64,000 nucleotides of DNA from Alphaproteobacteria bacterium. GTDB taxonomy: Bacteria > Pseudomonadota > Alphaproteobacteria > CAAGCB01 > CAG-977. The position numbers and the translations under genes are program-made. Positions 1-64,000 of this stretch are shown here, one piece after another. How positions within the stretch are numbered: position 1 is the first letter of the stretch; each line of letters opens with the position of its first letter. The notes beneath the pieces are model-generated. The model had not been told where the DNA came from and did no database searches. It worked only from the letters and a program-made list of their open reading frames with translations. The stretch covers positions 69,936 through 133,935 of the forward strand of contig JAFVAT010000028.1 in assembly GCA_017480385.1 (NCBI GenBank), in the 5' to 3' direction.

Positions 1-586
1 CCAGCACCTGCATCGGCAAAGGCAGAATAAACGGCACCAGCATCAGGCAAATTGATCCGATAATCACGCCGGATAAAACGTTTCCGAACAAACGAACGGC
101 CATAGCGCCCGTTGACGTTAATTCGCTCAGAATATTAAACGGCAGCATCGCCGGAGACGGTTCGATATACTTTTTCAGATACTTCTTCACACCCGCATTT
201 TTAATGCCGAAAAACGGCACGCCCAGCAACACCATTAAAGCCAGAGCCGCTGTTGTTGACAAAGAAGCCGTCGGCGTTTTAAATTCGGGAATAATCGTCA
301 AAATGTTGCACATCAGAATGAACAGAAACAATGTCCCAATAAACGGCAGATATGTCATCGGCGTCTTTGTCATTTCATTGATCTGCCCGTAAATGCCCTT
401 GACGATAACTTCCATAGCCGTCTGCCAATGGGACACTTTATTGCCCGTCTTCAAATGCCTTGTTGCCAGCCATGAAACAATCATTAACACAACCATGACA
501 ATCCATGTCGAAGCGATTGTCCAATTGATCGGAATGTTCCAATACGGCAAATAAAAAGCAATTTGCTGATCGTATAATTCTAACAT
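1..586 (-). CDS. atpB: F-type ATP synthase membrane subunit a (partial; C-terminus lies beyond window start)
   Basis: Reverse-strand translation of 1-586 gives a multi-TM protein containing ...TSTGAMAVRLFGNVLSG (the conserved a-subunit Arg region). ATG at 584-586 is preceded by AAGGAG and overlaps the stop of the upstream ORF. It is absent from the ORF track only because it runs off the window edge. Confidence 0.75.
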   Translation of the reverse strand, partial: MLELYDQQIAFYLPYWNIPINWTIASTWIVMVVLMIVSWLATRHLKTGNKVSHWQTAMEVIVKGIYGQINEMTKTPMTYLPFIGTLFLFILMCNILTIIPEFKTPTASLSTTAALALMVLLGVPFFGIKNAGVKKYLKKYIEPSPAMLPFNILSELTSTGAMAVRLFGNVLSGVIIGSICLMLVPFILPLPMQVL

Positions 587-891
587 GCAGGCATCTCCTT
601 TACCTTTTCCGCTGTCAGTTTTCGTTTAACCGCCCGCACAATAACGCTTCTTGCCGCCAGCAGCCCGATTGCGCCGCATAACAGACTGGTCGCATTATAG
701 CGCGCTAAAAAATATAACCCGACGCATAATAAAACAGAACGCACCACCCAGCTGAGGAACAAAAACATTTTCTTGCGTTCGATTTTCTGAATCCGCATAA
801 CCGAAAGCCACAACCCGCCGAAATACAGCCCGCCCAGCAACAAGCCGCCAAACAAGCCAATTCCGACAGATAAAGAAGAAAAAGTCATCAT
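580..891 (-). CDS. small hydrophobic protein, AtpR-like accessory subunit of an N-ATPase-type operon
   Basis: 103 aa with two predicted TM helices (VGIGLFGGLLLGGLYFGGLWL...; LLCVGLYFLARY) and an Arg in the membrane segment. Translationally coupled between the atpQ-like gene and atpB. Confidence 0.4.
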   Translation of the reverse strand: MMTFSSLSVGIGLFGGLLLGGLYFGGLWLSVMRIQKIERKKMFLFLSWVVRSVLLCVGLYFLARYNATSLLCGAIGLLAARSVIVRAVKRKLTAEKVKEMPAC

Positions 892-1331
892 TCGGCCTCT
901 TCCCCCCGTTCTTTTGTTTCTTCATCGTCCTCCGCAAAGGAATCCTCTTCCTCAGAGGGCTGATAAGCACTCTTTGCTTCCTCAACCAACGCATTGCGGC
1001 GATTTTGTTCTTTTTGGGCGCGTTCAATGCCTTCCCGCTTCAGCCATTGCCAAGCGCCGATCACACCGAAAGCAAACCCTAGCAGCAAAAAATTCAGCGT
1101 CCATGAAACCGAAGCGACTTTATGATGCGCGTCCATCCAGCGCCCTAGCATGACGCCAAGAAACGTCGGAATAGGAATGTTCCACCCCAAAGCACCCAAA
1201 AAAGCTAAACCGCGTGTCGGCTTAAAAGCGTCCTTATCCGTTTTATTGACCAAATGACGAGAGGCCCGCTTTGCCAGCCGTTCGGCCAAAGCACTTTCCG
1301 CTTCTGTTTTTTTCGAGGTTTCCAAATCCAT
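888..1331 (-). CDS. membrane protein, AtpQ/AtpZ(AtpI)-like ATP synthase accessory protein with acidic C-tail
   Basis: 147 aa with two TM helices (GLAFLGALGWNIPIPTFLGVMLG; LNFLLLGFAFGVIGAWQWL) and an acidic tail EEEDSFAEDDEE. Position between atpC and the atpR-like gene matches N-ATPase gene order. Confidence 0.4.
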   Translation of the reverse strand: MDLETSKKTEAESALAERLAKRASRHLVNKTDKDAFKPTRGLAFLGALGWNIPIPTFLGVMLGRWMDAHHKVASVSWTLNFLLLGFAFGVIGAWQWLKREGIERAQKEQNRRNALVEEAKSAYQPSEEEDSFAEDDEETKERGEEAE

Positions 1332-1333
1332 TT

Positions 1334-3261
<1,928 letters not shown>

Positions 3262-3394
3262 CTAATTTTTGATTTTCTTCAGAAAAGTCAACCGACCCCT
3301 CTCCCTTTTAGGCAGAAAAGGATAAAAGGATTCTTTTTCCGTATAATTCAAATACTGAAAACCCGCCGTACTTTGACGGCGGGTCGGAAAAGGA

Positions 3395-5545
3395 TTATCC
3401 CTCTGAAGGAGAAGGAGGAAAAACCACATCCGGTACGGGCGCAGGATCCAGATCCGGCGCTGGCGCCGCTGGCATTTCCGGCACCGGTACTGCCGGAGCT
3501 TCAGAAGCAGTCTGCGGTTCAGGAACGCTTTGCGCCATAGCAGCTAACGGCATTTTTGCGCCCAAACCTTTTCCCAATGTTGACTTAAAGCCCTTCATTA
3601 CCGGCACTTTGATCATGCGATGCGGCGTCGCAGAAGCAGCAGAAGAACTCCCGCCCTGCTGTCTGGCAGCCTCCAGCTGAGCGCGCTTCCATGCCGGCAA
3701 GTCAGCATTTTCATCGCCCGTTTCATTCAGCTTGAATGTTGGCGGAGGAGGCGGACGATCGTCCACGCCGTCGTCCATTTTGACTTCGACGGTAACGGCT
3801 TCTTCCAGTTCCTTGCCCTGCTCTTCCGGTTTCAAAATGACGATTTCCACGCCTTTTTTGTCTTTCGGACGAATAATCTTAACCAAATCTTCGCTCGTCA
3901 CCTTGTCATACATCATCAACACGGACAACGGGTTTTCGATGTGGTGCTGAATCAAACGCTTGATTTCACGAACGCCGTTCTTGGCGATAAAGACTTCGTC
4001 CGCAAACCATTTGCGCGCCTCTAAAGTTAATTCCGCTTTTAATCCGACCGCCTTAGCGCGCTTGACGAATTTGTTTAAGTGAATATCCACGATCGCCAGC
4101 AGGTTTTCCTCCGCCAATCCGTGGAACGGAATGATATCGTCAATACGGGCAAGGAATTCGGGACGCAGGTTTTTGCGCAGAAATTCCATACGCTGATAAC
4201 GCGGCAGGTTCGCGCCCAAGTTGGACGTCATGATCACGATCGTGTTTCTGAAGTCAACCGTCGTTCCCTTACCGTCTGTCAAGCGCCCTTCGTCCAGCAG
4301 CTGCAGCATCAGGTTCAGGATTTCGCTGTGCGCTTTTTCCAATTCGTCGAACAAAACCACCTGATACGGACGCAAACGAACGGCTTCGGTCAGAACGCCG
4401 CCGTTTTCAAACCCCGGAGTCCCCGGCGGAGGCCCCAGCAAGCGCTGCACGGAAATCTTTTCCATATATTCGGACATATCCAGACGCAGCAAAGCCGTTT
4501 CATCGTCAAACATAAATTCGGACAAAGCCTTGGCCAATTCGGTTTTACCGACGCCGGTCGTTCCGATGAACAGGAAGGTACCGAGCGGTCTGTTCGGATC
4601 CTGCAAGCCCGACTTCATACGCCGGACCGCGCCGGAAATAACGGAAATCGCTTCCGGCTGACCGATCACACGTCGACCGATGAAATTTTCCAGATCGATT
4701 AATTTCTGCTTATCTTCCGATCCGACCTTGTCCATAGGAATACCCGTCCAGAAAGACACGATATTTGCAATATGCTGTTCGGTCAAAACGTTGTCCGTCG
4801 TCGACCCTTCGTCCAGTGCCATCATCAGACCGGTCGCCGCTTCGTCCAGCAGGTCCAGAGCCTTTTCCGGAAACAGGCGGGACTTGACGTAGCGCGCGGA
4901 CATGGTCACCGCTTTCTGCAAAATATCATCGGGAATGACGATGCCATAATTTTCTTCGTACCGCGGCTTGACCCCGCGCAAAATATCGGTCACTTCGGCA
5001 GGCGTCGGTTCTTCAATGTACATCGTCTGCAGACAGCTCATCAGATCAGGGTCCGTTTCGATATACATCTTGTAAGCATTCAGCTCCGCTTCGACGATAC
5101 ACTGAATCCCGCCGTCCAAGACCTTCGGTTTAAGGAATTTAGGAATTTCATGGTTGCCGTTCGGCGTCATTGCCAAAAAGCCTAAGTCGTTAATAAACAG
5201 AACTTTTTGCCCCTTTGCCGCCTGCAGTTCCTGAAAAGCCTCTTTTAACTGGTCTTCGTATTCTGCCTGCGTTTTGCAGTCGATCATCATCGTCGCGATA
5301 TCGACACCGACAACCGTCCGGCCTTTCAGCTTCGGAGGACAGTCGCCTGCCGCCAAAGCTGCCGCCACGCCGATGACGATTGACGTCTTGCCCAGCCCCG
5401 TCTGCCCCAGCAGCATCGGATTGCTTTTCATATCGCGCAGCAAAATGTGCATCACGCGCCGGATTTCCTTTTTGCGTCCAACGATTTCTTTCAGCTCGCC
5501 GTTTTTCAGCTTTTCAGCATAATCAATAATGTATTTGCTGCCCAT
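3395..5545 (-). CDS. Clp/Hsp100-family ATPase with two AAA+ modules, no Clp_N domain, Pro/Ala-rich C-terminal tail
   Basis: AAA-1 Walker A GQTGLGKTS near the N-terminus; AAA-2 FLFIGTTGVGKTELAKAL and VVLFDELEKAH; sensor-2 region RPEFLARID. About 280 aa between the Walker A motifs (ClpA-like, no long M-domain). C-terminal ~150 aa is rich in P/A (DDRPPPPPTF...PAPDLDPAPVP). SD AGAGGG before the ATG. Confidence 0.75.
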   Translation of the reverse strand: MGSKYIIDYAEKLKNGELKEIVGRKKEIRRVMHILLRDMKSNPMLLGQTGLGKTSIVIGVAAALAAGDCPPKLKGRTVVGVDIATMMIDCKTQAEYEDQLKEAFQELQAAKGQKVLFINDLGFLAMTPNGNHEIPKFLKPKVLDGGIQCIVEAELNAYKMYIETDPDLMSCLQTMYIEEPTPAEVTDILRGVKPRYEENYGIVIPDDILQKAVTMSARYVKSRLFPEKALDLLDEAATGLMMALDEGSTTDNVLTEQHIANIVSFWTGIPMDKVGSEDKQKLIDLENFIGRRVIGQPEAISVISGAVRRMKSGLQDPNRPLGTFLFIGTTGVGKTELAKALSEFMFDDETALLRLDMSEYMEKISVQRLLGPPPGTPGFENGGVLTEAVRLRPYQVVLFDELEKAHSEILNLMLQLLDEGRLTDGKGTTVDFRNTIVIMTSNLGANLPRYQRMEFLRKNLRPEFLARIDDIIPFHGLAEENLLAIVDIHLNKFVKRAKAVGLKAELTLEARKWFADEVFIAKNGVREIKRLIQHHIENPLSVLMMYDKVTSEDLVKIIRPKDKKGVEIVILKPEEQGKELEEAVTVEVKMDDGVDDRPPPPPTFKLNETGDENADLPAWKRAQLEAARQQGGSSSAASATPHRMIKVPVMKGFKSTLGKGLGAKMPLAAMAQSVPEPQTASEAPAVPVPEMPAAPAPDLDPAPVPDVVFPPSPSEG

Positions 5546-5553
5546 TTTGCCCT

Positions 5554-6372
5554 CTAAACGTTATAAGTTCCTGTAAAAGCGCAGTGCGTCTTACCCGTCA
5601 TTAAAATATCGGTCCGATCCTTCCATTCAATCCAAAGCGATCCGCCGTCCATACGGATTTCCGCTTTTGAGGCCGACAATCCGCGACGAACCGCCGCCGT
5701 CAGCGTTGCGCAGGCACCCGTACCGCAGGCCTCCGTAATGCCGGCGCCGCGTTCCCAAACACGCATACGGATTAAATCCGTCGCCAAAACTTCGGCAAAC
5801 TCAACATTCGTCCTTTGCGGAAACATCGGGTGATTTTCGATGACGGGACCGAACTTTGCCGCGTCAAAGCGTTCAACGTCTTTTACAAAGAAAACAGCAT
5901 GCGGATTTCCCATGGAGACACAGCACGCTTTCGGCAATTCCGGCAGCACGGAAACCGATAATGTATCTGTTTCTTTTGCCAACGGGATTTCCGACCATTT
6001 TAAGTGCGGCGCCCCCATATTGACCGTTACAAGTCCGTCCGCTGTTTCCCGAAAAGCCTTTAGAATCCTTCCGTCAGGCGCTTCTATTTCAACCGCATTG
6101 CTTCCAGCTTCGTCCATCAAAAGCTTTCCCGTGCAGCGCGACCCATTGCCGCATGCCCCCGCCGTCGATCCGTCCGCATTAAAGAACAGAATTTTAACCG
6201 CCGCTTTGTCCGATTTTTCCAAGACAATCATCTGATCGAACCCGACGCCCGTTTTCCGGTTGCCGATCGCGACAATCTGTTCCGTCGTCAGATGGACATT
6301 CCCCGCCTGATTATCGATAATCACGAAATCGTTGCCGAGCCCGTCCATTTTGATAAAAGGAATTTGCGTCAT
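5554..6372 (-). CDS. dapF: diaminopimelate epimerase
   Basis: MTQIPFIKMDGLGNDFVIID N-terminus and both catalytic Cys regions (GNGSRC, ACGTGACA). ATGA overlap with dapL. Confidence 0.9.
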   Translation of the reverse strand: MTQIPFIKMDGLGNDFVIIDNQAGNVHLTTEQIVAIGNRKTGVGFDQMIVLEKSDKAAVKILFFNADGSTAGACGNGSRCTGKLLMDEAGSNAVEIEAPDGRILKAFRETADGLVTVNMGAPHLKWSEIPLAKETDTLSVSVLPELPKACCVSMGNPHAVFFVKDVERFDAAKFGPVIENHPMFPQRTNVEFAEVLATDLIRMRVWERGAGITEACGTGACATLTAAVRRGLSASKAEIRMDGGSLWIEWKDRTDILMTGKTHCAFTGTYNV

Positions 6373-7568
6373 AAAGCCAGCTTTCCTATTCTATCCAGAG
6401 CCTTTAACGTGTTTTCGCGCGACCCAAACGATGTCAGCCGCACAAAACCTTCGCCGCATTGACCGAAACCGGAACCGGGAGTGCAAACCAACTGCGCTTC
6501 ATTTAAGAGCTTTTCAAACAAATCAACCGATGTCATGCCCGCAGGCGTCGCGAGCCAGATATACGGCGCATCAATACCACCGTAGACGGTAAAGCCCTTT
6601 GCCGCCAGCGTTTCCCGAATCAGTCGGGCATTTTCCATATAATAACCGACCATTTCGCGAACCTGCTTTTTCCCCTCAGGTGAAAAAACCGCTTCTGCCG
6701 CACGCTGAACGACATACGCCACGCCGTTGAATTTTGTGGAATGCCGGCGGCTCCACATTGCGTTTAAGAAAACTTCCTCGCCTTTGCCGCCAATCGCTTT
6801 CAGCACTTTCGGCACAACCATATAAGCGCAACGAACGCCCGTAAAGCCTGCCGTCTTGGAAAAAGAACGAAGCTCGATCGCAACTTCTTTCGCCCCCTCG
6901 ACTTCGTAAATGCTGTGCGGAATATCAGGCGTTGAAATGTATTCTTTATAGGCAGAATCAAATACGATCACCGCGCCGTTTTCTTTTGCGTATTTCACCC
7001 ACGCCGCCAAATCGGCTTTCGTCAGCACTGCCCCCGTCGGATTGTTCGGAGAACACAAATAAATCAGTTCCGCTTTGCTTTTCGGAAAAGCCGGAGAAAA
7101 TCCCGCTTCTTTTGTACACGGCAAAAATTCGATTTTCCGTCCTGCCATAATATTGGTGTCGCGATAGACCGGATAGACGGGATCGGGCACAGCAACTAAA
7201 ACATCGACGGAAAACAGTTCTTGGATATTGCCGACATCGCACTTTGCGCCGTCTGAAACAAAGACTTCATCAGCATCAATGTCAACACCGCGCGCTTTAT
7301 AATCGTTATCAACGATCGCCTGACGCAAAAATTCGTATCCCTGCTCAGGCCCGTAACCGCGCATCGTTGAAGCGGAAGCCATTTCGTCCGCAGCTTTTTT
7401 CATCGCTTCGACGCACGCCAGAGGAATAGGCTGCGTCACATCGCCGATGCCCAGACTGATCACGTCGGCATCGGGCGTTTTTTCTTTAAACTCTTTGATT
7501 TTTTTAGCGATTTCCTGAAACAGATAGTTGGCGGACAAATCGGAATAATAGGGATTAGCCTTGATCAT
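6369..7568 (-). CDS. dapL: LL-diaminopimelate aminotransferase (DapL pathway)
   Basis: N-terminus MIKANPYYSDLSANYLFQEI and SFSKTAGFTGVRCAY (PLP lysine) are typical of DapL/AGD2-type aminotransferases. SD AGGAAG. Confidence 0.88.
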   Translation of the reverse strand: MIKANPYYSDLSANYLFQEIAKKIKEFKEKTPDADVISLGIGDVTQPIPLACVEAMKKAADEMASASTMRGYGPEQGYEFLRQAIVDNDYKARGVDIDADEVFVSDGAKCDVGNIQELFSVDVLVAVPDPVYPVYRDTNIMAGRKIEFLPCTKEAGFSPAFPKSKAELIYLCSPNNPTGAVLTKADLAAWVKYAKENGAVIVFDSAYKEYISTPDIPHSIYEVEGAKEVAIELRSFSKTAGFTGVRCAYMVVPKVLKAIGGKGEEVFLNAMWSRRHSTKFNGVAYVVQRAAEAVFSPEGKKQVREMVGYYMENARLIRETLAAKGFTVYGGIDAPYIWLATPAGMTSVDLFEKLLNEAQLVCTPGSGFGQCGEGFVRLTSFGSRENTLKALDRIGKLAL

Positions 7569-7576
7569 TTTTCTTC

Positions 7577-7861
7577 CTAAGCATTAAAAATTTTCTTCAC
7601 GGGGGCATCGTAAACCTGCGCGGGCGCACCATCTTCATCGATTTCGCAGACCAGAATTTGCGGCACACTTTCCAAAGTCGCCCAAACATCGTGCGGCACG
7701 TCTTTGATATGCAAAGACGGCATTTTATGCGAGCGCACCAAAACTGCTTGAGAATCTCCCAATGTCAGGCAAGGATTTTCGGGCTTGTCCTCAAACCCGT
7801 CAAAAACAAGCATCAGTTCGCCGTCATCATTAAACAGAAAATCGTATTCTTCAATTTCCAT
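7577..7861 (-). CDS. hypothetical acidic small protein (94 aa), first gene of the dapL-dapF operon
   Basis: ORF is 9 bp upstream of dapL on the same strand, with coding-like composition. No motif recognised. Confidence 0.4.
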   Translation of the reverse strand: MEIEEYDFLFNDDGELMLVFDGFEDKPENPCLTLGDSQAVLVRSHKMPSLHIKDVPHDVWATLESVPQILVCEIDEDGAPAQVYDAPVKKIFNA

Positions 7862-7997
7862 TAAACTGTCCTCCGGTTTTGCAAAACAGCGTTATCTTAG
7901 ATGAATTTTAACAGGATTAAAAGCGTTCTTTTATCTTTAAAATAAAAAGAAACGGCAAAGCGTTCCCGCCTTGCCGTTCCCTGTCGTTTTCAAAAAG

Positions 7998-9455
7998 CTA
8001 ACCGACGGTCGTTTTCAGCTTTTCGATGCCCTTGCGGATACGCGCCAAGCTTTCGTCCCTGCCGAGCAGATAGGCCGCTTCGACAGCGCCGGTCGGCGTG
8101 CATTGCTTGCCCGTCAGCGCCGTGCGGATCGGCCACAGGAACTGCCCGTTTTTCAATCCGAGCTTTTCCGGCATCGCCAGCAACGCTTCGTGCACCGCTT
8201 CGACCGAAGACCAATCCGTCATTTCCGCAACGACCTTTTCGGCCTCTTCCAAAGCCTTCAGAGCGATTTCCGGTGTTGTCTTCATTTTCTTGTGCACATA
8301 CATTTCAATGTCGTATTCCGGCAAAGCGTCAATGAAATCGACCGCTTCGGGAATTTCACTCAACACGTTGACGCGCGGCTGAACGCATTTCGACAGCACG
8401 ACCAGATCGACATCGCGCTTGACCGCGTCCTTGTAATACGGCAAAGCGAGTTCGTGGAACTTTTCGGGAGCCAAAGCGCGAACGTAAACGCCGTTCATCC
8501 ATTTCAGCTTTTCGCCGTCGAAAATCGCCTGCGACTTGTTGATTCCGTCAATGTTGAAGATTTTTTCCAACTCCGCCATCGAAAAGATTTCTTCGTCGTT
8601 CTTCGCGCTCCAGCCCAACAGGACGATATAGTTCACGATCGCTTCGGGCAGATAGCCTTTTGCGACCAAATCCTGAAACGACGCGTCGCCGTTGCGTTTG
8701 GACAGCTTGTTATGCTCGTCCTTCATAATCGGCGGCAGGTGGACGTATTCGGGAATGTCCCACCCGAACGCCTGATACATCAGATTGTATTTCGGCGTGG
8801 AGGACAGATATTCGTTGCCGCGCAGAACGTGCGTGATCTTCATCAAGTGGTCGTCGATCACGTTCGCAAAGTTATAGGTCGGCAGTCCGTCCGATTTCAG
8901 CAAAATGCCTTCATCAAGCGTTTTCGTTTCAACGGTAACGTGCCCGTAAACGCGATCGTCGAAAGACACGGTCCCTTTCGGGTCGATCGTCTGACGGACG
9001 GTGTATTTCTCGCCCGCGGCAATGCGTTTGCGGGCTTCTTCCGTGCTGATGCGCTTGCAGGGGTCGCGGAACTTGAAGGGAATACCCGCTTCTTCGCATT
9101 CCTTGCGCTGACGTTCCAATTCCTCTTCGGAACAGAAGCAATAATGCGCCCCGCCCAAATCAACCAATTTGTCGGCGTATTCCTTGTAAATCGCTTTGCG
9201 CCGGGATTGGACATAAGGCCCGTAATCGCCGCCGACGTCGGGACCTTCGTCGTGCTTCAACCCGACCATTTCCATCGTTTTGTAGATGATATCGACCGCG
9301 CCGTCGACATAGCGTTCCTGATCGGTGTCTTCGATGCGCAGGATGAACTTGCCGCCCATACTTTTGGCGACCAGATATTCATACAAAGCGGTGCGCAAAT
9401 TGCCGATGTGCATATATCCCGTCGGCGAAGGGGCAAATCTGCTTCTGACTTCCAT
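7998..9455 (-). CDS. gltX: glutamate--tRNA ligase
   Basis: HIGH motif (SPTGYMHIGN) and KMSKS-like KLSKR. Start probably at MEVRSRF (ATG 9453-9455) rather than the ORF-track start at 9503. Confidence 0.9.
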   Translation of the reverse strand: MEVRSRFAPSPTGYMHIGNLRTALYEYLVAKSMGGKFILRIEDTDQERYVDGAVDIIYKTMEMVGLKHDEGPDVGGDYGPYVQSRRKAIYKEYADKLVDLGGAHYCFCSEEELERQRKECEEAGIPFKFRDPCKRISTEEARKRIAAGEKYTVRQTIDPKGTVSFDDRVYGHVTVETKTLDEGILLKSDGLPTYNFANVIDDHLMKITHVLRGNEYLSSTPKYNLMYQAFGWDIPEYVHLPPIMKDEHNKLSKRNGDASFQDLVAKGYLPEAIVNYIVLLGWSAKNDEEIFSMAELEKIFNIDGINKSQAIFDGEKLKWMNGVYVRALAPEKFHELALPYYKDAVKRDVDLVVLSKCVQPRVNVLSEIPEAVDFIDALPEYDIEMYVHKKMKTTPEIALKALEEAEKVVAEMTDWSSVEAVHEALLAMPEKLGLKNGQFLWPIRTALTGKQCTPTGAVEAAYLLGRDESLARIRKGIEKLKTTVG

Positions 9456-9691
9456 AAGACAAATCCTTTTCTTAAAAAATATTTTTTCAAATTTGTAGCG
9501 CAATGCGCTGAAAAGTCAAGCGGACAGAAAAACAATCCGAAAAAAACGGGAATAAAAACGTTCGGCGCGAAGTTTACGACCTAACCAAAGAGGAAAGCCA
9601 TCTCACCCTAAAACGCGAAAACGAAAGAGAATTGGAAAGATGAGTGTTTAAAAATAATAACACTAACCAGAAGAACAATTTTTCTTATTAT

Positions 9692-10576
9692 TTAATATTT
9701 CAGTTTTTTTGTGTAACACGAATATGTCCTTAAATTACAAATTTGCGTAACAAAGCCTTCGCTTATAACATTACCATATATAGTATCAGATATGGATATG
9801 CCGCAAATAATGTAATCACCATAACGTGTTTTGTGTTCAAATTTTTTTTCACATATATTTTCAGGAGAAAAGACAACCTGTCTCTCATGATTTTTCATTA
9901 TTTTATTTACTTCACCTGCGCTCATCCCAGTATAAACATATTCCTCTATTTTATCTTTAACATTTTTTCTTTCAATCTTTATATTTTTAATAATATTTTC
10001 TATATTTTCAATTTGTTTAGCATACCCTTTATTTTTAGAGATAATTTTATCAAGTTTCTTTATTTTATCTTTTAAAATAAGCTTTTCTGAATTTGCTTTT
10101 TTCAAATCCGTTTGAACTTCTTGTTTTTTTTCTTTTGTTCTCTTTATTTCAGCTTCATATTGCTTTTTTAACTCAGAAAGATTTTCCGCTTTCTCTATTA
10201 GTTCACGAGGCAAACTGATTGTAGTAGAGCAGTCATTCATTTTCGGATCAAAAAAAATCAAATCAACCGTCATCGGAATCTGCATCAAAAACGGATAAGC
10301 TTTTTTAATATAAGAAGTATTTTTTTCTATCGCAACAGAACAAATTTCATCTTGTTTATCACTTTTTTGTCCCTTATGATTGCTTCTAAACAAAATCTTA
10401 TCACCATTATTAACTCTCAAAGAACTGTTTCCTGATCGAATACCATTCACCCAAGAAGGGGCTATTTCAGAATAAATCATGTCCTGAGAGCAGGATGATA
10501 AAACAAAAATAACACAAAATAAAAACAAGTATATAACGAGATTTATTTCTAATAATTGATTTTTTTTGTATAACAT
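9692..10576 (-). CDS. putative lipoprotein with coiled-coil middle and 4-Cys C-terminal domain (tandem paralog 2)
   Basis: Signal peptide plus lipobox LSSC|SQD. About 60% identity to the upstream paralog in the N- and C-terminal domains. Very AT-rich. Confidence 0.55.
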   Translation of the reverse strand: MLYKKNQLLEINLVIYLFLFCVIFVLSSCSQDMIYSEIAPSWVNGIRSGNSSLRVNNGDKILFRSNHKGQKSDKQDEICSVAIEKNTSYIKKAYPFLMQIPMTVDLIFFDPKMNDCSTTISLPRELIEKAENLSELKKQYEAEIKRTKEKKQEVQTDLKKANSEKLILKDKIKKLDKIISKNKGYAKQIENIENIIKNIKIERKNVKDKIEEYVYTGMSAGEVNKIMKNHERQVVFSPENICEKKFEHKTRYGDYIICGISISDTIYGNVISEGFVTQICNLRTYSCYTKKLKY

Positions 10577-11448
10577 TCTTCTTCATCCATTCTGCATATT
10601 TTTGTAACATAACCGCTTTTTTTATCAAAATGATATCTAGGTAATTGTACTCCACATAAAATAAAATCTTTATATCGCGTAGATTTGTCAGAACAGCTTT
10701 CGAAATAATCCACTTCATAATCATGCCCGTGCATGATTTTAGCAACTTCATTAACACTCATTCCCGTATATATATAATCTTCTACTTTCTTTTTAATTTG
10801 TCTTCTTTCATCTCTTGCATATTCGATAAAATCTTCTATTGTTTTTATTTTTTTCTCATAACTTTTATTTTCGATAATAAGCTTATTTAATTTTTCTATT
10901 TTTTGTTCTAAATCTTCCTTTTCATCATTTGCTTCATTTAAATCTGCTTGAATCTTTTCTGTTTCTATTTTTATCCGTTTTATTTCCTTTTCATATTGAC
11001 CATTCAATTTTGATAGAGCTTCTACTTTTTCCATCAGTTGGCGAGATACACTAATTGTCGTTGAACAATCGTTCTTTGTCGGATCAAAGAACACCAATTC
11101 AACCGTCATTGGGATTTGAATCGAAAACGGATACGCTTTTTTGATATAAGAAATATTCTTTTCTATTGCGACAGCACAAACATCCGCTCGGCTATCTCTG
11201 CCAGTTCCCTTATAATTTGTTCTGAACAGAATTTTATCGCCATTATTGACCTTCAACGAACTTTTACCCGATCGAATATCGTTCACCCAAGACGGAGCCG
11301 TTTCAGAATAAATTAAATCCTGCGAACAGGAAGATAAAACAGATAAACAGAAAAGAAGAAAAAATCGTTTTAACAAAGCCGTTTCCCCTAAAAAATATTC
11401 TGATTTTAAGATAAATGGCTCTACCCTTTTTATCAAGCTGAAATTCAA
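10549..11448 (-). CDS. putative lipoprotein with coiled-coil middle and 4-Cys C-terminal domain (tandem paralog 1)
   Basis: Lipobox LSSCSQD. Shares conserved blocks with the downstream paralog (APSWVN.IRSG.SSL.VNNGDKILFR..;YTGMS..EV.KIM). AT-rich. Confidence 0.55.
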   Translation of the reverse strand: MNFSLIKRVEPFILKSEYFLGETALLKRFFLLFCLSVLSSCSQDLIYSETAPSWVNDIRSGKSSLKVNNGDKILFRTNYKGTGRDSRADVCAVAIEKNISYIKKAYPFSIQIPMTVELVFFDPTKNDCSTTISVSRQLMEKVEALSKLNGQYEKEIKRIKIETEKIQADLNEANDEKEDLEQKIEKLNKLIIENKSYEKKIKTIEDFIEYARDERRQIKKKVEDYIYTGMSVNEVAKIMHGHDYEVDYFESCSDKSTRYKDFILCGVQLPRYHFDKKSGYVTKICRMDEEECYTKKINY

Positions 11449-11487
11449 TTTTTCATTAGTTGCAAATCTTTCAGAATTTGTAATTTA

Positions 11488-11937
11488 TCAATCATTTTCT
11501 TCTTCATCTCTATAATTCCGATTTATACCTATCCGGCTAAATAAAGAAAAAACGAAATCTTTAATCATTAAAACCTTATTTGTTCTTTCAATCGCAGACA
11601 AAAAATTATCCACCTGTTCAAGCACATTATAATCATTTACCAACTGTTCTATATTATCATTATATGATTCATAAATAATTCCGCCGTTACTGTTTCTTTG
11701 TGCAATTCTGCAGCGTGAACCAACTCCGATAAAAAGAGAGTTGAAAAATTCCCTTTGTTGTTTATTCATAGAAAAACTTATATTATTTCGTTCCATTATC
11801 TCCATACAACCGGAAATCAAAAAACGAAATTGGGGAAAGGTCTCCTTTGTTAAATCATCAACAATTAACTTTGAAAGCTTGTGTAATATGCTTAAAAATT
11901 TTTCTGTTATCCGTTCTTTCAATTCCTGATTTGTCAT
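11488..11937 (-). CDS. hypothetical cytoplasmic protein (149 aa) upstream of the lipoprotein pair
   Basis: Clean AT-rich ORF co-directional with the lipoprotein genes, 40 bp upstream. No recognisable motif. Confidence 0.4.
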   Translation of the reverse strand: MTNQELKERITEKFLSILHKLSKLIVDDLTKETFPQFRFLISGCMEIMERNNISFSMNKQQREFFNSLFIGVGSRCRIAQRNSNGGIIYESYNDNIEQLVNDYNVLEQVDNFLSAIERTNKVLMIKDFVFSLFSRIGINRNYRDEEEND

Positions 11938-12136
11938 TTGCTTTATTCCTGTTTCGTCAAGTCATTCGAAAAATTCGAATAGCCGTTTCAGAATACTGGA
12001 ACACAACAAACAGAGCAACTTTCAAATCCCGTATTTTCTAAAAAAATAAGCGAAAGATTGGCTGTAAATTGTTCTGTCCTGTTTCTGTTGATAAAAGTCA
12101 CGGAAACTATCAACCGGGTAGTGTGACTACCCAGTT

Positions 12137-12215
12137 CAAATTTGCAGTGCAACGCGCCACAAAAATTCTTTAATCTTGCTCGGCGCGCCTTTCGGGAAAG
12201 AACGGTCTGATTTGT
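12137..12215 (-). repeat. degenerate duplicate of the 3' end of the DinG-like helicase gene (encodes ...SFPKGAPSKIKEFL*), followed by a 7-bp-stem hairpin
   Basis: On the reverse strand, cagaccgttctttcccgaaaggcgcgccgagc...aagattaaagaattt matches ctgaccgctttccccaaaggcgcgccgatc...ataaagatcagggagttt at 13327-13420 (the true gene end). Hairpin gggtagtcacactaccc lies at 12116-12132. Confidence 0.5.
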
Positions 12216-12270
12216 TTTTCAGAGGCTCGGCTGAAAGGTTGCCAACGGTGGTTCCGACGATGTTGCCCCC

Positions 12271-12567
12271 TTATTTTTTCTTAACGAGATTTTCCAATTC
12301 CAGAAAACGGTCGAAATCGCTTTCAAACAGACGGTCTTGCACAATCCGGTATTTCTCGAATTCCGTTTCCGCGTGCTGTTTCGCCAATTCGGCGGACACT
12401 TTTCCGGCGTCTTGCAAAATGTCGTGATCCCACATCGTCAGAAAACCGTTCAGACGTTTTTCCCTATCCGCCATAGTCATCGGAATATGCCGCATCGCCT
12501 GAACTTCCGCCATATCCAAATAAGCCGAAACAATCCGCTCCATTTGCTTTAATTCAAATTCGCTCAA
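12271..12567 (-). CDS. hypothetical small protein (98 aa), downstream partner of the RhuM-family gene
   Basis: Co-directional ORF 57 bp downstream of the RhuM-like gene. No motif recognised. Confidence 0.45.
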   Translation of the reverse strand: MSEFELKQMERIVSAYLDMAEVQAMRHIPMTMADREKRLNGFLTMWDHDILQDAGKVSAELAKQHAETEFEKYRIVQDRLFESDFDRFLELENLVKKK

Positions 12568-12624
12568 ATAGTTTTTGGCGATGACGACATCGTATTTATG
12601 GATTTTGCCTTGCGGAGCCCCTTC

Positions 12625-13317
12625 CTACGACGTCAACCCCATATTTTCTTTGTCGGCGTTCGCGCGGTCGAAAACGACTTCCGCCGCCGTTTGTCCGTGG
12701 ACGGCATAATGCAGTTTGTTTTGAACCGCCGCGAAGAAGCGTTTCGTCACGGTCGCCGTCGCGTCGTAGTCAAGAGAGGTCGCGTAAACATCCGTTATCT
12801 TTTGATAAAACCTGCGTTCGGACAGCCGGATTTCGCGAATCTTCTCCAACTGCTTTTCAAAGTAGTCCCGATCCAGAACGGAACCGCCTTTTTTCAGGCG
12901 TTCAACGTCCATCACCCACCCTTGAATCGTGTAATCTTTGACGATTTGATTCGCCCATTTGCGGAACTGCACGGCGCGTTCGTTGTTGACCTTGAACCCG
13001 ACGGCGATGATCATTTGCAGATTGTAATGGGCGACTTCGCGCGAAACCTGACGGTTTCCCTCGTTTTGAACTATTAAGTAGTTCTTAATAGTTGCTTCTG
13101 GCGACAATTCGTTGTCGTCATATATTTTTTTGATGTGCTGGTTTATTGCCGGAACGGAAATATCATACAACGTCGCCATCAGCTTTTGCGTCAGCCAGAT
13201 GTTTTCGTCTTCGTAACGCATTTCGACACTGGCCGGATTGTCGCCCGTCGCGGCGATAAAAGTCAAATACTCCGCCGCCGATGAACGTATCGTGATTTCC
13301 TGTTTTTTCTTCGCCAT
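12625..13317 (-). CDS. RhuM-family (Virulence_RhuM) protein
   Basis: Conserved RhuM blocks: EDENIWLTQKLMATLYDISVPAINQHIKKIY, IVQNEGNRQVSREVAHYNLQMIIAVGFKVNNERAVQFRKWAN. Start is 9 bp after the helicase stop. Confidence 0.75.
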   Translation of the reverse strand: MAKKKQEITIRSSAAEYLTFIAATGDNPASVEMRYEDENIWLTQKLMATLYDISVPAINQHIKKIYDDNELSPEATIKNYLIVQNEGNRQVSREVAHYNLQMIIAVGFKVNNERAVQFRKWANQIVKDYTIQGWVMDVERLKKGGSVLDRDYFEKQLEKIREIRLSERRFYQKITDVYATSLDYDATATVTKRFFAAVQNKLHYAVHGQTAAEVVFDRANADKENMGLTS

Positions 13318-13326
13318 TTCGTTCCT

Positions 13327-16092
13327 CTATATATTTCCAAGAAACTCCCTGATCTTTATCAGCGCGTCTTTCAGGCCGAGTTTTTCGATCGGCGCGCCTT
13401 TGGGGAAAGCGGTCAGCGTTTCGCTGGGGATCGCGCGGTCAAGCAGGACGAACACGCCTTTATCGTCCTTTTTGCGGATCAGGCGACCGAACGCCTGCGC
13501 CAGTTTCATACGCACCAACATCAGATTATACGCTTCGCCCGTTTCGCCGAACGCCTCTTTGCGGGCTTTGTGCGCGATGGACGGCCGATGCCACGGCACG
13601 CGGTCGAACACAATCATTCTTAACGATTTCCCCGGAACGTCGATTCCGTCTCTGACCGCGTCCGTACCGAGCAGGCAAGCTTCCTCCTGCGCCTTGAAAA
13701 TGTCCAGAAGCGTTTGCAGGTTCACCGTATCGACGTGTTGCGCCAACAGCGGCAGACCGGCCTCCGCCAGCGGGTCTTTGATGCGGCGGTAAACCTCTTT
13801 CAAACGCCGGATAGCGGTGAAAATGCCCAGGCTTCCGCCCTGCGCCGCAAAAAACAACTCCCGATACGCCGCCGCGACTTCGTCAACGTTCGCCTTGTTC
13901 ACGTCCGTGATGATCAGCACGCGGGAATTTTCAGCGTAATCAAACGGCGATTCAAAATCCGCTTTTGTCAAATCGAACGGCAGTTCCGGCGTGTTCAGAT
14001 GCGCGACACCCGTTCTTTGCGCCGCGTGCGTCCAGTCCGTTTCCTTTTCCCCGCTTCTGTCCGTCAGGGTCGCCGACGTGATCAGAACGCCGTGCGCCAC
14101 TTGTTTCAAAGAACTGGCGAAAGGAAACGTCGGGTCTATCCAATGGCGGTGATAACCCACGTCGCTGTCAAAGCCGTCCGTGCGCGTAATTTCCAACCAG
14201 TCCACAAAGTCCGACGGCGTTTTTAATTCCAACTGTTCCAGCATCAGCCGCCAGACCGCCAACGGTTCCGCCGCCGTCTTTTTCAGCGACCGCAAAACCG
14301 CCGTGTATCTTTGCTTGTCCGCCGTTTCGATGTTGGCCGCTTCGTCGTTGATATATTTTTCGATCAAACGGATCAACAGCCGGACTTTTTCCTCCAAAGC
14401 TTTGACATCAGCATAAAGGACTTTCGCCGTTTCCGCCAGTTCCGGTGCGACGGGGCGCGGCTCGCATTCCAAAGAATACAACGCGTCAACCTTTTCGGCG
14501 CGGGCGGTGACTTGTCTGTAAACCTGCGTCAGGAATTTTTCAAAGTTGCCCTGCGGCGTTCTGTTTTTCAGCCGTGTCAAAGCCCCGCTTCTGGGCAGAA
14601 AAGCGGCCAAGACGGCAATATCCTGAACGGTCAGGTTGATGTCCGGCACGACCAGAGCCAAGTCTTCGATCCTGCGCCGTATGCCCTGCGCCCGTCCGGC
14701 GTGGCGGCGGTCTTCCGCCCCCAGCAGACAGCGGCGCATTTCCGTGCCTTCGCGCAAGTTGATTTCTCCGGCAAAGATGTCGTCCGCCGCGTTGAACAGC
14801 TGATGCCCTTCGTCAAAGACGAACCGCACGGGCAACAAACCTTCGTCCGCCGCGCCCGCCAACTGCGTCATCACAAGCGCGTGATTGGCGACGACGATTT
14901 TCGCGTGCCGGCTGCGGCGCAAGACCTTTTCGATAAAGCATTTCTTATAGTGCGGACACTGGGCGTAAATGCAGTCGCCGCGCTGATCCGCCAAGCTCGC
15001 CAGACTGGACGCGTTCAGCATATCGGCCAGCCAGCCGGGAAAGTCCCCGCCGCTCAAGTCTCCGTCTTTGGTTTTCGCAATCCAGCGGGCGATCAGGCCC
15101 AACGGCACGGAAGACGGCGGAGAACCCGGGATTCTTCCGACCGCTTCGGCGAAATTCAGCAGGCACAAGTAATTTTCCCGCCCTTTGCGCACAACGACGT
15201 TGCGACGCTTTGCCATAGCGTCGGGATAAAGCCGCGACAATTCGCCCTCCAACTGCCTTTGCAGGTTGCGGGTAAAAGTGCTGATCCAAACCGTGCCTGC
15301 GTTTTTATCGCTCCACACCCCCGTCGGCGCCAGATAGCCCAACGTCTTGCCGATTCCGGTTCCCGCCTGCGCCAGAACGGTAACGGGAACGCCTTCGTCC
15401 GCCCGCGGCGCGAAAGCTTTGGAAACGGTTTTCGCATAGGCGAACTGGTCGGCGCGATCCTCCACCGTAAAGCCGTCGGTCGGCACGGCAAGCAATTCTT
15501 TTAACTTCCGTTCGGCTTCAAACGCTTCGACCGGTTGAGTCCCCGCCGGAGGCTCCGGCGCGCTTTCCTGCCATTCGGTCAGATTGTTCCAAACGGCAAA
15601 GCCCGTCAGACCGGTAACGCCCGCCGCATTCGGATCACGTCCCAAAGCCGCCAACACGTCCGCCCCCCAAATCCAGCCGCCATCGCGGTTCATCGTGATT
15701 GCCAAAGCGGCCGCGGCTTTGCTGTCCTCAACGTTCATCGCCGCCAGTTTCGACAGCAGGATTCGCGTGATCGAAAACAGGCTTTTGGCTTCCTCGAAAG
15801 CGTTTGCCGGCATTGTGATATTCAGAAAAGCGGCGATTTCTTTGGCGGTCGGGACAACGTTCCGCGCCGGACAGACGAAAGCGAACAACTCCAACACGTC
15901 CAGAACGGTCGCGGGCATCTGCCGCCCGAGCTTGCCCCGCATCAAAGACCGGTTGCAAACCAGAACGGGCGCGTTTTTAGTCAGACGGAAGACCTCGTGC
16001 GCGGGCACGGCGCAGCAAAATTCCCCGTCCGCCGTCGTCAGCACGAACTCTTTCAACCCTGCCGCCATAGCCAGCGGACGATCTTCCGTCAC
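13327..16092 (-). CDS. DinG/Rad3-family ATP-dependent DNA helicase with ~200-aa N-terminal extension
   Basis: Walker A AQAGTGIGKT; DEGH box VFDEGHQLF; four-Cys Fe-S cluster region (CLLNF...CIYAQCPHYKKC). 921 aa. Confidence 0.8.
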   Translation of the reverse strand: MTEDRPLAMAAGLKEFVLTTADGEFCCAVPAHEVFRLTKNAPVLVCNRSLMRGKLGRQMPATVLDVLELFAFVCPARNVVPTAKEIAAFLNITMPANAFEEAKSLFSITRILLSKLAAMNVEDSKAAAALAITMNRDGGWIWGADVLAALGRDPNAAGVTGLTGFAVWNNLTEWQESAPEPPAGTQPVEAFEAERKLKELLAVPTDGFTVEDRADQFAYAKTVSKAFAPRADEGVPVTVLAQAGTGIGKTLGYLAPTGVWSDKNAGTVWISTFTRNLQRQLEGELSRLYPDAMAKRRNVVVRKGRENYLCLLNFAEAVGRIPGSPPSSVPLGLIARWIAKTKDGDLSGGDFPGWLADMLNASSLASLADQRGDCIYAQCPHYKKCFIEKVLRRSRHAKIVVANHALVMTQLAGAADEGLLPVRFVFDEGHQLFNAADDIFAGEINLREGTEMRRCLLGAEDRRHAGRAQGIRRRIEDLALVVPDINLTVQDIAVLAAFLPRSGALTRLKNRTPQGNFEKFLTQVYRQVTARAEKVDALYSLECEPRPVAPELAETAKVLYADVKALEEKVRLLIRLIEKYINDEAANIETADKQRYTAVLRSLKKTAAEPLAVWRLMLEQLELKTPSDFVDWLEITRTDGFDSDVGYHRHWIDPTFPFASSLKQVAHGVLITSATLTDRSGEKETDWTHAAQRTGVAHLNTPELPFDLTKADFESPFDYAENSRVLIITDVNKANVDEVAAAYRELFFAAQGGSLGIFTAIRRLKEVYRRIKDPLAEAGLPLLAQHVDTVNLQTLLDIFKAQEEACLLGTDAVRDGIDVPGKSLRMIVFDRVPWHRPSIAHKARKEAFGETGEAYNLMLVRMKLAQAFGRLIRKKDDKGVFVLLDRAIPSETLTAFPKGAPIEKLGLKDALIKIREFLGNI

Positions 16093-16270
16093 GATGTTTC
16101 GCCTTTCCGATGTTTTCAGTTTATGTATAAATTATCCGTTCCCGCCGGATAATCAAAGGGAAAAATCACCGGCTTTTTTCCTTGCCAAACAAAAAAGAAT
16201 TTAAAATATATTTTAAAAACTTTTAAATTATGGTATATTTTAAAAATGGATTTAAAGAAAGAATCTCCCA

Positions 16271-17473
16271 ATGATTAAACGTCAAACCTATTTAAAAAAA
16301 CTTTTACCGTTTAAGGACAAACAGCTGATCAAAGTCGTTTCCGGTGTCCGCCGGTGCGGAAAATCAACGCTGTTCAAGCTGTATCAGGAACAGCTTTTAA
16401 AAGACGGCGTTGCGCCCGAGCAGATTATTTCCATCAATTTGGAAGATCTTGCTTTTGAAAGCCTGCTCGACTACCGGAAACTGCACGACTACATTTGCGC
16501 CCGTTTACTGCCGGATCGGAAGAACTACGTTTTCCTTGATGAAATTCAAAACGTCCTTTCTTATGAAAAAGCGGTGGACAGTTTATTCATCAAAGACAAT
16601 GTTGATTTGTACCTGACAGGTTCGAACGCCTATATGCTGTCGGGCGATATGGCGACGTTGCTTTCGGGACGGTATGTGCAAATCGAAATGCTGCCTCTGT
16701 CGTTTGCGGAGTATGTCAGCGCGTTTGAAAAAGACAAAAATATCGACCGGTTGTTTCAAAGCTATCTGGAAAACAGTTCTTTTCCTTACGCGTTGCAGCT
16801 ATCCGACCTGAACGCTATTCACGACTATCTGCAAGGCGTGTACAGCACAATCGTTTTAAAAGACGTCGTCGCCCGTAAAAAAGTGGCGGACGCGGCGGTT
16901 CTGGACAGTCTGATCAGGTTTATGTTCGACAATATCGGCAATTTGTGTTCAGCAAAAAAAATCAGCGACACACTGACTTCGGGCGGACGGAAAATCACTT
17001 CGCCGACGGTCGAAAACTATCTGTCCGCTTTGACGGAAAGCTACATTTTATACCGCGTTCCCCGTTATGACGTGAAAGGGAAAAATCTGTTGAAATCGCT
17101 GGATAAATACTATCTGTGCGACACGACGTTGCGGCGGCTGAAAGTGGCGTCCGAAGCGTCCGACAGCGGGCATATTCTGGAAAACGTCGTTTTTCTGGAA
17201 TTAAAACGCCGCGGCTATGAAGTTTATGTCGGACAGGCGGGAAATAAAGAGGTTGACTTTGTCGCGATCAAAGCCCCGAACATTGTTGAGTATTATCAGG
17301 TTTCCGAAACGCTGAGAGATCAAGCGACGCTGACCCGCGAACTGTCCGCGTTGGAAACGATTGCCGACCATAACCCGAAATTTCTGTTGACGGCGGACAT
17401 CACACCTGCCGAAAGTTACAACGGCATTCAAAAACGGAATGTTTTGGATTGGCTTCTGTCCGCAGAAGCGTAA
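16271..17473 (+). CDS. AAA+ ATPase of the DUF4143/AAA_14 family
   Basis: Walker A GVRRCGKST; Walker B VFLDEIQ; length and domain layout typical of the family. Confidence 0.75.
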   Translation: MIKRQTYLKKLLPFKDKQLIKVVSGVRRCGKSTLFKLYQEQLLKDGVAPEQIISINLEDLAFESLLDYRKLHDYICARLLPDRKNYVFLDEIQNVLSYEKAVDSLFIKDNVDLYLTGSNAYMLSGDMATLLSGRYVQIEMLPLSFAEYVSAFEKDKNIDRLFQSYLENSSFPYALQLSDLNAIHDYLQGVYSTIVLKDVVARKKVADAAVLDSLIRFMFDNIGNLCSAKKISDTLTSGGRKITSPTVENYLSALTESYILYRVPRYDVKGKNLLKSLDKYYLCDTTLRRLKVASEASDSGHILENVVFLELKRRGYEVYVGQAGNKEVDFVAIKAPNIVEYYQVSETLRDQATLTRELSALETIADHNPKFLLTADITPAESYNGIQKRNVLDWLLSAEA

Positions 17474-17737
17474 CGTTCTGCAGTCAGAGAAAAAACAACC
17501 GGTCCTGTTGGCTTCTTTTGCGAACGGAGAAAAGCAGAGAAAAAAGTCTTGAAAAGAGGAGGTTAAAGAAGGAGAAACTGACTACGGCAAAACCATGATT
17601 AAAATCTGTTTGATATATGATATTCCGACTGATTGATATGAGCCTGAAAAGAGCAAAATCATTTGAAAAGAATGGAATTATAGGTTATACATTAGGCGGT
17701 TCAATGTAAATTAGGCGAATCTTTTGGGGGTGCCGCA

Positions 17738-18757
17738 ATGAAGATTAACAATCGGCGCTATACTGGAAGCAAATATAAGCTGATGCCTTGGATAAAAGAA
17801 ATTATCCTAAAAAAATGTCCTAAGCGCAGTATATTGTTTGATGTTTTTGGAGGAACAGGCGTCGTTACGGCAGAATTGCTTGACGTGTTCGATTCCGCCA
17901 TAATTAACGATTTTCTTTATTCAAATGAAGTAATTTATAATGCTTTTTTCGGCAAAGAAAAAATCAATGAAAAAAAATTATCAACTTTTGAAAAAAAATA
18001 TAATTCCATAGAAAGAGTGAAGTTAGAAGATAATTACATATCTGATAATTTTGGAGGAAAATTTTTTAAGTATAATGACTCAAAACTTATAGGATTTATC
18101 CGAGAAGATATTGAAAACGCATTAAACAAAAAAACGATAAACAAACGAGAGTTTAATGTCTTGCTTGCCTCTTTGTTATATTCTTTAGACCGATGCGCAA
18201 ACACCGTAGGTCATTACGATGCTTATATAAAAGGGAAAGAGATAAGAGCAGATTTTATTTTTGAACTGATAGAGCCTATTATAACGAACAAAGAAGTAAA
18301 AATATATCGGATGGATGCAAATATTCTGGCCAAGAGTGTGTCTGCGGACGTCGCTTTTGTAGACCCTCCTTATAACAGCAGACAATATTCCAGATTTTAT
18401 CACGTTCTTGAAACAATTACAAAATGGGATAAGCCCAAATTGACTGGAACAGCAATGAAACCTCCAGAAGAAAATATGTCCGAATATTGTAGAAATTCGG
18501 CTCCCGAAACTTTTGATGATTTGATTAAAAATCTAAATGTAAAGTATATAGTTGTAACCTATAACAATACCTACGATTCTAAAAGCTCATCATCAAGAAA
18601 TAAAATCACATTAGAACAAATCAAAGAAATCCTTAATAGAAAAGGTAGAACGGAGGTCTTTGAAAAAGAATATCACCGGTTTAACGCGGGAAAAACGGAC
18701 ACAACAGAACATAAGGAAATGGTATTTATAACAGAGGTTATGAATAAAAATGGATAA
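17738..18757 (+). CDS. D12-class (Dam-like) N6-adenine DNA methyltransferase, RM subunit 1
   Basis: Motif I-like YTGSKYKLMPWI...FGGTG and motif IV FVDPPY. 8-bp overlap with the next MTase. Confidence 0.8.
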   Translation: MKINNRRYTGSKYKLMPWIKEIILKKCPKRSILFDVFGGTGVVTAELLDVFDSAIINDFLYSNEVIYNAFFGKEKINEKKLSTFEKKYNSIERVKLEDNYISDNFGGKFFKYNDSKLIGFIREDIENALNKKTINKREFNVLLASLLYSLDRCANTVGHYDAYIKGKEIRADFIFELIEPIITNKEVKIYRMDANILAKSVSADVAFVDPPYNSRQYSRFYHVLETITKWDKPKLTGTAMKPPEENMSEYCRNSAPETFDDLIKNLNVKYIVVTYNNTYDSKSSSSRNKITLEQIKEILNRKGRTEVFEKEYHRFNAGKTDTTEHKEMVFITEVMNKNG

Positions 18758-19655
18758 AAGCATTGTAAGATCCCCGTTTTTTTATGTAGGAGACAAATAC
18801 AAATTGATGTCTCAACTAAGGAAACTTTTTCCTCAAGACATCAGTATCTACATTGAGCCGTTTGTTGGAGGCGGAAGCTCTTTCTTAAATACCACAGCAA
18901 AGAAATATATTGTAAATGACGTTGATCCGTATGTCATCAAACTTCATAAATATATTTCTTCGTTTGCAGGAAAAAAAGACGCCTTTTTACAAAATATTTA
19001 TAATACCATTGAAAAATACGGTTTATCTTGTTCGTATAAAAATACCGTTGTTCCCGATGAACTAAAAAAAGAATATGTAAAAACATATTATTCTCATTAC
19101 AATAAACTCGCTTATCAGAAGATGAAGAATGATTTTAATTCATCAAAAGACCCTTTGTTATTATACCTTTTGCTCATATACGGCTTCAATCATATGATCC
19201 GTTTTAACAGTTCAGGTTTATTTAATCTTCCTGTAGGCAATGTCGATTACAATAAAAATGTTTATAATGCGCTTTGCAATTACTTAGATTTTATGGATAA
19301 ACATGATGTTCAATTTTTCAATAAAGACTATAGAAGTTTTCTAAATGATATATCTTTTGATAAAAAAACCTTTCTATACTTTGATCCTCCATACCTGATA
19401 TCCGGTTCAGAGTATAATAAATACTGGAATAGCGAAGAAGAAAAAAAATTATGTGAACATCTCGATTTTCTTGATACGCAAGGAGTTCACTTTGGAATAA
19501 CGAATTTAATAAGCCACAAAGGAAAAACTAATACAACATTCCTTGAATGGTCCAAGAAATACATTTGTTATGAAATCAGCAGCAACTATATCAGCTTTAA
19601 TGACAATACCATTAAGGCGAACTCAAAGGAGGTTTACATAACAAACCATGGCTAA
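18750..19655 (+). CDS. D12-class (Dam-like) N6-adenine DNA methyltransferase, RM subunit 2
   Basis: YVGDKYKLM...PFVGGG and FDPPY motifs. Overlaps the downstream endonuclease gene by 8 bp. Confidence 0.75.
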   Translation: MDKSIVRSPFFYVGDKYKLMSQLRKLFPQDISIYIEPFVGGGSSFLNTTAKKYIVNDVDPYVIKLHKYISSFAGKKDAFLQNIYNTIEKYGLSCSYKNTVVPDELKKEYVKTYYSHYNKLAYQKMKNDFNSSKDPLLLYLLLIYGFNHMIRFNSSGLFNLPVGNVDYNKNVYNALCNYLDFMDKHDVQFFNKDYRSFLNDISFDKKTFLYFDPPYLISGSEYNKYWNSEEEKKLCEHLDFLDTQGVHFGITNLISHKGKTNTTFLEWSKKYICYEISSNYISFNDNTIKANSKEVYITNHG

Positions 19656-21219
19656 AAGTAAGGCAAAACCTTTGTCTTTTTCGACAACCATCAGAAATCC
19701 GGAACGGATTCCTAATTTTCTGAATTGTATTCTTCCCTTTGAAGGTAAGCTGCTAACATCGCAGGTTATTCATGAAGTTGTAAAAAGTGTGATTAGGGCG
19801 AAAGAATACACCCCGAATTATATCAAAAAACAACCTAAATTGAATAGCATTTTATTGAATGATGAAAAAACATATAGCGATAACGAATTAGAACAAATAA
19901 TAGAAAAATCTCCTCAAAAACATAAAGAAACCGGCTTTGAATATGGTTGGGATTCCAGATTTGATACGTGGTATAAAATGATAAAAGAGTTCGGCTTCAT
20001 TAAATATAGTATGAATAAGCCGATAGAAATTACACAAACCGGTCATATGCTTGTTGACGCGTATAATGAAGACCCTATCAATCAAAAGAAAATACAATTA
20101 GTTTATTTAAATGCTCTTATGAAGTATCAAACTAATAATCCGCTTAGAAAGAATCTAAATGAAAATGTTCCATTGCCTTTTCTATTGAATGTCATACAAT
20201 TTTTCCATAATGATCCAAACGAAAACAATGCCGGCATTGCGCGGCATGAACTTCCAATACTGATTTGTTGGAGAAATAATGATGCTTATGAAGCGTATAA
20301 ATATATAAAAAACATCAGAAAAGAAGTTCATTTTCAAGCGTCTGACGAATATATTTACGAAAAATGCTTAGAAATTCTTGAAAACGATAATAGAAAATAC
20401 TTAAAAAGTGAGAAAATATGCCACGAAGCCGTTGATGAATATATACGTAAGATGCGCATGTCCGGATTGCTTTCATTAAGAGGAAATGGAAGATTTTTGG
20501 ATATCAACAGCTTTGAAAAAGACTTGGCAGATTATGTAATGAATAATTACATAAATTATTCGAAGTTTTCATCAGAAAACGATTATATTGACTATATGGG
20601 AACAGTCGATAAAAAGATTATTCAAATCGAAGACAAAGAAGTAATTGACTTTTCAGATATAAGAAAGAAAACCTTATATAAATATGCTTCTGAAATGAGC
20701 AAAGAAGAAATTATTAAAGAGCTGCAGATCGTTTGCGATAAAAAAGAAAGCAAGAACCTAATACTTAGATTCATTAACGCGCCTACAAGGCTTGAATTTT
20801 TAACCAGCATTGCTTTAGTTCAAAATTATGACGGCTTAGATGTAAATCCAAACTATTCCGTAGATGATGAAGGGTTGCCAATATTTACTGCGTCAGGCGG
20901 ATTTGCTGACATCGAATGTTATGATTCCGATTATGATAGTTATTTTGAGGTAACTTTAATGTGTGGTCGCTCCGAGCAGGTAAACAATGAAATAATCCCT
21001 ATAAGCAGACACCTTAAAGAAGCAAAAATCTCTAGAAGAAATGAATCATTCTCCGTTTTTGTGGCTCCTGTAATTCACCCCGATACCAAAGAAGCCGCCG
21101 AATGGCAGAAAAAGAAATACGGTGTTGAAATAATCACGTTTAACATACATGAGTTTATATCTGCTCTAAATACTACAAAAAAAGCCTCTAATTTACGGAG
21201 CTTCCAAGAGATAAATTAG
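19648..21219 (+). CDS. putative Type II (possibly IIS) restriction endonuclease
   Basis: 523-aa ORF translationally coupled after two m6A MTases (two-MTase plus REase layout, as in DpnII/MboI-like or IIS systems). No catalytic motif confidently read. Confidence 0.5.
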   Translation: MAKSKAKPLSFSTTIRNPERIPNFLNCILPFEGKLLTSQVIHEVVKSVIRAKEYTPNYIKKQPKLNSILLNDEKTYSDNELEQIIEKSPQKHKETGFEYGWDSRFDTWYKMIKEFGFIKYSMNKPIEITQTGHMLVDAYNEDPINQKKIQLVYLNALMKYQTNNPLRKNLNENVPLPFLLNVIQFFHNDPNENNAGIARHELPILICWRNNDAYEAYKYIKNIRKEVHFQASDEYIYEKCLEILENDNRKYLKSEKICHEAVDEYIRKMRMSGLLSLRGNGRFLDINSFEKDLADYVMNNYINYSKFSSENDYIDYMGTVDKKIIQIEDKEVIDFSDIRKKTLYKYASEMSKEEIIKELQIVCDKKESKNLILRFINAPTRLEFLTSIALVQNYDGLDVNPNYSVDDEGLPIFTASGGFADIECYDSDYDSYFEVTLMCGRSEQVNNEIIPISRHLKEAKISRRNESFSVFVAPVIHPDTKEAAEWQKKKYGVEIITFNIHEFISALNTTKKASNLRSFQEIN

Positions 21220-21283
21220 TTTATGTCGCATCAACACACGATTATCCAAGCCGTTTCAAGAAAAAAGCCATCTGTTCCAACTC

Positions 21284-21339
21284 TATCAAAGCCTTCTTTA
21301 CAAAAACCGCTTTTCGTTATAAAACTGTCGGCAACAAAC
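21284..21339 (+). repeat. 56-bp direct repeat, copy A (flanks Abi gene)
   Basis: tatcaaagccttctttacaaaaaccgcttttcgttataaaactgtcggcaacaaac; 54/56 identical to copy B at 22534-22589. Confidence 0.85.
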
Positions 21340-21610
21340 ATCCATTTAAAAAAATCCGCAAAATGCAAAAAAATAAAATAGCGGTTGATTTTGCCGGAAG
21401 GGATTAGATAAATTCTATTTCGAAAATTAGACTGCCAAATCGGTTTATTCCCAATTGGGATTACCTAATAGAAACAATACAAAGATTTCTTAAATATCCA
21501 GGAAAAATGCCGTTGATTTTTTCATCAGAATCGGTTATATAATTCGTAACAACACTCGGGACGCCTCTTAACAATGCGCACCACTCCGAGTCTTTTTTTG
21601 GGAAAAATCT

Positions 21611-22504
21611 ATGAAAAACAATCCGTCCGGAATCCCTTTTGACAAGCCGCCTTTATCCAATAAAGAAATAATCCGCCTGCTTTCCGAACAGGGAATGATT
21701 ATCGACGATCCGAAGCGTGCCGAACATTATCTGGATTTCATCTCCTATTACCGCTTATCCGTTTATATGTTGCCGTTCCAAGACGAACGCCATTCTTTCA
21801 AAAAGCCCGCTTCATTCGAAAAGATTTTGCGGCTTTATTCGTTTGACCGCCGGTTGCGCCTTTTATCTATGGACGCTCTGGAACGGATCGAAGTCGCGTT
21901 CAGAACCGTGATCGTGAATTGCCTATCCGAAAAATGCGGCGCATTCTGGCTGAAAAATCCGGATTGTTTTCACGATAAGAATAAACGCAATACGCAAGCG
22001 TCCATGCTTGAAGAAATCCGGAAACAGATCGAACAGCAGAAAACCGCTCCGAGCCTGGAGCATTATTATCAAACGTATTCCGCCCCGGAAATCCCTCCAG
22101 CGTGGATTGTTTTTGAAATCCTGCCGTTCGGATGCGTTTCCCGAATTTACGAAAACCTGAAACGTCCCTACAGAAAAGCCGTGGCGGAAAAATTCGGCAT
22201 AGAGGAATCCATTTTGCAGTCCTGGTTTCACGCTCTGTCCGTTTTGCGTAATTCGTGCGCGCACCATTCCCGCATCTGGAACAGAAAATATCCTTTCAAA
22301 ATCAAAAAAGCGAACGCTTTTCCGGAACTGGACACGGCGGAACGGTTTTACAGTTTTGCTTTAATCATTAACATCCTGTTGAACAGAATTGTTCAAACGC
22401 CGACCTGGACGTTGCGACTGAAAGAAACAATCAACGAATTTTCGGATGTCGTCAATCCGGTTCAAATGGGCTACCCTGCCGATCAGGATAAAAACGACCG
22501 TTAA
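21611..22504 (+). CDS. Abi_2 (AbiD/AbiF-like) abortive-infection family protein
   Basis: N-terminal region AEHYLDFISYYRLSVYMLPFQ and overall ~300-aa size are characteristic of the Abi_2 family. Confidence 0.7.
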   Translation: MKNNPSGIPFDKPPLSNKEIIRLLSEQGMIIDDPKRAEHYLDFISYYRLSVYMLPFQDERHSFKKPASFEKILRLYSFDRRLRLLSMDALERIEVAFRTVIVNCLSEKCGAFWLKNPDCFHDKNKRNTQASMLEEIRKQIEQQKTAPSLEHYYQTYSAPEIPPAWIVFEILPFGCVSRIYENLKRPYRKAVAEKFGIEESILQSWFHALSVLRNSCAHHSRIWNRKYPFKIKKANAFPELDTAERFYSFALIINILLNRIVQTPTWTLRLKETINEFSDVVNPVQMGYPADQDKNDR

Positions 22505-22533
22505 CGGTGCGGGGAAAATATCGGCTTCAACCT

Positions 22534-22589
22534 TATCAATGCCTTCTTTACAAAAACCGCTTTTCATTATAAAACTGTCGGCAACAAAC
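22534..22589 (+). repeat. 56-bp direct repeat, copy B (immediately upstream of lysK)
   Basis: tatcaatgccttctttacaaaaaccgcttttcattataaaactgtcggcaacaaac. Confidence 0.85.
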
Positions 22590-22617
22590 CTTAACTTTTT
22601 ATCAGAGGTGAAACACT

Positions 22618-24201
22618 ATGGATTCCGCAATCGCAATGACCGCCAATGCCTGGCCGTTTGAAGAAGCCCGCGCTTTGTACAATGAAAAGCTGGGCGGCAA
22701 AGTTCCCGAAAAGGGCTACGTCCTGTTTGAAACGGGATACGGTCCGTCCGGTCTGCCGCATATCGGCACGTTCGGTGAAGTCGCCCGCACGACGATGGTG
22801 ATGAACGCTTTCAAAACGCTTTATCCCGACGTGCCCGTGCGTCTGTTCTGCGTGTCCGACGATATGGACGGTCTGCGCAAAGTCCCCGATAATATTCCCA
22901 ACAAAGAAATGGTAGGGCAATACCTCGGCAAACCTTTAACAAAGATCCCCGATCCGTTCGGCTGCCATGACAGCTTCGGGCATCACAACAACGATTGTCT
23001 GAAAGCTTTTCTGGACAAGTTCGGTTTCACCTACGAATTCAAGTCGGCGACCGAGCTTTATACGACAGGCGTCTATGACAAAGCCCTGCTGAAAGTGTTG
23101 GAAAATTATGAAAAGATCATCAACGTCATTCTGCCGACTTTGGGCGAGGAACGCCGCTCGACCTATTCCCCTTTCCTGCCGGTGTCGCCGAAGACAGGCA
23201 ACGTCCTGCAAGTCGCAATGACGAAAATCGACAAGGAAAACGGTACCCTTTCCTTTATCGACGAAGACGGCACAGAAACGACCGTCCCCGTTACAGGCGG
23301 CCATTGCAAATTACAATGGAAAGCCGACTGGGCGATGCGATGGTACGCTTTAGGCGTCGACTATGAAATGTCGGGCAAAGACCTGATGGAATCCGTCAAG
23401 CTGTCAAGCAAGATCTGCCGCATTCTGGGCGGAGTGCCGCCGAAAAACCTGACGTACGAGCTGTTTTTGGACGAGAAAGGCGAAAAAATCTCCAAGTCCA
23501 AAGGAAATGGCTTGTCAATGGAAGAATGGCTGAAGTACGCTCCGGCGGAATCGCTGTCTTTGTTTATGTATCAGAAGCCAAAGACGGCAAAGCGGCTGTA
23601 CTTCGACGTGATTCCCCGCGCGACCGACGAATATCTGAACTTTATCAGCGCTTACGGTCGTCAGGAGGACAAGGACAAAATCAACAATCCCGTCTGGCAC
23701 ATTCATAATGGCAACCCGCCGAAGCCGGAAACGGGCTTGTCGTTCGGCATTCTGCTAAACCTCGTCAGCGTCTGCCATTCCGAAGACCCCGCCGCAATCT
23801 GGAAATATATCACCAGCTACGCGCCGGAAGCTTCGCCTGAAAAATGCCCGAACCTGTCACGGCTTGTCCCCTATGCGATCGCTTATTACAACGACTTTGT
23901 GAAGCCGACGCAGAAGTACCGCCTGCCGACCGAAGGGGAAACAACCGCTTTGAACGATTTGAAAGCGGCTCTGGAACAGCTGGACGCGCACACATCGGCG
24001 GAAGACACGCAAACGCTGGTCTATGAAATCGGCAAGAAATACTACGCCGACGATTTGAAAGCGTGGTTCAAAGTGATGTATGAAACGCTGTTGGGGCAAT
24101 CGACCGGCCCCCGTATGGGGTCCTTCATCGCGCTGTACGGCATCAAGGAAACCATCGCTTTGATTGCCGACGCCGTTGACGGCAAACTGGCAAACGGATA
24201 A
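22618..24201 (+). CDS. lysK: lysine--tRNA ligase, class I type
   Basis: Class I architecture: HIGH-like GLPHIGT near the N-terminus and KMSKS-like KISKSKGNG. Unlike class II LysRS. SD AGAGGTG. Confidence 0.88.
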   Translation: MDSAIAMTANAWPFEEARALYNEKLGGKVPEKGYVLFETGYGPSGLPHIGTFGEVARTTMVMNAFKTLYPDVPVRLFCVSDDMDGLRKVPDNIPNKEMVGQYLGKPLTKIPDPFGCHDSFGHHNNDCLKAFLDKFGFTYEFKSATELYTTGVYDKALLKVLENYEKIINVILPTLGEERRSTYSPFLPVSPKTGNVLQVAMTKIDKENGTLSFIDEDGTETTVPVTGGHCKLQWKADWAMRWYALGVDYEMSGKDLMESVKLSSKICRILGGVPPKNLTYELFLDEKGEKISKSKGNGLSMEEWLKYAPAESLSLFMYQKPKTAKRLYFDVIPRATDEYLNFISAYGRQEDKDKINNPVWHIHNGNPPKPETGLSFGILLNLVSVCHSEDPAAIWKYITSYAPEASPEKCPNLSRLVPYAIAYYNDFVKPTQKYRLPTEGETTALNDLKAALEQLDAHTSAEDTQTLVYEIGKKYYADDLKAWFKVMYETLLGQSTGPRMGSFIALYGIKETIALIADAVDGKLANG

Positions 24202-24219
24202 TTAACTCAAATAAAAAAA

Positions 24220-24247
24220 GGACTCTTTTTCAAAGAGTTCTTTTTTA
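24220..24247 (+). terminator. rho-independent terminator after lysK
   Basis: ggactcttt ttc aaagagttc hairpin followed by a T-run. Confidence 0.5.
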
Positions 24248-24337
24248 TTCAGATGCATTTTTATGCATAAACACCCCCTTGTTTTTGACAAAAAACCGAT
24301 CTATAATAGACAAAATTTTGTTTTATGGAGCGCCATT

Positions 24338-25072
24338 ATGCCTGCAAAAAAAGATGAAAACTATAAAATAACGTTATATCTTGACACGCCTAAAGCAATG
24401 ATGCGTCCTTTTAAGGATTTTGAAAAACACAACCATTTAGTCAGTTTAATCTTGGATCAGTCTTTAGATCCGGTAGCTTTTACGGGACATGCTTTTATCG
24501 GTTTGACCGATGCAAATGGCAAAGAAGAACGCTGGGGTTACACATGCGAAGAAGCCGCTTTGTTCAGAGCTTTGCGCGGCATGCCAGGTAAAATGGTACA
24601 GGAGGAATATGACACTCCTTATAACGAAGCGATTGTTTGGAACATCTCCAAAAGTCAGTATTTCGCGGCGAAAAGAGCTGTTGCCAAGCAATTAAAACAC
24701 CCCGGTACGTATAAACTTTTTGATAAAAACTGTGCCACGGTAGCCGCCGGCGTTTTAAAAGCGGCCAAAGTTCCGGACAGACCGGAAGGCAAACTGGCCC
24801 TGACCCCGCATGGCATGGTGATCAAAAAACGTATGATGTTGGCAAAACGCCGTTTGGAAACGGCTAAGTTCAAAATCAGAAATTTGTTCAATGGCTTGAC
24901 CGGCAAGGAAAAAGTGCCGAATTCGGAATTGCTGGACTCTTTAAAATCCAAACCGCTTCCCGTTCCTTTGGACAATGGCATGAAAGCTTTTAAACAGGGC
25001 TTCAGAAAAAAAGAGCTGCAGCCATTAGACCTGAACAAAGTCATCGCTTCAATTTCTCATATTCGGTCTTAG
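24338..25072 (+). CDS. hypothetical protein (possible His...Cys hydrolase fold)
   Basis: Likely start MPAKKDEN (GGAGCG 6 bp upstream). Conserved-looking FTGHAFIGL and FDKNCATVA blocks. Function unknown. Confidence 0.4.
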   Translation: MPAKKDENYKITLYLDTPKAMMRPFKDFEKHNHLVSLILDQSLDPVAFTGHAFIGLTDANGKEERWGYTCEEAALFRALRGMPGKMVQEEYDTPYNEAIVWNISKSQYFAAKRAVAKQLKHPGTYKLFDKNCATVAAGVLKAAKVPDRPEGKLALTPHGMVIKKRMMLAKRRLETAKFKIRNLFNGLTGKEKVPNSELLDSLKSKPLPVPLDNGMKAFKQGFRKKELQPLDLNKVIASISHIRS

Positions 25073-25614
25073 ACTTGCTTTTTTTCGTTTTTATCAGGGG
25101 ACTTTCTCTTATTTGAGAAAGTCTTCTTTTTCTTTGACAGGAAATATCCTCAAAAAAATGAATCGGCTGCAAATGCCGACTAAAGATTATCAATACTGCA
25201 GAAAAAACGATAAAAACAGCAAAAATACATACCGAACTCGGCTGAAAGTAAATGCTTTATCAAATTCATCAACTCTGAAATCTATCCGTCCCGATCCCGC
25301 TGTCTGCCGAAAACAGCAAAGATATAGACAGATCGTTATATGCTGTTCTTTTTTTTCAGGACATCTGACGAACATCCCGATTCGTCGTTTGGCACAGCAA
25401 AGAATTAAGTAAATCTCTGTAATGCGAAAAACCCGCCGAGCGGACGGATTGTTTTTGCACGAAAAGCATACTTTTTCAATATTTGATAATCAGTTAAAAA
25501 CAATTTTACAATTAAACGTTTCATATAAAAAATTTAAGACCGTTTAAAAAGATATAAATTAAAGTAATTAATTTTTTAAATAGGGCATTTTGTTACAGTT
25601 TTATTAAAAATATA

Positions 25615-25628
25615 CCCCCCCCCCCCCC
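25615..25628 (+). repeat. homopolymeric C14 tract, 73 bp upstream of the Cys-rich protein start codon (candidate slipped-strand phase-variation switch)
   Basis: tataCCCCCCCCCCCCCCat read directly. Lies in the AT-rich putative promoter region. Confidence 0.9.
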
Positions 25629-25701
25629 ATATTGTTCTTTAAAAAGGCGGTTTTTAGGCGTTTTATTGATCCATCACTTTATTTTCGAGGGGGATTTCAT
25701 T

Positions 25702-26772
25702 ATGAAAACTTTTTTTGTCTTCTTACTGCTCTCTTGTTCCTTGGCATTCAATGCACAAGCAGAGCAATTCTTATCCAATGACTCTTTCCAATTAGCAAAA
25801 GCCTTTAAATTAGGCCGAGATACTGATTTAGGAGGAGGTTTTTCCGCTTCCAGACTGACGGTAAAGTCTAAAAATTCATATCAAACTTCAAGCTCGTCTT
25901 CAGCGCGTCAAACCTGTGATTCAAACTGCAAACAATGTGACGCAAGAATCGGACAATGCCACCTCTGCAAAACGGGATTTTTCCTGAATAACAACAGATG
26001 CATCGCTTGTCCGGAAAACTCCTCTTGCTCCGGCAGAAAATTTACATGTGACGCTGGATTTTTCAAACAAAATCTATCTTGTCTTTCCTGTAATACACTC
26101 AGTGTGGAAAACGGATTTTGCGATGATTGCAACGATAAAGGAGAATGCACTCTCTCCGGTTGCTATGCCGGATACTATAAAGCGGACAAAAGCTGCCTCT
26201 CCTGTTCCTCCATTAAAGTGGAAAACGGTACCTGTAAAAACTGTGATAATGAAGGAATTTGTACGGATTTTTCCTGTGACTATCAATCCACTTTCAACGG
26301 CACTTCCTGTGTCAAAGATGTTATTTGGAGTCCGTGTAATCCTTATAACAACGAATGGGGCGGAATAAACGGAAGATACGGTTGGACAAACTCCACTGGG
26401 GCGCACTCTTGGAATTATGACGGCGAACATACAATTCCCTCAGATGCCTGGTGTTGGGACGGATACGGCATGACTGCAACAATCAATGTTCCTGACGGCG
26501 CTAATTATCCCGCCATAGCTATTCGCTTCTGGAGCAGAGTAACTGTCAATGGCTCATTTTCAACGAAGTATTTAAACATTGATATGTCAAGCCATAACAC
26601 TGGCGGCACAAAAATTATTACTTTCAACGATCCTGTCACTGCTGAAAAAATCATTTTCGCTTCCAAGCTAGGAACTTTAGTGTTTAATGGCGGACTGAAC
26701 GGAAATCCCTCTTGTGCGGTAAAGGACGGATGGTGCCATTGCACTGCAACAAAATGCGTTATTGACGGATAA
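25702..26772 (+). CDS. secreted cysteine-rich repeat protein (furin-like/ephrin-receptor-like CxxCxxG[FY] repeats) with C-terminal beta-rich domain
   Basis: Signal peptide MKTFFVFLLLSCSLAFNAQA. At least five tandem modules of the form C-x2-C-x2-G-F/Y-F/Y-x4-7-C-x2-C (for example CHLCKTGFFLNNNRCIACPENSSC). SD GAGGGGG. Confidence 0.7.
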   Translation: MKTFFVFLLLSCSLAFNAQAEQFLSNDSFQLAKAFKLGRDTDLGGGFSASRLTVKSKNSYQTSSSSSARQTCDSNCKQCDARIGQCHLCKTGFFLNNNRCIACPENSSCSGRKFTCDAGFFKQNLSCLSCNTLSVENGFCDDCNDKGECTLSGCYAGYYKADKSCLSCSSIKVENGTCKNCDNEGICTDFSCDYQSTFNGTSCVKDVIWSPCNPYNNEWGGINGRYGWTNSTGAHSWNYDGEHTIPSDAWCWDGYGMTATINVPDGANYPAIAIRFWSRVTVNGSFSTKYLNIDMSSHNTGGTKIITFNDPVTAEKIIFASKLGTLVFNGGLNGNPSCAVKDGWCHCTATKCVIDG

Positions 26773-26804
26773 CTTTCCCTGCAGACTTTAAAATCTGCAA
26801 ATGC

Positions 26805-26845
26805 AAACCGGTAGAGATTGAATCCCTCTGCCGGTTTCTTTTTTT
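26805..26845 (+). terminator. rho-independent terminator
   Basis: aaaccggtagag...ctctgccggttt hairpin plus T8. Confidence 0.5.
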
Positions 26846-26936
26846 ATCTTCTAAAAAATAAGTCGCGGGCACAATCCGGCTGTATAAATTTAATGGAGCG
26901 GCGCAATACTTGGTCGGAAAGACGGCTTAAATTGTT

Positions 26937-27446
26937 TTAACCGGACAAATTCGGCCTTTTTCTATTTTTAAGAAAAGCTGCAAAATTGCTGATAATCACA
27001 AATATTTCCACCAATCCTGCCCAATTTTTAATGCTAATCTGATATCCCAGATACAAAAAACAGTTCAGACCGCCTATAAAGCGTATCTTTTGCGGCGACA
27101 GCCACCAAACACAGAAAAGATATATCGAAGAACTTAAAAACACCAAAACGGAGGACAATCCGGCGTATGTGTAAAATAAAACGAAGCAATACGATCCTTG
27201 GAACAAAAGAAAAAATGACATCCATTTCTTGTTATATTTTTCTTTGATGTTTGCGACAATCAGCCAGATGAACATCAAAACGAAAGACCATACTCCGGTC
27301 ATTGAGCCCAAACAATACAGCCCCAGAACGGTAAAAACTTTAGAAACCAAATCCAGCAACAGCATTTGCTGCTTTGTCTTCATAAAACGGCTGACGCAAT
27401 AACACACATAGTTGATCAGCGTGAAAAAATAGCCCCAAAAAATCAT
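26937..27446 (-). CDS. hypothetical multi-pass membrane protein
   Basis: 169 aa with about five hydrophobic helices. Confidence 0.5.
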   Translation of the reverse strand: MIFWGYFFTLINYVCYCVSRFMKTKQQMLLLDLVSKVFTVLGLYCLGSMTGVWSFVLMFIWLIVANIKEKYNKKWMSFFLLFQGSYCFVLFYTYAGLSSVLVFLSSSIYLFCVWWLSPQKIRFIGGLNCFLYLGYQISIKNWAGLVEIFVIISNFAAFLKNRKRPNLSG

Positions 27447-27601
27447 TACCCGGTCCCGCAGACAAACACATTTTCGCCTTTTTATCTCATATGAATTGCC
27501 GGAAACAATACAAAAAGAAGAATTTTATTATTTTTTTCAAATCCGTTATTTTTATGATTGACAGCACAAAAAAATAGGCTATATTTCTTTTTGTTTTGAG
27601 T

Positions 27602-27688
27602 GCCCCTGTGGCGGAACTGGTAGACGCGGCAGACTCAAAATCTGTTGTCCTTCAAGACGTGCTGGTTCGATTCCGGCCAGGGGCACCA
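27602..27688 (+). tRNA. tRNA-Leu (anticodon CAA), CCA encoded
   Basis: Acceptor stem GCCCCTG/CAGGGGC; anticodon loop ctCAAaa; long variable arm; T-arm GGTTCGATTCC; 3' ACCA. Confidence 0.88.
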
Positions 27689-27695
27689 TAAAAAA

Positions 27696-27719
27696 GACAC
27701 CCTTCGGGGTGTTTTTTTT
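27696..27719 (+). terminator. rho-independent terminator after tRNA-Leu
   Basis: acaccc ttcg gggtgt hairpin plus T8. Confidence 0.6.
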
Positions 27720-27813
27720 ATGGTTGTTTCTGTGTTTGAAGCGAACAGGTCTGTTCGGAATCGGAGCGAAGCGGAGATGAAAGGGACCCGCTTGCGGGAA
27801 TTGCCATTCAGGT

Positions 27814-27829
27814 CAGGGGCACCATAAAA
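27814..27829 (+). repeat. 16-bp direct repeat of the tRNA-Leu 3' end (caggggcaccataaaa), att-like scar, followed by a second terminator hairpin
   Basis: Identical to 27678-27693; flanking context also similar (ggtcagggg vs ggccagggg). Confidence 0.55.
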
Positions 27830-27968
27830 TAAAGCCTTGAGAAATCAGGGCTTTTTTTTATTGCCCAAAACTTTCGCCGCAGCGAAATCCTTGCTTTGAA
27901 AAATCACCGTTGCAACCTCTTTGCAACCGGTTTCTGAAATCGAAAGGCGGGATCGCTCCCGCCTTATG

Positions 27969-30911
27969 TTATAAATCCAACTCGCCCGTGACGCTTTGTT
28001 TCTTTAACGAAACATAAGTCAGGATTTCTTTGATTGTCGCGCCGTTTCTTTTCCAACCGTAGAAAGTCGTTTCGTCCAGCAAGGCATACTTCCATTCGGC
28101 GTTCATTCTGTCTTCTTCGGACAGAGCGTTGATTTTTTCCACCCAATCCAAAGCCCCCAACTGTTTTTTCTTCACGTTCGCGTCATTGGCGGCATCTTTG
28201 TCGGACTTTGTTTCGACCACAAAGATTTCATTTCCGCATTTGACGAGAAAATCGGGATAATAGGACGACAGCATACCGTCCGTTCTCAAATAGCGCAGAT
28301 GGGCGAAAGTATGCTTGTTTTCGTTGATTTTGACAAAGCGTTCCACGCCCGTGTCCGCATCGCAGGCAATCATAAAGTCCTTTTCAAGCCCACCTCTGTT
28401 GGACGGATATGCCGTTTTTTCATAGATCGTCTTCACCAAATCAAGCGCGAAGTTTTCACGCATGGAAAGTTTATCGACCTGAGAAAACCATTCTTTCAAA
28501 ACGACGGCTTCTGTGACATCGACCTTGTTTTGCATTTCATAGACGGCTTTGCTAAACTCGCGCATAATATGTTCGACGATGTTCGCCTTCGATATCATCA
28601 ACACACGCCAGTTATTGCTCTGCATCGGATCGAACGGACAGTCGAACAGCCGCGTGCGGATGTATTTGTCGATCGTTCTGACAAGAACGGCGTGATTCAT
28701 CGCCATCAACGGCAGAGGCTTTCCCCGCCCGTCCGCGCCGAAGCGGTTGATATTGCCGCAAATAACGGTCAGCAGTTTTTGCAGAAAGTCGTTGTATGTT
28801 TGCGCGGTGAACAGGTCGGCTTTGACCTTGTATTCGCCGTAATTCGTCTGCACCATCATATCTTTGGAATAGAACGTTTCCGCTCCTGCCGCCGCCATCA
28901 TCTTTTGCAGTTGCTCCAACCGGTGGGTCTGCAAAGGACGCAAAGAGGAAACGGGGATTTCGACGTCCGCCATGATTTCTTCCTTTTCGTGCAGGATAAC
29001 GGGCCAGAACAAATCGTAACCGGCAAAGTTTTCTTTCAGTCCGACCGTTATCAAATCGCCGAGGACACTTTCCCTGTTCGCGCGATCGGAAGTGTCTTCG
29101 ATGACGATATCCTTGTCCAAATCTTCATAGAACCGCTCGAAAGCGGGGTGTTCGACAATGCTTAAAATGTCCAGATAGTTGGCGGGCGCGGTTTTCTTTT
29201 CATACAGATTGACCAGATTTTCGCGCTTGATGTCTTCGTATTCCCTGCCCCGCCACATCAGCCGCAAGCCGCGTCCGATGACCTGTTCCAACAGAATCGG
29301 AGCCTCGCTGGAACGCAAAGGAACGATCACGCACACGTTCGACACGTCGAAGCCTTCGCGCAACATCAACACGGAAACGATGACTTTCGGCTTGGCGTGC
29401 TTGTCCAGATTGAACAGCCGCCGCTTGACGGTTTCCCATTCGGCGGGAGCGATCTGCCCTTTCTTATTGGAATCGATCGTCATAACGTCGTCGTCTTCAA
29501 GCCCCTCGGTTTTCAGAAAATCCTCGACAAACGGCGTAACGGAAGTGTCTTCGCAGATCACGAGCATTTTCGGGTGCTTGGAGGAATCAAAGTCGGTGAA
29601 ATGCTTTTCCAAAATCCGCAGTTTGGACAACCCCGCGCGCAACATCAGCCTTTGCCCCTCGGACAAAGCGACGACTTTTTTGCCGTCGCGCACCGCCTTA
29701 AAGTCGATTTCCGAATTTTCCAGACTGGCGATTTCCTTACGTTTATCCAAAGCGATCGCCTTGACCAAGGCGCTTTTGACGGCTGTTTTCAGGGCGAAAT
29801 CGACAATGACGTGCGGAAAGTAATGCTTTGTCCGCCGCTGTCCGCTCCCCGTCACGTCGTAAGGAGTGGCGGAAAAGTCGATTTGAACAAAGTTCCGTCC
29901 CTTGCCTTCGGAGATTTTGTTCATCGCCTCCTGCCATTCGACATCGGACACGATGCCGTCCGTCTTGTTTTCGTGGATGTGATGCGCTTCGTCGTTGAAC
30001 ACGCAAATATCGGGCAGAGAAACCAGATATTCCAATTCCCCGCCGTTCAGAATACGCCTGTCGATCGCGTTCAGATCGTGTCCCGCCGTCGTCCCCGGCG
30101 TGATCGGCAACAAATCCTTAATGATGCTGCGCCCGTCTTCCAAAGCGGCGGAAGCGGTAACGGAAGCGTCTTCTTTGTCGTCTTCGTCGCCGCTTAACAA
30201 GTGCCAGTTCGTCACGGCGATAATGCCCTCTCCCGTGACTTTGCGCCCGATGTCGCGCTTTTCGCACACGGCGTTTTGCAAAAAGGAAAAGACCGCCTCC
30301 CGATACCGTTCGGGCAGGAACAAGTCAACGTTTTGCACGATGTCGGCGGTGTAAAAATCGCGCGTCCCGTCGGGGGAAAGTTTCCCTTTGAACGCATCCA
30401 GCAAGCGGTCATAGACGATCAGCCCCGGCGCGACCACCAGAAAGTTTTTCGTGTATTTCTGTTCCGTTGTCTCTCCGTATTTTGCGTTCAGGTATTGCCA
30501 GATCAATAAAGCGTTCAGCACCCACGTTTTCCCCGTTCCCGTCGCCATTTTGACGCAGTATTTCGGAAAGGCGTATTTGTCCTTTTGCAAAGTCGGCAGG
30601 AAATCGGCATCCAAAACGTCTTCGCCCGTCATTTGACCGACGGCGGCATATAAATCGAACACGTCCGCCGCTTTTAAGACTTCGTGACAATAAACGGCAT
30701 TTAAGATCGCCTGCTTCTGCCCGATGTGAAAGTTGCGGGAACGTTCCTGACAAAACACGTCCTCAAACCAATAGCGCAACAAGTCCGCCGTGACGGGCGT
30801 CACCTGACGCAACAGGGATTTATCCTCCCACGCCCGATTGACGACATAGGTCAAAGCGGCGACAAATTTTAAAGGAATGTCGCGCGTTCCCGTATTCAAC
30901 AAATTCGCCAT
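27969..30911 (-). CDS. res: Type III restriction enzyme Res subunit (SF2 helicase-nuclease)
   Basis: Walker A MATGTGKT and DEAH-like box VFNDEAHH. Start MANLLNTG is 3 bp after the mod stop, with GGAGGT SD. Confidence 0.82.
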   Translation of the reverse strand: MANLLNTGTRDIPLKFVAALTYVVNRAWEDKSLLRQVTPVTADLLRYWFEDVFCQERSRNFHIGQKQAILNAVYCHEVLKAADVFDLYAAVGQMTGEDVLDADFLPTLQKDKYAFPKYCVKMATGTGKTWVLNALLIWQYLNAKYGETTEQKYTKNFLVVAPGLIVYDRLLDAFKGKLSPDGTRDFYTADIVQNVDLFLPERYREAVFSFLQNAVCEKRDIGRKVTGEGIIAVTNWHLLSGDEDDKEDASVTASAALEDGRSIIKDLLPITPGTTAGHDLNAIDRRILNGGELEYLVSLPDICVFNDEAHHIHENKTDGIVSDVEWQEAMNKISEGKGRNFVQIDFSATPYDVTGSGQRRTKHYFPHVIVDFALKTAVKSALVKAIALDKRKEIASLENSEIDFKAVRDGKKVVALSEGQRLMLRAGLSKLRILEKHFTDFDSSKHPKMLVICEDTSVTPFVEDFLKTEGLEDDDVMTIDSNKKGQIAPAEWETVKRRLFNLDKHAKPKVIVSVLMLREGFDVSNVCVIVPLRSSEAPILLEQVIGRGLRLMWRGREYEDIKRENLVNLYEKKTAPANYLDILSIVEHPAFERFYEDLDKDIVIEDTSDRANRESVLGDLITVGLKENFAGYDLFWPVILHEKEEIMADVEIPVSSLRPLQTHRLEQLQKMMAAAGAETFYSKDMMVQTNYGEYKVKADLFTAQTYNDFLQKLLTVICGNINRFGADGRGKPLPLMAMNHAVLVRTIDKYIRTRLFDCPFDPMQSNNWRVLMISKANIVEHIMREFSKAVYEMQNKVDVTEAVVLKEWFSQVDKLSMRENFALDLVKTIYEKTAYPSNRGGLEKDFMIACDADTGVERFVKINENKHTFAHLRYLRTDGMLSSYYPDFLVKCGNEIFVVETKSDKDAANDANVKKKQLGALDWVEKINALSEEDRMNAEWKYALLDETTFYGWKRNGATIKEILTYVSLKKQSVTGELDL

Positions 30912-30913
30912 TG

Positions 30914-32833
30914 TTAAACCTCCTCGACACAAACGCTTTCCAAACCGAACACATCAACCGCTTTGACGCAGATTTTGCGATGTTCTTTTTTCGGAACGAT
31001 CAGCTTTGCCGAACGCGAAACGCGGTAATCGTCCGAATCGTTGTCTTTGTTTTCGCGGTAATCCTGCCACTTGGACACAAACGTTTCCCCGTCATAGTCG
31101 GGATCGACCGACCAGTATTCGATCAGGTCGAGCGGATTTTCCAAAATGACCTTTTGGATTTTTTCCTTGTTTTTATCGTCCAAAGACAGCATATCGGGCG
31201 ACAACAAAACGTAATTGTCCAGACAAACCGTGATTTCCTGTTCTTCGGGTCTGGCGGCTTGTTTAACGACGGGCGGCTTGATCGTCAGGTATTGCAGGGA
31301 CGAAAAACGGATTTTCGTTTCGGACACATTGAACTTTTTGGATTGAAGCCTGTCCATCAGATCGGGCGGAATGACCAGAACCTCCAATTCGGAACGGTCG
31401 ATTTCACGCAGCATTTTGCCGATGTCGAAAGAAAACTGCCACCCCAGAACGATGACTTTGCGCCACCCGCCCATAAAACTCTGCCGCAGGGCAAGCGCCT
31501 TTTTCAAAGTCGCCGCGGACGTGATTTTGTTCGGACTGTCCGCATAAACAAGCGTGTGAGCCTCTTTCATCTGCCCCAAATTCGCGGGCGCGGCATCATC
31601 GGTGAACGGAATCGCGCCGAACAGGTTTAACACGACCCGCGCCAAATCGCCGATGCGCTTAAATTCCTTGTTAGACGCGAACACTTCGCGCTGATAATCG
31701 CCGATCGCCTGATACAAAAACGGACGGGCTTCGTTATCGACCAACCGCTTGCGCATAATCATACACGCAGGCTTGCCCAAATCGGACGTGATCCACCGCC
31801 GCCCCAACTTTTCCGCAACGGCGGCAGTCGTTCCCGACCCGCCGAAAAAGTCCGCGACAATCGAATTTTCATTGGAAGAAGCCTTGATGATACGCTCTAA
31901 AAGAGCCTCCGGTTTTTGAGTAGTATAACCCAATCCCTCCAATGACGAATTATTGATTTTATCTAAATCCCATACATCATCAACAACCACACCTTCTTTC
32001 AAAGCATCATCAAGGTATCGTTTCATTCGCTTTCCATTACCTGCATCGGATAAAACATATTTTTTCCCTGTTTCAGGTTCTATTTCTATTTTTTGCTTTC
32101 TTTTCTTCGCATATTCTTCTGCAGATTTCCATTTTTCAAAAAATGAATTGAATTTAAGACCGTTTTTATCAAACGAGTAAAACAAAATAATATCGTGTCT
32201 TTTTTCAAAAGAATTTTTTAGTTTTTTATTCCAACCAGAATAATGCCAAATTATTTCATTTCTAAAATTTTCTTTTCCAAAAATATCATCAAGAATCAGC
32301 TTCATATAATGCCCGACGTGCCAATCTAAATGAACGTAAATAGTTCCATTGTCGGATAACATTTCCTTCATTAAAGCCAGACGGGGATACATATAAGCCA
32401 AATAACTGATTGTTCCCTTTTTCCACATATCGGAATAGCCAATTTGTTCCAGCACAGTCGGACGCTGTTCCACATTTTCATTCGGCAAAGTAATGTTTGT
32501 TCTGTAATCGGCTTTTGAATCATACGGCGGATCAATGTAAATCAAATCGACTTGACCGCGCATCGGGGGCAAGCCCGTGTACTTGTCGCCGCACAACAAC
32601 GCCTGCATCGCCAATAAATTGTCGCCGTAAATCAGACGGTTTTTCCAATCCCCTCCCTGTCTTTCCACCGATAAACCATAAGAAAATCCGCTTCTGTCCT
32701 TGGCGGGTAAAACGTATTCGTTCGTCTGCAAAGTGATTTTGTTCTGACTTTCAATGCGTTCCAAACAACGCTGAACTTCTTTCTTCCCCTCCGCCACAAT
32801 TTCCGGCAGACACTCTATCAGGCTTTTCGGCAT
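30914..32833 (-). CDS. mod: Type III RM Mod subunit (N6-adenine DNA methyltransferase)
   Basis: DPPY motif ([10 protein letters not shown]) and AdoMet motif [12 protein letters not shown]. 639 aa. Confidence 0.85.
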
Positions 32834-33283
32834 TTCATACTCCCTATATCAAAAGGCCGCCTGATAGGCGGTCGGGAGCTGAAAAAATCGCTGAATCAAT
32901 AAAGGCGACCCTCCGTGCATTACTACACAGAGACTCCCGACCCTTATATAAAAGTCAGGAGAGTGATCCCTCTGCGCAATAGCACAAAGGGTCGCGGCGT
33001 TCATACGGAACGCCGATTGATTCAACAAAAGAGTTTTTTCAGGACTCCGCACCGTTTTCAGGCACTAATGCAGACAGTCTCCCGCCCACACTAGCCAAAA
33101 AGGATATATACAGCCGGAAACAAAATCAAGCACAAAGGGGCTTGTGCCATTACATATTGTAATATATTTATTATCAATAAATTTTTCTAATTTTCCTATT
33201 ATATAAATATAAAACGAATATATAAGCACACAACATTAATTGTTTTTATAAATAAAAACAAAAATTAAATATGCTATCAAACT

Positions 33284-34201
33284 TTATTTTTTATTCAGAT
33301 TTGAAATAAATTCAGAAGAATTTTGAAAATATTTAAATTTTTTCATTCTTAAGTTATCAGGAATATTTCCATCGTAAAATGTTGTTAATTTATCCAATTT
33401 ATCAATTAATTGAAAATATATTCCTGGTATTTTATTTGCATATTTTTCCAATTTTTCGAGCGTATACTTTGTAAAAAGATTTGAATCTTTTTCAAAGTCA
33501 ATTGCGAAAACGAACACCTCTCCTATTTTATTAATTACATCTAACTTATAACGAACTTGAGAATCATTTTCATCAATGAAGCTGTAATGAAAATCTAATG
33601 TGCTATTTATAACGGAAATAGTTCCCAAAATAGCAGTTATATATATAAATTCATCTTCTATTCCTTCTTTTTTCAATATCATTTGGTTTGAATTATAAAA
33701 ATTATTTAGTTTATTTATAATATCATAATGAAAGCAATAATCTTTAAATTTCACAATCAATTTATCTTCACTTTGTTTTACGTCTTGATCTGGAAACATT
33801 TTGCCATAAACTTTATATGGTCTTAATATATCAGAAAACCAAAAAAAAGATTTTTTAGAGTTATAAACAAGATTTCTAAATTCTATTATTATCTCCGCTT
33901 CTCTTTGTATATATGGAGCCTTTATCATCTGCCTTTGTTGTTCTTTTATCTGCTCTTTTAGAAGTTCTTTTTGTTTCTCATTGTTTTTATTTGCTATAAA
34001 TATTGATGTTATAGTTGTAGCAATTCCTGTAATTATTACAGCAATCGGATTCATCCAATCAATTTTATTCGATTCTTCTTCAATTTTTTGAAAAATCAAA
34101 AAGGCAAAAATAAAAACTGCTACAGAAACAATTGAAAACGAAACTCTTTTCTCTTTTATATCATTTATAATTCTATATAAAGAATCGAAAAACTTATCCA
34201 T
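33284..34201 (-). CDS. hypothetical protein with two N-terminal TM helices and coiled-coil, AT-rich (possible abortive-infection/effector protein)
   Basis: TM1 VSFSIVSVAVFIFAFLIF; TM2 AVIITGIATTITSIFIA. No catalytic motif recognised. Confidence 0.45.
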   Translation of the reverse strand: MDKFFDSLYRIINDIKEKRVSFSIVSVAVFIFAFLIFQKIEEESNKIDWMNPIAVIITGIATTITSIFIANKNNEKQKELLKEQIKEQQRQMIKAPYIQREAEIIIEFRNLVYNSKKSFFWFSDILRPYKVYGKMFPDQDVKQSEDKLIVKFKDYCFHYDIINKLNNFYNSNQMILKKEGIEDEFIYITAILGTISVINSTLDFHYSFIDENDSQVRYKLDVINKIGEVFVFAIDFEKDSNLFTKYTLEKLEKYANKIPGIYFQLIDKLDKLTTFYDGNIPDNLRMKKFKYFQNSSEFISNLNKK

Positions 34202-34569
34202 TAGTCTTTCCCTTTCTTATAGGTTCATTCTTGTTAATCATCGTATCCGATTTATCTAAAGTCGCAACAAAAATATAAAACCTTTTTATCCCTCCGTCCA
34301 CTCAATCCCCCTTGTGATGTCCTTGAACATCTCCGCACCCCATAAATCCAAGGCTGACGGATTTTTGATAAACGGCTTAACAAAAAACAAGTAATCGCTC
34401 TGAATTTAAGAAAACAGCGTAAGATTGTTTAATTTGGAAGGATTTGCTTCCGAAGTTGGCAGGCGCAAGCGTTGCGGCGATAAAAGTTTAATATAAAAAA
34501 CGCTTTACCGCGAAACATTCGCCCGTATCAAGAAAAACGGTTTTTCCGCTATCGGATATAAAACGAATA

Positions 34570-35040
34570 TTATCTTTCGGAGCAAGTTGGCTGAAAAGCC
34601 GTTGCTGAATTGTATATTTTAAGATAAGAAGCATCCATCTTTTGAATGATTTGATTGACACGTTCTTTAGCTTGTCTGGTATTGGGAGAATCTTCCTCAT
34701 AAACAGGCAAACGGACTTTTTTGCTGAATGCCAAAAAACAAAGCACTTTTTTATTCTCTGTATTTACAAGCAAAAGAGAACCGTTAATTTTTGAGCGGAT
34801 TATCCTTATATTCTTTTCTTGTTTTTTCGTATCGATAAAAGAATCGTAAAAACAGGAAAACCATTCACGGATTTTATGCTCTATAAAAATGACTTCCCGA
34901 TCCTTTTCTAAAATCAAATCACAAGACCCGTTTTTGGAATCCGCGATTTCATCACCGTGCAGAAAGTCAATATCGGAAAATAAGTTTTCAAAACAAGCGT
35001 TATCTTTATGAGCTTGGCAGACTTCACAGAATTTAGCCAT
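34570..35040 (-). CDS. small Cys-containing partner protein of the AAA_21 ATPase
   Basis: 156 aa; N-terminal CEVCQAHKDNAC; acidic cluster DLILEKDREVIFIEHK. 8-bp overlap with the ATPase stop. Confidence 0.5.
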   Translation of the reverse strand: MAKFCEVCQAHKDNACFENLFSDIDFLHGDEIADSKNGSCDLILEKDREVIFIEHKIREWFSCFYDSFIDTKKQEKNIRIIRSKINGSLLLVNTENKKVLCFLAFSKKVRLPVYEEDSPNTRQAKERVNQIIQKMDASYLKIYNSATAFQPTCSER

Positions 35041-36301
35041 TATTCCAAGCTTCCATAAACAAGGAATCCAGCGGAGCGGAAAGATTGGAAAAAATTTCTT
35101 CCGTATTATCCGTTACGTCTTTGATGGTGCTGTAATTTGAGCTGTCATTGATTTTTTCAGCCAAATAAAAATGCGTTTTGTTTTCTAAAACACCATATTT
35201 ATCCGCATACAGCTTCAACGCTTGAAGGAAAAACGGACTGTGTGACGTCAAAAGGATATAATATCCTTCTCTTGCCATAAGGGCTAAAATCTCGGCGTAT
35301 TTCAGTTGCCATTCCGGATGTAAATGGTTTTCAGGTTCGTCCAAAACCAGAATTGAATCCTTTTTCAAGATGCCTGATTTAACCAGAATATCCAATATTC
35401 CGAAAGATTTGGAGCCGGAAGCGATATTGGAAATGTGCAACAAATCAGCCGTAGGGGAAACTTTATACACCCATTCGTGTATTCCGTTCGGATTGATTAC
35501 GAAAGACGCTCCGTTCAAAACTTTTGCGATTTCATCGGAAACAACCGAAAAAGCCTGTTCGGAAATTTTTTCCTTAGCCGCTTCTAATTTTAATTTAATA
35601 TCGTGCCCGAAATAAAGTTTCGATTCAAAAGCGACATCCAAATACAACGGTGTATCTATAAATGTCGCATCGGCAAAGCCGAAAGCCTTGTTTTTCTCTT
35701 CAAACAGAACTTTTCCGACCGCATTGCTTTTGAAAGAAACATCCGCAATCGTAATATCCTCTTTTTTATAGGACAGGCGCGCTGTTGCATCCAAATGACA
35801 GGAGTTGTTTATTTCAGAAATGAAAGAACGCCCGAAGATTGTCACTATAATATTTTTAATCTTTTCTTCTGCCGTAGCATCGGAATTGATAAAAGCCTTC
35901 AATGTTGCCACACGTTTAAAAAAGGACGTTTCTTGCAAAGAGTTCTTTTTATAGAAATCTTCCAACTGTTCAATAAATTTGTATGCAGCGGGAGGAATGT
36001 GCCCGTTTCCTTGTAAAAGAAAATTCCTGATTTCTTGAGAGAAATTAAACAAATCCGGATCACCGGTGATGCTTTTTTCATTGATGGCATCGAAACAGAG
36101 GGACTGAATAGCGGAAGAAATCGTATTTTGTTTTAACCGTTCATACAATTCAGGATATTCGGAAATGGATTTTACGATGGCAAACAGAGCTTTGCCGATA
36201 GTGGATTTCCCGGTGTCGTTCCGTCCGGCGACAACGGTCAGACCGTTTAATTCTATATCGGCATTTTTGATTTTTCCGAAGTTTTCAATATGAAGGGTCA
36301 T
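35033..36301 (-). CDS. AAA_21/ABC-type ATPase (OLD/Rlo/Abi-like defence ATPase)
   Basis: Walker A GRNDTGKST; Walker B/D-loop LVLDEPENHLHP; signature-like TSHSP. Confidence 0.75.
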   Translation of the reverse strand: MTLHIENFGKIKNADIELNGLTVVAGRNDTGKSTIGKALFAIVKSISEYPELYERLKQNTISSAIQSLCFDAINEKSITGDPDLFNFSQEIRNFLLQGNGHIPPAAYKFIEQLEDFYKKNSLQETSFFKRVATLKAFINSDATAEEKIKNIIVTIFGRSFISEINNSCHLDATARLSYKKEDITIADVSFKSNAVGKVLFEEKNKAFGFADATFIDTPLYLDVAFESKLYFGHDIKLKLEAAKEKISEQAFSVVSDEIAKVLNGASFVINPNGIHEWVYKVSPTADLLHISNIASGSKSFGILDILVKSGILKKDSILVLDEPENHLHPEWQLKYAEILALMAREGYYILLTSHSPFFLQALKLYADKYGVLENKTHFYLAEKINDSSNYSTIKDVTDNTEEIFSNLSAPLDSLFMEAWNNG

Positions 36302-36517
36302 TTTTCCTCACAAAAACAGTCTGGAAATTATACATAAACCGTTGCGCTTTGCAATTTTTTTCAATATACCGCCGTATTTTTTGCAAAAAGATTAAAATCC
36401 GTTGTCTTTTTATGGCGATCACATAAAAAACTATCAAGTAGCCTTTTGTATGCCCTATTTCCTCCGGTTAGTGTTATCCGATCAAACTATTCGGAGCAAA
36501 TCAACAAACCTTTACGA

Positions 36518-39500
36518 TCACGCCGCCTGATATTTCTTGAAGTTTTCGGCTTGTTCGATAACGTTTTGATACACTTCATCCTGCGGTTCGGGCGGATAGC
36601 CGTTTTCGTCCAACAAAACGATCAAGTCGGCTTGCAGAGCGGCTTTGATACTCGCTTTTTGCGACCAGTTAGCATATCGGGCTTTATCACTGACAAGGCG
36701 TTTGATTTCCTTTGCCAGAAAAATCATTTTGTCTTCAGGATAAGTGAAGCCGTATTTAACGGCGCAGGCTTTCAAAATGTCGTAAAACGCCTTTTCCTCA
36801 AAGTCGATGCCCAAAGCGACAAAAGACGTCTGCTCCGTTTGCATTTCATAAATCAAGTCGATCATTTCATCGACGATTTCGTTCAGGTCGATTTTATCCG
36901 TCCTGTCGTTATAGCGTTCCAGAATGCCGTTCAGCTTCTCGGCGAAATCGACGGCTTTGATTTTATTGACTTCGCGGAATTTGAAAATAGCGTTTTTCAG
37001 CAGCCGTTCCAGAATTTGAACGCGCGTGTTCGGACGCTTCAACGCCTGCACCCGTTCCAGATATTCGTCGCTGAACAAATCGACGGAGCAATTTTTCTCG
37101 CTTAACTTAAAGATGTCCTCGACATCGCTTGAAACAAGGGCATCCTCCACCATTTGACGCACGCGGGCGTTCATTTCGGAAATGTCGGGCGCATCACCTT
37201 TCGTCATTTTAAAGACGATGGAACGCACAGCGACGTAAAAATGAATCTGGTCACGCTCGGCAGTCGAAATTTCTTCGCTCATCAAACAGAGATTGAACGC
37301 GCTTTTCAGCCGTTTGACGTGCCACATAAACCGCTTTGTCAGTTCTTCCGTCTGTAAAACAAATTCCGCGGCATCGTTCAGGCAATCCAACCGTTCCCGA
37401 TTCTTTCCGTTAAAGTAGCGCGAAGAGTCAAAGGAATGGAACTTCTTGTTTAAAATATCCAACTCGTCTTTAACCAGAGAAACGGACGTTCCGTTATCGG
37501 TCGGCGCGCCGCCTTCCCCGCCCGTGCCGTAAGTGCCGACAGCTTCAGTCAAAGCGCGTTGAATGCCGATATAATCGACGACCAGCCCTTTTTCTTTTCC
37601 CTCATAGACGCGGTTGACGCGGGAAATCGTCTGTATCAGCGTATGCTTATGCACATACTTGTCGATATACATCGTGTCCAAAGACGGCACGTCAAAGCCC
37701 GTCAACCACATATCGACGACAATGGCGATTTTAAAGTTGGACTTGTCGTTTTTGAACTGCCGCGCCAATTCTTCCTTATCGTCTTTTTTCAGCATATTGA
37801 ACAAAGCGGGTTCGTCGTCTTTGTTATACGTCATCACCAGCTTGATTTTTTCCATCGGCTTCAAGTCGCGCTTATCCGCTTCGGTCAGGACGGCGTTTTC
37901 GGCGGCTTCTTTGGCGACCGCCCAATCGGGACGCAAAGCGATGACGTCTTTGTAAAAGTCATAAGCGATTTCCCGATCGGAACAAACGAACATCGCTTTT
38001 CCGGCAACGGTAGCCCCTTCGGAAACACGGGCTTCATAATGGGCGACAAAGTCCTCGGCGATTGCTTTCAAGCGGTCGGGGTGTCCCAGAACAGACTTGA
38101 TCGTCGCGGCTTTTTTCTTGCTTTCCTCGATTTGATATTCGTTCGCGCCCGCTTCTTCGCATTCTTCGTAGTATTTTTCGACCAGAGCCAGCTTTTCGTT
38201 ATCGACGGCGACTTTTGCCGCGCGCCCCTCATAGACGATGCGGACGGTGATGCCGTCGTTGACCGCCTGCGTCATCGTGTAGGCTTCGACAATATCCCCG
38301 AACACGTCCAAAGTCGCGTCGATCGGCGTTCCCGTAAAGCCGACATACGTCGCGTTCGGCAAGGATTGACGCAGAAAATAAGCAAAGCCGTATTTGTCCT
38401 CCACGCCTTTTTCCGAAACTTTGACGCTCTTTTGAATGTTCGTCTGGGAACGGTGCGCTTCGTCCGAAATCACGATAATGTTTTTTCTGTCGCTCAACAG
38501 CCCCGTGTCTTCGGTGAATTTCTGAACGGTCGTCAGGAATAGCCCGCCGCTGACGCGTCCGCTTAAGTTTTGCCCCAACAGAGCGCGGCTTTCGATTTGC
38601 AGAATGCAGTCGTCGCCGATGAATTTTTTGGCGTTCACGAATTGCCCCGACAACTGCCCGTCCAATTCGATACGGTCGGAAATGATTAAAATCGTCGGAT
38701 TGTTCAATTCGGACGAACGCATCAGCTTGCGGGCGAGGTAAAGCATCGTGAAACTTTTGCCGCACCCCGTCGCGCCGAAATAAGTGCCGCCTTTGTTGTC
38801 GCCGGTTTCAACGTGCTTCAAAATGTTTTTGTAAAGGCTGTTCGTCGCGTAAAATTGCGGATAGCGGCAAACGATTTTCAATTCCTTGTCCGATTTGTCG
38901 GGAAAGTAGATAAAATCGCGCAAAACGTCCAAAAGCGCGTCCCGATTGAACAGCCCGTCCAACATCGTGTAAAGGGCTTTGACGCCGTCCGCCTCCTCTG
39001 CCGTTCCTTTACTGCGCCAAGCGTAAAAATTGTTCAGATCGGCAAAGACGGAACCGACTTTCGTATTAACGCCGTCCGAAATGACAATAAAAGCGTTGTA
39101 TTTGTAAATCTCCGGAATATCGCGGCGGTAACGCACGGTCAGCTGCCTGAACGCGTCCTCGATCGTGATTTCCTCTTTAACGGGCGTTTTCAGTTCCATC
39201 ACGACGACGGGCAAACCGTTGATGAAAACGACGACGTCGGGAATGCGCGTTTCGCTTGCGCCTTTAACGGTAAATTGATTAACGACTTTAAACAGGTTTG
39301 CGTCCGGCGCATCATAGTCGATCAGGCGGATCAGAACGTCTTTATCCTGCGGATTGTCGCGGTGAAAAATAACGCCGGTTGAAATGATTCGGAAAATTTC
39401 GCGGTTGGAATCATACAAAGCCCCCGCTCCGGCGGAGTAATTATCCAGCGTTTTTATGAACCGCGCGCGCTCCGCTTCGGTCAATTCGGGATAACGGGAT

Positions 39501-39643
39501 TCCAGATAAGCGACCAAGTCTTCGCGCAAAAGCACGTCGGACAAGTCGCGCTCAATATCATCGCCGTGAACGTAAGTGAAGCCGTTTTCCTCCAGCCGTT
39601 CAACGACGACCTGTTCCAACGAAGCTTCATTAAACCGGCGCAT
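36518..39643 (-). CDS. hsdR: Type I restriction enzyme R subunit
   Basis: Walker A ATGCGKSFT; DEAH box VISDEAHRSQ; HsdR-type N-terminus. 1041 aa. Confidence 0.92.
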   Translation of the reverse strand: MRRFNEASLEQVVVERLEENGFTYVHGDDIERDLSDVLLREDLVAYLESRYPELTEAERARFIKTLDNYSAGAGALYDSNREIFRIISTGVIFHRDNPQDKDVLIRLIDYDAPDANLFKVVNQFTVKGASETRIPDVVVFINGLPVVVMELKTPVKEEITIEDAFRQLTVRYRRDIPEIYKYNAFIVISDGVNTKVGSVFADLNNFYAWRSKGTAEEADGVKALYTMLDGLFNRDALLDVLRDFIYFPDKSDKELKIVCRYPQFYATNSLYKNILKHVETGDNKGGTYFGATGCGKSFTMLYLARKLMRSSELNNPTILIISDRIELDGQLSGQFVNAKKFIGDDCILQIESRALLGQNLSGRVSGGLFLTTVQKFTEDTGLLSDRKNIIVISDEAHRSQTNIQKSVKVSEKGVEDKYGFAYFLRQSLPNATYVGFTGTPIDATLDVFGDIVEAYTMTQAVNDGITVRIVYEGRAAKVAVDNEKLALVEKYYEECEEAGANEYQIEESKKKAATIKSVLGHPDRLKAIAEDFVAHYEARVSEGATVAGKAMFVCSDREIAYDFYKDVIALRPDWAVAKEAAENAVLTEADKRDLKPMEKIKLVMTYNKDDEPALFNMLKKDDKEELARQFKNDKSNFKIAIVVDMWLTGFDVPSLDTMYIDKYVHKHTLIQTISRVNRVYEGKEKGLVVDYIGIQRALTEAVGTYGTGGEGGAPTDNGTSVSLVKDELDILNKKFHSFDSSRYFNGKNRERLDCLNDAAEFVLQTEELTKRFMWHVKRLKSAFNLCLMSEEISTAERDQIHFYVAVRSIVFKMTKGDAPDISEMNARVRQMVEDALVSSDVEDIFKLSEKNCSVDLFSDEYLERVQALKRPNTRVQILERLLKNAIFKFREVNKIKAVDFAEKLNGILERYNDRTDKIDLNEIVDEMIDLIYEMQTEQTSFVALGIDFEEKAFYDILKACAVKYGFTYPEDKMIFLAKEIKRLVSDKARYANWSQKASIKAALQADLIVLLDENGYPPEPQDEVYQNVIEQAENFKKYQAA

Positions 39644-39655
39644 TTTATAAAATCC

Positions 39656-40297
39656 TTAAACTCTGGCTATATTATGAACATCTACATAAGGAAGCAATTT
39701 TTCAAAAAAAGTTTCATCAGAGAAAACTTCTTTAAGTTTATTCAAAGCTATCAAATAAGGATGATTTTCAGAAAAACCGGATAATATAAGTAATTCCCGT
39801 TCTGTTGACGACTCCCCATTTAACATTTTAAAGGATTTTTCTGCTAAATTAGCCATACTCCGTTGCGCAGAAATATCTCCACTTTGAGCTTTTTCATTAA
39901 GCATTCGCATATCCGCGAAATAGCGCTTCACTCCGAAATTAAAGTTACGTAAAAATCCGGAAAAAACTAAAAGTTTTTGAGAAATTTCTTCCGAAAAAAG
40001 GTGCTTTGCATTCATTGAAGCAATTAAAAAACGAGAATTTAAAGCATCTAAATATCTGATAGAATCTTCTTGAGAAAAGCATCCTAAATAACCATTTAGA
40101 AAACCGATGTTTGTATCGCTATTTTTAACCATTGATCTTACTTCGTTTATAACAGACAAACATTCCATTCTTTTTTCAAGCAACGCTATTTTCACAGCCT
40201 GTTCTTGCATTTTGGTTTGGCGTTTTAAAATGAAAGCCTGCACGCAACCTATTAATACGAGTAAAAACGTTGAAACTTCTTCCAAATGTATTGACAT
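39656..40297 (-). CDS. hypothetical protein with N-terminal TM helix, embedded between hsdS and hsdR
   Basis: ORF 39656..40441 overlaps the upstream gene by 76 bp. The internal ATG (MSIHLEE, SD AGAGGA) at 40297 is the more plausible start. Confidence 0.4.
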   Translation of the reverse strand: MSIHLEEVSTFLLVLIGCVQAFILKRQTKMQEQAVKIALLEKRMECLSVINEVRSMVKNSDTNIGFLNGYLGCFSQEDSIRYLDALNSRFLIASMNAKHLFSEEISQKLLVFSGFLRNFNFGVKRYFADMRMLNEKAQSGDISAQRSMANLAEKSFKMLNGESSTERELLILSGFSENHPYLIALNKLKEVFSDETFFEKLLPYVDVHNIARV

Positions 40298-40365
40298 CTT
40301 AAAATCCTCTGTCCTTTTGATAAAAGGATCATAAGATTTTTTTGGAAAAAATACAATGCTCTGCC

Positions 40366-41208
40366 TTACCCTTTCTTTAATCCCTTTAAAAACTCTGCCA
40401 TATTGTTTTTGCGGGTAGTGTTGTCTTTGATCAGAATGCAAAACAACAATAATTGATACAATTCGTCATACCACTTTTCCAATTCTTCAGCGGAAAGAGT
40501 CTCAATCAAAGGATTTTTATTTTTTCCCGAACGGTTGTTATGGCGAATATCCAAATTGTTTAAAAGAGCGCGGGCTTTATCAAAATAGTCTGAAAAGCAG
40601 TCAACACCCTTTCTCAATAATGGTTCATATTCTAAAGCGATTTGACTAAGCAGTTTCCGCTTTTCCGTCAAATTTCCTTTTAAAGAGCCGTGATGATACA
40701 TCAAAATAGCAAAAGCGGTATCTTCGGACGACAATTCGGCAACAGCTGTCGCCGCCGGATTTTTAGGAATCAAAATAACTTTTTCTTCATCTTCGAAATA
40801 ATGTTCTTCATAGTGCAGATGATCTAACAAAAGTGTTATATTTTGAAGAAGCATAATATATTTATCGTCATATCGAAATTCCGTTCCAAATCCGATTTTT
40901 TTCTGCATTAATCTGATAATGTTTAGGAAATATTCTAACATTTTTATTTTTTCTGTTAATGTCGTTATGTTTTTATTCGGAATTAGCTTCTCCCGCATTT
41001 CTGAACAAGATAAACAGCTATGCCGTTGTTTCCAAAAAGCAAATAAAAATTTATCTACGATAGCCTCTATATTGAATTCTCCTTGCTTCAACGTAAGAGT
41101 ATCCGTATATAGAAATAACGGTTGAAAAAATAAAGTTGCTATTTTTCCCATTTCCTCGTCAATATCATATTTTTCCTGTAAAAGTTCGAAAATATTTTTT
41201 CTGGACAT
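40366..41208 (-). CDS. hypothetical protein (280 aa), embedded between hsdS and hsdR
   Basis: Starts 2 bp after the hsdS stop; lower GC than the hsd genes. Confidence 0.5.
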   Translation of the reverse strand: MSRKNIFELLQEKYDIDEEMGKIATLFFQPLFLYTDTLTLKQGEFNIEAIVDKFLFAFWKQRHSCLSCSEMREKLIPNKNITTLTEKIKMLEYFLNIIRLMQKKIGFGTEFRYDDKYIMLLQNITLLLDHLHYEEHYFEDEEKVILIPKNPAATAVAELSSEDTAFAILMYHHGSLKGNLTEKRKLLSQIALEYEPLLRKGVDCFSDYFDKARALLNNLDIRHNNRSGKNKNPLIETLSAEELEKWYDELYQLLLFCILIKDNTTRKNNMAEFLKGLKKG

Positions 41209-41210
41209 AG

Positions 41211-42554
41211 TTAAACCTCATCATTGACAGAGGGCAAGGACACGTTTTCGACATCTAATTTGCCGCCAAGGAGTTGGGGCAAGAGCGTGTCGCGAGTTTG
41301 TTCCAGCGTGCGGATTTGTTTGCTGTTTTCTATGATTTTTTCAAAAAAAGCTGAAACTAGATTTTGGAAACGAATCAATATGTTTACATCTGGTATAATG
41401 ACTTTCAATTCAGATACTTTCGTTTTATTCAAATTTTGTTGAGCAGCCCCATTAGCCGCTAATGCGTAAGTGTTTTGGTTCGCTTTTGCAAGCAGATAAA
41501 CATAATAAATAGTATGCTTGTATGGAATAAGCGCACAACAGGCTTGATTGGCTGAAACATCTATCCCTAGTAAAGTAGATTCTCCTGCTGTTGCTCCGTA
41601 CATAGCAACAACGGTTGTGTATTTTTTCCATATTTTTGCTGATGAGTTCCGCAGACCTTCTTCGGAAATTTTTTCTTTTGTATGGATTATTATAGGAAAA
41701 TTTACTTCCCCCGAAGATAACCATGGTATTGTTGGAGGATACCAATACTCTTTAATATTGCGTTTCGGCGTTCCTCCACTTTGAATATCAGAACATAAAT
41801 CTTCGATTTTCCCAAGTTTCCAGCCTTGCGGGAGGTAGTCAGGGGTGAAGGCGGAGGGAAACAGGGCGCAAAGGTCGGGGGTGATGTGGTATTTTTTGCA
41901 AATGTCTTCGGTCGGCGTGCCGGCGGCTTTGGCGCGGACGATATCGAAATCGACGAACCAAGACTGAAACACGGCTTGCGCCATTTGTTCCAACGTCTTG
42001 TTCTGTTCGCGCAACACTTCGATCTTGTCGTCCAACGCCCCCAATATCCCCGCAATCTTCCGCTGAATTTCAAGAGGTGGGAAGAGAAAAAATTCCTCTC
42101 CCAACGGAGTAGCTTCTATACGTTGTCTTCCAGATGTTCCATTCATAAGAGAAATGGCTCTTTCTCTGAAATCGGGAGAAATTGCCAAATAATACAAGAA
42201 CAAAGCATCTGAAACGCCATCTTTTTTCCGAAGGACTATAAATTCTGTTGAACCGAAGGCTATTTCTCCCTCTTCTAATATATCGACAAAAGCTGTTTTT
42301 CCATTTTCTAAGCACGGAGTTATACGCGCTAATAAAGTATCTCCTTTTTGAAATTTTGCTCCGGAAGAATAGCTTTCTTCTGTAAATCCCCCTATCTTCC
42401 GACAAAACGGAGTAAGCTTTTCCATCCCTATTTTTTTTACAATGCTACCTTTTGAGATAGATGTTTTCGGGTTTAAACAACAAAAATCTTTAATTTGAAT
42501 ATTCCGCCATTCAATCATTTTCAGATCCTGCGAATAAATCTTTTTCGAATTCAT
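41211..42554 (-). CDS. hsdS: Type I RM specificity subunit
   Basis: Two target-recognition domains separated by the conserved central helix (...ILGALDDKIEVLREQNKTLE...) and a C-terminal conserved helix (LPQLLGGKL). Confidence 0.85.
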   Translation of the reverse strand: MNSKKIYSQDLKMIEWRNIQIKDFCCLNPKTSISKGSIVKKIGMEKLTPFCRKIGGFTEESYSSGAKFQKGDTLLARITPCLENGKTAFVDILEEGEIAFGSTEFIVLRKKDGVSDALFLYYLAISPDFRERAISLMNGTSGRQRIEATPLGEEFFLFPPLEIQRKIAGILGALDDKIEVLREQNKTLEQMAQAVFQSWFVDFDIVRAKAAGTPTEDICKKYHITPDLCALFPSAFTPDYLPQGWKLGKIEDLCSDIQSGGTPKRNIKEYWYPPTIPWLSSGEVNFPIIIHTKEKISEEGLRNSSAKIWKKYTTVVAMYGATAGESTLLGIDVSANQACCALIPYKHTIYYVYLLAKANQNTYALAANGAAQQNLNKTKVSELKVIIPDVNILIRFQNLVSAFFEKIIENSKQIRTLEQTRDTLLPQLLGGKLDVENVSLPSVNDEV

Positions 42555-43047
42555 TTAATACTTTTTGATTATAAGAGTTTTTATATACGTTCATATAATT
42601 ATCAGCAAAATCAAGTGTATAATTTAACTGAAAAACTATGATTAACAATGCAAAGTGTATTGATGATACATGTAAAATATCATAATAATCATATTTAAAA
42701 TTAAATACACTTAAAAAAAACAGAAAAATCAACGAAAACAAGCATAATTTTAAAAATTTTTTATTATCTTGTATAAAGCCCTCGAACATATTATGTTTTT
42801 TCATATAAAAATTAATCTCTTTATTAGAATATGTTGCCAATAAAAAAGATTGCGAAAAAGCAAAAACAATAGAAATACATGTAATTGCATCAGAAATCAA
42901 ATCTTCCTTTAATGAAAAAAATGGGCTCAACATCAAAAAAAGGAAAAGTATAAACACCCTATACTTTTTTAAAAATTTCTTCGACCTCATAATATCCTTC
43001 CTCTTTTTCAAACTCAAAAATTTCTTTTGCAATGACACTTTCTTCAT
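42511..43047 (-). CDS. small multi-pass membrane protein (start uncertain, possibly 42990)
   Basis: Three or four hydrophobic helices; very AT-rich; overlaps both neighbours. Confidence 0.4.
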   Translation of the reverse strand: MKKVSLQKKFLSLKKRKDIMRSKKFLKKYRVFILFLFLMLSPFFSLKEDLISDAITCISIVFAFSQSFLLATYSNKEINFYMKKHNMFEGFIQDNKKFLKLCLFSLIFLFFLSVFNFKYDYYDILHVSSIHFALLIIVFQLNYTLDFADNYMNVYKNSYNQKVLNEFEKDLFAGSEND

Positions 43048-43714
43048 TAATAGAAATAAAACCGTCAGAAGTTTCTCCTTTAATGTTAAATGTTTTTATA
43101 TATGTCGGCCGCCTTAACTTCTTATATAAATTTATTATATAGTCTTCATTAAGAGGTCTTTTAAATTCCATTTTTATAGTCGTTGTTTCTGGAGGCTCTT
43201 TCTCATCTAAATCATCTCCCCAATGCGGATTTAAAAATTCATTGATGAATAAATCATTTGTAGCAGTAATAGAAACAGATTCTATTGATTTTACCTGCTT
43301 AATGAAATCATCAATGGATGTTGAAACTGCTAACAAATTACACGAAAAATTTTTATCAGAATCATGCAAAAGATTTAATATTACATTTCTTTTATTATTA
43401 TCCGAACACAAAACTCTATCTTGATAAATTACAAATATAAATTGATTTGTCATATGAATAACTTCATCTGATAAAACACTATCATCATATATTTTCAAAT
43501 TTCGATCATAGCATCTATTCGGCCATGATTTACCATAAGATACTAAAAAAACTATCTTTGTTTCATCCATCATATAACGTATTGTATATGTAACATTTTT
43601 TAGAGGGAAATCTATAATATTTTTATCTTTTAAATAATTTTCTAAAATTCGTTTTGCCGCTCCTAATAGGTCTACGCATTCAGGGATATAGTTAAACATA
43701 CGTACAGTGCTCAT
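42959..43714 (-). CDS. hypothetical protein (251 aa), hsd-embedded cargo
   Basis: Clean AT-rich ORF co-directional with the hsd array. Confidence 0.45.
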   Translation of the reverse strand: MSTVRMFNYIPECVDLLGAAKRILENYLKDKNIIDFPLKNVTYTIRYMMDETKIVFLVSYGKSWPNRCYDRNLKIYDDSVLSDEVIHMTNQFIFVIYQDRVLCSDNNKRNVILNLLHDSDKNFSCNLLAVSTSIDDFIKQVKSIESVSITATNDLFINEFLNPHWGDDLDEKEPPETTTIKMEFKRPLNEDYIINLYKKLRRPTYIKTFNIKGETSDGFISINEESVIAKEIFEFEKEEGYYEVEEIFKKV

Positions 43715-43725
43715 TTTTCATTATC

Positions 43726-43959
43726 CTAAAATTTTTCTCTTCCGTTAATTATCGTATCCAATTTATCCAAAGTATCAACCAAATTATAGGCTTCATCGTT
43801 TGATTTAAGCCAATTCAGAGAGTCCGCAATCAACAGCTTTTTGGCTTCGTCGCCGATGTCCGTCCTTGCCAATATCCGCCGGATTTTCGATTTATGAAAT
43901 TCTTTTATCAATCCGTGTAAAAGAAAAAACTTTAAATTCATTCTGTCGCCCTTTTGCAA
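43726..43959 (-). CDS. hypothetical small protein (77 aa)
   Basis: ORF 11 bp upstream of the 251-aa gene; weak support. Confidence 0.3.
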   Translation of the reverse strand: MQKGDRMNLKFFLLHGLIKEFHKSKIRRILARTDIGDEAKKLLIADSLNWLKSNDEAYNLVDTLDKLDTIINGREKF

Positions 43960-44057
43960 TTTAGAAATCCGGTTAATTATCCTATCCGATTTATTAAAAG
44001 TCGCAACCGGATTTACAGATTTTGCCCCCTTCCCTTTCGTCCGCTCCTCTCCTTTTT

Positions 44058-45362
44058 TTATTCTGAAACGCTGACAATCTGCGGCACGGCATATAACGGC
44101 AAGTCGGTTAGTTTGTTTTCCTGCTTAAATGTGGCGGCGGACAGACGGACGGCACGGTTCGGATTGAACTTTTCCATATACCATTTCAGGCTTTTCGCCC
44201 GCAGGTTTGTCGAGGCTTTGACTTCGACGGGAACGATCTCCGAACCGGTTTGAATGATGAAATCGATTTCGTTCGTGCCGCTCTCGTTCGCCCAATACGC
44301 CAAAGGCATCTCCGGCAGATTTTTCAACTCCTGCAAAACGTATTGTTCCGTCAAAGCCCCTTTGAACTCTTCAAAAATATCCGACGGCGACAACAGTGCT
44401 TTTGCATCAAGCGACGACATCGCCGATAAAAGTCCGACATCGGAAACATAGATTTTGAACGCCGTCAAATCCTGATACGCGACGAGGGGAAGATCTGGTT
44501 TCTTCACCCGATAGACTTTATAAATCAGTCCGCAGGCTTCCAACCACGTCAGCGCGTTTTCAAATTCTTTCGCCCGCGCCCCTTTCTGAATTTTGCTGTA
44601 AATGAACTTCTTGTTTTCCTTTGCCAGTTGTCCCGGAATAGACGACCAGAGCATTTTCAATTTGGGAAGTCCGTCCTTCGGAATATGCTTTGAAAAGTCG
44701 TTTTCATAGGAACGCAAAATCGCTTGTTGCAAAGAGCGCACTTCCTGATAATCCCTGTGTTCGGCAAACGCTTTGACGACTTCGGGCATACCGCCGACAT
44801 AAAAATACCGTTTGACCCAATCGATAAAAGTATCGTGTAAAGGCGTCAGAACAGCGAAATTGTTTTTTCTGATCTGCTCCAGAGCCATATCCTGCCCCAT
44901 AGCGGACAGAAATTCGTAAAAGCTCAGCGGATAGAGGTTCAAAAATTCGACTTTCCCGACCGGAAAGGACATTCCGCCGTGTAAAGCGACGCCCAACAGA
45001 CTGCCCGCCGCTATGATGTGATATTCGGGCTTTTGTTCGTAAAAGTATTTCAACGATGTCAGAGCGTTCGGACTTTCCTGAATTTCATCGAAAATAATCA
45101 GCGTGTCGTTCGGCGTGATTTTAAATCCGGCAAGGATTCCCAGACTTTCCAAAAGTCGATCCGTGTTGACGTCTTTTTCAAACAGGGCTTTCAGCTGTTC
45201 GTTTTGTTCAAAAATGAAGTAAGCGACTTTGGAAAACCGCAATCGCCCGAATTCTTGCATCAGCCACGTCTTGCCGACCTGACGCGCCCCTTGAACGATC
45301 AGAGGCTTCCGGTTTTGCTTGTCTTTCCATTCATTCAGTTGCTTTAACGCAATCCGTTCCAT
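44058..45362 (-). CDS. AAA+ ATPase of the DUF4143/AAA_14 family (second copy, distinct sequence)
   Basis: Walker A GARQVGKTWL; Walker B IIFDEIQ. Confidence 0.75.
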   Translation of the reverse strand: MERIALKQLNEWKDKQNRKPLIVQGARQVGKTWLMQEFGRLRFSKVAYFIFEQNEQLKALFEKDVNTDRLLESLGILAGFKITPNDTLIIFDEIQESPNALTSLKYFYEQKPEYHIIAAGSLLGVALHGGMSFPVGKVEFLNLYPLSFYEFLSAMGQDMALEQIRKNNFAVLTPLHDTFIDWVKRYFYVGGMPEVVKAFAEHRDYQEVRSLQQAILRSYENDFSKHIPKDGLPKLKMLWSSIPGQLAKENKKFIYSKIQKGARAKEFENALTWLEACGLIYKVYRVKKPDLPLVAYQDLTAFKIYVSDVGLLSAMSSLDAKALLSPSDIFEEFKGALTEQYVLQELKNLPEMPLAYWANESGTNEIDFIIQTGSEIVPVEVKASTNLRAKSLKWYMEKFNPNRAVRLSAATFKQENKLTDLPLYAVPQIVSVSE

Positions 45363-45503
45363 TCCGTTTTTGCTCCTGTTTTACATTTTTTCAAACGAAC
45401 TTGTGTGGATATATTACACTTTTTCAAAGGAAGTTGAAACATAAAACAACGTTTTTTCAAAGGAACTTTCGCGCTCACGCTACACTTTTTCAAAGGAACA
45501 TTA

Positions 45504-46478
45504 TCATTTTCCCGATTTTTTGCCGTTCAATATGCTGATAACGATTTGTTTCATCGTTTCCATTTCCTCCGGTTTGCTTTCAGCGATCAAAACGGTCAGC
45601 GCGAACAACGTCGCGTTATCAATCACAGGCGCACCGTTGCGATACAAAATGCCGTTCCTGTCCAGAAAATAAAGGAAGCAAGCCGCGCCGATACGTTTGT
45701 TTCCGTCCGAAAAGCCGTGATTCTTAACCACAAAATAAAGCAACATAGCGGCTTTTTCCTCTAACGCCGGATAACAATCCCGCCCGCCGAATGTCTGGTA
45801 TATCTGGTTCACGGAACTGTCGAAACTGTCGTCTTTCGGATTGGCGAAAACAGCGGAAGCGAACGCCGGTTTCATTTTGTCAATGACGGATAAAAATTCC
45901 TCTTTTGTAACGACGACCGCCGGTTTTACGGTTTTTCCTTTGGTATCAAGCGTTTTATTGTCATAGTCGTCAAGCAAATCCAATCCTGCGGCAAAATCCG
46001 CCATTAACGCGCTGAATTTTTTCGCCTCGTCCAAGTTGTCCGCCTGATGCTCAATACTGCGGTTTAACAGCCTGATCGCGTTTTGTAACTGCGCGACTTT
46101 GGATTTTTGTTCTTGTAACCGCTTTTCATTCAAAGCGTAACCGTCAACGAGGTATTTTTTCAAAACCGTACTGACCCATCGCCGAAAAGCGGAAGCCTTT
46201 GCCGAATTGGCTCTGTATCCGACCGCCAGAACAACGTCCAGACTGAAAAACTCTACGGGTCTGTCAGAATTTGGAATGTGCATTTTTTGCACATTGCTTT
46301 TTTTATCAAGTTCTTCCTGATTGAAAATATTGTTGATATGTCGGGATACGCCCGAACGGTCTATTTCAAACAGTTCGGCTATTTCATTTTTATTCAGCCA
46401 AACCGTTTCGTTTTTCCGGTCGATTTGCACATCAATGCAAGCGTATGACTCGTAAATGATTTCCAAACTGTTGCTCAT
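45504..46478 (-). CDS. RhuM-family N-terminal domain fused to Fic/Doc domain
   Basis: RhuM blocks (ETVWLNKNEIAELFEIDRSGVSRHINNIF; DVVLAVGYRANSAKASAFRRW) and Doc-type Fic motif HGFSDGNKRIG. TAAATG junction with hsdM. Confidence 0.75.
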   Translation of the reverse strand: MSNSLEIIYESYACIDVQIDRKNETVWLNKNEIAELFEIDRSGVSRHINNIFNQEELDKKSNVQKMHIPNSDRPVEFFSLDVVLAVGYRANSAKASAFRRWVSTVLKKYLVDGYALNEKRLQEQKSKVAQLQNAIRLLNRSIEHQADNLDEAKKFSALMADFAAGLDLLDDYDNKTLDTKGKTVKPAVVVTKEEFLSVIDKMKPAFASAVFANPKDDSFDSSVNQIYQTFGGRDCYPALEEKAAMLLYFVVKNHGFSDGNKRIGAACFLYFLDRNGILYRNGAPVIDNATLFALTVLIAESKPEEMETMKQIVISILNGKKSGK

Positions 46479-47990
46479 TTATACCCACCCGATTTGCGCC
46501 AGATTTGCTTTGATTTGTGCGTCGAGTTCCGCGCCTTTCGCCATTTGCGCGTTCAAGTCCGCCACCAACGCCGCCATTTTCGTTTCAAATTCTTCCCGGC
46601 TTGTCTCGGTTTCCTCTATGCCGACATAGCGTCCGGGGGTCAGGGTGTAGTCGTTCGCCGCGATCTCCGCCAAGTCCGCCGATTTGCAAAAGCCTTTGAC
46701 GTCTTTGTATTCGGGGGAGCCTTTGCGCCAGTCGTGATAGGTCTTCGTGATTTTCGCGATGTCTTCGTCCGAAAAGTCGCGGTGCGTCCTGTCCGCCATA
46801 AAGCCGACGTTGCGCGCGTCGATGAACAGCGTTTCCTTGCGTTCCCTGTTCTTGCGGATAAACCACAGGCAAGCCGGGATCTGCACGGTGAAAAACAACT
46901 GCGCGGGCAAAGCGATCATACATTCGACAAAGCCTTTTTCTATCAGCGCGCGGCGGATTTTGTCCTCTCCGCCCGTCGAAGAACTCATCGACCCGTTCGC
47001 CATAACAAAGCCCGCAACGCCCTTGTCGCTCAACTTGGACAGCATGTGCAAAATCCAGCCGTAGTTCGCGTTGCCCGCAGGCGGTACTTCAAAACCGTTC
47101 CAGCGCGGATCGTCCGTCAGTTCGCTTTCGGCGCGCCATTCTTTCAGATTGAACGGCGGATTGGCTAAAATAAAGTCGGCTTTCAGGTCTTTGTGCTGGT
47201 CTTTGGAAAAAGTGTCCGCCGGCATCGCCCCCAAGTCCGCCGAAATCCCCCTTATGGCAAGGTTCATCTTTGCCAGCTTCAATGTCGCGGAGTTCTGCTC
47301 CTGTCCGAAAATGGCGATGTCGTTCGTTTCTCCGCCGTGCGCCGCGATGAACTTCGCCGACTGAACGAACATTCCGCCCGAACCGCAGCACGGGTCATAA
47401 ACGCGCCCTTTATACGGCTCGATCATTTCGGTCAGCAGGCGGACAATGCACTTCGGCGTGTAGTATTCGCCGCCCTTTTGTCCCTGCGACGCCGCGAACT
47501 TGCCCAAGAAATACTCATACACCCGCCCGAACAGGTCGAAGTCGTGAGAATCTATTTTGATTTGATTGATGATGTCCACCAGAGCCGACAGCTTCGATAC
47601 GTCCATCGTCAGCCGCGAATAAAAATTGTCGGGCAACGCGCCTTTCAAAGCCTCGTTGTTCTTTTCGATTTCCGCCAAAGCCGTATCGATCAACAGCGGC
47701 AGATCGGGCTTTTTCGCGTTCCCGATCAGATACGACCAACGAGACGCGGGTGTCAGGTAAAAGACGTTTTCGCTCATATAAAAAACGGGATTGTCAATAT
47801 ACTTTTCGCGCCCAATCGCGATCAGTTCGGCACGGCGGGCATCAAACCGATCCCCCGCGTATTTCAAAAAGATCAATCCTAAGCAGACGTTCATATAGTC
47901 ATATGAAACAACCGTCCCCCGCAATTTGTTCGCGGAATCCCACAGCAGTTCCTCCAACGACTTTTCGGCTTTTTTGATTTGTTTGGGCAT
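46479..47990 (-). CDS. hsdM: Type I RM DNA methyltransferase subunit
   Basis: NPPF motif (ILANPPFNLKEW) and AdoMet motif DPCCGSGGMF. Start probably at MPKQIKK. Confidence 0.9.
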   Translation of the reverse strand: MPKQIKKAEKSLEELLWDSANKLRGTVVSYDYMNVCLGLIFLKYAGDRFDARRAELIAIGREKYIDNPVFYMSENVFYLTPASRWSYLIGNAKKPDLPLLIDTALAEIEKNNEALKGALPDNFYSRLTMDVSKLSALVDIINQIKIDSHDFDLFGRVYEYFLGKFAASQGQKGGEYYTPKCIVRLLTEMIEPYKGRVYDPCCGSGGMFVQSAKFIAAHGGETNDIAIFGQEQNSATLKLAKMNLAIRGISADLGAMPADTFSKDQHKDLKADFILANPPFNLKEWRAESELTDDPRWNGFEVPPAGNANYGWILHMLSKLSDKGVAGFVMANGSMSSSTGGEDKIRRALIEKGFVECMIALPAQLFFTVQIPACLWFIRKNRERKETLFIDARNVGFMADRTHRDFSDEDIAKITKTYHDWRKGSPEYKDVKGFCKSADLAEIAANDYTLTPGRYVGIEETETSREEFETKMAALVADLNAQMAKGAELDAQIKANLAQIGWV

Positions 47991-48204
47991 TGTCGATCCT
48001 CTCTCGCTTTTATCAAAAAAAAGATTAGACAAGCCCGCTTTAAAACGCAACCGGAGAATAAACGTTTTGCTTAAACGAGGACGTTTTTTGCCTTTTTGTC
48101 GGACGAAACAAAAGAAAAAGCCCCCCGGAATTGAAACCTAAAAAGCCTCTTTTTGTTGAGCGATTTGTTCCACCCGCGCATAAACTTGTGTCGCAGCGAG
48201 TGTT

Positions 48205-48757
48205 TTATGGTTCAGGAATCTTAAAACAACGGATAAATTCGCCGTTCATACATTCATAACTCGCGACCGTCCGGCGCAAATCGTGCATATGCAAATTTGA
48301 AAGTTGAGCGCGTTTTTTGATTCTGTCCCAGACTTTTCTCGGCTCTTTCAAGTGCTCCTCCGGATTTAACAGACGCGGAAACACCCACAGATTTCCGCCG
48401 GACTGCAATTTCAATTCTTCCAGCTTGATCGTCAGCTGTTCCACCAACGGCACGCACAACGAAGTCCCGTTTTTGGTTCGGGCGACATACCAAATACCCG
48501 TCTTGAAATCGACATCTTCCCATCGCATGGAAAGGACATTTCCTCGTCTTTGTCCCGTAAAAAGCAACACACAACCGAAAGCTGATCAACCAACGGAACA
48601 TGCATTGACGTGCCGTTTTTCGTTCGCGGAATATGCCAGATGTTCGTCGAGAAATGAATATCCTCCCAACGCATTGACAGGACATTTCCGCACCTCTGCC
48701 CCGTATAAAGAAGCGTAAAAACAAGACGAGATACCTTAACTCTATCCGATTATCCAA
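48205..48757 (-). pseudogene. tyrosine recombinase/integrase remnant (frame-disrupted, truncated before catalytic Tyr, contains internal tandem duplication)
   Basis: Box I-like GQRRGNVLSMRWEDVDF and HxxR-like LHMHDLRRT read in one frame. A second frame carries a diverged duplicate MRWEDIHFSTNIWHIPRTKNGTS. No intact ORF of integrase length. Confidence 0.6.
48442..48715 (-). repeat. diverged ~130-bp tandem duplication inside the integrase remnant
   Basis: 48442-48570 vs 48587-48715, about 75% identity (accaacgg.ac...gtcccgtttttggttcg.g... / ggacatttcc). Confidence 0.5.
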
Positions 48758-48994
48758 AACAAATAAGAAGCGTTGTAATTCTTCGGGCGAAAGAAAACGC
48801 TCCCGGGCTTCCAGTTTATATTTCGGAATGCCGTGTACCGGGGAAGTGACCTTTTGAGATTTTTACCGTCATTTATCTGACTTAATACCGTTTGCCTTTG
48901 CGGCTGAGAATTTGACAATTCTCCGTCGTTATCAGCTCATTTACATTCTTGGCCTCTGTCACAGACAAATTAATTCATTATGCTACTGCAACCA

Positions 48995-49702
48995 TCAAAA
49001 GCCTTTGAAATACTTTGAAATATCCATAGCAGGAACTGTACCTAATAATCGCAGCCTATCAACAAAAGCCATAAAAAAAGAAAGTAAAGAATCTTTTTCA
49101 TCTAATGATAAAATATAATTATTTTCATGCCATAGCCAACTCTTTCCTTTCACACAACACCCTATGTCGAGAAAATCTAAAGCATCATATGAACATTTCT
49201 TTTGTATCAGTCTATCCTCCCACGCTTTATTTGTCGTAAGCAACCCAGCAATAATATGAGGAGGTTCACGACCGGGCATTAATGTTCCATTACAATAAAC
49301 TGGAGCTGTTGTTCTTCTTAGTTGACGTACTGATTGCGCTTTTTGTTGTGCGTATTCAAAATTTTCCTGAGAGAGGCTTTGTTTAACTTCAAAAACGGCA
49401 TAAACACTTTCAATTGGTATATACTTAACCCCATCTTGATTAAAAATGAATGGTGAAAAATATTCATCATATATTACTATATCTATCTGATCACTTATGC
49501 TGCCATTATAATCAACGACAAAAGCTTTATTACACGAATATCTTTTGGGAAGATATTCATTAAAAAAAACTCGCCACGCTTCTTCCGTAAGATCACCTTT
49601 CGCAGGAGAATGCGTACATTGTTGCTTCATTTTTAGATACATTTGTTGTTGTAATGCACTAAACAATCCCGATACATCTATTACCATATTACCTGTTTCC
49701 AA
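48995..49702 (-). CDS. predicted PD-(D/E)xK-fold nuclease-like protein, partner of the nucleotidyltransferase
   Basis: Candidate motif: D in QIDIVIYDE followed by AVFEVKQ (D...E-x-K). 22-bp overlap with the NTase gene stop. About 28% GC. Confidence 0.45.
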   Translation of the reverse strand: METGNMVIDVSGLFSALQQQMYLKMKQQCTHSPAKGDLTEEAWRVFFNEYLPKRYSCNKAFVVDYNGSISDQIDIVIYDEYFSPFIFNQDGVKYIPIESVYAVFEVKQSLSQENFEYAQQKAQSVRQLRRTTAPVYCNGTLMPGREPPHIIAGLLTTNKAWEDRLIQKKCSYDALDFLDIGCCVKGKSWLWHENNYILSLDEKDSLLSFFMAFVDRLRLLGTVPAMDISKYFKGF

Positions 49703-50496
49703 TTGCTCGTATTAAAAAACTTTTGAGCTTGTTCAACGACCTTTTGTTTTTCATACTGTGTCATATCATTAGAAATAATGTTTGCAGAATTAAATGGATC
49801 TATCAAATTGTCCCTAAAAAAATCATTAATATAATAATTCATAATATCATGAAAGCCCTTTTCAAGACTTATATTATGACTGCAGCCATATAATGCCTTT
49901 AAAACTGATAATTCAATATTCATTGACGGAAAATCGAGTTGATGACAATCTCTCCATATTTTAATTAATTTTATGAAATTTTGTCGACCAGAATCTTGAA
50001 TATGCTTAATGTGTCCTTTTACGTTCGTTTGTGTCCAAGTACTCTGTTTTGATTTGTAAAGACTATGAAAATTAGAATTAATTTCATGTTGTCTAGCAGG
50101 TACAATATCTATATCTATTTGTCTGTATCCATTAGTCAACCCTTTAATCCCTATAGATACATTCTGCTGACGTACAGAAAAACCTTGTTGTCTCCCCAAA
50201 TTGGCTAATCTATCAAATAATGAACCATAAATATCTTTAAGCGGATCCATACAAGAACTTTTAATTGAAACAAAGAGATCAACATCAGATTTTCCTTTGA
50301 CAGCAACTCCTTTTGCGGAAGAACCTGCTATAAAAAACTCATTCAAATAGCCATTGCTCCATTGAGATATTGTGGGATAAAAAAATTTTTTTACTTCATT
50401 TCCCAATAATAAACCATCATCATTATTTTTATTATTTAATACACTTTGTAAATACATATACTTAAACTCCTCATTTTCCATTAAAAAAAACATCAA
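49681..50496 (-). CDS. minimal Pol-beta-superfamily nucleotidyltransferase (CD-NTase/SMODS-like)
   Basis: GS-x9-DhD motif IAGSSAKGVAVKGKSDVDLFVS and a downstream third-acidic strand QIDIDIVP. 271 aa. Confidence 0.55.
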   Translation of the reverse strand: MMFFLMENEEFKYMYLQSVLNNKNNDDGLLLGNEVKKFFYPTISQWSNGYLNEFFIAGSSAKGVAVKGKSDVDLFVSIKSSCMDPLKDIYGSLFDRLANLGRQQGFSVRQQNVSIGIKGLTNGYRQIDIDIVPARQHEINSNFHSLYKSKQSTWTQTNVKGHIKHIQDSGRQNFIKLIKIWRDCHQLDFPSMNIELSVLKALYGCSHNISLEKGFHDIMNYYINDFFRDNLIDPFNSANIISNDMTQYEKQKVVEQAQKFFNTSNWKQVIW

Positions 50497-50954
50497 TATA
50501 TCATATAAAATAATCTAAAAATTTCAAATTATTTTTTAAATAATTACGCAAAAAAAATACTCAAATTATTTCAAATAATAACAAGCTCCATCTAATAATT
50601 AAAAACAAATTTAAAATCATTATTATTTATCCTGAGGCTGGCAAATAACTCTTCATATTTTTAAGATACAAAAATATACTAAAAAAATGAGCCCCATGCA
50701 AAGAAATTGACACCAATTCGTTTTTTATGATTATTTTTACATTTCAATCGCTTATGCTAAGCGTGATAAACTGCTTCGGAAATTAGAAAATATAGCACCA
50801 AAGCGTACTCAAACGACAAATAGGACAGTCCATAATCCTGAATGAGCTTTTCCGTAAAATTCTGTTGTGCGATATTTATTTTCAGACTTTTTGATTGACA
50901 AAACGTTTTTTATATAATTCCCCAGAAAAATCTGCATAGTGAAAGGTATAAGCG

Positions 50955-51740
50955 ATGATTTACAAAAGCGATTTTCCCATTTTAAACTTTGACGACAATA
51001 AAACCGCCAAAATATCCGTACAAATGTTTGAAGGCAAAAAATCCGTCGGTATAAAATACGGCGTCATCTGCTTTGATATGAACGCTCGCGAAAGGTTGGC
51101 GCGAAAATATCCGTCCAGAGTTATCGGAACAGTCGAAGGATGCGGCATAATGCCTTTGAACATATACGTTATCGACTTTAAAGGCACTGAAATCGTTCTG
51201 CACCAAGGGATTGCAGGCGGCCCTTGGGCTGCTTCGATAATGGAAGAGTTAGTCGCATTCGGGTGCAAAAGGGTCATTGCGGTTGGAGGCGCCGGCGTTT
51301 TAGAACCGGATATCGCGCGCGGACATTTAATTATTCCGACCAGCGCGGTTCGCCAAGAAGGCGCTTCTTATCATTATGTCGCTCCAAGTAAATATATTGA
51401 GCATTCACCGGAAGTTGTCGATAAAATGTGCGCCTATTTGAAAGAAAAAAAACTGCCTTTTGTTTGCGGGCGCACATGGACGACGGACGCCCTATTCCGT
51501 GAAACGCAGGATTTGATTGATTTACGGAAAAAAGAAGGCTGTGTCTGCGTCGAAATGGAAAACGCCGCATTCGGCGCGGTCGCCCAATTTTATAATATTA
51601 AATTTGGTCAAATTCTTTATGGCGGAGATTCCTTATGTGGCGATGTTTGGGACAAAAGAGATTGGGCAAATGAAGACATCAAAGAAAAAGCCCAGTCGGA
51701 ATTGTTGAATTTAGCCATGGAAATGGTGACCAGAATTTAA
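50955..51740 (+). CDS. PNP/UDP-family nucleoside phosphorylase/nucleosidase
   Basis: Family blocks GIAGGPWAASIMEEL, RVIAVGGAG, CVEMENAAFGAVA. SD AAAGG. Confidence 0.7.
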   Translation: MIYKSDFPILNFDDNKTAKISVQMFEGKKSVGIKYGVICFDMNARERLARKYPSRVIGTVEGCGIMPLNIYVIDFKGTEIVLHQGIAGGPWAASIMEELVAFGCKRVIAVGGAGVLEPDIARGHLIIPTSAVRQEGASYHYVAPSKYIEHSPEVVDKMCAYLKEKKLPFVCGRTWTTDALFRETQDLIDLRKKEGCVCVEMENAAFGAVAQFYNIKFGQILYGGDSLCGDVWDKRDWANEDIKEKAQSELLNLAMEMVTRI

Positions 51741-51758
51741 AAACCGACCTTTATCTTT

Positions 51759-52283
51759 TTACAGTTTCTTTGACAGATACAGGCAGGCTTCGTCGTCGTT
51801 GTTCATCGGCGCGTAAGGTTCGAGCTGTTTGTCTTTATACCACAAGCCGCTGCCGTCGGGGATATAGCCGCGTTTCACATACATTCGTTGGGCGCTGCCG
51901 TAATCCCTGTGCAGTCCGACACCCAGATATACCGTATCGGCATACTTGGAAGCGATTTGTTCCGCCGCGTCCATCAGCTTTGTGCCGATGCCCTTTCCGC
52001 GGTACTTTTCCAAAACGCCGAAGTCGATGATTTCGGCATATCCCCTGCCCCCTAAAGCGCCCCACTGTGAATCGGGATACACATTCACATAGCCGGCGAC
52101 ATTGCCCTGATATTCCGCGGCTAAAGAAATGCATTTTCCGTCTTTTTGGTCTTTCAAACGGTTCAGGTACTTGTCCACTTTTTGATTGACCCAGCCCTGC
52201 GCGATTTCTTCGTCCGTAATGATCTGCGCATCGCTTTCGTCAAAATCTCTGATAATGATATTCTCCGATTGAAAATACATCAT
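51759..52283 (-). CDS. GNAT family N-acetyltransferase
   Basis: Acetyl-CoA binding block LEKYRGKGIGTKLM. Start at MMYFQSEN (ATGA coupling with the upstream GNAT) is preferred over the ORF-track start. Confidence 0.65.
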   Translation of the reverse strand: MMYFQSENIIIRDFDESDAQIITDEEIAQGWVNQKVDKYLNRLKDQKDGKCISLAAEYQGNVAGYVNVYPDSQWGALGGRGYAEIIDFGVLEKYRGKGIGTKLMDAAEQIASKYADTVYLGVGLHRDYGSAQRMYVKRGYIPDGSGLWYKDKQLEPYAPMNNDDEACLYLSKKL

Positions 52284-52843
52284 ATTCCGCCCTCCGTTAA
52301 ATCCGATTTCAGTTTTGAAAACATGTTCGTGTCCCTGAAACGCCCCTGTTTTTCCGAATAGCGTTCCTGCCGCAGGACGCCTTCGTGAATATAGCCGCAT
52401 TTTTGAGCGACATTGGCAGATCTGACATTCAGAACGTCCGTCTGAATGATAATGCGGTTAAAGTCGTTTTCAAACAATTCTTTTTCGATTAAAGAAACGG
52501 CCTCCCGCATAAAGCCCCGTCCTGAAAAATCCGTATCCAGCCAGTAGCCTATTTCCGCACGCTTATGCTGTATGGAAATATTGGTCACGCTGATCAGGCC
52601 AATGAATTTATTTTGAAAAAAAATCGCATAGACAAACTGTTTTTGATCATTCCAATCCTGATTGGCCGCTTCCAGAAAACGGAACGTATCTTCCGCCGAA
52701 ATTGTCGAATCAACCCAATCAAGCCACGGAGAAAAATCTTTCCGGCACCTATCCATGGAAGAAAAAACGATTTGCGCCGTCTGTTCATTTAACAACGGTC
52801 GTTGAAGCGTTATTCTTTGTCCGAGTATTTTTTCTTTCAGCAT
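52280..52843 (-). CDS. GNAT family N-acetyltransferase (RimJ/RimL-like)
   Basis: WLDTDFSGRGFMREAV and NVRSANVAQKCGY blocks. Confidence 0.7.
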   Translation of the reverse strand: MLKEKILGQRITLQRPLLNEQTAQIVFSSMDRCRKDFSPWLDWVDSTISAEDTFRFLEAANQDWNDQKQFVYAIFFQNKFIGLISVTNISIQHKRAEIGYWLDTDFSGRGFMREAVSLIEKELFENDFNRIIIQTDVLNVRSANVAQKCGYIHEGVLRQERYSEKQGRFRDTNMFSKLKSDLTEGGI

Positions 52844-52859
52844 TTTATCCTCCCGCCTT

Positions 52860-54446
52860 TTATTTTTGAGCGCCGTATCTTTTCAGCAACGCCGCGATTT
52901 CAGCGTTTTTCGCTTTGGCCAGAGCCGTTTCGCCCTTATCGTCTTTGGCGTTGATTGTCTTGACCGCCCCGCCCTGCAGCAACAGTTCCGCGCATTCGGC
53001 ATACCCGTTCAGCGCCGTTACCATTAATGGCGTCATTCCCTTTGCGTCCGGTATGTTCGGATCGGCGCCGCGTTCCAACAGAGCTTTGACGCTTTTGATT
53101 TGATTGGACATCACCGAATAAAACAAAGCCGTCCGCCCGAACTTTTCCCGTGCGTTTATTTTAGCGCCGGTGTTGACCAGAAGCGCAACGGCTTCCGGAC
53201 TGCCGCGCTGAATCATCAAAGGCGTCATTCCTTTGTTGTCCGTCACATTCGGATCCGCCCCATGCTTCAGCAAAAGTTCGATGCTTTTCACCTGAACCGG
53301 ATACGTTGATTTCATCAGAGCCGTCCTGCCCTGATTGTCGCGCAGGTTCGGATCGGCGCCCGTTTCCAGCAGCTGTTTCAGCTCCTCCGGTTTAGTAAAA
53401 GCCAAAGACAACGCCGGAACGCCGTCTTTATTTTTAACATTCATATTGACGTTTGTTTTTTTCAGTATTTCGACCGTTTCGGCCAAAGCCGGCAAATTGT
53501 ATTTTTTCATGCGGACCAGCGCTTTGGTCAGCGCGTTTTCGCCGTTCCGATTGATGGTATTGACATCGGCGCCGCGATTGACCAGCACACGCACAACGGC
53601 GGGGTTGTCAACCGCCTGCATCAAAGCCGTTTCCCCGTTTTTATCCGCCGCATTCACATCGGCGCCGTATTGCAGAAGCAACTCAATCATTTCAGGAGAT
53701 TGAGCGAAAGAAGCGATCATTAAAGGCGTCCTTTCATCAAAGCCGCTTTTCGTGTTGATATAAGCGACGGCTCCCTTGTCCAGCAGGAATTTTACCACCC
53801 GAATGTCTTTATTCGTTACGGCGGACGACACCACCGTTTCACCGAAATTGTTTTTAGTCCGGATATCCGCCCCGAGCGCCAAAAGTGTTTCCGCCGTTTC
53901 TAAATCAATGTAATGCGCCGATTTTTTCAAAAGCGTTTCGCCGTATTCGTCGCGGGCGTTGATGTCCGCCCCGTTTTTAATCAGCAGTTTCACCGCGGAA
54001 ACAGGCTTTACGATTTGATATTTGACAAGCAAATTACGATCCGCTTTCACGCCGGCATCAAACAGGATTTGCATCATTTCTTCGTTTGGAAAAGCAGACA
54101 TCAAAACGCTTTTTCCGTCCGGTGATACATAGTTCGGATCGGCGCCCTTTTCGATCATCAACCGGATAATTGACGGATCCTTTTTCAACAGGATCGCCGT
54201 CATCAAGGGCGTTTTCCCCATGGGATCGACACGGTTCAAATCGGCTCCCTTTTCGATTTCCTTTTGAACTGCGGCAATATCGGCTTGCCGCCACCAAAAC
54301 GGGGAACAGAAATTCCCCGCATTCCCGCAGATCATCTTTTCAAACGCCAACATTTGAACAAGCTCGACTTTCTGCGCCCGAACACGGGGAACCATTATGA
54401 AAAAAGGAACAAAAAAAACGATAACCAAAAAAGATTTTTTCATCAT
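52860..54446 (-). CDS. exported ankyrin-repeat protein (about 13 ANK repeats)
   Basis: Signal peptide MMKKSFLVIVFFVPFFIMVPRVRA. Repeated G-x-TPLM-x-A...GADxN modules. The ORF-track start is a TTG; the ATG at 54444-54446 is preferred. Confidence 0.8.
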   Translation of the reverse strand: MMKKSFLVIVFFVPFFIMVPRVRAQKVELVQMLAFEKMICGNAGNFCSPFWWRQADIAAVQKEIEKGADLNRVDPMGKTPLMTAILLKKDPSIIRLMIEKGADPNYVSPDGKSVLMSAFPNEEMMQILFDAGVKADRNLLVKYQIVKPVSAVKLLIKNGADINARDEYGETLLKKSAHYIDLETAETLLALGADIRTKNNFGETVVSSAVTNKDIRVVKFLLDKGAVAYINTKSGFDERTPLMIASFAQSPEMIELLLQYGADVNAADKNGETALMQAVDNPAVVRVLVNRGADVNTINRNGENALTKALVRMKKYNLPALAETVEILKKTNVNMNVKNKDGVPALSLAFTKPEELKQLLETGADPNLRDNQGRTALMKSTYPVQVKSIELLLKHGADPNVTDNKGMTPLMIQRGSPEAVALLVNTGAKINAREKFGRTALFYSVMSNQIKSVKALLERGADPNIPDAKGMTPLMVTALNGYAECAELLLQGGAVKTINAKDDKGETALAKAKNAEIAALLKRYGAQK

Positions 54447-54618
54447 ACGGTTCTTCAACTTTCATTTCCCCAAAACGGACGGGTTATGGTTTCTGACGGT
54501 TTTATTACAGATAGAAAATGCGCTTTAAGTGCCTGTCTTCTTTATGATAGACTAATATAGTTTTTAGTAAATACCGGATTTAAAATATGCTCCTTAATAC
54601 TTTATTGTCTTTCTTGCC

Positions 54619-55188
54619 TTGACCGTCGGTTTTGGGGCTTTTCTTGTAACGATTTATTTTTCCCTTTCTTATATTTGTTCGGGCTTTGGAAAATACCCGC
54701 CTTTTCTTTGCTCTCTGGGTTCTGCAAAAAAGACGGTTATTGAGGAGGCCGAAAAATTATTAAAACAAATGCAGGCCCCGATCAAAGTTGTTGATTTAGG
54801 CTGCGGCAGCGGCAGCTTATTAATTCCTTTGGCCCAAAAATTTCCTCAGCATCATTTTATCGGATATGATTGGGACAAAGTTCCTTATTTCATTGCTAAA
54901 TTCCGCTCAAGAAAAATCCCGAACATTCAGTTGTTCAACCGCAATTTCATGAAAGAAAATTACAGTGACGTGCAGCTGATCGTATGCTATATCGGTCCGT
55001 CGCTGAAGATCCCTTTAGGCAAAAAACTGTACGAAGAACTGCCGGAGGGAGCTTTTGTTGTTTCCGAAACATTCGAGCTTGATTTTTTATCTCTGCAGGA
55101 AGTGATACAGGCCAACACACTGAAAATTCCTACAAAAGTATTCCTATATCAAAAAAAGAAATCGAACATTGACAGTAAAGCCGTTTAG
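54619..55188 (+). CDS. class I SAM-dependent methyltransferase (small)
   Basis: Motif I VVDLGCGSGSL; start uncertain. Confidence 0.55.
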   Translation: MTVGFGAFLVTIYFSLSYICSGFGKYPPFLCSLGSAKKTVIEEAEKLLKQMQAPIKVVDLGCGSGSLLIPLAQKFPQHHFIGYDWDKVPYFIAKFRSRKIPNIQLFNRNFMKENYSDVQLIVCYIGPSLKIPLGKKLYEELPEGAFVVSETFELDFLSLQEVIQANTLKIPTKVFLYQKKKSNIDSKAV

Positions 55189-55417
55189 TGAAGAGCGTTT
55201 CGCATATTGGACAAATTTGATATTTTTCCATTGATATCTTGAAAAAAACCGCTTTGTTACAGAATAATCCTGATATTGATCAATGCACTGTCCCCTGAAA
55301 TGAGATGGTTATTTTTAATGTCGGAAAATTCCCTCTTCTCTGCCGGATTGACTTATTCCGCGGCTTTTTCATATAATACATTGCTGTTTTTTTTAACGAT
55401 TATTTTCGAGGCTTAAT

Positions 55418-55969
55418 ATGGATTTATACGATTTCACGGTTAAGGATATTAAAGGAAATGAACAAAGACTGGATCAATACAGAGGAAAAGTCCTGTTAAT
55501 TGTTAATACGGCAACGGAATGCGGCTTTACGCCCCAATATGAAAATCTGCAAAACTTGTATGACAAATATCATCAGGACGGATTTGAGATTTTGGATTTT
55601 CCGTGCAATCAGTTCGGGCATCAGGCCCCCGGAACAGAACAGGAAATCGCGTCCTTCTGCACTGTTCGGTTTGGCGTAACTTTTCCGCAGTTTTCAAAAA
55701 TTGATGTCAATGGAGAAAACCAAAGCCCCTTGTTTGCTTATTTAAAACAGCAGCAAGGCTTCAAAGGCTTCGACACAACGACACAGGCCGACCGCTTTAT
55801 GGACGAAATGATGTCCCGCGCCGATCCTGATTATGCCAAAAAAAGCGATATAAAATGGAACTTTACCAAATTTCTGATTGATAAAGAGGGCCATGTTGTC
55901 AACCGCTTTGAACCTATGGAAGCCCTGTCCGTTGTTGAAGACAACGTTGTTTTATGCTTAAAGGGATAA
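55418..55969 (+). CDS. gpx: glutathione peroxidase (Cys-type)
   Basis: LIVNTATECGFTPQY active-site block and FPCNQFG motif. Confidence 0.85.
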   Translation: MDLYDFTVKDIKGNEQRLDQYRGKVLLIVNTATECGFTPQYENLQNLYDKYHQDGFEILDFPCNQFGHQAPGTEQEIASFCTVRFGVTFPQFSKIDVNGENQSPLFAYLKQQQGFKGFDTTTQADRFMDEMMSRADPDYAKKSDIKWNFTKFLIDKEGHVVNRFEPMEALSVVEDNVVLCLKG

Positions 55970-56206
55970 GATTTTCTTTGCCGTCCTAATTTTACGGTCT
56001 TGCCCGGTTCGGCAGAAATATCCGCAAAGAAAAGAGCTTTTGAGCTTTTTATGTACGGCTCTGAAGCCCGCTTTTGCCCTTTTTTATCAGAGCTCATTCC
56101 TTCCTTTTTTCAAAAATTAAAACGCCGGAACTCTTTATTCATCGCCGGAAAAGCCCTCTTTTTAATTGTCAGTCGCCACCCAGACCGGCTTCAGAAGAGG
56201 ACATAC

Positions 56207-57316
56207 TTAGTGCTTTTCTTCAAAATAGCTTCCGATTTCTTTCATTCTGGCCATTTGTTTAACATGAAAGGGGCAGCGGCGTTCACAATGACCGCAGGAA
56301 ATGCAGGCATCTGCATGGACCGACAGGTTTCTGTAGTGTCCCGCAGCCATTTCATCACCGATTTGGGCCAAATCGTAATACTTATTCACCAAACCGATAT
56401 CAATCCCTTTCGGACAGGGAGTGCAATGATTGCAGTAGACACATCGACCGCTTTTTTCATCGGGAACAGCCGTTCCTAAAATGGAATAGTCTTTTTCCTC
56501 AGCCGTCGCATCATAAAAACGAAGAACCTCTTTAACATGTTCCGTGCTCCCCACTCCGGGCAGGCAACAAATCACGCCCGGCTTGTCCAAAGCGTATTGC
56601 AGACACTGCGTTTTGCTGAGCTCTATGCCTAACGGGGAACGTTTTTTATCCAAAAGCTGACCGCCGGCAAAGGGCTTCATCACTGTAATGCCGACGCCCT
56701 GCTTTTCCGCTTCCCGATAAAGGGCCATGCGTTCGGCGGCATTTCCCGTTTCGCCGTACCCCTCCCCCGTATAATCGTAAACAGGATTGATGCTGTACAT
56801 AAACAGGTCAACCTGTCCTGTTTTCAAAAGCTCCCGCGCAATGGCGACCGTATGACTTGAAAATCCCAAATGACGGATTATCCCCTGTTCTTTCAAAGCG
56901 CACATATGGTCCCAAATGCCGCCCCTGCGCATCATCAAACGCAGATCGTCCCATTCGTCAATACAATGCACATACCCGAAATCCGTATACTCTAATCCGG
57001 AAGCCTCCAATACGGTATCAAAGGATTTTTTGACAATATCTTCATTCCGGCTGAACTCGTATTCCCCTTTCGGATAAGCCGCCCCAAAATGCATTTGCGT
57101 ATAAATTCTGTCCCGCCTGCCCCGAACCGCATTACCGAAAGCTTTGTAAGTCCCGACCGTCCCGCAGCACAAATCAAAAAAGTTAATGCCGTTCTCCGCA
57201 GCATATCGCACGGTTTCCTCAACAACGCCCTCTGCACAAGTATGAATATTTCCCAATCCCAGCCCGATCGTGCTGATCATTTCTGTACCATGCGGCAGCT
57301 TTTTATACTCAACCAT
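56207..57316 (-). CDS. aldo/keto reductase fused to C-terminal 4Fe-4S ferredoxin domain
   Basis: AKR core plus CxxCxxCxxxCP (CVYCNHCTPCP) and CISCGHCERRCP. Confidence 0.75.
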   Translation of the reverse strand: MVEYKKLPHGTEMISTIGLGLGNIHTCAEGVVEETVRYAAENGINFFDLCCGTVGTYKAFGNAVRGRRDRIYTQMHFGAAYPKGEYEFSRNEDIVKKSFDTVLEASGLEYTDFGYVHCIDEWDDLRLMMRRGGIWDHMCALKEQGIIRHLGFSSHTVAIARELLKTGQVDLFMYSINPVYDYTGEGYGETGNAAERMALYREAEKQGVGITVMKPFAGGQLLDKKRSPLGIELSKTQCLQYALDKPGVICCLPGVGSTEHVKEVLRFYDATAEEKDYSILGTAVPDEKSGRCVYCNHCTPCPKGIDIGLVNKYYDLAQIGDEMAAGHYRNLSVHADACISCGHCERRCPFHVKQMARMKEIGSYFEEKH

Positions 57317-57527
57317 TTCCGATCCTTCTTTATAAAACAGCAGCATATTTCCATGAATACTGCACCCTCTTTATCATTAAAGTCAACTTTAAATTTAGGA
57401 TTAGGAAAAAGGGCTTGTTTCTTTGTTTTTCATACATTATTCTCTCTCCCTTTCGCGTTTACAAATATTGCCGAACATGCTAGATATTAATTACGCCTTC
57501 AACTTTTGAATAACAGAGGAGAATGCA

Positions 57528-58844
57528 ATGGCCCGTTTTGTTGTTTTTGGCCTCGGCATGGTGGGACGTTCTTTTTTAAGATTGGCATATGAAAATGCTT
57601 TGGTCAGTCCGGAAAATTGGTTTGCTGTAGAAAAAAATACGGACTTTATTGCTTTTTTTAAAAAATATAACGGGCTGGAAGCAAATTATATAATAGCCGA
57701 TGTTAATCATGAAAATTACCGGCATGTTTTTTCATTTTTGAATGAAGGCGATTATTTGTTGGATTTCAGCTCTTTTCCGGGGAATACGGATCTTTTGTCC
57801 TTCTGCATGGAAAAAGGCATTCATTATCTGTCCACCTGCAGCCTGCCTTTGGAAAAAGACGGGCAGTCTCTTCCCGATCACCATGATTTTATCCTGTATA
57901 AGGAATTAAAAAAGAAGCCTCTGCTGAGCAAAGCGACTTCGATTATTGAATTCGGCATGAATCCCGGCATGGTATCCTGCTTTTTAAAACAGGGCCTTAA
58001 AGCCATTGCCGCAAAAGACGATACTCCTTTCGTTGCGGCTCATCGCGATGAACTGCAGGAACTGATCAAAAACGGCCAATATGCTCTTGCCGCGCAAAAG
58101 CTGGGCGTGGAGGTCGTCCATATTTCCGACACAGATACGACACAAGTCAATTTTCAAAGCGCTCCGGATACGATTTATTCAACATGGAACCCCGAAGCCT
58201 TTCGCGAGGAAAGCACGAATTTCAGCGAAATTTCATTGGGCAGCGATACGGCTGTTGAAACATTCGGTCCGCGCATTAAGGAATATGACGCCTCCGACGG
58301 TTATTTGCGGCTGAAGGATTCGGCGGCGATCATCAAAGATCAGTCTGTTTCGCCGTGGGGAAGCTTTACCGGTCATATTGTCCCGCATGAAGAAATTTAT
58401 ACAATCGCAGATTTTCTTTCTGTCCGCAAAGATGACCGGCTGATTTATAAGCCCTCTGTTTATTTTGTATACAAAGCCTGTGATATTGCGCGCCAAAGCC
58501 TGTCAAATAATTCAAAAAACGTTCGGGAGCATTTGATTTCCTCTGACGAAATCTCTGCGGGCGGAGAAGCCGTCGGCATTGTTTTGGACGGAAAGAACTT
58601 TAAAACGCGTTACTTCGGCAACAGGCTGGAAATTCCTATCAAAGAAGATACGCCGACAATTTTGCAGGTATCCGCTTCAGCCTATGCCGCGTTCCGCTAT
58701 ATGCTGGACAATCCTTCCCTGGGATTTTTGTTTCCGGAAGAATTGGACGATGAAAAGCTGCTGGAATATGCCAGACCCTATCTGAAAGAATACGTGACTT
58801 TTACCTGTCCTCCCCTTGAACGGCATTTCAAAAAAGCGCGCTAA
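57528..58844 (+). CDS. saccharopine-dehydrogenase-like NAD(P)-binding oxidoreductase (homospermidine synthase / carboxynorspermidine dehydrogenase-like)
   Basis: Rossmann N-terminus FVVFGLGMVGRSF; length 438 aa; SD AGAGGAG. Confidence 0.5.
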   Translation: MARFVVFGLGMVGRSFLRLAYENALVSPENWFAVEKNTDFIAFFKKYNGLEANYIIADVNHENYRHVFSFLNEGDYLLDFSSFPGNTDLLSFCMEKGIHYLSTCSLPLEKDGQSLPDHHDFILYKELKKKPLLSKATSIIEFGMNPGMVSCFLKQGLKAIAAKDDTPFVAAHRDELQELIKNGQYALAAQKLGVEVVHISDTDTTQVNFQSAPDTIYSTWNPEAFREESTNFSEISLGSDTAVETFGPRIKEYDASDGYLRLKDSAAIIKDQSVSPWGSFTGHIVPHEEIYTIADFLSVRKDDRLIYKPSVYFVYKACDIARQSLSNNSKNVREHLISSDEISAGGEAVGIVLDGKNFKTRYFGNRLEIPIKEDTPTILQVSASAYAAFRYMLDNPSLGFLFPEELDDEKLLEYARPYLKEYVTFTCPPLERHFKKAR

Positions 58845-58847
58845 AAA

Positions 58848-59447
58848 ATGAACGGCGGTTTAGTATTATTGGAAGACCCGCATTTTATTATCGACATAAT
58901 GTATGCGCGTAAAAACAACATGTCGGGTCAGGCCGTTTACAAAGACGTCGGATACGGGAACAACGCTTATATGCGTCCGCAGATGAAACAGGCGCTGCTG
59001 TCCTTAATTCCCGTTCTGGAAGAAAACCGTTTAAAAATGCGGGTGTGTGACGCTTATCGTCCTCCCGCCGCACACCGGCGGTTATTGGAAATCATTCCCG
59101 TAGAGGGATTTTTTGCCAAAGATTATAACCTTTCCAACCACTGTCACGGCACGGCTGTCGATGTTTGTTTGACAGATTTGGAAGGCAATAATCTGGATTA
59201 TCCGACAGAAATAGACGCCTATGACGAACGTTTCCGCCAACAGATTCTGCAGAAACAGTTCAGCGAATTTTTTGAACACCTGAAAAAAGCCCGCCATGAC
59301 TATGCCGGAGCCAGCCCGAAACAGATAAAGAACCGCGAATTTCTGAAGAACTTAATGGAAACGCACGGTTTTGAAGCCATTCCCCACGAATGGTGGCACT
59401 ATAATTTGGCCGGCTGGAGGAATTATCCCGTCATTAAATGGGATTGA
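58848..59447 (+). CDS. M15-family D-alanyl-D-alanine dipeptidase (DdpX/VanX-like)
   Basis: CDAYRPPAAH, SNHCHGTAVDVCL (SxHxxGxAxD) and EWWHY blocks match DdpX. Confidence 0.75.
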   Translation: MNGGLVLLEDPHFIIDIMYARKNNMSGQAVYKDVGYGNNAYMRPQMKQALLSLIPVLEENRLKMRVCDAYRPPAAHRRLLEIIPVEGFFAKDYNLSNHCHGTAVDVCLTDLEGNNLDYPTEIDAYDERFRQQILQKQFSEFFEHLKKARHDYAGASPKQIKNREFLKNLMETHGFEAIPHEWWHYNLAGWRNYPVIKWD

Positions 59448-59624
59448 CCCGAACCGTTTTCCGCGTTACTCTGAATAAAGAAGCGTCGGTTTGCGCTTGC
59501 TGCCTGCCTTTAGCTGACCCGGACGGGAAAACCAAATTTTTTATATTTTTGCGTCAGAACTCTTTAACAGGGAATTTTTGACAGGCAGGCATCAAAATAT
59601 TTATTCCCGCTAAGGAGCTGCGCC

Positions 59625-60965
59625 ATGACTGATACTTCTCTTTCCTTAACGGTCGAAACCATTGAAACTTTGTTTAAACAGGGCAAATGTTTGACCTTTA
59701 ATCCCTTGCTTCCATTGCCGGCCTATAAATTTGCGCGCAGACTGCAAGACCGCTTTGAAGCGGAAAACCATATCAAACACTCACAAATCCTGTCAAAAAC
59801 GGCTTGCTTATGCCCTGACGGCGGATATACGCCGGACTTTCATTACTTTTCAAACGGGGTTTTGCTGCACCGCTTCTTTCACGAACAGGAAAAAGCCGAC
59901 GGCCTAAAACGTATTGAAACTTTCTTAGCCCTGCACGGTTATAAAATAACGCGGACTTACGGCCCCGGAAACGCTTTTGATCCGGAATATGACGCTTTTC
60001 TGCGCGAAATTTCTCAAACCGCCTGTCAAAAATATCCATATCAGGAGGATTTGTATATCGAAGCTTTGCCGGATAAGGAAACGTTTATCAATCACTGTTT
60101 TGAAAACGGCAATGTACTGCTGAACGCCTGCAGGACGGAGGCTCTGCCGCCGGAAAGCCGGCAATATATGGCGTTGTTTTCAAACGGATTCCTCTTCGTT
60201 TCGGAGGAATACAAAGACATCACGGGAATCAATGATCCGAAAAAGCTGTACGATTTCAAACGGACCGTCAGGAACAGATTCATCTTCTTACAGCGCCGGC
60301 ATATTCCGCAAAGCTATCTGGACGGGCTTTATAAAAGGGCCGAACAATATGAATGGTTCTTATCGGAAACAGAGGCCTTGCGCTGCCAGCCCGAAAAGAA
60401 ACAGCTGACGTCCGCTGAAAAAGAAAAAATGAATGATTTTATAGAAAATTTACTTTCCGACCGAACCTGCGTCAGTGTCACTATTCCCGATCCGGCAGAT
60501 GAATTTATATCTCCGGAGCGTGAAAATTTTGCTTTATTTTCTGACGGCACGCTTGTTCTGGACAGCTCCAAACAAGCCGTTGCGGACATTTTTTGCAAAC
60601 ATTTGCAGAAGCCCTTTCCGCAAATGACCTTTTCGCCGCAGTTCGTACCGAAATACTACGTTCCCGAAATTTACCGGCGCTTGCTCGACCGGCAAAAAAG
60701 CGCGCGGCAGATTTACTTGGAAATGCTGAAACAAAAGGCTAAAAAGCTGAAAAAGAAATTAAGCATTCCTCACCATGAAGCTTTGGAATTGACCGCTAAA
60801 ATGACCGGCTGGGCAAACTGGAAAGCGGCAACCGTCATCGAAGAAGAACAGGCCCGCCATGTGATCTGCGCGGAACAAATCAAGAAAAAAATGGCCGAAA
60901 GACAAGGCTGGCAGGATCCGGTCGAATGGGAATATCAAAACTATTTGAAGAAAAAAGCAGACTGA
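59625..60965 (+). CDS. hypothetical protein (446 aa) with an internal duplicated segment
   Basis: SD AAGGAG. Internal repeat ALFSNGFLFVSEEYKD / ALFSDGTLVLDSSKQ. Confidence 0.45.
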   Translation: MTDTSLSLTVETIETLFKQGKCLTFNPLLPLPAYKFARRLQDRFEAENHIKHSQILSKTACLCPDGGYTPDFHYFSNGVLLHRFFHEQEKADGLKRIETFLALHGYKITRTYGPGNAFDPEYDAFLREISQTACQKYPYQEDLYIEALPDKETFINHCFENGNVLLNACRTEALPPESRQYMALFSNGFLFVSEEYKDITGINDPKKLYDFKRTVRNRFIFLQRRHIPQSYLDGLYKRAEQYEWFLSETEALRCQPEKKQLTSAEKEKMNDFIENLLSDRTCVSVTIPDPADEFISPERENFALFSDGTLVLDSSKQAVADIFCKHLQKPFPQMTFSPQFVPKYYVPEIYRRLLDRQKSARQIYLEMLKQKAKKLKKKLSIPHHEALELTAKMTGWANWKAATVIEEEQARHVICAEQIKKKMAERQGWQDPVEWEYQNYLKKKAD

Positions 60966-61112
60966 CGTTTTATCTGGTGTTTTCAGGGAAGCCTGCCTTT
61001 GGGCTTCCCTTCTTTTTTACCGATTAAATTAAAACAAAAATCCTTTGGAAACAAATCCGTTTTAAGATACATTACTTCATTATTGCCTTTCAGAAAAGCG
61101 AGGAACCAGCCC

Positions 61113-61946
61113 ATGGCCGACATCCATCAAAAACAAGAAAAATTAAAACAATACCTTAAAGAGTTGGGCAGCGTCGCCGTTGCTTTTTCCTCCGGCGTGG
61201 ATTCAACCTTTCTGCTCAAAACGGCGCATGATGTTTTAGGAGACAAAGTCATTGCCGTAACGGCTTCCTCCTGTTCTTTTCCGCAAAGAGAATTAAATGA
61301 AGCCGTCGAATTTTGCAAAAAGGAGGGCATTAAACACGTTCTTGTCAAATCCGAAGAGCTGAACATCGAGGGTTTTCGTCAAAATCCGAAAAACAGGTGC
61401 TATTTGTGCAAATCGGAACTGTTCCGGGAAATTATAGATGTGGCCCAAAAGAACGGCATTGAAAATATCGCGGAAGGCTCCAATATGGACGATAATGGCG
61501 ATTATCGCCCCGGGCTGCAGGCCGTTGCGGAACTGGGGATTAAGAGCCCCCTGCGCGCGGCGGAATTAAACAAAACGGAAATTCGCCTGCTGTCCAAAGA
61601 ACTGGACCTGCCGACGTGGGACAAGCAGTCCTTTGCCTGTCTGTCTTCCCGCTTTGTCTACGGGGAAACAATCACCGAAGAAAAGCTCAAAATGGTGGAT
61701 CAGGCCGAACAGCTGCTGCTGGATCTGGGTTTTCATCAGTTGCGGGTCAGAATACATGGAAAAATGGCGCGCATAGAGCTGAAACCGGAGGAATTTGAAC
61801 GGTTAATCGAAAAACAAACAAGAGAAAAAGTTGTTTCGGAATTTAAAAAGTTCGGTTTTACCTATATTTCCATGGACTTAATCGGTTACCGCACCGGCAG
61901 CATGAACGAAACGCTGCCGCAGACAAATAAAGGAACGCCGGCCTGA
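61113..61946 (+). CDS. larE: PP-loop ATP pyrophosphatase, LarE-like (ATP-dependent sacrificial sulfur transferase family)
   Basis: PP-loop AFSSGVDST and conserved CYLCK. Start taken at MADIHQ with GAGGAA SD. Confidence 0.65.
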   Translation: MADIHQKQEKLKQYLKELGSVAVAFSSGVDSTFLLKTAHDVLGDKVIAVTASSCSFPQRELNEAVEFCKKEGIKHVLVKSEELNIEGFRQNPKNRCYLCKSELFREIIDVAQKNGIENIAEGSNMDDNGDYRPGLQAVAELGIKSPLRAAELNKTEIRLLSKELDLPTWDKQSFACLSSRFVYGETITEEKLKMVDQAEQLLLDLGFHQLRVRIHGKMARIELKPEEFERLIEKQTREKVVSEFKKFGFTYISMDLIGYRTGSMNETLPQTNKGTPA

Positions 61947-61952
61947 CCGGTT

Positions 61953-63662
61953 TTATTCTTTATACGCATCAAAGCTTAAATGGAAAGTCGTTCCCCGACC
62001 AACCGTACTTTCAACGGAAATGGTTCCGTTATAATTTTCAACAATTGTCTTGACGATTGACAATCCCAGTCCGGTGCCTTCATTTTTGTCCTGATTGGCA
62101 TTTTTAGAAAAAAACGGTTCAAAAATACGGGATATGTTTTCGGCTTCTATCCCGACGCCTGTATCCGAAAAATCAACGTTTACCCTTTCGTTTTCCATGA
62201 ATACATTGATATTCATCTTTCCGCCGTCCGGCATCGCATGAAAAGCGTTTTGCATCAAATTCACAACAACCATGCGCATTTCCGCGTCTGCCGCAGAAAT
62301 CACGACCGGTTTATCGGCTTCCTGCACCGTCACCTCTACGCCCGTTTTTTTTGCTTCATATTCCAACAAACTGGCCGTTTCTGAAATAACTTCGTTCAAA
62401 TCAACAGGACGGCTTTCTCTTTCCGGCTTTCTGGATAATTTCAATAACCGGGAAGTCACATTAATGCATAACGAAATCTGATCATTGACCAAAGCCAAAT
62501 AATGCCGCAAATCTTCTGTCTTCAGCATCTTTTTGCCGTCTATCTTACCCAGAATATTTTCCAAAATCAGCCGCACGGAACCTAACGGGTTGCGCATCTC
62601 ATGCGCAACGGAACTGGCCAGCATGCCGACCGCCGATAATTTTTGCTGATGTGACAACAAAATCGCCTTATCCAGAGGACGGACCAATTCAATGACCCAC
62701 AAAACTTCCCCTTCTGCCGTTTGATGACGAAACGCCGCTGCGGAAACTTCGACAAACTTTTCACGTCCTTCTTTATCCGCATACCGCTGAATAATATTAA
62801 TCGGCACATTGGGATTTTCTTTGAGCAAGGCCAATGTACACGGGTGCTGAGCCGCAGAGCACGGGCAAGAATTTCCATAAACTTCAAAACACTTTTTATG
62901 TTCGGTCGCCTGTGTATTTTGATATATTTTGCTATAAAAAGAATTCATCAAAATAATGTTGTAATTTTCATCTAAAACGCGGACGCCGTCCGGAATACTG
63001 TCGATCAGATTTTGCAAAAAATCTCTGCTTTCATTTATATCCCGAACATAATTTTCAATATCCTCCGCCATTTTATTAAAGTCTCTGGCCAAAATGTCCA
63101 ATTCATTATTCTGCGATAATTTAGGCTTTACAGCGACGCGGAATCCCAACTCTCCGGAAGAAATGCGGTGCGTAGCTTCCAACAATTGTTCAATCGGGCG
63201 CAAAACCCACTGGCGGATAATCAGCCATAACAGCTCCAAAATCACAAAAACCAACAAAAACGCAGATAAAACAAAGTACCCCAAAACGCGGATTTTATTA
63301 TCGCGTTCTCTGCCCCCTTTTATATCCTTCAGCAATTCCTTCCGTAATTCGAGATTGCGGTCTTCCTGCGTTTTCAAGGCGAATGTATATCCCTGATCCT
63401 CCCACAATTTTGTAAAACTGTCAGATCCTTTGAAATGCTGTTTTTGCTGAAGTTGGGAAAGCGCTTTTCTCAGCTGTTCATTTTCGTTGTACAGTTCGTA
63501 TAAAGATTCCGCCTTTTTGCGAACGGCGATCCGTTCCTGATCCAACTGTCCCACATAACTGACCATAAAAGTTGAAAGGAAAAGGGTAAATATGGCGGAA
63601 ACGCTCAGAAATAAGAATAAGAAGATTTTTGCGTTCAGGCTAAAGAAATATTTTTTTTTCAT
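61953..63662 (-). CDS. sensor histidine kinase (TM-HAMP-PAS-HisKA-HATPase)
   Basis: H-box HEMRNPLGS; N-box NLMQNAFHAM; G-boxes DTGVGI and GTGLGLSIVK; two TM segments at the N-terminus. Confidence 0.85.
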   Translation of the reverse strand: MKKKYFFSLNAKIFLFLFLSVSAIFTLFLSTFMVSYVGQLDQERIAVRKKAESLYELYNENEQLRKALSQLQQKQHFKGSDSFTKLWEDQGYTFALKTQEDRNLELRKELLKDIKGGRERDNKIRVLGYFVLSAFLLVFVILELLWLIIRQWVLRPIEQLLEATHRISSGELGFRVAVKPKLSQNNELDILARDFNKMAEDIENYVRDINESRDFLQNLIDSIPDGVRVLDENYNIILMNSFYSKIYQNTQATEHKKCFEVYGNSCPCSAAQHPCTLALLKENPNVPINIIQRYADKEGREKFVEVSAAAFRHQTAEGEVLWVIELVRPLDKAILLSHQQKLSAVGMLASSVAHEMRNPLGSVRLILENILGKIDGKKMLKTEDLRHYLALVNDQISLCINVTSRLLKLSRKPERESRPVDLNEVISETASLLEYEAKKTGVEVTVQEADKPVVISAADAEMRMVVVNLMQNAFHAMPDGGKMNINVFMENERVNVDFSDTGVGIEAENISRIFEPFFSKNANQDKNEGTGLGLSIVKTIVENYNGTISVESTVGRGTTFHLSFDAYKE

Positions 63663-63725
63663 GCAAAACCCGTTGTCAAAGGAGCCTTCCTTTATTGTGC
63701 CTGTTCGGATAAAAAATGCAAGCTT

Positions 63726-64000
63726 TTAGAAAATATCTCGTTTTTCTGCCGTTTTCCATTGCCCCGGTTGCAGTCCATCCAAAATCAGGCGCCCGATTGA
63801 TATGCGGATCAGGCGCAAAGTCGGGAAACCGACGGCGGCTGTCATATGACGCACCTGTCTGTTTTTTCCTTCCGTCAAGGTCAGCTTAACCCATGAAGTG
63901 GGAATATTTTTTCGAAAACGGATCGGCGGCACGCGTTCCGGAAAATCCGGCGGTTCTGTCATTTCGGCCAAACAGGGTCTTGTTTTATAGCCCTTAATGA
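63726..64000 (-). CDS. pseudouridine synthase (RsuA/RluB/E-family), C-terminal part; gene continues past window end
   Basis: [26 protein letters not shown] block. The reading frame stays open to position 64000; the ORF-track M at 63971 is a TTG. Confidence 0.55.

Follow-up and report, generated by a model that had tools for sequence, protein, structure and literature searches.

In Neisseria (opc, porA and fetA) and in Treponema pallidum (tpr), G/C homopolymers lie in the promoters of surface-protein genes that undergo slipped-strand switching, and the tracts are found in the spacer between the -35 and -10 elements or at the start site. To our knowledge, G/C homopolymers of 14 nt have proved inherently hypermutable wherever they were studied (PMC1891110). 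Nearly all known cases of SSR-driven phase variation come from cultured pathogens. The Bordetella genes fim2, fim3, fimX and fimN each have a C-stretch of C7 to C22 in their promoters (Willems et al., 1990, summarised in PMC1891110). As far as that summary describes it, this stretch lies between the activator site, termed the fim box, and the -10, and replaces the -35 (PMC1891110). The bhuR tract, in contrast, is found 5 nt upstream of the bhuR -35 (PMC1891110). Finally, in Helicobacter pylori a T-tract next to the -35 of sabA works as a rheostat, as it shifts how the core promoter is aligned with an UP-like element (Aberg et al., 2014, PMC4081817). Here we describe a C14 tract that is probably a known kind of slipped-strand expression switch, in a new lineage and in front of an uncharacterised gene family.

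The tract was found in the window, by which we mean the whole 64-kb stretch of DNA that was analysed, from an alphaproteobacterial MAG:

25615..25628, + strand: uninterrupted C14 homopolymer, the proposed slipped-strand tract (sequence read, run count and a second assembly, L144).

It is flanked by TATA on the 5' side and by ATATT on the 3' side (sequence read), and the distance between the tract and the ATG at 25702 is 73 nt. Reading the sequence and counting the runs thus bear out the preliminary description, which had placed a C14 run 73 bp 5' of an ATG. The window has a G+C content of 43.8% and contains 33 G/C runs of 5 nt, three of 6 nt and one of 14 nt, with no run in the range of 7-13 nt. 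Since all the remaining G/C runs are at most 6 nt long, C14 is far beyond chance. It is also uninterrupted and has the hypermutable length of contingency promoters (roughly at least 8 G/C). Moreover, an independent MEGAHIT contig (L144), which matches window positions 18618-25755 at 100% identity, has C14 as well, and because of this reproduction the tract is not an assembly artefact.

Long C runs with similar surroundings recur at other loci. A paralogue of the same architecture in the same MAG (P0012, IJ752_07605; loci L003 and L004) is preceded by TATA-C14-ATATT, again with 73 nt to the ATG, and apart from the tract no DNA similarity between the window gene and the P0012 gene was detected. 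In a different alphaproteobacterial MAG of about 50% G+C (L050), TATA-C16-ATATT is found 74 nt before a gene for a secreted cysteine-rich protein of 257 aa, which is directly followed by a canonical member of the KLGR family defined below. A Logan contig (L137) has ATATG-C15-ATGTT 91 nt before an equivalent two-gene operon, and in a Rickettsiales MAG (L028) a lipoprotein-like gene is preceded, at a distance of 75 nt, by TATA-C11-ATATT. Two of these three further loci sit before genes of the same cysteine-rich family, and the genes at all three encode signal peptides. In the whole fetched sequences of L003, L050 and L137 the tract is the sole G/C run of at least 7. The five loci are not independent of each other: the window gene is a paralogue of the one at L003, and the pattern used to find L050 and L028 fixes the TATA and CATATT flanks. 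Uninterrupted tracts of 11, 14, 14, 15 and 16 nt have been kept in place at these loci while their flanks diverged, which suggests selection on the tract itself and is what one usually sees for contingency tracts under selection. Four of the eight family loci examined (L001, L006, L130 and L145) have no tract, and it is therefore a feature of some lineages, not of the whole family. A flank-specific pattern scan of JGI metagenomes gave one chance match, in coding DNA of 30% GC. As a separate observation, there are 35 loci in other gut bacteria, mostly Firmicutes, at which a G-tract adjoins TATAAT inside a TTGACA...TATAAT promoter.

The region around the tract in the window contains the following features:

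25591..25599, + strand: conserved upstream element TGTTACAGT (TGnTACAnT), which recurs in L050 and L003; candidate extended -10-like box or regulator site.
25600..25614, + strand: A/T-rich stretch TTTATTAAAAATATA, whose end adjoins the tract and reads TATA in the window, L003, L050 and L028 and TATG in L137; candidate UP-like element.
25629..25637, + strand: conserved junction ATATTGTTC, which links the tract to the -35-like hexamer (gap-free alignment of the five loci).
25638..25643, + strand: -35-like hexamer TTTAAA, with 4/6 matches to TTGACA (offset scan of the five loci).
25661..25666, + strand: -10-like hexamer TTTTAT, with 4/6 matches and without the A at position 2, after a 17-nt spacer (offset scan of the five loci).
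25687..25694, + strand: Shine-Dalgarno sequence GAGGGGGA, 7 nt before the ATG (sequence read).

The two hexamers come from a gap-free scan of the five loci, in which the matches to TTGACA and TATAAT were summed for each offset in the range 1-69 downstream of the tract. TTGACA scores highest at offset 10 (20/30) and TATAAT at offset 33 (22/30), which corresponds to a spacer of exactly 17 nt. In this register L028 reads TTGACA-N17-TAGATT and thus has a perfect -35, whereas at the other tract loci just 3-4 of the six -35 positions match. The promoter assignment rests on the conservation of the register and not on strength. The junction between the tract and the -35-like hexamer follows the consensus ATATT[GT]T[TA][CG] in four of the five loci and reads ATGTTTTCA in L137. 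Transcription is predicted to start near 25673. The tract would then lie at about -45 to -58, probably just 5' of the -35 and probably not inside the -35/-10 spacer. A promoter downstream of the tract explains why the distance between tract and ATG is conserved at 73-75 nt, since the promoter takes up about 45 nt and the 5' UTR about 29 nt. L130, a homologous operon that has no tract, has a leader of the same length. A generic promoter scan made no call at the downstream site; it called TTGATA-N18-TACAAT at 25483-25512, about 100 nt 5' of the tract. In the five loci, the hexamers that resemble a -35 (at +10) and a -10 (at +33) would place the repeat next to a promoter, whose geometry could then change with repeat length; two alternative promoter readings remain and are weighed below.

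On the other side of the tract, the TGnTACAnT element is found 12-13 nt 5' of TATA-Cn in L050 (TGTTACACT) and in L003 (ATTACACT) as well. In the tract-less operon L130 the same element is the -10 of TCGACA-N17-TACAAT. For the window copy, TGTTACAGT, the candidate roles are an extended -10-like box and a site for a regulator. The flanks of C14 moreover form a short imperfect inverted repeat, AAAAATAT / ATATTGTT, in which 7/8 positions pair (sequence read).

The gene behind the tract, and its 3' flank, are laid out as follows:

25702..26772, + strand: coding sequence of an exported cysteine-rich repeat protein of 356 aa (open reading frame; equals the NCBI entry).
25702..25761, + strand: signal peptide, aa 1-20, with cleavage after AQA (sequence read; relatives start with MKK, a hydrophobic core and AxA).
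25786..25818, + strand: N-terminal family-defining motif FQLAKAFKLGR, aa 29-39; the region around it is disordered in the model (conservation in 41 sequences; pLDDT).
25915..26337, + strand: cysteine-rich repeat array, aa 72-212, with 23 Cys and seven CxxC, furin-like, TNFR-like or VSP-like (AF2, Foldseek and the Pfam matches of relatives).
26395..26769, + strand: C-terminal all-beta domain, aa 232-356, beta-solenoid-looking and without a Pfam model (pLDDT; 13 strands).
26805..26845, + strand: terminator-like intrinsic hairpin AAACCGGTAGAG...CTCTGCCGGTTT followed by CTTTTTTT, its arms 11/12 complementary (sequence read).

An Rfam match to wcaG that overlaps the hairpin at 26805..26845 was below threshold and was disregarded.

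The protein is identical to the NCBI entry 'MAG: hypothetical protein IJ752_06905 [Alphaproteobacteria bacterium]'. Its N-terminus, MKTFFVFLLLSCSLAFNAQA followed by EQF after the cleavage point, reads as a Sec-type signal peptide with an AxA site, in line with the signal peptide that had been claimed for it, and its C-terminus (...CTATKCVIDG) has no hydrophobic segment. Judged from its sequence, the protein is exported past the inner membrane. It contains 29 Cys, 23 of them within residues 70-215. The preliminary description had proposed at least five CxxCxxG[FY] modules; the strict motif occurs only once (CHLCKTGF), and what stands is the description as a cysteine-rich repeat protein, with CxxC found seven times and CxxG[FY][FY] three times.

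AlphaFold2 was run with an alignment of 41 sequences. Residues 70-213 and 232-356 are modelled with a pLDDT of about 90, and for aa 16-66 the pLDDT is below 50. The structure prediction of the repeat modules, which had been proposed as a check, shows the array as a beta-hairpin ladder at a pLDDT of about 90, and the C-terminal domain has 13 strands in the model. This all-beta domain is present in one to four copies in some family members; some relatives repeat it three to four times, and it is repeated in P0002 and P0003. A Foldseek search of the PDB with the window protein gave no significant match. The weak matches of the cysteine-rich part were to DcR3/TNFR, R-spondin Fu1-Fu2 and the EGF domains of Pfs25, and those of the C-terminal part to left-handed beta-helix proteins. 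Searching the sequences in the PDB with a profile likewise gave no match. The window protein has no match in Pfam at E up to 1 and none in NCBIfam, whereas among 41 family members Pfam finds VSP in 11, TNFR_ELAPOR1_6th in seven, Ephrin_rec_like in five and Furin-like_2 in three. The likeness to furin, ephrin-receptor and VSP repeats that had been put forward therefore applies to the family, but does not extend to a membership of the window protein itself, which no Pfam model covers.

A full HMMER search recovered 133 relatives at E up to 1e-3, and a word-indexed search recovered one. The family built from them is characterised by a signal peptide, the motif F-x-L-A-K-A-x-K-L-G-R and a variable number of cysteine-rich modules, with the C-terminal beta domain in some members. 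In the 41 sequences K36, L37 and G38 are invariant, and A32, A34 and R39 are conserved to at least 90%. With its Sec signal peptide, KLGR motif and cysteine-rich array, the window protein belongs to this 'KLGR' family. Protein-based locus searches of genome contigs and metagenome contigs found no relatives, look-ups for exact copies of the protein, in its 356-aa and 368-aa versions, and of the product of the upstream ORF (269 aa) returned nothing on record, and literature searches found no description of a KLGR cysteine-rich bacterial family. The upstream neighbour ORF of 269 aa is called as 244 aa elsewhere.

With moderate confidence, we favour the explanation that C14 is a promoter-proximal contingency tract of the gene for this exported disulfide-rich repeat protein, with the core promoter just downstream. 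Slipped-strand mispairing at replication would add C residues to the tract or remove them from it. With each change in length, the weak core promoter would come to lie at another distance from, and in another rotational phase to, the upstream A/T-rich stretch plus TGTTACAnT element, which may act as an UP-like element or an activator site. The recruitment of RNA polymerase would be modulated in this way, and transcription would be raised, lowered or shut off, heritably yet reversibly. The sequences show the tract, its kept position and flanks at five loci where its length differs, the register of the promoter, and a product that is exported and rich in cysteine. We infer that tract length varies within populations, that it affects expression by ON/OFF switching, and where the protein ends up, including any exposure at the surface.

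We then compared the assemblies for differences in tract length. None was seen at the same locus: the window locus has C14 in two assemblies, and the paralogue locus has C14 in both assemblies, which represent two strains that are 6 SNPs apart. Assemblies report only the modal length of a tract. The switchable promoter tract that had been proposed at the outset is supported by a real, promoter-proximal tract and by the recurrence of a long C run at the paralogue and in other MAGs, but not by a length difference at the same locus among assemblies. The ends of several contigs coincide with tracts. L144 ends exactly one k-mer (141 nt) past the first C of the tract, which is consistent with a branch of the assembly graph at this point. 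Moreover, a Logan contig of the paralogue begins inside the paralogue's tract, and L137 begins 13 nt 5' of its own. Contig ends anchored at tracts are suggestive of length variation, but technical slippage or a loss of coverage at C14 could cause the same breaks. In the 5' third of the window gene (window 25756-26108) three independent assemblies fail to join. A metagenome study of the ruminant gastrointestinal tract is indicated by the sample names (XIEF21, SAMN158299xx) of the contigs that match.

Two other sources of variation were considered and rejected. Gene conversion between paralogues, as a cause of the assembly breaks, would have to act on genes that share no DNA similarity and have no internal DNA repeat. 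An invertible segment was suggested by an inverted repeat (18/21) that brackets promoter and gene; the paralogue has only 12/15 at a non-homologous position, there is no adjacent recombinase gene, and the repeat is probably due to chance.

The same switch might also work in another geometry, in which CATATT, consisting of the last C and ATATT, serves as the -10 while the spacer or the -35 region is occupied by the tract, as in Neisseria opc and porA or in the C-stretch of Bordetella fim. The promoter would then read TTAAAA-N18-CATATT at C14 and would have the optimal 17 nt at C13. That ATATT adjoins the tract in four of the five loci fits this arrangement, as do the TTAAAA at matching distance that the window shares with L137 and the 35 loci of other gut bacteria, mostly Firmicutes, in which a G-tract abuts TATAAT. 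However, a hand alignment shows no usable -35 at 17-19 nt in L003 and L050. The match to TATAAT close to the tract is found at offset 2, one base off the register of the hexamer, and its sum of 19/30 is below the 22/30 reached at offset 33. L028, finally, has its perfect canonical promoter downstream of the tract. We consider this geometry improbable.

The tract could also be a fixed cis element whose length is held by selection, either as a rigid C/G spacer or as the place where a regulator that recognises poly(C)/poly(G) binds. In favour of this, both paralogues have C14, as do the two strains sampled at the paralogue locus and the two assemblies that cover the window locus, and the flanks form the imperfect inverted repeat AAAAATAT / ATATTGTT (7/8). 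Yet the lengths of 11, 15 and 16 at the other loci show that the tract varies between species. In addition, G/C homopolymers of 14 nt are hypermutable, and the constancy among assemblies concerns modal lengths only. The probability of a fixed element is, in our view, low.

We give little credence to a third reading, according to which the tract is transcribed. The upstream TGnTACAnT would in that case be a real extended -10, and the C run would be located at about +12 to +30 of the 5' UTR, with a role at the RNA level or no length-dependent role at all. TGTTACAGT and TGTTACACT are indeed good extended -10 boxes, and in the tract-less L130 the box is clearly the -10 (TCGACA-N17-TACAAT). This reading is weakened by the leaders themselves, since the four of them share no RNA structure (fold z-scores of +1.5 to -1.2) and Rfam gave no family above its threshold. 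Pairing of the C run with the Shine-Dalgarno sequence occurs, among the four leaders, in the window only, and L003 has neither the TG nor a -35. Furthermore, the L130 promoter is found about 35 nt before the ATG, which is the position of the downstream promoter in the tract-bearing loci.

A leftward promoter on the minus strand, comparable to the loci of other phyla that have TTGACA...ATATG-Gn-TATAAT on the G strand, is very improbable. This motif class is common in other phyla, and the reverse complement of the upstream flank gives TATATT, 5/6 to the -10 consensus, in the window and L050. Nevertheless, no minus-strand -35 above 3/6 exists at 17-19 nt, no minus-strand gene lies downstream in any of the five loci, and in all five a signal-peptide gene lies 73-91 nt to the right. 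A sequencing or assembly artefact, for instance two-colour poly-G noise or a chimeric join, is barely conceivable: the source is a MAG and other assemblies break near or inside the gene, but the tract is interior to long contigs, was obtained with two assemblers at two loci, and recurs in unrelated studies and species with its flanks and spacing conserved.

If the favoured reading, a contingency tract just upstream of the core promoter, is true, the strategy of SSR switching is used by an alphaproteobacterium of the ruminant gut that is uncultured and probably commensal, and the switch governs secreted cysteine-rich proteins whose family is uncharacterised and is similar to a gut protozoan's antigenically variable coat. 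G-tract promoters before exported proteins in many gut Firmicutes moreover suggest that such switches are under-annotated in gut metagenomes. A more far-reaching possibility, which we put forward tentatively and regard as unlikely, is that uncultured gut Alphaproteobacteria have a bacterial counterpart of the Giardia VSP coat, in which the members of a multigene family are exported, disulfide-rich and resistant to proteases, and every gene has a promoter-proximal poly-C switch to itself, so that single cells would display different combinations of them. On this view, there may be further population-level diversity in the 5' third of the gene, where the three assemblies fail to join.

The comparison with Giardia can be made at the level of the proteins. 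Like the VSPs and the furin-like and ephrin-receptor-like repeats (PF03302, PF07699 and PF15913), the KLGR proteins are exported, have CxxC-rich arrays and form a multigene family in a gut organism. Unlike a VSP, the window protein has no C-terminal transmembrane anchor and no CRGKA tail, and it has a bacterial Sec signal peptide, the N-terminal KLGR motif specific to its family and a C-terminal beta domain that is absent from VSPs. The likeness to VSP, furin-like and ephrin-receptor-like repeats may thus be convergent.

At the level of the promoter, the parallel with opc and tpr drawn in the preliminary description is not supported for the geometry. In contrast to opc, porA, fetA and tpr, a tract within the spacer is the less supported arrangement for C14; the best-supported core promoter is downstream of the tract, and the layout is nearer to those of sabA and bhuR. 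With the fim genes of Bordetella the locus shares a poly-C of similar length, a separate tract for each paralogous gene of an exported protein, and the position of the tract between an upstream element and the core promoter. It differs from them in that the best-supported -35 and -10 are both downstream of the tract; a fim-box equivalent or a BvgA-like regulator was not identified, and the locus is not assigned to the Bordetella fim type. The closest counterpart is sabA of H. pylori. There the tract is T and not C; our locus comes from an uncultured alphaproteobacterium and concerns a gene family without relation to sabA, and its switching is inferred from sequence. In both cases, however, a homopolymer is found just 5' of the -35 of a weak sigma70-type promoter, with A/T-rich UP-like DNA beyond it and an exported or adhesin-type product, and tract length is proposed to alter the axial alignment of this upstream DNA with the core promoter. 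In silico, the window shows the sabA-type layout: its tract ends 9 nt before the -35-like hexamer, and TTTATTAAAAATATA and TGTTACAGT are upstream. If the favoured reading is correct, the rheostat geometry of sabA would extend to G/C tracts and to another phylum.

We compared two assemblies of the paralogue locus (P0012, IJ752_07605; L003 and L004), which carries its own C14 tract 73 nt from the ATG. Over an 11.8-kb stretch the two differ by six mismatches, all of which lie within ~330 nt just upstream of the paralogue C14 tract (60-390 nt upstream of it), with zero mismatches elsewhere. The cluster represents local diversity of the promoter region. The features of the window discussed here are the following:

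17738-22504 and 27969-32833, defence genes on both sides of the locus
25579-25599 and 26743-26763, left and right arms of an inverted repeat
25615-25628, + strand, C14 tract
25702-26772, + strand, cysteine-rich CDS
25756-26108 (also 26109-26195), segment of the gene's 5' third at which assemblies break
25786-25818, + strand, conserved motif, aa 29-39

The arms of the inverted repeat, the left of which contains TGTTACAGT, match at 18/21 positions and enclose the promoter, the tract and the entire CDS. No recombinase gene was found near the repeat, and the paralogue has a weak inverted repeat of 12/15 only, at a different position. The arrangement around the window promoter and CDS is probably due to chance. 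Upstream of the tract-less family member P0015 (L145), an (AT)6 dinucleotide run is found ~110 nt before the start codon (L145 ~900-920).

Three independent assemblies leave the 5' third of the window gene unjoined: one contig stops at 25755, while others begin at 26109 or 26195, and the flanking contigs are 99.98-100% identical to the window as far as the break. A search for a DNA repeat shared with the paralogue or internal to the gene, which might account for the breaks, found none. It is possible that this segment is polymorphic in the population.

On one side the defence genes encode two Dam-like methyltransferases together with an AlwI-type endonuclease and an Abi_2 protein; on the other they form a type III res/mod pair. 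The gene for a class I lysyl-tRNA synthetase also lies between the two blocks. In one sample (L140) a single substitution splits res into 613 and 361 aa.

Two short peptide motifs are highly conserved. FxLAKAxKLGR lies near the N-terminus, shortly after the signal peptide, in the family, and CPxGLSKSADGCCCVK forms the C-terminal tail of 'gene A', the cysteine-rich gene ahead of family members in two-gene operons (L050, L130, L137); one variant of this tail, in L130, finishes with CPSPLKLSSDGCCCVK. Both could be sorting or processing signals.

A further C tract of variable length, in a multicopy setting, is found on the Alphaproteobacteria MAG chromosome OZ254962.1. Three copies of a repeated element (L015, L022, L030) have near-identical flanks and read TATA-C13, -C14 and -C16, followed by AGCATATT.

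Finally, genome contigs were scanned for TATA-C8+...CATATT, a pattern modelled on the C14 tract flanks; loci L011-L128 are among the matches listed. Read on the opposite strand, at least 35 loci (e.g., L042, L068, L102 and L126) have the sequence TTGACA-(A)AAATATG(C)-G8-13-TATAAT, a canonical promoter whose spacer, of 15-23 nt and mostly 18-20 nt, is occupied by the G-tract. Their hosts are chiefly gut Firmicutes/Bacilli/Erysipelotrichaceae/Lachnospiraceae, but they also include some Treponema and Streptobacillus and a single Rickettsiales MAG. The product of the first ORF downstream usually has a signal peptide or a lipoprotein signal at its N-terminus, and several genomes have multiple copies among the matches listed. 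These G-tract promoters may constitute a class of phase-variable promoters that is widespread and under-annotated.

Follow-up and report, generated by a model that had tools for sequence, protein, structure and literature searches.

Defence genes embedded in Type I restriction-modification operons are already known. The anticodon nuclease PrrC, embedded in the Type I operon EcoprrI, is the classic example of a protein whose gene lies between hsdS and hsdR. TgvAB is embedded in a Type I R-M operon of V. cholerae VPI-2 (PMC11411939), DarTG2 sits between hsdS and hsdR in EPEC (PMC12255303), and Payne et al. 2024 catalogued defence genes in Type I operons by "guilt-by-embedding" (bioRxiv 10.1101/2024.01.29.577857). 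The "restriction-linked ORFs" (rlo genes) of Campylobacter jejuni are variable ORFs among hsd genes, according to Miller et al. 2005 as cited in PMC11411939.

The locus described here lies in a window of 64 kb (the whole stretch of DNA analysed, 64,000 nucleotides). It resembles the embedded Type I systems in that extra genes are co-directionally nested among hsdM, hsdS and hsdR, with the hsdS-hsdR junction as a hotspot. Judged by their description, the rlo genes are alike in being unrelated variable ORFs interspersed with the hsd genes of close strains, whereas the host here is a gut or rumen alphaproteobacterium that has not been cultured. Unlike the known embedded systems, this single operon has two filled slots holding five or six separate cassettes, PADLOC v2 has no matching model for four of its genes (o251, o178, o280 and o261), and conserved arrays of 33-bp repeats together with a leader element mark the cassette borders. 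What is new is that o251/o178 and o280 are recurring unannotated cassettes in Type I operons.

Organization of the operon

Ten co-directional genes occupy the minus strand, in the order hsdM, RhuM-Fic, DUF4143 ATPase, o77, o251, o178, hsdS, o280, o261 and hsdR. Gene order, strand and domains agree with the initial annotation, with profile matches for hsdM, RhuM-Fic, the ATPase, hsdS and hsdR. The features are the following:

46479..47990, minus: hsdM, Type I methyltransferase subunit (PF02384, N6_Mtase, E 1e-107; HsdM_N; PADLOC MTase_I E 4e-175)
45504..46478, minus: RhuM-Fic fusion, 324 aa (Virulence_RhuM E 2e-17; Fic E 9e-11; PADLOC PDC-S23 E 8e-114)
45382..45499, minus: array of four direct repeats (period exactly 33 bp; consensus GTTCCTTTGAAAAAGTGTA) in the gap from RhuM-Fic to the ATPase
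44058..45362, minus: AAA_14/DUF4143 ATPase, 434 aa (DUF4143 E 2e-37; AAA_14 E 3e-28; weak NERD; PADLOC PDC-S01 E 9e-182)
43972..44043, minus: conserved leader, TTGCGA-N17-AGGATAAT
43726..43941, minus: o77, small basic helical protein of 71 aa (start at ATG 43941; 77 aa if from TTG 43959), no family match
42959..43714, minus: o251, cytosolic, two alpha/beta domains, predicted RexA/RdgC/Iml3-like fold (AF2 pLDDT 77)
42511..42990, minus: o178, membrane protein with four hydrophobic helices, 159 aa from M20, with overlaps of 32 nt (o251) and 8 nt (hsdS)
41211..42518, minus: hsdS, specificity subunit with two target-recognition domains (Methylase_S x2 E 2e-28; PADLOC Specificity_I E 2e-92); ORF extends to 42554
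40366..41208, minus: o280, unannotated widespread family, starting 2 nt past the hsdS stop (AF2 pLDDT 88.6)
39656..40297, minus: o261, 213 aa from M49, with a single membrane helix at its N terminus; ORF extends to TTG 40441
36518..39643, minus: hsdR, restriction/translocase subunit, 1041 aa, HindI-like T1RH-like_C type (TIGR00348 E 4e-148; domains HSDR_N, SWI2_SNF2, T1R_D3-like and T1RH-like_C)

The hsdM-hsdS-hsdR operon is apparently intact. The hsdM ORF reaches a TTG at 48050, but translation more likely begins at the ATG at 47990, which has a ribosome-binding site, GAGAGGA. Two further proteins are probably shorter than first given: o178 most likely starts at M20 (ATG 42990), giving 159 rather than 178 aa, because its homologues align from there, and o261 most likely starts at M49 (ATG 40297), giving 213 rather than 261 aa, because an AGAGGA ribosome-binding site is present and its sole homologue is 213 aa long.

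The hsdM-hsdS interval, which we call slot A, contains RhuM-Fic, the ATPase, o77, o251 and o178, and the hsdS-hsdR interval, slot B, contains o280 and o261. Using the most likely start codon of each gene, the junctions measure 0 nt (hsdM/RhuM-Fic), 141 nt (RhuM-Fic/ATPase), 98 nt (ATPase/o77; 116 nt if o77 starts at ATG 43941), 11 nt (o77/o251), -32 nt (o251/o178), -8 nt (o178/hsdS), 2 nt (hsdS/o280), 68 nt (o280/o261) and 12 nt (o261/hsdR). The proposal of overlaps or short gaps at most junctions therefore holds, six of nine being 12 nt or less. All seven non-hsd genes had been described as AT-rich, which is true of o77 (GC 0.36), o251 (0.27), o178 (0.23), o280 (0.33) and o261 (0.32), but not of RhuM-Fic (0.446) and the ATPase (0.472), whose GC is ordinary for the window (gene average 0.447, sd 0.073) and above that of hsdS (0.41). 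Low GC does not extend uniformly to the hsd genes, as hsdM has 0.54 and hsdR 0.50. The same five AT-rich genes have no domain match at the sequence level in Pfam, NCBIfam, PADLOC or PHROGs, in line with the absence of recognisable domains first noted for the hypotheticals. The flanks in the window also carry defence genes (a CBASS cyclase with NucC; an ABC ATPase), and the neighbourhood as a whole is a defence island.

Probable exchange of cassettes among sister loci

Four sister loci (L001-L004) have hsdM 90-98% and hsdR 84-98% identical to those of the window (hsdM of L001, 98%), and all four retain the hsdM...hsdS...hsdR frame while lacking o251, o178, o280 and o261. Other genes fill their slots, known defence systems among them, including PD-Lambda-5 in L001, AAA_15/21 ATPases in L002, Thoeris ThsA/ThsB with MazF and a HEPN/MNT pair in L003, and a HEPN/MNT pair and Fic in L004. 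The suggestion that hsd loci are hotspots for accessory defence cargo is thereby supported. Across L001-L005 and L086-L095 the frame is kept and the cargo differs; the distant loci L008, L009 and L057 are plain hsdM-hsdS-hsdR, with hsdR beginning about 1.3-1.4 kb past the end of hsdM, a space for hsdS only.

The nucleotide identity shared with sister loci has its borders at the hsdR ATG (39643) and close to the stop codon of hsdM, and the hsdS core forms an internal island. Within hsdS only the central 41817-42091 (81-92% identity) and the 3' end are shared, the recognition domains being divergent, and the cargo of L002 includes a 3' remnant of hsdS. From where these identity blocks end, we infer that the slots most likely exchange by homologous recombination anchored in conserved hsdM, hsdS core and hsdR.

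RhuM-Fic (PDC-S23) and the ATPase (PDC-S01) correspond, by their profile matches, to embedded defence candidates already catalogued, a likeness to the Payne 2024 set. RhuM-Fic abuts the hsdM stop without a gap, has an intact Fic motif (HGFSDGNKR at residue 254), and is found in L002, L003, L005 and L086 and missing from L001 and L004. The ATPase has a Walker A motif (GARQVGKT) and a 98% identical copy in L001 directly 3' of hsdM, the cassette there showing 93% nucleotide identity. Homologues of o77 occur solely directly after RhuM-Fic (93% in L002, 50% in L121), and o77 is probably its companion. In L002 the two are only about 185 nt apart, without the ATPase, which thus appears to be a single-gene cassette inserted between them.

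Predicted functions and competing explanations

The two hypotheticals of slot B and the o251/o178 pair were first taken as two sets. The second set stands, since o251 and o178 form a conserved two-gene cassette; the first separates into o280, a single-gene cassette, and o261, an orphan merely sharing its slot. A search of 5.8 billion proteins gave just one homologue of o261 (99%), and in L086-L089 its slot holds an unrelated 263-aa protein with an HEPN-like motif, RNCITH.

The o251 family has 29 close clusters, and at 50% identity it has 45 representatives; a small membrane partner follows the o251 homologue in every locus with downstream sequence, so that each cassette consists of a cytosolic protein of 240-286 aa and then a protein of 138-175 aa with 3-4 membrane helices. 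Homologues of o178 take this position in L090 (66%), L091 (43%) and L094 (53%). The partner proteins have 3-4 hydrophobic segments and end in an invariant Y-x-N-x-Y tail, which reads YKNxY in 5 of 6 sequences. The pair is found in the Type I operons of the window, L090, L091, L094 and L140, five independent instances, and also outside Type I: next to a Type II restriction system in L139, by itself in L143 and in the vicinity of a reverse transcriptase in L146. A Foldseek search of the PDB with the o251 model placed lambda RexA (8twq) at ranks 1-2 (E 1.6e-4, probability 1.0, TM-score 0.29) and Iml3 at ranks 3-5; RexA and Iml3 have been placed in one fold class (PMC11077077). Domain boundaries in the AF2 model (about 141/143/235) resemble those of RexA (140-142, 143-234; PMC11077077). 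As in lambda RexA/RexB (PDB 8TWQ, PMC11077077), the first gene encodes a soluble protein (about 250-280 aa; predicted RexA/RdgC-type two-domain fold) and the one immediately after it a four-helix membrane protein (about 140-160 aa; RexB, 144 aa and 4 helices). We propose that o251 is the sensor half and o178 the effector half of a RexAB-like pair, in which cytosolic o251 would sense an infection cue and open or disrupt its four-helix partner, leading to collapse of the membrane potential and abortive infection.

The pair also departs from RexAB. Similarity to RexA or RexB is absent at the level of sequence and of profiles: neither protein matches Pfam or PADLOC models, and no profile-profile comparison with RexA or RexB gave a match. 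The link to RexA comes from one Foldseek match of a model of medium confidence (pLDDT 77). Proteins of the o251 family are acidic (pI about 5-6) and RexA is basic (8.6), so DNA binding may not be shared; the o178 family has its own tail; and lambda RexAB is prophage-borne, beside the prophage repressor, whereas o251/o178 is chromosomal, mostly nested in R-M operons, with no family member found on phage, viral or plasmid records. These differences, the low TM-score and the nearly equal score of Iml3 would fit a membrane-linked pair mechanistically unrelated to RexAB (a toxin-antitoxin or other sensor/effector), the RexA match reflecting a generic RdgC/Iml3-type alpha/beta fold. We regard this as somewhat unlikely, given that RexA ranks above all other PDB chains, that order and sizes (251/159 against 279/144 aa) correspond, and that the pairing survives among relatives only about 20% identical in unrelated contexts. 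There is also a precedent, as the validated RexAB-type pair PP_5643/PP_5644 of P. putida, like o251/o178 not recognisable by BLAST, was found solely via remote homology and structure (PMC12894663). An alternative reading makes o280 an accessory subunit or a regulator dedicated to this Type I enzyme subtype (an assembly factor, restriction-alleviation control or a PrrC-style latent toxin active only when bound to the complex), perhaps with other inserts in the same role. Its family has at least 535 clusters and no Pfam match; in metagenome loci hsdS lies directly upstream in 27 of 31 and hsdR downstream in 27 of 30, with very tight coupling (gaps of 2-3 nt kept in phyla as distant as Elusimicrobiota and Alphaproteobacteria). 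Two further points agree: HsdR carries a T1RH-like_C domain in nearly all o280 loci examined, and many polar residues of o280 are invariant, as is a C-terminal helix of 40 residues, which suggests an interaction surface. We nevertheless judge the dedicated subunit unlikely: sister genomes with HsdR 84-98% identical are wholly without o280, and homologues also occur outside the hsdS-hsdR setting, beside a WYL regulator (L133), beside an integrase (L137) and after hsdR and AbiH (L097). Moreover, o280 identity (44-56%) does not follow that of HsdR (28-43%): the o280 proteins keep 44-56% in hosts whose HsdR shares only 28-35%, yet reach only 68% where HsdR shares 89%, a decoupling that indicates separate histories.

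We therefore prefer to read o280 as what it appears to be by distribution, a widespread single-gene cassette almost always between hsdS and hsdR. It would act as a single-protein effector or sensor, translationally coupled to both, and may monitor the restriction complex as PrrC does. Its position is identical to that of PrrC, and it is almost exclusively within Type I operons; unlike PrrC, it has no ABC-ATPase or anticodon-nuclease domain and no PrrC model match. Its confident model has no fold match in PDB or BFVD, and no catalytic motif is identifiable; any guard-type mechanism is conjectural. For the locus as a whole, we consider it likely that the Type I operon is a scaffold with two exchangeable slots for independent defence-type cassettes, giving layered immunity by their predicted functions: the Type I enzyme would cut unmodified incoming DNA, and the embedded cassettes would back it up against phages escaping restriction. 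The inserts could instead be, in the main, selfish modules for addiction or stabilisation, or horizontally acquired DNA in decay, kept because hsd tolerates insertions and with no role in immunity. This would be compatible with the Fic/Doc, MazF and HEPN/MNT modules in the window and sister loci, with the very low GC of inserts (0.23-0.36), with the near absence of o261 homologues, and with o77, whose first start is non-ATG and which contains a duplicated leader; o77 and o261 may indeed be non-functional, spurious or degenerating. As a general account this is very unlikely, because clear purifying selection acts on o251, o178 and o280 (many invariant residues, diverse hosts), experimentally validated defence systems occupy sister slots within a defence island, and ribosome-binding sites and tight coupling are intact.

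Repeat array and leader at the cassette borders

The 33-bp repeat has four matches against 0.05 expected and none elsewhere in the 64 kb. Arrays also occur in L001 (four copies, after hsdM), L002 (two) and L086/L089 (three), regardless of the adjoining genes, and the array is possibly an operator, a promoter or a recombination junction where the variable slot begins. The leader is common to the window, L001 and L002, upstream of differing cargo in the sister loci. A 42-nt copy of it (direct repeat, 81% identity) lies at 43744-43785, just upstream of o251, with a promoter-like match at 43778-43751. The leader is a candidate internal promoter, and conserved promoter-like leaders of this kind suggest that transcription of the hsd genes may not be the only source of cargo expression.

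The Type I operon and its variable cargo

Ten minus-strand ORFs lie head to tail between positions 36518 and 48050 of the window. The five that lack an annotation are designated o77, o251, o178, o280 and o261, and for three of them two alternative starts are given.

ORFs of the Type I operon, from hsdM to hsdR
46479-47990, minus strand: hsdM; PF02384 N6_Mtase (E 1e-107), PF12161 N-terminal domain (E 6e-17), PADLOC MTase_I (E 4e-175)
45504-46478, minus strand: RhuM-Fic fusion; PADLOC PDC-S23 (E 8e-114), residues 7-319, a full-length match
44058-45362, minus strand: AAA_14/DUF4143 ATPase; PADLOC defence candidate PDC-S01 (E 9e-182), residues 1-429, a full-length match
43726-43941/43959, minus strand: o77
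42959-43714, minus strand: o251
42511-42990/43047, minus strand: o178
41211-42518, minus strand: hsdS; Methylase_S in two stretches (E 2e-28), Specificity_I (E 2e-92)
40366-41208, minus strand: o280
39656-40297/40441, minus strand: o261
36518-39643, minus strand: hsdR; HSDR_N, SWI2_SNF2/ResIII, T1R_D3-like, T1RH-like_C; TIGR00348 (E 4e-148)

As judged from sequence, all three hsd ORFs are full length, and their predicted products comprise the components of a Type I enzyme: the HsdM methyltransferase, an HsdS with two target-recognition domains, and an HsdR with nuclease, SF2 motor and C-terminal helical domain, which scores 495 bits against TIGR00348 (cutoff 285). The Fic catalytic motif HxFx(D/E)GNxR is present in the RhuM-Fic fusion as HGFSDGNKR at residue 254, and the Walker A motif of the ATPase reads GARQVGKT. 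The five other ORFs matched nothing in Pfam, NCBIfam, PADLOC or PHROGs, and their sub-threshold family matches (AgrB 0.06, RAG2 0.015, gop 0.003, ATP-synt_E_2 0.04) were regarded as noise. Because of homologue alignments and ribosome-binding sites, the shorter forms of o178 (from M20, 159 aa), o261 (from M49, 213 aa) and o77 (from the ATG at 43941, 71 aa) are the likeliest. From hsdM to hsdR, the junctions measure 0, 141, 98-116, 11, -32, -8, 2, 68 and 12 nt. The anatomy described in the initial annotation is correct as to the ten co-directional ORFs, their domain matches and their junction lengths. A terminator scan yielded fewer matches than shuffled sequence and none at gene junctions, and is uninformative either way on a single transcript.

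The seven embedded genes had also been described as AT-rich. Compared with the genes elsewhere in the window (mean GC 0.447, sd 0.073), this holds for o77 (0.36), o251 (0.27), o178 (0.23), o280 (0.33) and o261 (0.32), but not for RhuM-Fic (0.446) or the ATPase (0.472), so that the foreign composition is limited to five of the seven inserts. The values for the hsd genes are 0.54 for hsdM, 0.50 for hsdR and 0.41 for hsdS.

As to the host, a scan for Neisseria-type uptake sequences gave one match and was uninformative, and the o251 and o280 proteins of the window are on record as the hypothetical proteins IJ752_06970 and IJ752_06955 from an alphaproteobacterial MAG. A search with the hsdM protein led to MAGs of uncultured Alphaproteobacteria from gut and rumen, whose four sister loci (L001-L004) have an hsdM of 90-98% identity. 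In line with the initial annotation, which took the inserts for cargo of an hsd operon, these close relatives keep the hsdM-hsdS-hsdR frame while the intervening genes differ, and o251, o178, o280 and o261 are missing from all four. When L005 is included in the comparison, the ATPase is found only in L001, RhuM-Fic only in L002, L003 and L005, and o77 only in L002. L005 (CAVCSV010000047.1) is a 7.9-kb contig labelled Limosilactobacillus gorillae, carrying an hsdM of 89% identity and RhuM-Fic in the alphaproteobacterial gene order; it represents contamination from binning or else a recent transfer. The distant loci L008, L009 and L057 are plain hsdM-hsdS-hsdR operons in which hsdR starts about 1.3-1.4 kb past the end of hsdM, a spacing with room for hsdS alone. 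The cargo of the sister loci is compiled below, with slot A standing for the hsdM-hsdS interval and slot B for the hsdS-hsdR interval.

Cargo of the sister loci
L001, slot B: PD-Lambda-5_A homologue (E 2e-62) and a partner
L002: AAA_15/AAA_21 ATPases; PDC-S32-like protein
L003 and L004, slot A: HEPN/MNT pairs
L003, slot B: Thoeris ThsA-Macro, ThsB-TIR and MazF
L004, slot B: Fic

These recognised immune and toxin modules support the proposal that the Type I locus is a hotspot for such cargo. The embedding phenomenon itself is not new: defence genes in Type I operons are already established with PrrC and TgvAB (PMC11411939), DarTG2 has been found between hsdS and hsdR at a site proposed as a recombination hotspot (PMC12255303), and a systematic "guilt-by-embedding" survey yielded the PDC candidates (Payne et al.). 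In view of these precedents, the interpretation in the initial annotation is supported and the locus is a good example rather than a surprise. All functions of the embedded genes are predicted only, and the value of the locus is in its concrete, testable candidates, o251/o178 and o280.

The boundaries of the slots are sharp. Nucleotide identity to L001 (95%) and L002 (93%) begins exactly at the hsdR ATG (39643) and ends within a few codons of the hsdM stop, and hsdS has in common with them only a 275-bp core (41817-42091) and its 3' end. This pattern of identity blocks is the one expected if, as we infer, cassettes and the flanking target-recognition domains were exchanged by recombination between conserved hsd segments. 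At the start of slot A, the window has the L002-like order hsdM, RhuM-Fic and o77, with the ATPase cassette of L001 placed between the last two. Since the homologues of o77 occur only directly after RhuM-Fic (93% identity in L002, 50% in the comparison locus L121), o77 is probably a RhuM-Fic companion and not a member of the o251 cassette. A 71-aa ORF that precedes an o251 relative in L149 was rejected as an o77 homologue on comparison. The cargo of L002 includes an isolated piece of the hsdS 3' end (17499-17604) with an ATPase gene on either side; with 83% protein identity to residues 412-446 of the window HsdS and 83% nucleotide identity to 41216-41321, it looks like the scar of a past slot B recombination.

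Two conserved non-coding elements mark the cassette borders, and both are new here. One is an array on the minus strand (45382-45499), between RhuM-Fic and the ATPase, in which GTTCCTTTGAAAAAGTGTA is directly repeated four times, exactly every 33 bp; the motif has four matches against 0.05 expected, and none elsewhere in the 64-kb window. Two to four copies are also found at the start of slot A in L001 (11553-11665), in L002 (12493-12539), and in L086 and L089 (5268-5347), irrespective of the neighbouring genes, and the array may function as operator or promoter, or mark a recombination junction. The other element is a 72-nt leader (43972-44043) with a promoter-like TTGCGA-N17-AGGATAAT; the cargo genes behind it differ among the window, L001 and L002. 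A 42-nt duplicate of the leader (43744-43785, 81% identical) falls in the 3' part of o77, a short distance ahead of o251. The direct repeats bound by RptR in an R-M/DarTG island of E. coli (PMC12255303) are a possible analogue of these elements. Together with the sister-locus mosaic and its sharp breakpoints, they offer a tractable system for the study of cassette exchange and of expression within the operon.

The o251/o178 cassette and its proposed likeness to RexAB

The 29 close clusters of o251, at 49-100% identity, include none with an annotation. In the further comparison loci L090, L091-L093 and L094-L095, the hsdM-hsdS interval contains an o251 homologue and, after it, an o178 homologue that immediately precedes hsdS; the L090 Type I system is only 23-30% identical to that of the window. 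A profile search of 1.84 billion representatives returned 45 relatives of o251 (representatives at 50% identity), many of them of 262-286 aa. A small hydrophobic protein of 139-175 aa follows the o251 relative in all five cases with enough downstream DNA; P0155 (L149) is outside this count, its contig ending ahead of the partner position.

Genomic contexts of o251 relatives followed by a small hydrophobic protein
P0153 (L140): a further Type I operon
P0160 (L139): downstream of a BsaWI-like Type II enzyme and a methylase
P0167 (L143): solitary, surrounded by housekeeping genes
P0183 (L146): reverse transcriptase nearby
P0152 (L148): short contig; partner overlap of 32 nt

In the window, a 32-nt overlap likewise joins o251 and o178 (159 aa, four hydrophobic segments). 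In all nine loci with downstream DNA, the o251 homologue is followed by a partner of 138-175 aa with three or four hydrophobic segments. The six partners that were aligned have an invariant Y-x-N-x-Y tail, in five of them YKNxY. Because the partner is conserved across such varied contexts, o251/o178 is, by gene order and predicted products, an autonomous two-gene unit that frequently, though not invariably, resides in restriction systems.

For o251, AlphaFold predicts (pLDDT 77) two alpha/beta domains that meet near residue 141. In the PDB, this model is matched best by the two chains of phage lambda RexA (E values of 1.6e-4 and 8.6e-4, at probabilities of 1.0 and 0.98), ahead of yeast Iml3; the TM-score is only 0.29. 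RexA, RdgC and IML3/CHL4 have been reported as one fold class, RexA having its hinge at 140-142 and its dimerisation domain at 143-234 (PMC11077077); the o251 model would agree with RexA in both fold class and hinge position. The gene order is also alike, as RexB is a protein of 144 aa with four membrane helices encoded after rexA, and o178 is a predicted four-helix membrane protein of 159 aa encoded directly after o251.

Nevertheless, these likenesses do not extend to the sequences. None of the Pfam or PADLOC models matched o251 or its 39 aligned relatives, and none matched o178. With hhalign, the o251 alignments gave a probability below 1% against both lambda RexA and a four-sequence RexA alignment, and the o178 alignment was negative against RexB, with no sequence similarity. 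Using the 39 distant relatives as a bridge to Pfam RexA gave no RexA match, and what the fourth membrane helix of o178 has in common with RexB is a short, non-significant IVFQL match. The o251 family is acidic (pI about 5-6), whereas RexA has a pI of 8.6, and o251/o178 is nested in chromosomal R-M operons or stands alone, unlike the repressor-adjacent genes of a phage. No o251 relative was found in IMG/VR or GenBank phages, and neither o251 nor o280 had a match among viral contigs, GenBank phages or plasmids. Sequence-profile searches of the PDB with the two proteins gave nothing, or spurious GCN4 coiled-coil matches. On balance, we incline slightly to a predicted function for o251/o178 like that of RexAB, and the pair is not filed as a sequence-level member of the RexA or RexB family. 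What is new is the evidence for a RexAB-like cassette family missed by the Pfam, NCBIfam, PHROGs and PADLOC models tried; if confirmed, it would extend abortive infection of the RexAB type well beyond lambdoid prophages.

The o280 family in the hsdS-hsdR interval

Clustered at 90% identity, the o280 family falls into at least 535 clusters. Their identity to the window protein is typically 51-60%, and none of them has a Pfam domain or an informative name. The family is present in gut and rumen metagenomes, and its only named hosts are an alphaproteobacterial MAG and Candidatus Avelusimicrobium, a genus of Elusimicrobiota. The gene lies between hsdS and hsdR in Candidatus Avelusimicrobium (with gaps of 2-3 nt), in a Cas9-bearing genome and in alphaproteobacterial relatives. 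Among 42 metagenome loci, hsdS is upstream in 27 of the 31 informative cases, usually within 60 nt, and hsdR is downstream in 27 of 30; about one third of the loci have 1-3.6 kb of extra cargo between o280 and hsdR, comparable to o261 in the window. Exceptions are L097, in which hsdR, AbiH and an unassigned gene precede o280 and a reverse transcriptase is nearby, and two loci in which o280 is beside a WYL regulator (L133) or an integrase (L137). The identity of o280 to the window protein is 44-56% where that of HsdR is 28-43%, and only 68% where that of HsdR is 89%, a mismatch indicating that o280 and the enzyme have had decoupled histories.

The o280 model (pLDDT 88.6) has an N-terminal alpha/beta part and a helical C-terminal half with a 40-residue terminal helix, and Foldseek found no match for it in the PDB or BFVD (best E 0.28 and 0.22). 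The invariant residues include W59, R62, E92, N96, Y171, H173, K183, E193, E195, H223-N224-N225, D248, D262 and R266, which look like an active site or an interface. DUF3644 and DUF5677, neighbours of hsdR in other loci, proved unrelated to o280 on comparison. A large, positionally stereotyped family with a confident model and no known fold is thereby delineated here.

PrrC is a textbook restriction-guarding toxin. Apart from it, no protein is known whose embedding in Type I operons is so exclusive (Payne et al.). The position of o280, almost exclusively between hsdS and hsdR, is as stereotyped as that of PrrC, but o280 has neither an ABC-type ATPase nor an anticodon-nuclease domain according to Pfam, NCBIfam, PADLOC and the fold comparison. 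A guard-type role is therefore conjectured from positional analogy: o280, its translation coupled to that of hsdS and hsdR, would sense, like PrrC, whether the restriction complex is intact, and would be triggered when a phage anti-restriction protein disables that complex. In a broader reading, o280 would found a structurally unprecedented class of single-protein immune effectors hard-wired to Type I enzymes, and o251/o178 would be a membrane suicide switch missed by current defence-finder models, a chromosomal, R-M-associated branch of the RexAB type. We consider this combination rather improbable.

The remaining gene of slot B, o261, is preceded by a good ribosome-binding site, and its product has a membrane helix at the N terminus. 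Among 5.8 billion proteins its 213-aa form has one homologue (99%), and in L086-L089 its position is taken by an unrelated 263-aa protein with an RNCITH, HEPN-like motif, which was rejected as an o261 homologue for want of similarity. As such, o261 is an orphan in a sub-slot of variable content, and may be dispensable.

The surrounding defence island and other features of the window

Both sides of the operon carry further genes of the defence type.

Predicted defence genes flanking the operon
49681-50496, minus strand: CBASS oligonucleotide cyclase; PADLOC Cyclase (E 1e-72), SMODS
48995-49702, minus strand: NucC-type endonuclease effector (E 1e-76), DUF6602
35033-36301, minus strand: ABC-type AAA_15/AAA_21 ATPase of 422 aa, resembling HEC-02A, NsnB and PD-T4-4_A

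Since the CBASS-like pair (48995-50496, GC 0.29-0.34) lies upstream of hsdM and the ABC ATPase downstream of hsdR, the hsd operon is, on these predictions, part of a larger defence island. The ATPase is followed by two unannotated low-GC ORFs of 156 and 305 aa, the latter with a GC of 0.24 and a weak SLATT-like match, and the whole stretch (33284-36301, minus strand) probably constitutes a further defence module. An unannotated 167-aa ORF, situated between the CBASS pair and hsdM, contains a 131-nt tandem duplication (48434-48710), 73% identical and with a spacing of 146 nt.

A second restriction island is found on the plus strand at 16271-21219, with a paralogue of the AAA_14/DUF4143 ATPase (16271-17473) followed by two D12-class adenine methyltransferases and an AlwI-family endonuclease (17738-21219, GC 0.31-0.33). 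On the minus strand, at 12625-16092, a second RhuM-family gene (230 aa, E 4e-71) adjoins a 921-aa DinG-like helicase (Helicase_C_2). With these second copies, RhuM and DUF4143 paralogues each occur twice in the window, beside genes of the defence type or for nucleic-acid enzymes. Two adjacent low-GC ORFs of 294 and 299 aa (9692-11448, minus strand, GC 0.28-0.31), with no significant family, form another compositionally foreign islet.

Follow-up and report, generated by a model that had tools for sequence, protein, structure and literature searches.

The locus analyzed here is very probably an anti-phage operon of type I CBASS that consists of two genes, a compact CD-NTase followed by a NucC effector, as judged from profile matches and modeled structures. 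Systems of this kind have been described before, and the pair is not a novel one. By definition, a type I CBASS has a CD-NTase and an effector but no further component, so a cyclase with NucC and without any other conserved neighbor belongs to type I. A previous sequence-only reading had proposed a CBASS-type operon in a defence island, and this part held. It had also stated that the pair did not match canonical CBASS types I–IV, which was incorrect, as a cyclase with one effector is type I. Its claim of novelty was lost too: E. coli carrying the cloned type I operon XpCdnC03-NucC has already been challenged with phages, which the operon restricted (Richmond-Buccola et al., bioRxiv 10.1101/2023.05.21.541620; Cell Host Microbe 2024). 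AlphaFold/Foldseek and PADLOC had been proposed as checks. The former gave a CD-NTase fold for gene 1 and a NucC fold for gene 2, and the latter matched CBASS cyclase and NucC effector models. The same reading had named database matches to an already named system as grounds for giving up its proposal, and such matches were found, namely type I CBASS with NucC.

The window is the whole 64-kb stretch of DNA that was analyzed, and its source genome is a metagenome-assembled genome. Two intact, overlapping ORFs were found on the minus strand (Table 1). As maximal ORFs starting from TTG they have the coordinates, lengths and 22-nt overlap given by the sequence-only reading. ATG starts are more likely according to the gene calls in public records and an alignment of the family, and with these starts the overlap is 7 nt instead of 22. 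A GAGGAG sequence is located 9 nt upstream of the cyclase ATG. The identical 7-nt overlap was present in the gene calls of five close relatives. On sequence grounds, the overlap suggests translational coupling and a single operon. Chance was ruled out for both ORFs by full-length profile matches (E 1e-72 and 1e-76), and unchanged copies of both proteins were recorded in several independent assemblies, on contigs of different samples.

Table 1. Features of the cyclase–nucC locus and their positions in the window
Feature	Position	Strand	Remark
cdn, compact CD-NTase (CBASS oligonucleotide cyclase)	49681..50457	-	258 aa from ATG 50457; maximal ORF 49681..50496, 271 aa from TTG 50496
nucC, cyclic-trinucleotide-activated restriction-endonuclease-like DNA endonuclease	48995..49687	-	230 aa from ATG 49687; maximal ORF 48995..49702, 235 aa from TTG
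Start/stop overlap of cyclase and nucC	49681..49687	-	ATGGTAA, read directly in the sequence
Best sigma-70-like promoter match	50500..50527	-	TTGAAA-16 nt-TATGAT, predicted; ~45 nt upstream of the cyclase ATG
Upstream spacer	50497-50954		458 nt, 26.6% GC
Cyclase catalytic codons, G45 S46	50320-50325		
Cyclase catalytic codons, D58 and D60	50278-50286		
Cyclase catalytic codon, D117	50107-50109		
NucC active-site codons, I68-D69-x30-E100-V101-K102	49481-49483 and 49382-49390		
NucC ligand contact, R49	49541-49543		
NucC ligand contact, F77	49457-49459		
NucC ligand contacts, T217/V218	49034-49039		
Integrase remnant	48205-48570		Phage_integrase, E 1e-16
PNP_UDP_1 gene	50955-51740		divergent from the cyclase
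15-nt inverted repeat	49004-49018 / 50561-50575		flanks the cassette

Gene 1, whose 258-aa product is recorded as IJ752_07010, matched the PADLOC model Cyclase PDLC00803 with an E value of 1.1e-72 (residues 13–271 on profile positions 4–253 of 253). Its PADLOC matches were exclusively CBASS cyclase models; AbiE and all other non-CBASS models were absent from them. Against Pfam SMODS (PF18144) it scored 23.3 bits, the gathering score being 26.5; many family members have precomputed PF18144 matches. The scores against the NCBIfam equivalogs NF041116 and NF041117 (CBASS_cyclase_a/b) were 61.1 and 30.9 bits, respectively, below the 200-bit cut-off. By these scores gene 1 is of a cyclase sub-family other than CBASS_cyclase_a/b, and public records therefore call it "nucleotidyltransferase" or "hypothetical".

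The catalytic motif of the cyclase is GS-x11-DxD (G45 S46 ... D58 x D60, 258-aa numbering), and not GS-x9-DhD as previously reported. A third acidic residue, D117, is located in IDIDIVP; this motif and the DIVIYDE / FEVK motifs of gene 2 had been read correctly. GS, DxD and D117 were invariant in 112 homologues, and D58/D60 aligned with D72/D74 of CdnC. The AF2 model (pLDDT 95.8, pTM 0.90) showed a predicted two-lobed CD-NTase/OAS fold, with an NTase core and a C-terminal helical lobe. In the Foldseek search the best match was E. coli MS115-1 CdnC (E 1.6e-13, TMq 0.73), to which the cyclase is about 20% identical, and the second-best was P. aeruginosa CdnD. CdnD, CdnE, CdnB, OAS1 and cGAS all matched at probability 1.00. 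The dedicated PADLOC model was decisive: gene 1 is a CD-NTase/SMODS-type signaling nucleotidyltransferase, in agreement with the sequence-only reading. No homologue of the cyclase was found in the phage database.

Gene 2 is unambiguously a NucC endonuclease. It matched PADLOC Effector Endonuclease (NucC) PDLC00745 (E 1e-76), NucC PDLC01051 (E 1.7e-50) and Pfam DUF6602 (E 5.6e-31), and its matches to the PDB NucC entries 6uxf, 6p7o, 6p7p, 6q1h and 7zgv had E values from 1.6e-40 to 1.2e-34. For its AF2 model (pLDDT 92), the top 14 Foldseek matches were all NucC (TM 0.79–0.91, E down to 8e-26), and the model superposed on cAAA-bound NucC with a TM of 0.9. The active-site motif IDx30EAK of NucC (D73, E104, K106) and the roles of the pocket residues have been described (Lau et al., bioRxiv 10.1101/694703). 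D69, E100 and K102 of the window NucC correspond to D73, E104 and K106 of the reference. The Asp and Glu were invariant, and the Lys was present in 98 of 100 homologues. The PD-(D/E)xK nuclease that had been suspected from DIVIYD / FEVK is thus NucC. The description of this nuclease as sensor-less was wrong, since NucC has its own cyclic tri-AMP pocket. A SAVED, STING or TIR domain would not be expected, because cyclic tri-AMP is bound in an allosteric pocket formed by the nuclease fold itself (Lau et al., bioRxiv 10.1101/694703).

The equivalents of the cAAA-pocket residues R53, T226 and V227 were identical in the window NucC (R49, T217 and V218) and essentially invariant across 100 homologues. 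Y81 is replaced by F77, a conservative change, and Phe occupies this position in 30% of the homologues. In the gate loop, C132 and M137 take the place of the latch residues H136 and Y141, and a "V-x-C-N-G" loop is shared by the closest clade. E. coli NucC can no longer be activated when H136/Y141 are mutated (Lau et al., bioRxiv 10.1101/694703). Across the NucC family, the first position is H in 40%, Y in 22% and C in 14%, and the second is Y in 25% and I in 19%; as both positions vary, H136/Y141 is not family-defining. C132/M137 nevertheless marks a sub-clade difference. This variant gate loop, with Cys/Met for His/Tyr, is the sole mild oddity of the locus, and with it the gating or ligand preference of the window NucC could differ from that of E. 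coli NucC.

These substitutions bear on the identity of the signal. A type I CBASS using a signal other than 3',3',3'-cAAA, such as cAAG, a 2'-5'-linked trinucleotide or another ring, is unlikely here. The altered latch and the shared loop of the closest clade are in its favor, but the phosphate contacts R53 and T226 and the adenine-contacting backbone position V227 hardly vary in the family. The replacement of Y81 also points that way, but Phe can stack on adenine like Tyr. The cyclase is only ~20% identical to known cA3 synthases, and SAVED effectors, with their variable ligands, are the partners of some relatives that lack NucC; nevertheless, the nearest structural relatives, CdnC and CdnD, produce cAAA, and the three-fold symmetry of the pocket demands a trinucleotide. 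It is likewise doubtful, though conceivable, that the ~250-aa accessory-free cyclases and the NucC sub-clade with the Cys/Met "CNG" loop and Phe for Tyr81 form a distinct signaling pair. Such a pair would use a different cyclic trinucleotide or gating mechanism, with self-contained phage sensing by a CD-NTase that is among the smaller ones encountered in this analysis.

The GC content of the gene pair was 31.4% (cyclase 29.5%, nucC 33.9%), compared with a window mean of 43.8% and a median of 45% for 1.5-kb windows; the values of 28% and about 50% given previously were inaccurate. The pair was within the lowest 7% of 1.5-kb windows by GC. The AT-rich region of about 450 bp that had been called a promoter region does exist as the spacer upstream of the cyclase, but its promoter is a prediction. 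The best match inside it scored 10 of 12 consensus positions. Because consensus matches are frequent in this AT-rich DNA (21 observed vs 11.9 expected), the predicted promoter is weak evidence. When the upstream 260 nt were aligned with four relatives, no conserved operator was found, only AT-rich promoter-like similarity. An Rfam scan of positions 47900–51200 at a permissive threshold gave two chance-level matches only, none of them in the upstream spacer. The inverted repeat flanking the cassette is plausibly due to chance in DNA of 30% GC.

The decayed integrase and the defence island reported by the sequence-only reading were both found. The integrase remnant has an internal duplication, and the island around the pair contains type I and type III R-M systems, PDC-S01, PDC-S23 and an OLD/AAA_21-type ATPase. 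Horizontal transfer of the cassette from one defence island to another is indicated by its low GC content, by the integrase remnant beside it and by the diverse genomic settings in which relatives occur. Att-type repeats of tRNA-Leu were sought to locate the island ends; the sole copy was 136 nt from the tRNA itself, with none near the cassette. The PNP_UDP_1 gene was considered as a Cap17-like nucleosidase effector and rejected. It had no PADLOC match, its GC content was normal, and it was absent beside the cassettes of relatives.

It is very unlikely that the cassette has lost its function and is decaying as a passenger on a degraded mobile element. The integrase remnant next to it, with its internal duplication, the foreign base composition of the cassette and a search that found no convincing terminator at the cassette fit such decay. 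However, neither ORF is truncated relative to its profile, all family-invariant catalytic and ligand-contact residues are intact, the start/stop overlap is kept, and identical proteins occur in different samples.

The type I assignment was further examined in the neighborhood and in homologous loci. The window contains a CD-NTase gene with a Cap effector in the same operon, and accessories of types II, III and IV are absent. In Pfam and PADLOC scans of all sizeable neighboring ORFs, no HORMA/TRIP13, Cap2 E1/E2, Cap3 JAB or QueC/TGT/OGG-like gene was found. HORMA (Cap7/8) and TRIP13/Pch2 (Cap6), which characterize type III CBASS, were absent from both the window and the homologous loci. Among 80 genome loci with the ~250-aa cyclase family, NucC was directly downstream on the same strand in 68, upstream in 2 and missing in 10; no third conserved gene family was found around these cyclases. 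Gene calls from Paenibacillus, Providencia, Elongatibacter, Enterousia and other MAGs contained the cyclase and DUF6602 without HORMA/TRIP13/Cap2/Cap3, and the gene-call Pfam tables of 9 relatives contained no type II/III/IV accessory genes. Two NucC-less relatives among those examined had SAVED-fusion proteins in place of NucC, which is the usual CBASS effector-swapping pattern.

A new non-CBASS pair, in which a minimal nucleotidyltransferase acts on, or is an antitoxin to, a sensor-less PD-(D/E)xK nuclease by AbiE/MNT-HEPN-like logic, is hardly credible and is effectively refuted already. Gene 1 is short and has a weak match to the generic Pfam NTP_transf_2 (E 9e-4, below threshold), but it has the two-lobed fold and only CBASS cyclase matches in PADLOC, and gene 2 is a NucC with a ligand pocket. 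Neither protein matched AbiEii (PF08843), MNT, AbiEi or HEPN in Pfam or PADLOC, and the exchange of NucC for SAVED among cyclase relatives is sensible solely for a diffusible nucleotide signal. It is just as hard to credit that this NucC serves type III CRISPR-Cas in trans, as in Vibrio metoecus and Serratia, beside an incidental NTase: NucC homologues are known to act as accessory nucleases of type III CRISPR and one distant cyclase relative adjoins a Cas10-palm protein, but the ORFs scanned across the window included neither Cas10 nor any other cas gene, nucC overlaps and is coupled with the cyclase, and the two are paired in 70 of 80 genomes.

The type I operon was compared with known systems. 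Like XpCdnC03-NucC, it has two genes, a CD-NTase then NucC, without accessory Cap genes; XpCdnC03 is of clade C, as is CdnC, the nearest solved relative of the window cyclase. Its host is an uncultured gut or rumen alphaproteobacterium and not a gammaproteobacterium. The type III CBASS of E. coli MS115-1 consists of CdnC, Cap7 HORMA, Cap6 TRIP13 and NucC, with CapH/CapP. Its NucC is ~35% identical to the window NucC (TM 0.9) and shares the active site and cAAA contacts (Y81 to F), and its CdnC is the closest solved structure to the window cyclase, with the D72/D74 equivalents kept. In contrast, the window lacks HORMA, TRIP13, CapH and CapP, its cyclase is ~60 residues shorter than CdnC, and its NucC lacks the H136/Y141 latch. 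P. aeruginosa ATCC27853 CdnD-HORMA-TRIP13-NucC likewise joins a cA3 synthase to a NucC effector, and both were second-best structural matches; its cyclase is of clade D, and its HORMA and TRIP13 have no counterpart in the window. The NucC of the Vibrio metoecus VmeCmr type III CRISPR system was the best PDB sequence match of the window NucC (E 1.6e-40). The type III CRISPR NucC proteins of V. metoecus and Serratia share the effector mechanism, whereas their signal comes from Cas10 and not from a coupled CD-NTase.

By analogy, we infer the product, the trigger response and the phage protection of the locus as follows. Transcription would start in the AT-rich spacer, and the two genes would be translationally coupled via ATGGTAA. 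Phage infection would activate the CD-NTase without an accessory sensor protein. Where type I CBASS operons have been tested, the escape of phages has been mapped to proteins of virion assembly. The Pol-beta-type site (GS / D58xD60 / D117) would then synthesize a cyclic trinucleotide, with 3',3',3'-cyclic tri-AMP the most likely product, because CdnC and CdnD are cA3 synthases and the three-fold NucC pocket is conserved. NucC would sense this signal in the pocket at the trimer axis, and two trimers would assemble into a hexamer whose active sites (D69, E100, K102) are paired for double-strand cleavage. Cell DNA would be degraded and the infection would abort, by homology with the NucC of E. 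coli, P. aeruginosa and Vibrio.

Beyond annotation, the locus matters little. Public records read "hypothetical protein", "nucleotidyltransferase" and "DUF6602", and they can now be annotated confidently as type I CBASS cyclase and NucC effector. The compact cyclase family could be a minimal model for infection sensing by an accessory-free CD-NTase, a question already pursued in other type I operons. No CapH/CapP-like regulator was found in the window; in Providencia and Elongatibacter, the cassette is preceded by a gene for an HTH_3-Peptidase_M78 fusion. The survey found a tight association of the compact cyclase family with NucC in many phyla, and on plasmids of rhizobia as well.

The pair of overlapping minus-strand genes is a type I CBASS whose effector is NucC, an already known kind of system. 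Both ORFs were found in the window sequence exactly where the sequence-only reading had placed them, encoding 271 and 235 aa from TTG codons. Inner ATG starts are likely for both. For the cyclase gene (cdn), ATG 50457 has GAGGAG 9 nt upstream and gives 258 aa; for nucC, ATG 49687 opens the stretch ATGGTAA, which ends in the cyclase stop, and gives 230 aa. With these starts the gene overlap is therefore 7 nt, not the 22 nt first described. The 258- and 230-aa proteins have public entries, IJ752_07010 and IJ752_07005, from an Alphaproteobacteria metagenome-assembled genome in which the gene boundaries are identical. The GC content of the pair was 31.4%, within the lowest 7% of 1.5-kb windows (window mean 43.8%, median 45%). 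The earlier claim of low GC held against the window mean, but its figures of 28% for the pair and about 50% for the core genes did not. The 458-nt spacer upstream had 26.6% GC. By sequence, the base composition is foreign and the operon is intact, with start/stop coupling. The original observation was confirmed with small corrections.

The first gene product matched the PADLOC cyclase model PDLC00803 over its full length (E 1.1e-72), with weaker matches to thirteen further PADLOC CBASS cyclase models. Pfam SMODS scored 23.3 bits, just below its cut-off of 26.5, and NCBIfam CBASS_cyclase_a scored 61 bits versus a cut-off of 200; because these general-library scores are under cut-off, the public names of the cyclase are uninformative. 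The family has a uniform length of about 250 aa and is present in many phyla, with G45, S46, K49, D58, D60, and D117 invariant. The motif is GS-x11-DxD, not GS-x9 as previously stated. D58 and D60 align with D72 and D74 of CdnC, the residues changed in the published catalytic-dead CdnC. An AlphaFold2 model (pLDDT 95.8, pTM 0.90) best matched E. coli MS115-1 CdnC (E 1.6e-13, TMq 0.73) and P. aeruginosa CdnD, followed by CdnE, CdnB, OAS1, and cGAS. The product of E. coli CdnC has been published as cyclic tri-AMP. NucC is the effector in the operons of both E. coli CdnC and P. aeruginosa CdnD, as in the window pair. P. aeruginosa CdnD likewise makes cyclic tri-AMP, as Ye et al. are said to have found in 2020.

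The second gene product was covered completely by the PADLOC "Effector, Endonuclease (NucC)" model (E 1e-76) and matched a second NucC model (E 1.7e-50); Pfam assigned it to DUF6602. A PDB search returned five solved NucC sequences (E 1.6e-40 to 1.2e-34), from V. metoecus, E. coli MS115-1 (two constructs), P. aeruginosa ("ORF C62"), and Serratia. The AlphaFold2 model, built from a 101-sequence alignment (mean pLDDT 92), superposed on cAAA-bound NucC with a TM of ~0.9 in Foldseek. The top 14 Foldseek matches were all NucC, followed by the type II restriction enzymes NgoMIV and SgrAI, a kinship pointed out by the NucC authors (Lau et al., bioRxiv 10.1101/694703). They described the active site IDx30EAK (D73, E104, K106), cAAA contacts through R53, Y81, T226, and the V227 backbone, and a gate-loop latch of H136/Y141 (E. 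coli numbering). Equivalent residues were taken from an alignment containing E. coli NucC, and conservation was assessed over 100 homologues. The active site (I68-D69-x30-E100-V-K102) and the contacts R49, T217, and V218 were invariant or nearly so. The Y81 position is F77, with F in 30% of homologues; C132 and M137 occupy the latch positions and belong to a V-x-C-N-G loop common to the closest clade. The catalytic and ligand-contact residues of the pair are intact. D69, E100, and K102 align with the NucC active site, and thus the D...ExK residues picked from the sequence were the true catalytic ones. The nuclease is not sensor-less as had been proposed; as a NucC, it has its own trimer-axis pocket that acts as the sensor.

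By its published definition, type I CBASS consists of a CD-NTase and one effector, with no further genes. The PADLOC cyclase and NucC models, the two-gene layout, and the AlphaFold2/Foldseek folds bore out the term "CBASS-like". Richmond-Buccola et al., whose analysis covered about 2,400 type I operons, cloned 17; their panel included XpCdnC03-NucC, which conferred phage restriction in E. coli (bioRxiv 10.1101/2023.05.21.541620). This operon, compared by layout, has the same CD-NTase-NucC architecture, and the window pair thus belongs to a named architecture that has been validated by experiment. The suggestion of a novel system falls, as the pair is an already named one, an outcome that the sequence-only reading had itself listed as refuting it. 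Mildly unusual are just two features, how compact the cyclase family is and the variant gate loop of NucC; that they signify a different ligand or gating mode is improbable. By homology, the cyclase would synthesise a cyclic trinucleotide, with 3',3',3'-cAAA the likeliest. The trinucleotide would bind the NucC trimer and drive hexamer assembly, and the hexamer would cut both DNA strands without sequence specificity, killing the infected cell (by homology; Lau et al., bioRxiv 10.1101/694703). The predicted promoter was no more than a match to the consensus within AT-rich DNA, and the locus yielded no operator, riboswitch, or regulator.

One genome per species was scanned for cyclase relatives, and the best 80 of the 162 found were analysed. 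Among these 80 loci, nucC lay directly downstream on the same strand in 68 and just upstream in two; ten had no NucC gene. After clustering all flanking ORFs of the 80 loci, no other gene family was common to more than a handful; apparent extra clusters were antisense shadow ORFs within the two genes. Pfam-annotated gene-call tables agreed for Paenibacillus, Providencia, Elongatibacter, Candidatus Enterousia, and several MAGs. In these tables the cassette was in a different defence island each time, neighboured by R-M systems, AbiE, recombinases, and Fic proteins. SAVED-fusion protein genes adjoined the cyclase in two NucC-less loci, L057 and L082. A SAVED fusion in place of NucC is a familiar CBASS effector exchange, which supports a diffusible nucleotide signal. 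In the NucC-less loci L048 and L019, the cyclase lies beside a SIR2-STAND NTPase and a Cas10-palm protein, respectively. These neighbours suggest effector swapping and perhaps also further partnerships of the compact cyclase family.

A single HTH_3 and Peptidase_M78 fusion gene, resembling a fused CapH/CapP regulator, preceded the cassette in Providencia and Elongatibacter; it was absent from the window. The cyclase family was also on 23 plasmids, mainly of Rhizobium, Sinorhizobium, and Ensifer, annotated only as "nucleotidyltransferase" or "hypothetical protein"; 12 of the 23 were predicted to be conjugative. The phage collection yielded no cyclase homologue.

All sizeable ORFs flanking the pair in the window were scanned. 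Downstream were an integrase remnant, hsdM, a RhuM-Fic protein (PDC-S23), a DUF4143 ATPase (PDC-S01), the remainder of the type I R-M system, and a type III R-M system. On the upstream side were a divergent nucleoside phosphorylase, two GNAT acetyltransferases, and an ankyrin protein. No HORMA, TRIP13, E1/E2, JAB, or Cas10 was among these ORFs, and no cas genes were among the ORFs scanned elsewhere in the window. In the integrase remnant, just one 121-aa fragment still matched Phage_integrase (E 1e-16); an imperfect 131-nt tandem duplication (73% identity) carries the segment MRWED..RTKNGTS..VPLV twice, in different frames. The 15-nt inverted repeat TTTGAAATACTTTGA (1 mismatch) on either side of the cassette and a 31-nt direct repeat in its promoter region may be due to chance in 30% GC DNA.

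Elsewhere in the island, the type I R-M operon is split by inserted genes, and copies of the 36-nt repeat GTTAATCATCGTATCCGATTTATCTAAAGTCGCAAC lie between genes at three places. An AAA_21/OLD-type ATPase, its overlapping partner, and a nearby ORF may together make up another defence module of two or three genes. The 3' end of tRNA-Leu(caa) recurs 136 nt downstream (92%) and looks like an att-type scar at the island start; no matching copy was near the CBASS end. A second defence islet is set among housekeeping genes.

Features of the window and of related loci (positions in nt)
Feature	Position	Remark
glutamyl/glutaminyl-tRNA synthetase gene	7998-9503	farther upstream of second islet
Second defence islet	16271-22504	
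DUF4143 ATPase	16271-17473	second islet
Two D12-class adenine methyltransferases	17738-19655	second islet
AlwI-family restriction enzyme	19648-21219	second islet
Abi_2 abortive-infection protein	21611-22504	second islet
Class I lysyl-tRNA synthetase gene	22618-24201	directly downstream of second islet
tRNA-Leu(caa) gene	27602-27688	
tRNA 3'-end repeat	27670-27693, 27806-27829	
305-aa ORF	33284-34201	weak SLATT-like match
Putative defence module	33284-36301	
36-nt repeat	34233, 43744, 43972	
156-aa partner gene	34570-35040	
AAA_21/OLD-type ATPase	35033-36301	best PADLOC matches HEC-02A, NsnB, PD-T4-4_A
Type I R-M operon	36518-48050	
hsdR	36518-39643	type I R-M operon
Two unknown ORFs	39656-41208	between hsdR and hsdS
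hsdS	41211-42554	type I R-M operon
Two low-GC unknown ORFs	42511-43714	after hsdS
PDC-S01 DUF4143 ATPase	44058-45362	E 9e-182
Three tandem repeats	45383-45498	33-nt-spaced, core ACAyTTTTTCAAAGGAA; between PDC-S01 and PDC-S23 genes
PDC-S23 RhuM-Fic	45504-46478	E 8e-114
hsdM	46479-48050	type I R-M operon
Integrase remnant	48205-48757	minus strand
131-nt tandem duplication	48434-48564, 48580-48710	
nucC ORF	48995-49702	minus strand, from TTG
15-nt inverted repeat	49004-49018, 50561-50575	
Cyclase ORF	49681-50496	minus strand, from TTG
31-nt direct repeat	50502-50579	
SAVED-fusion gene, L057	6380-7876	
SAVED-fusion gene, L082	8629-10173	
NucC-less locus, L048	5389-7902	
NucC-less locus, L019	4840-7248	
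HTH_3-Peptidase_M78 gene, Providencia L002	4830-5957	
HTH_3-Peptidase_M78 gene, Elongatibacter L004	4324-5397
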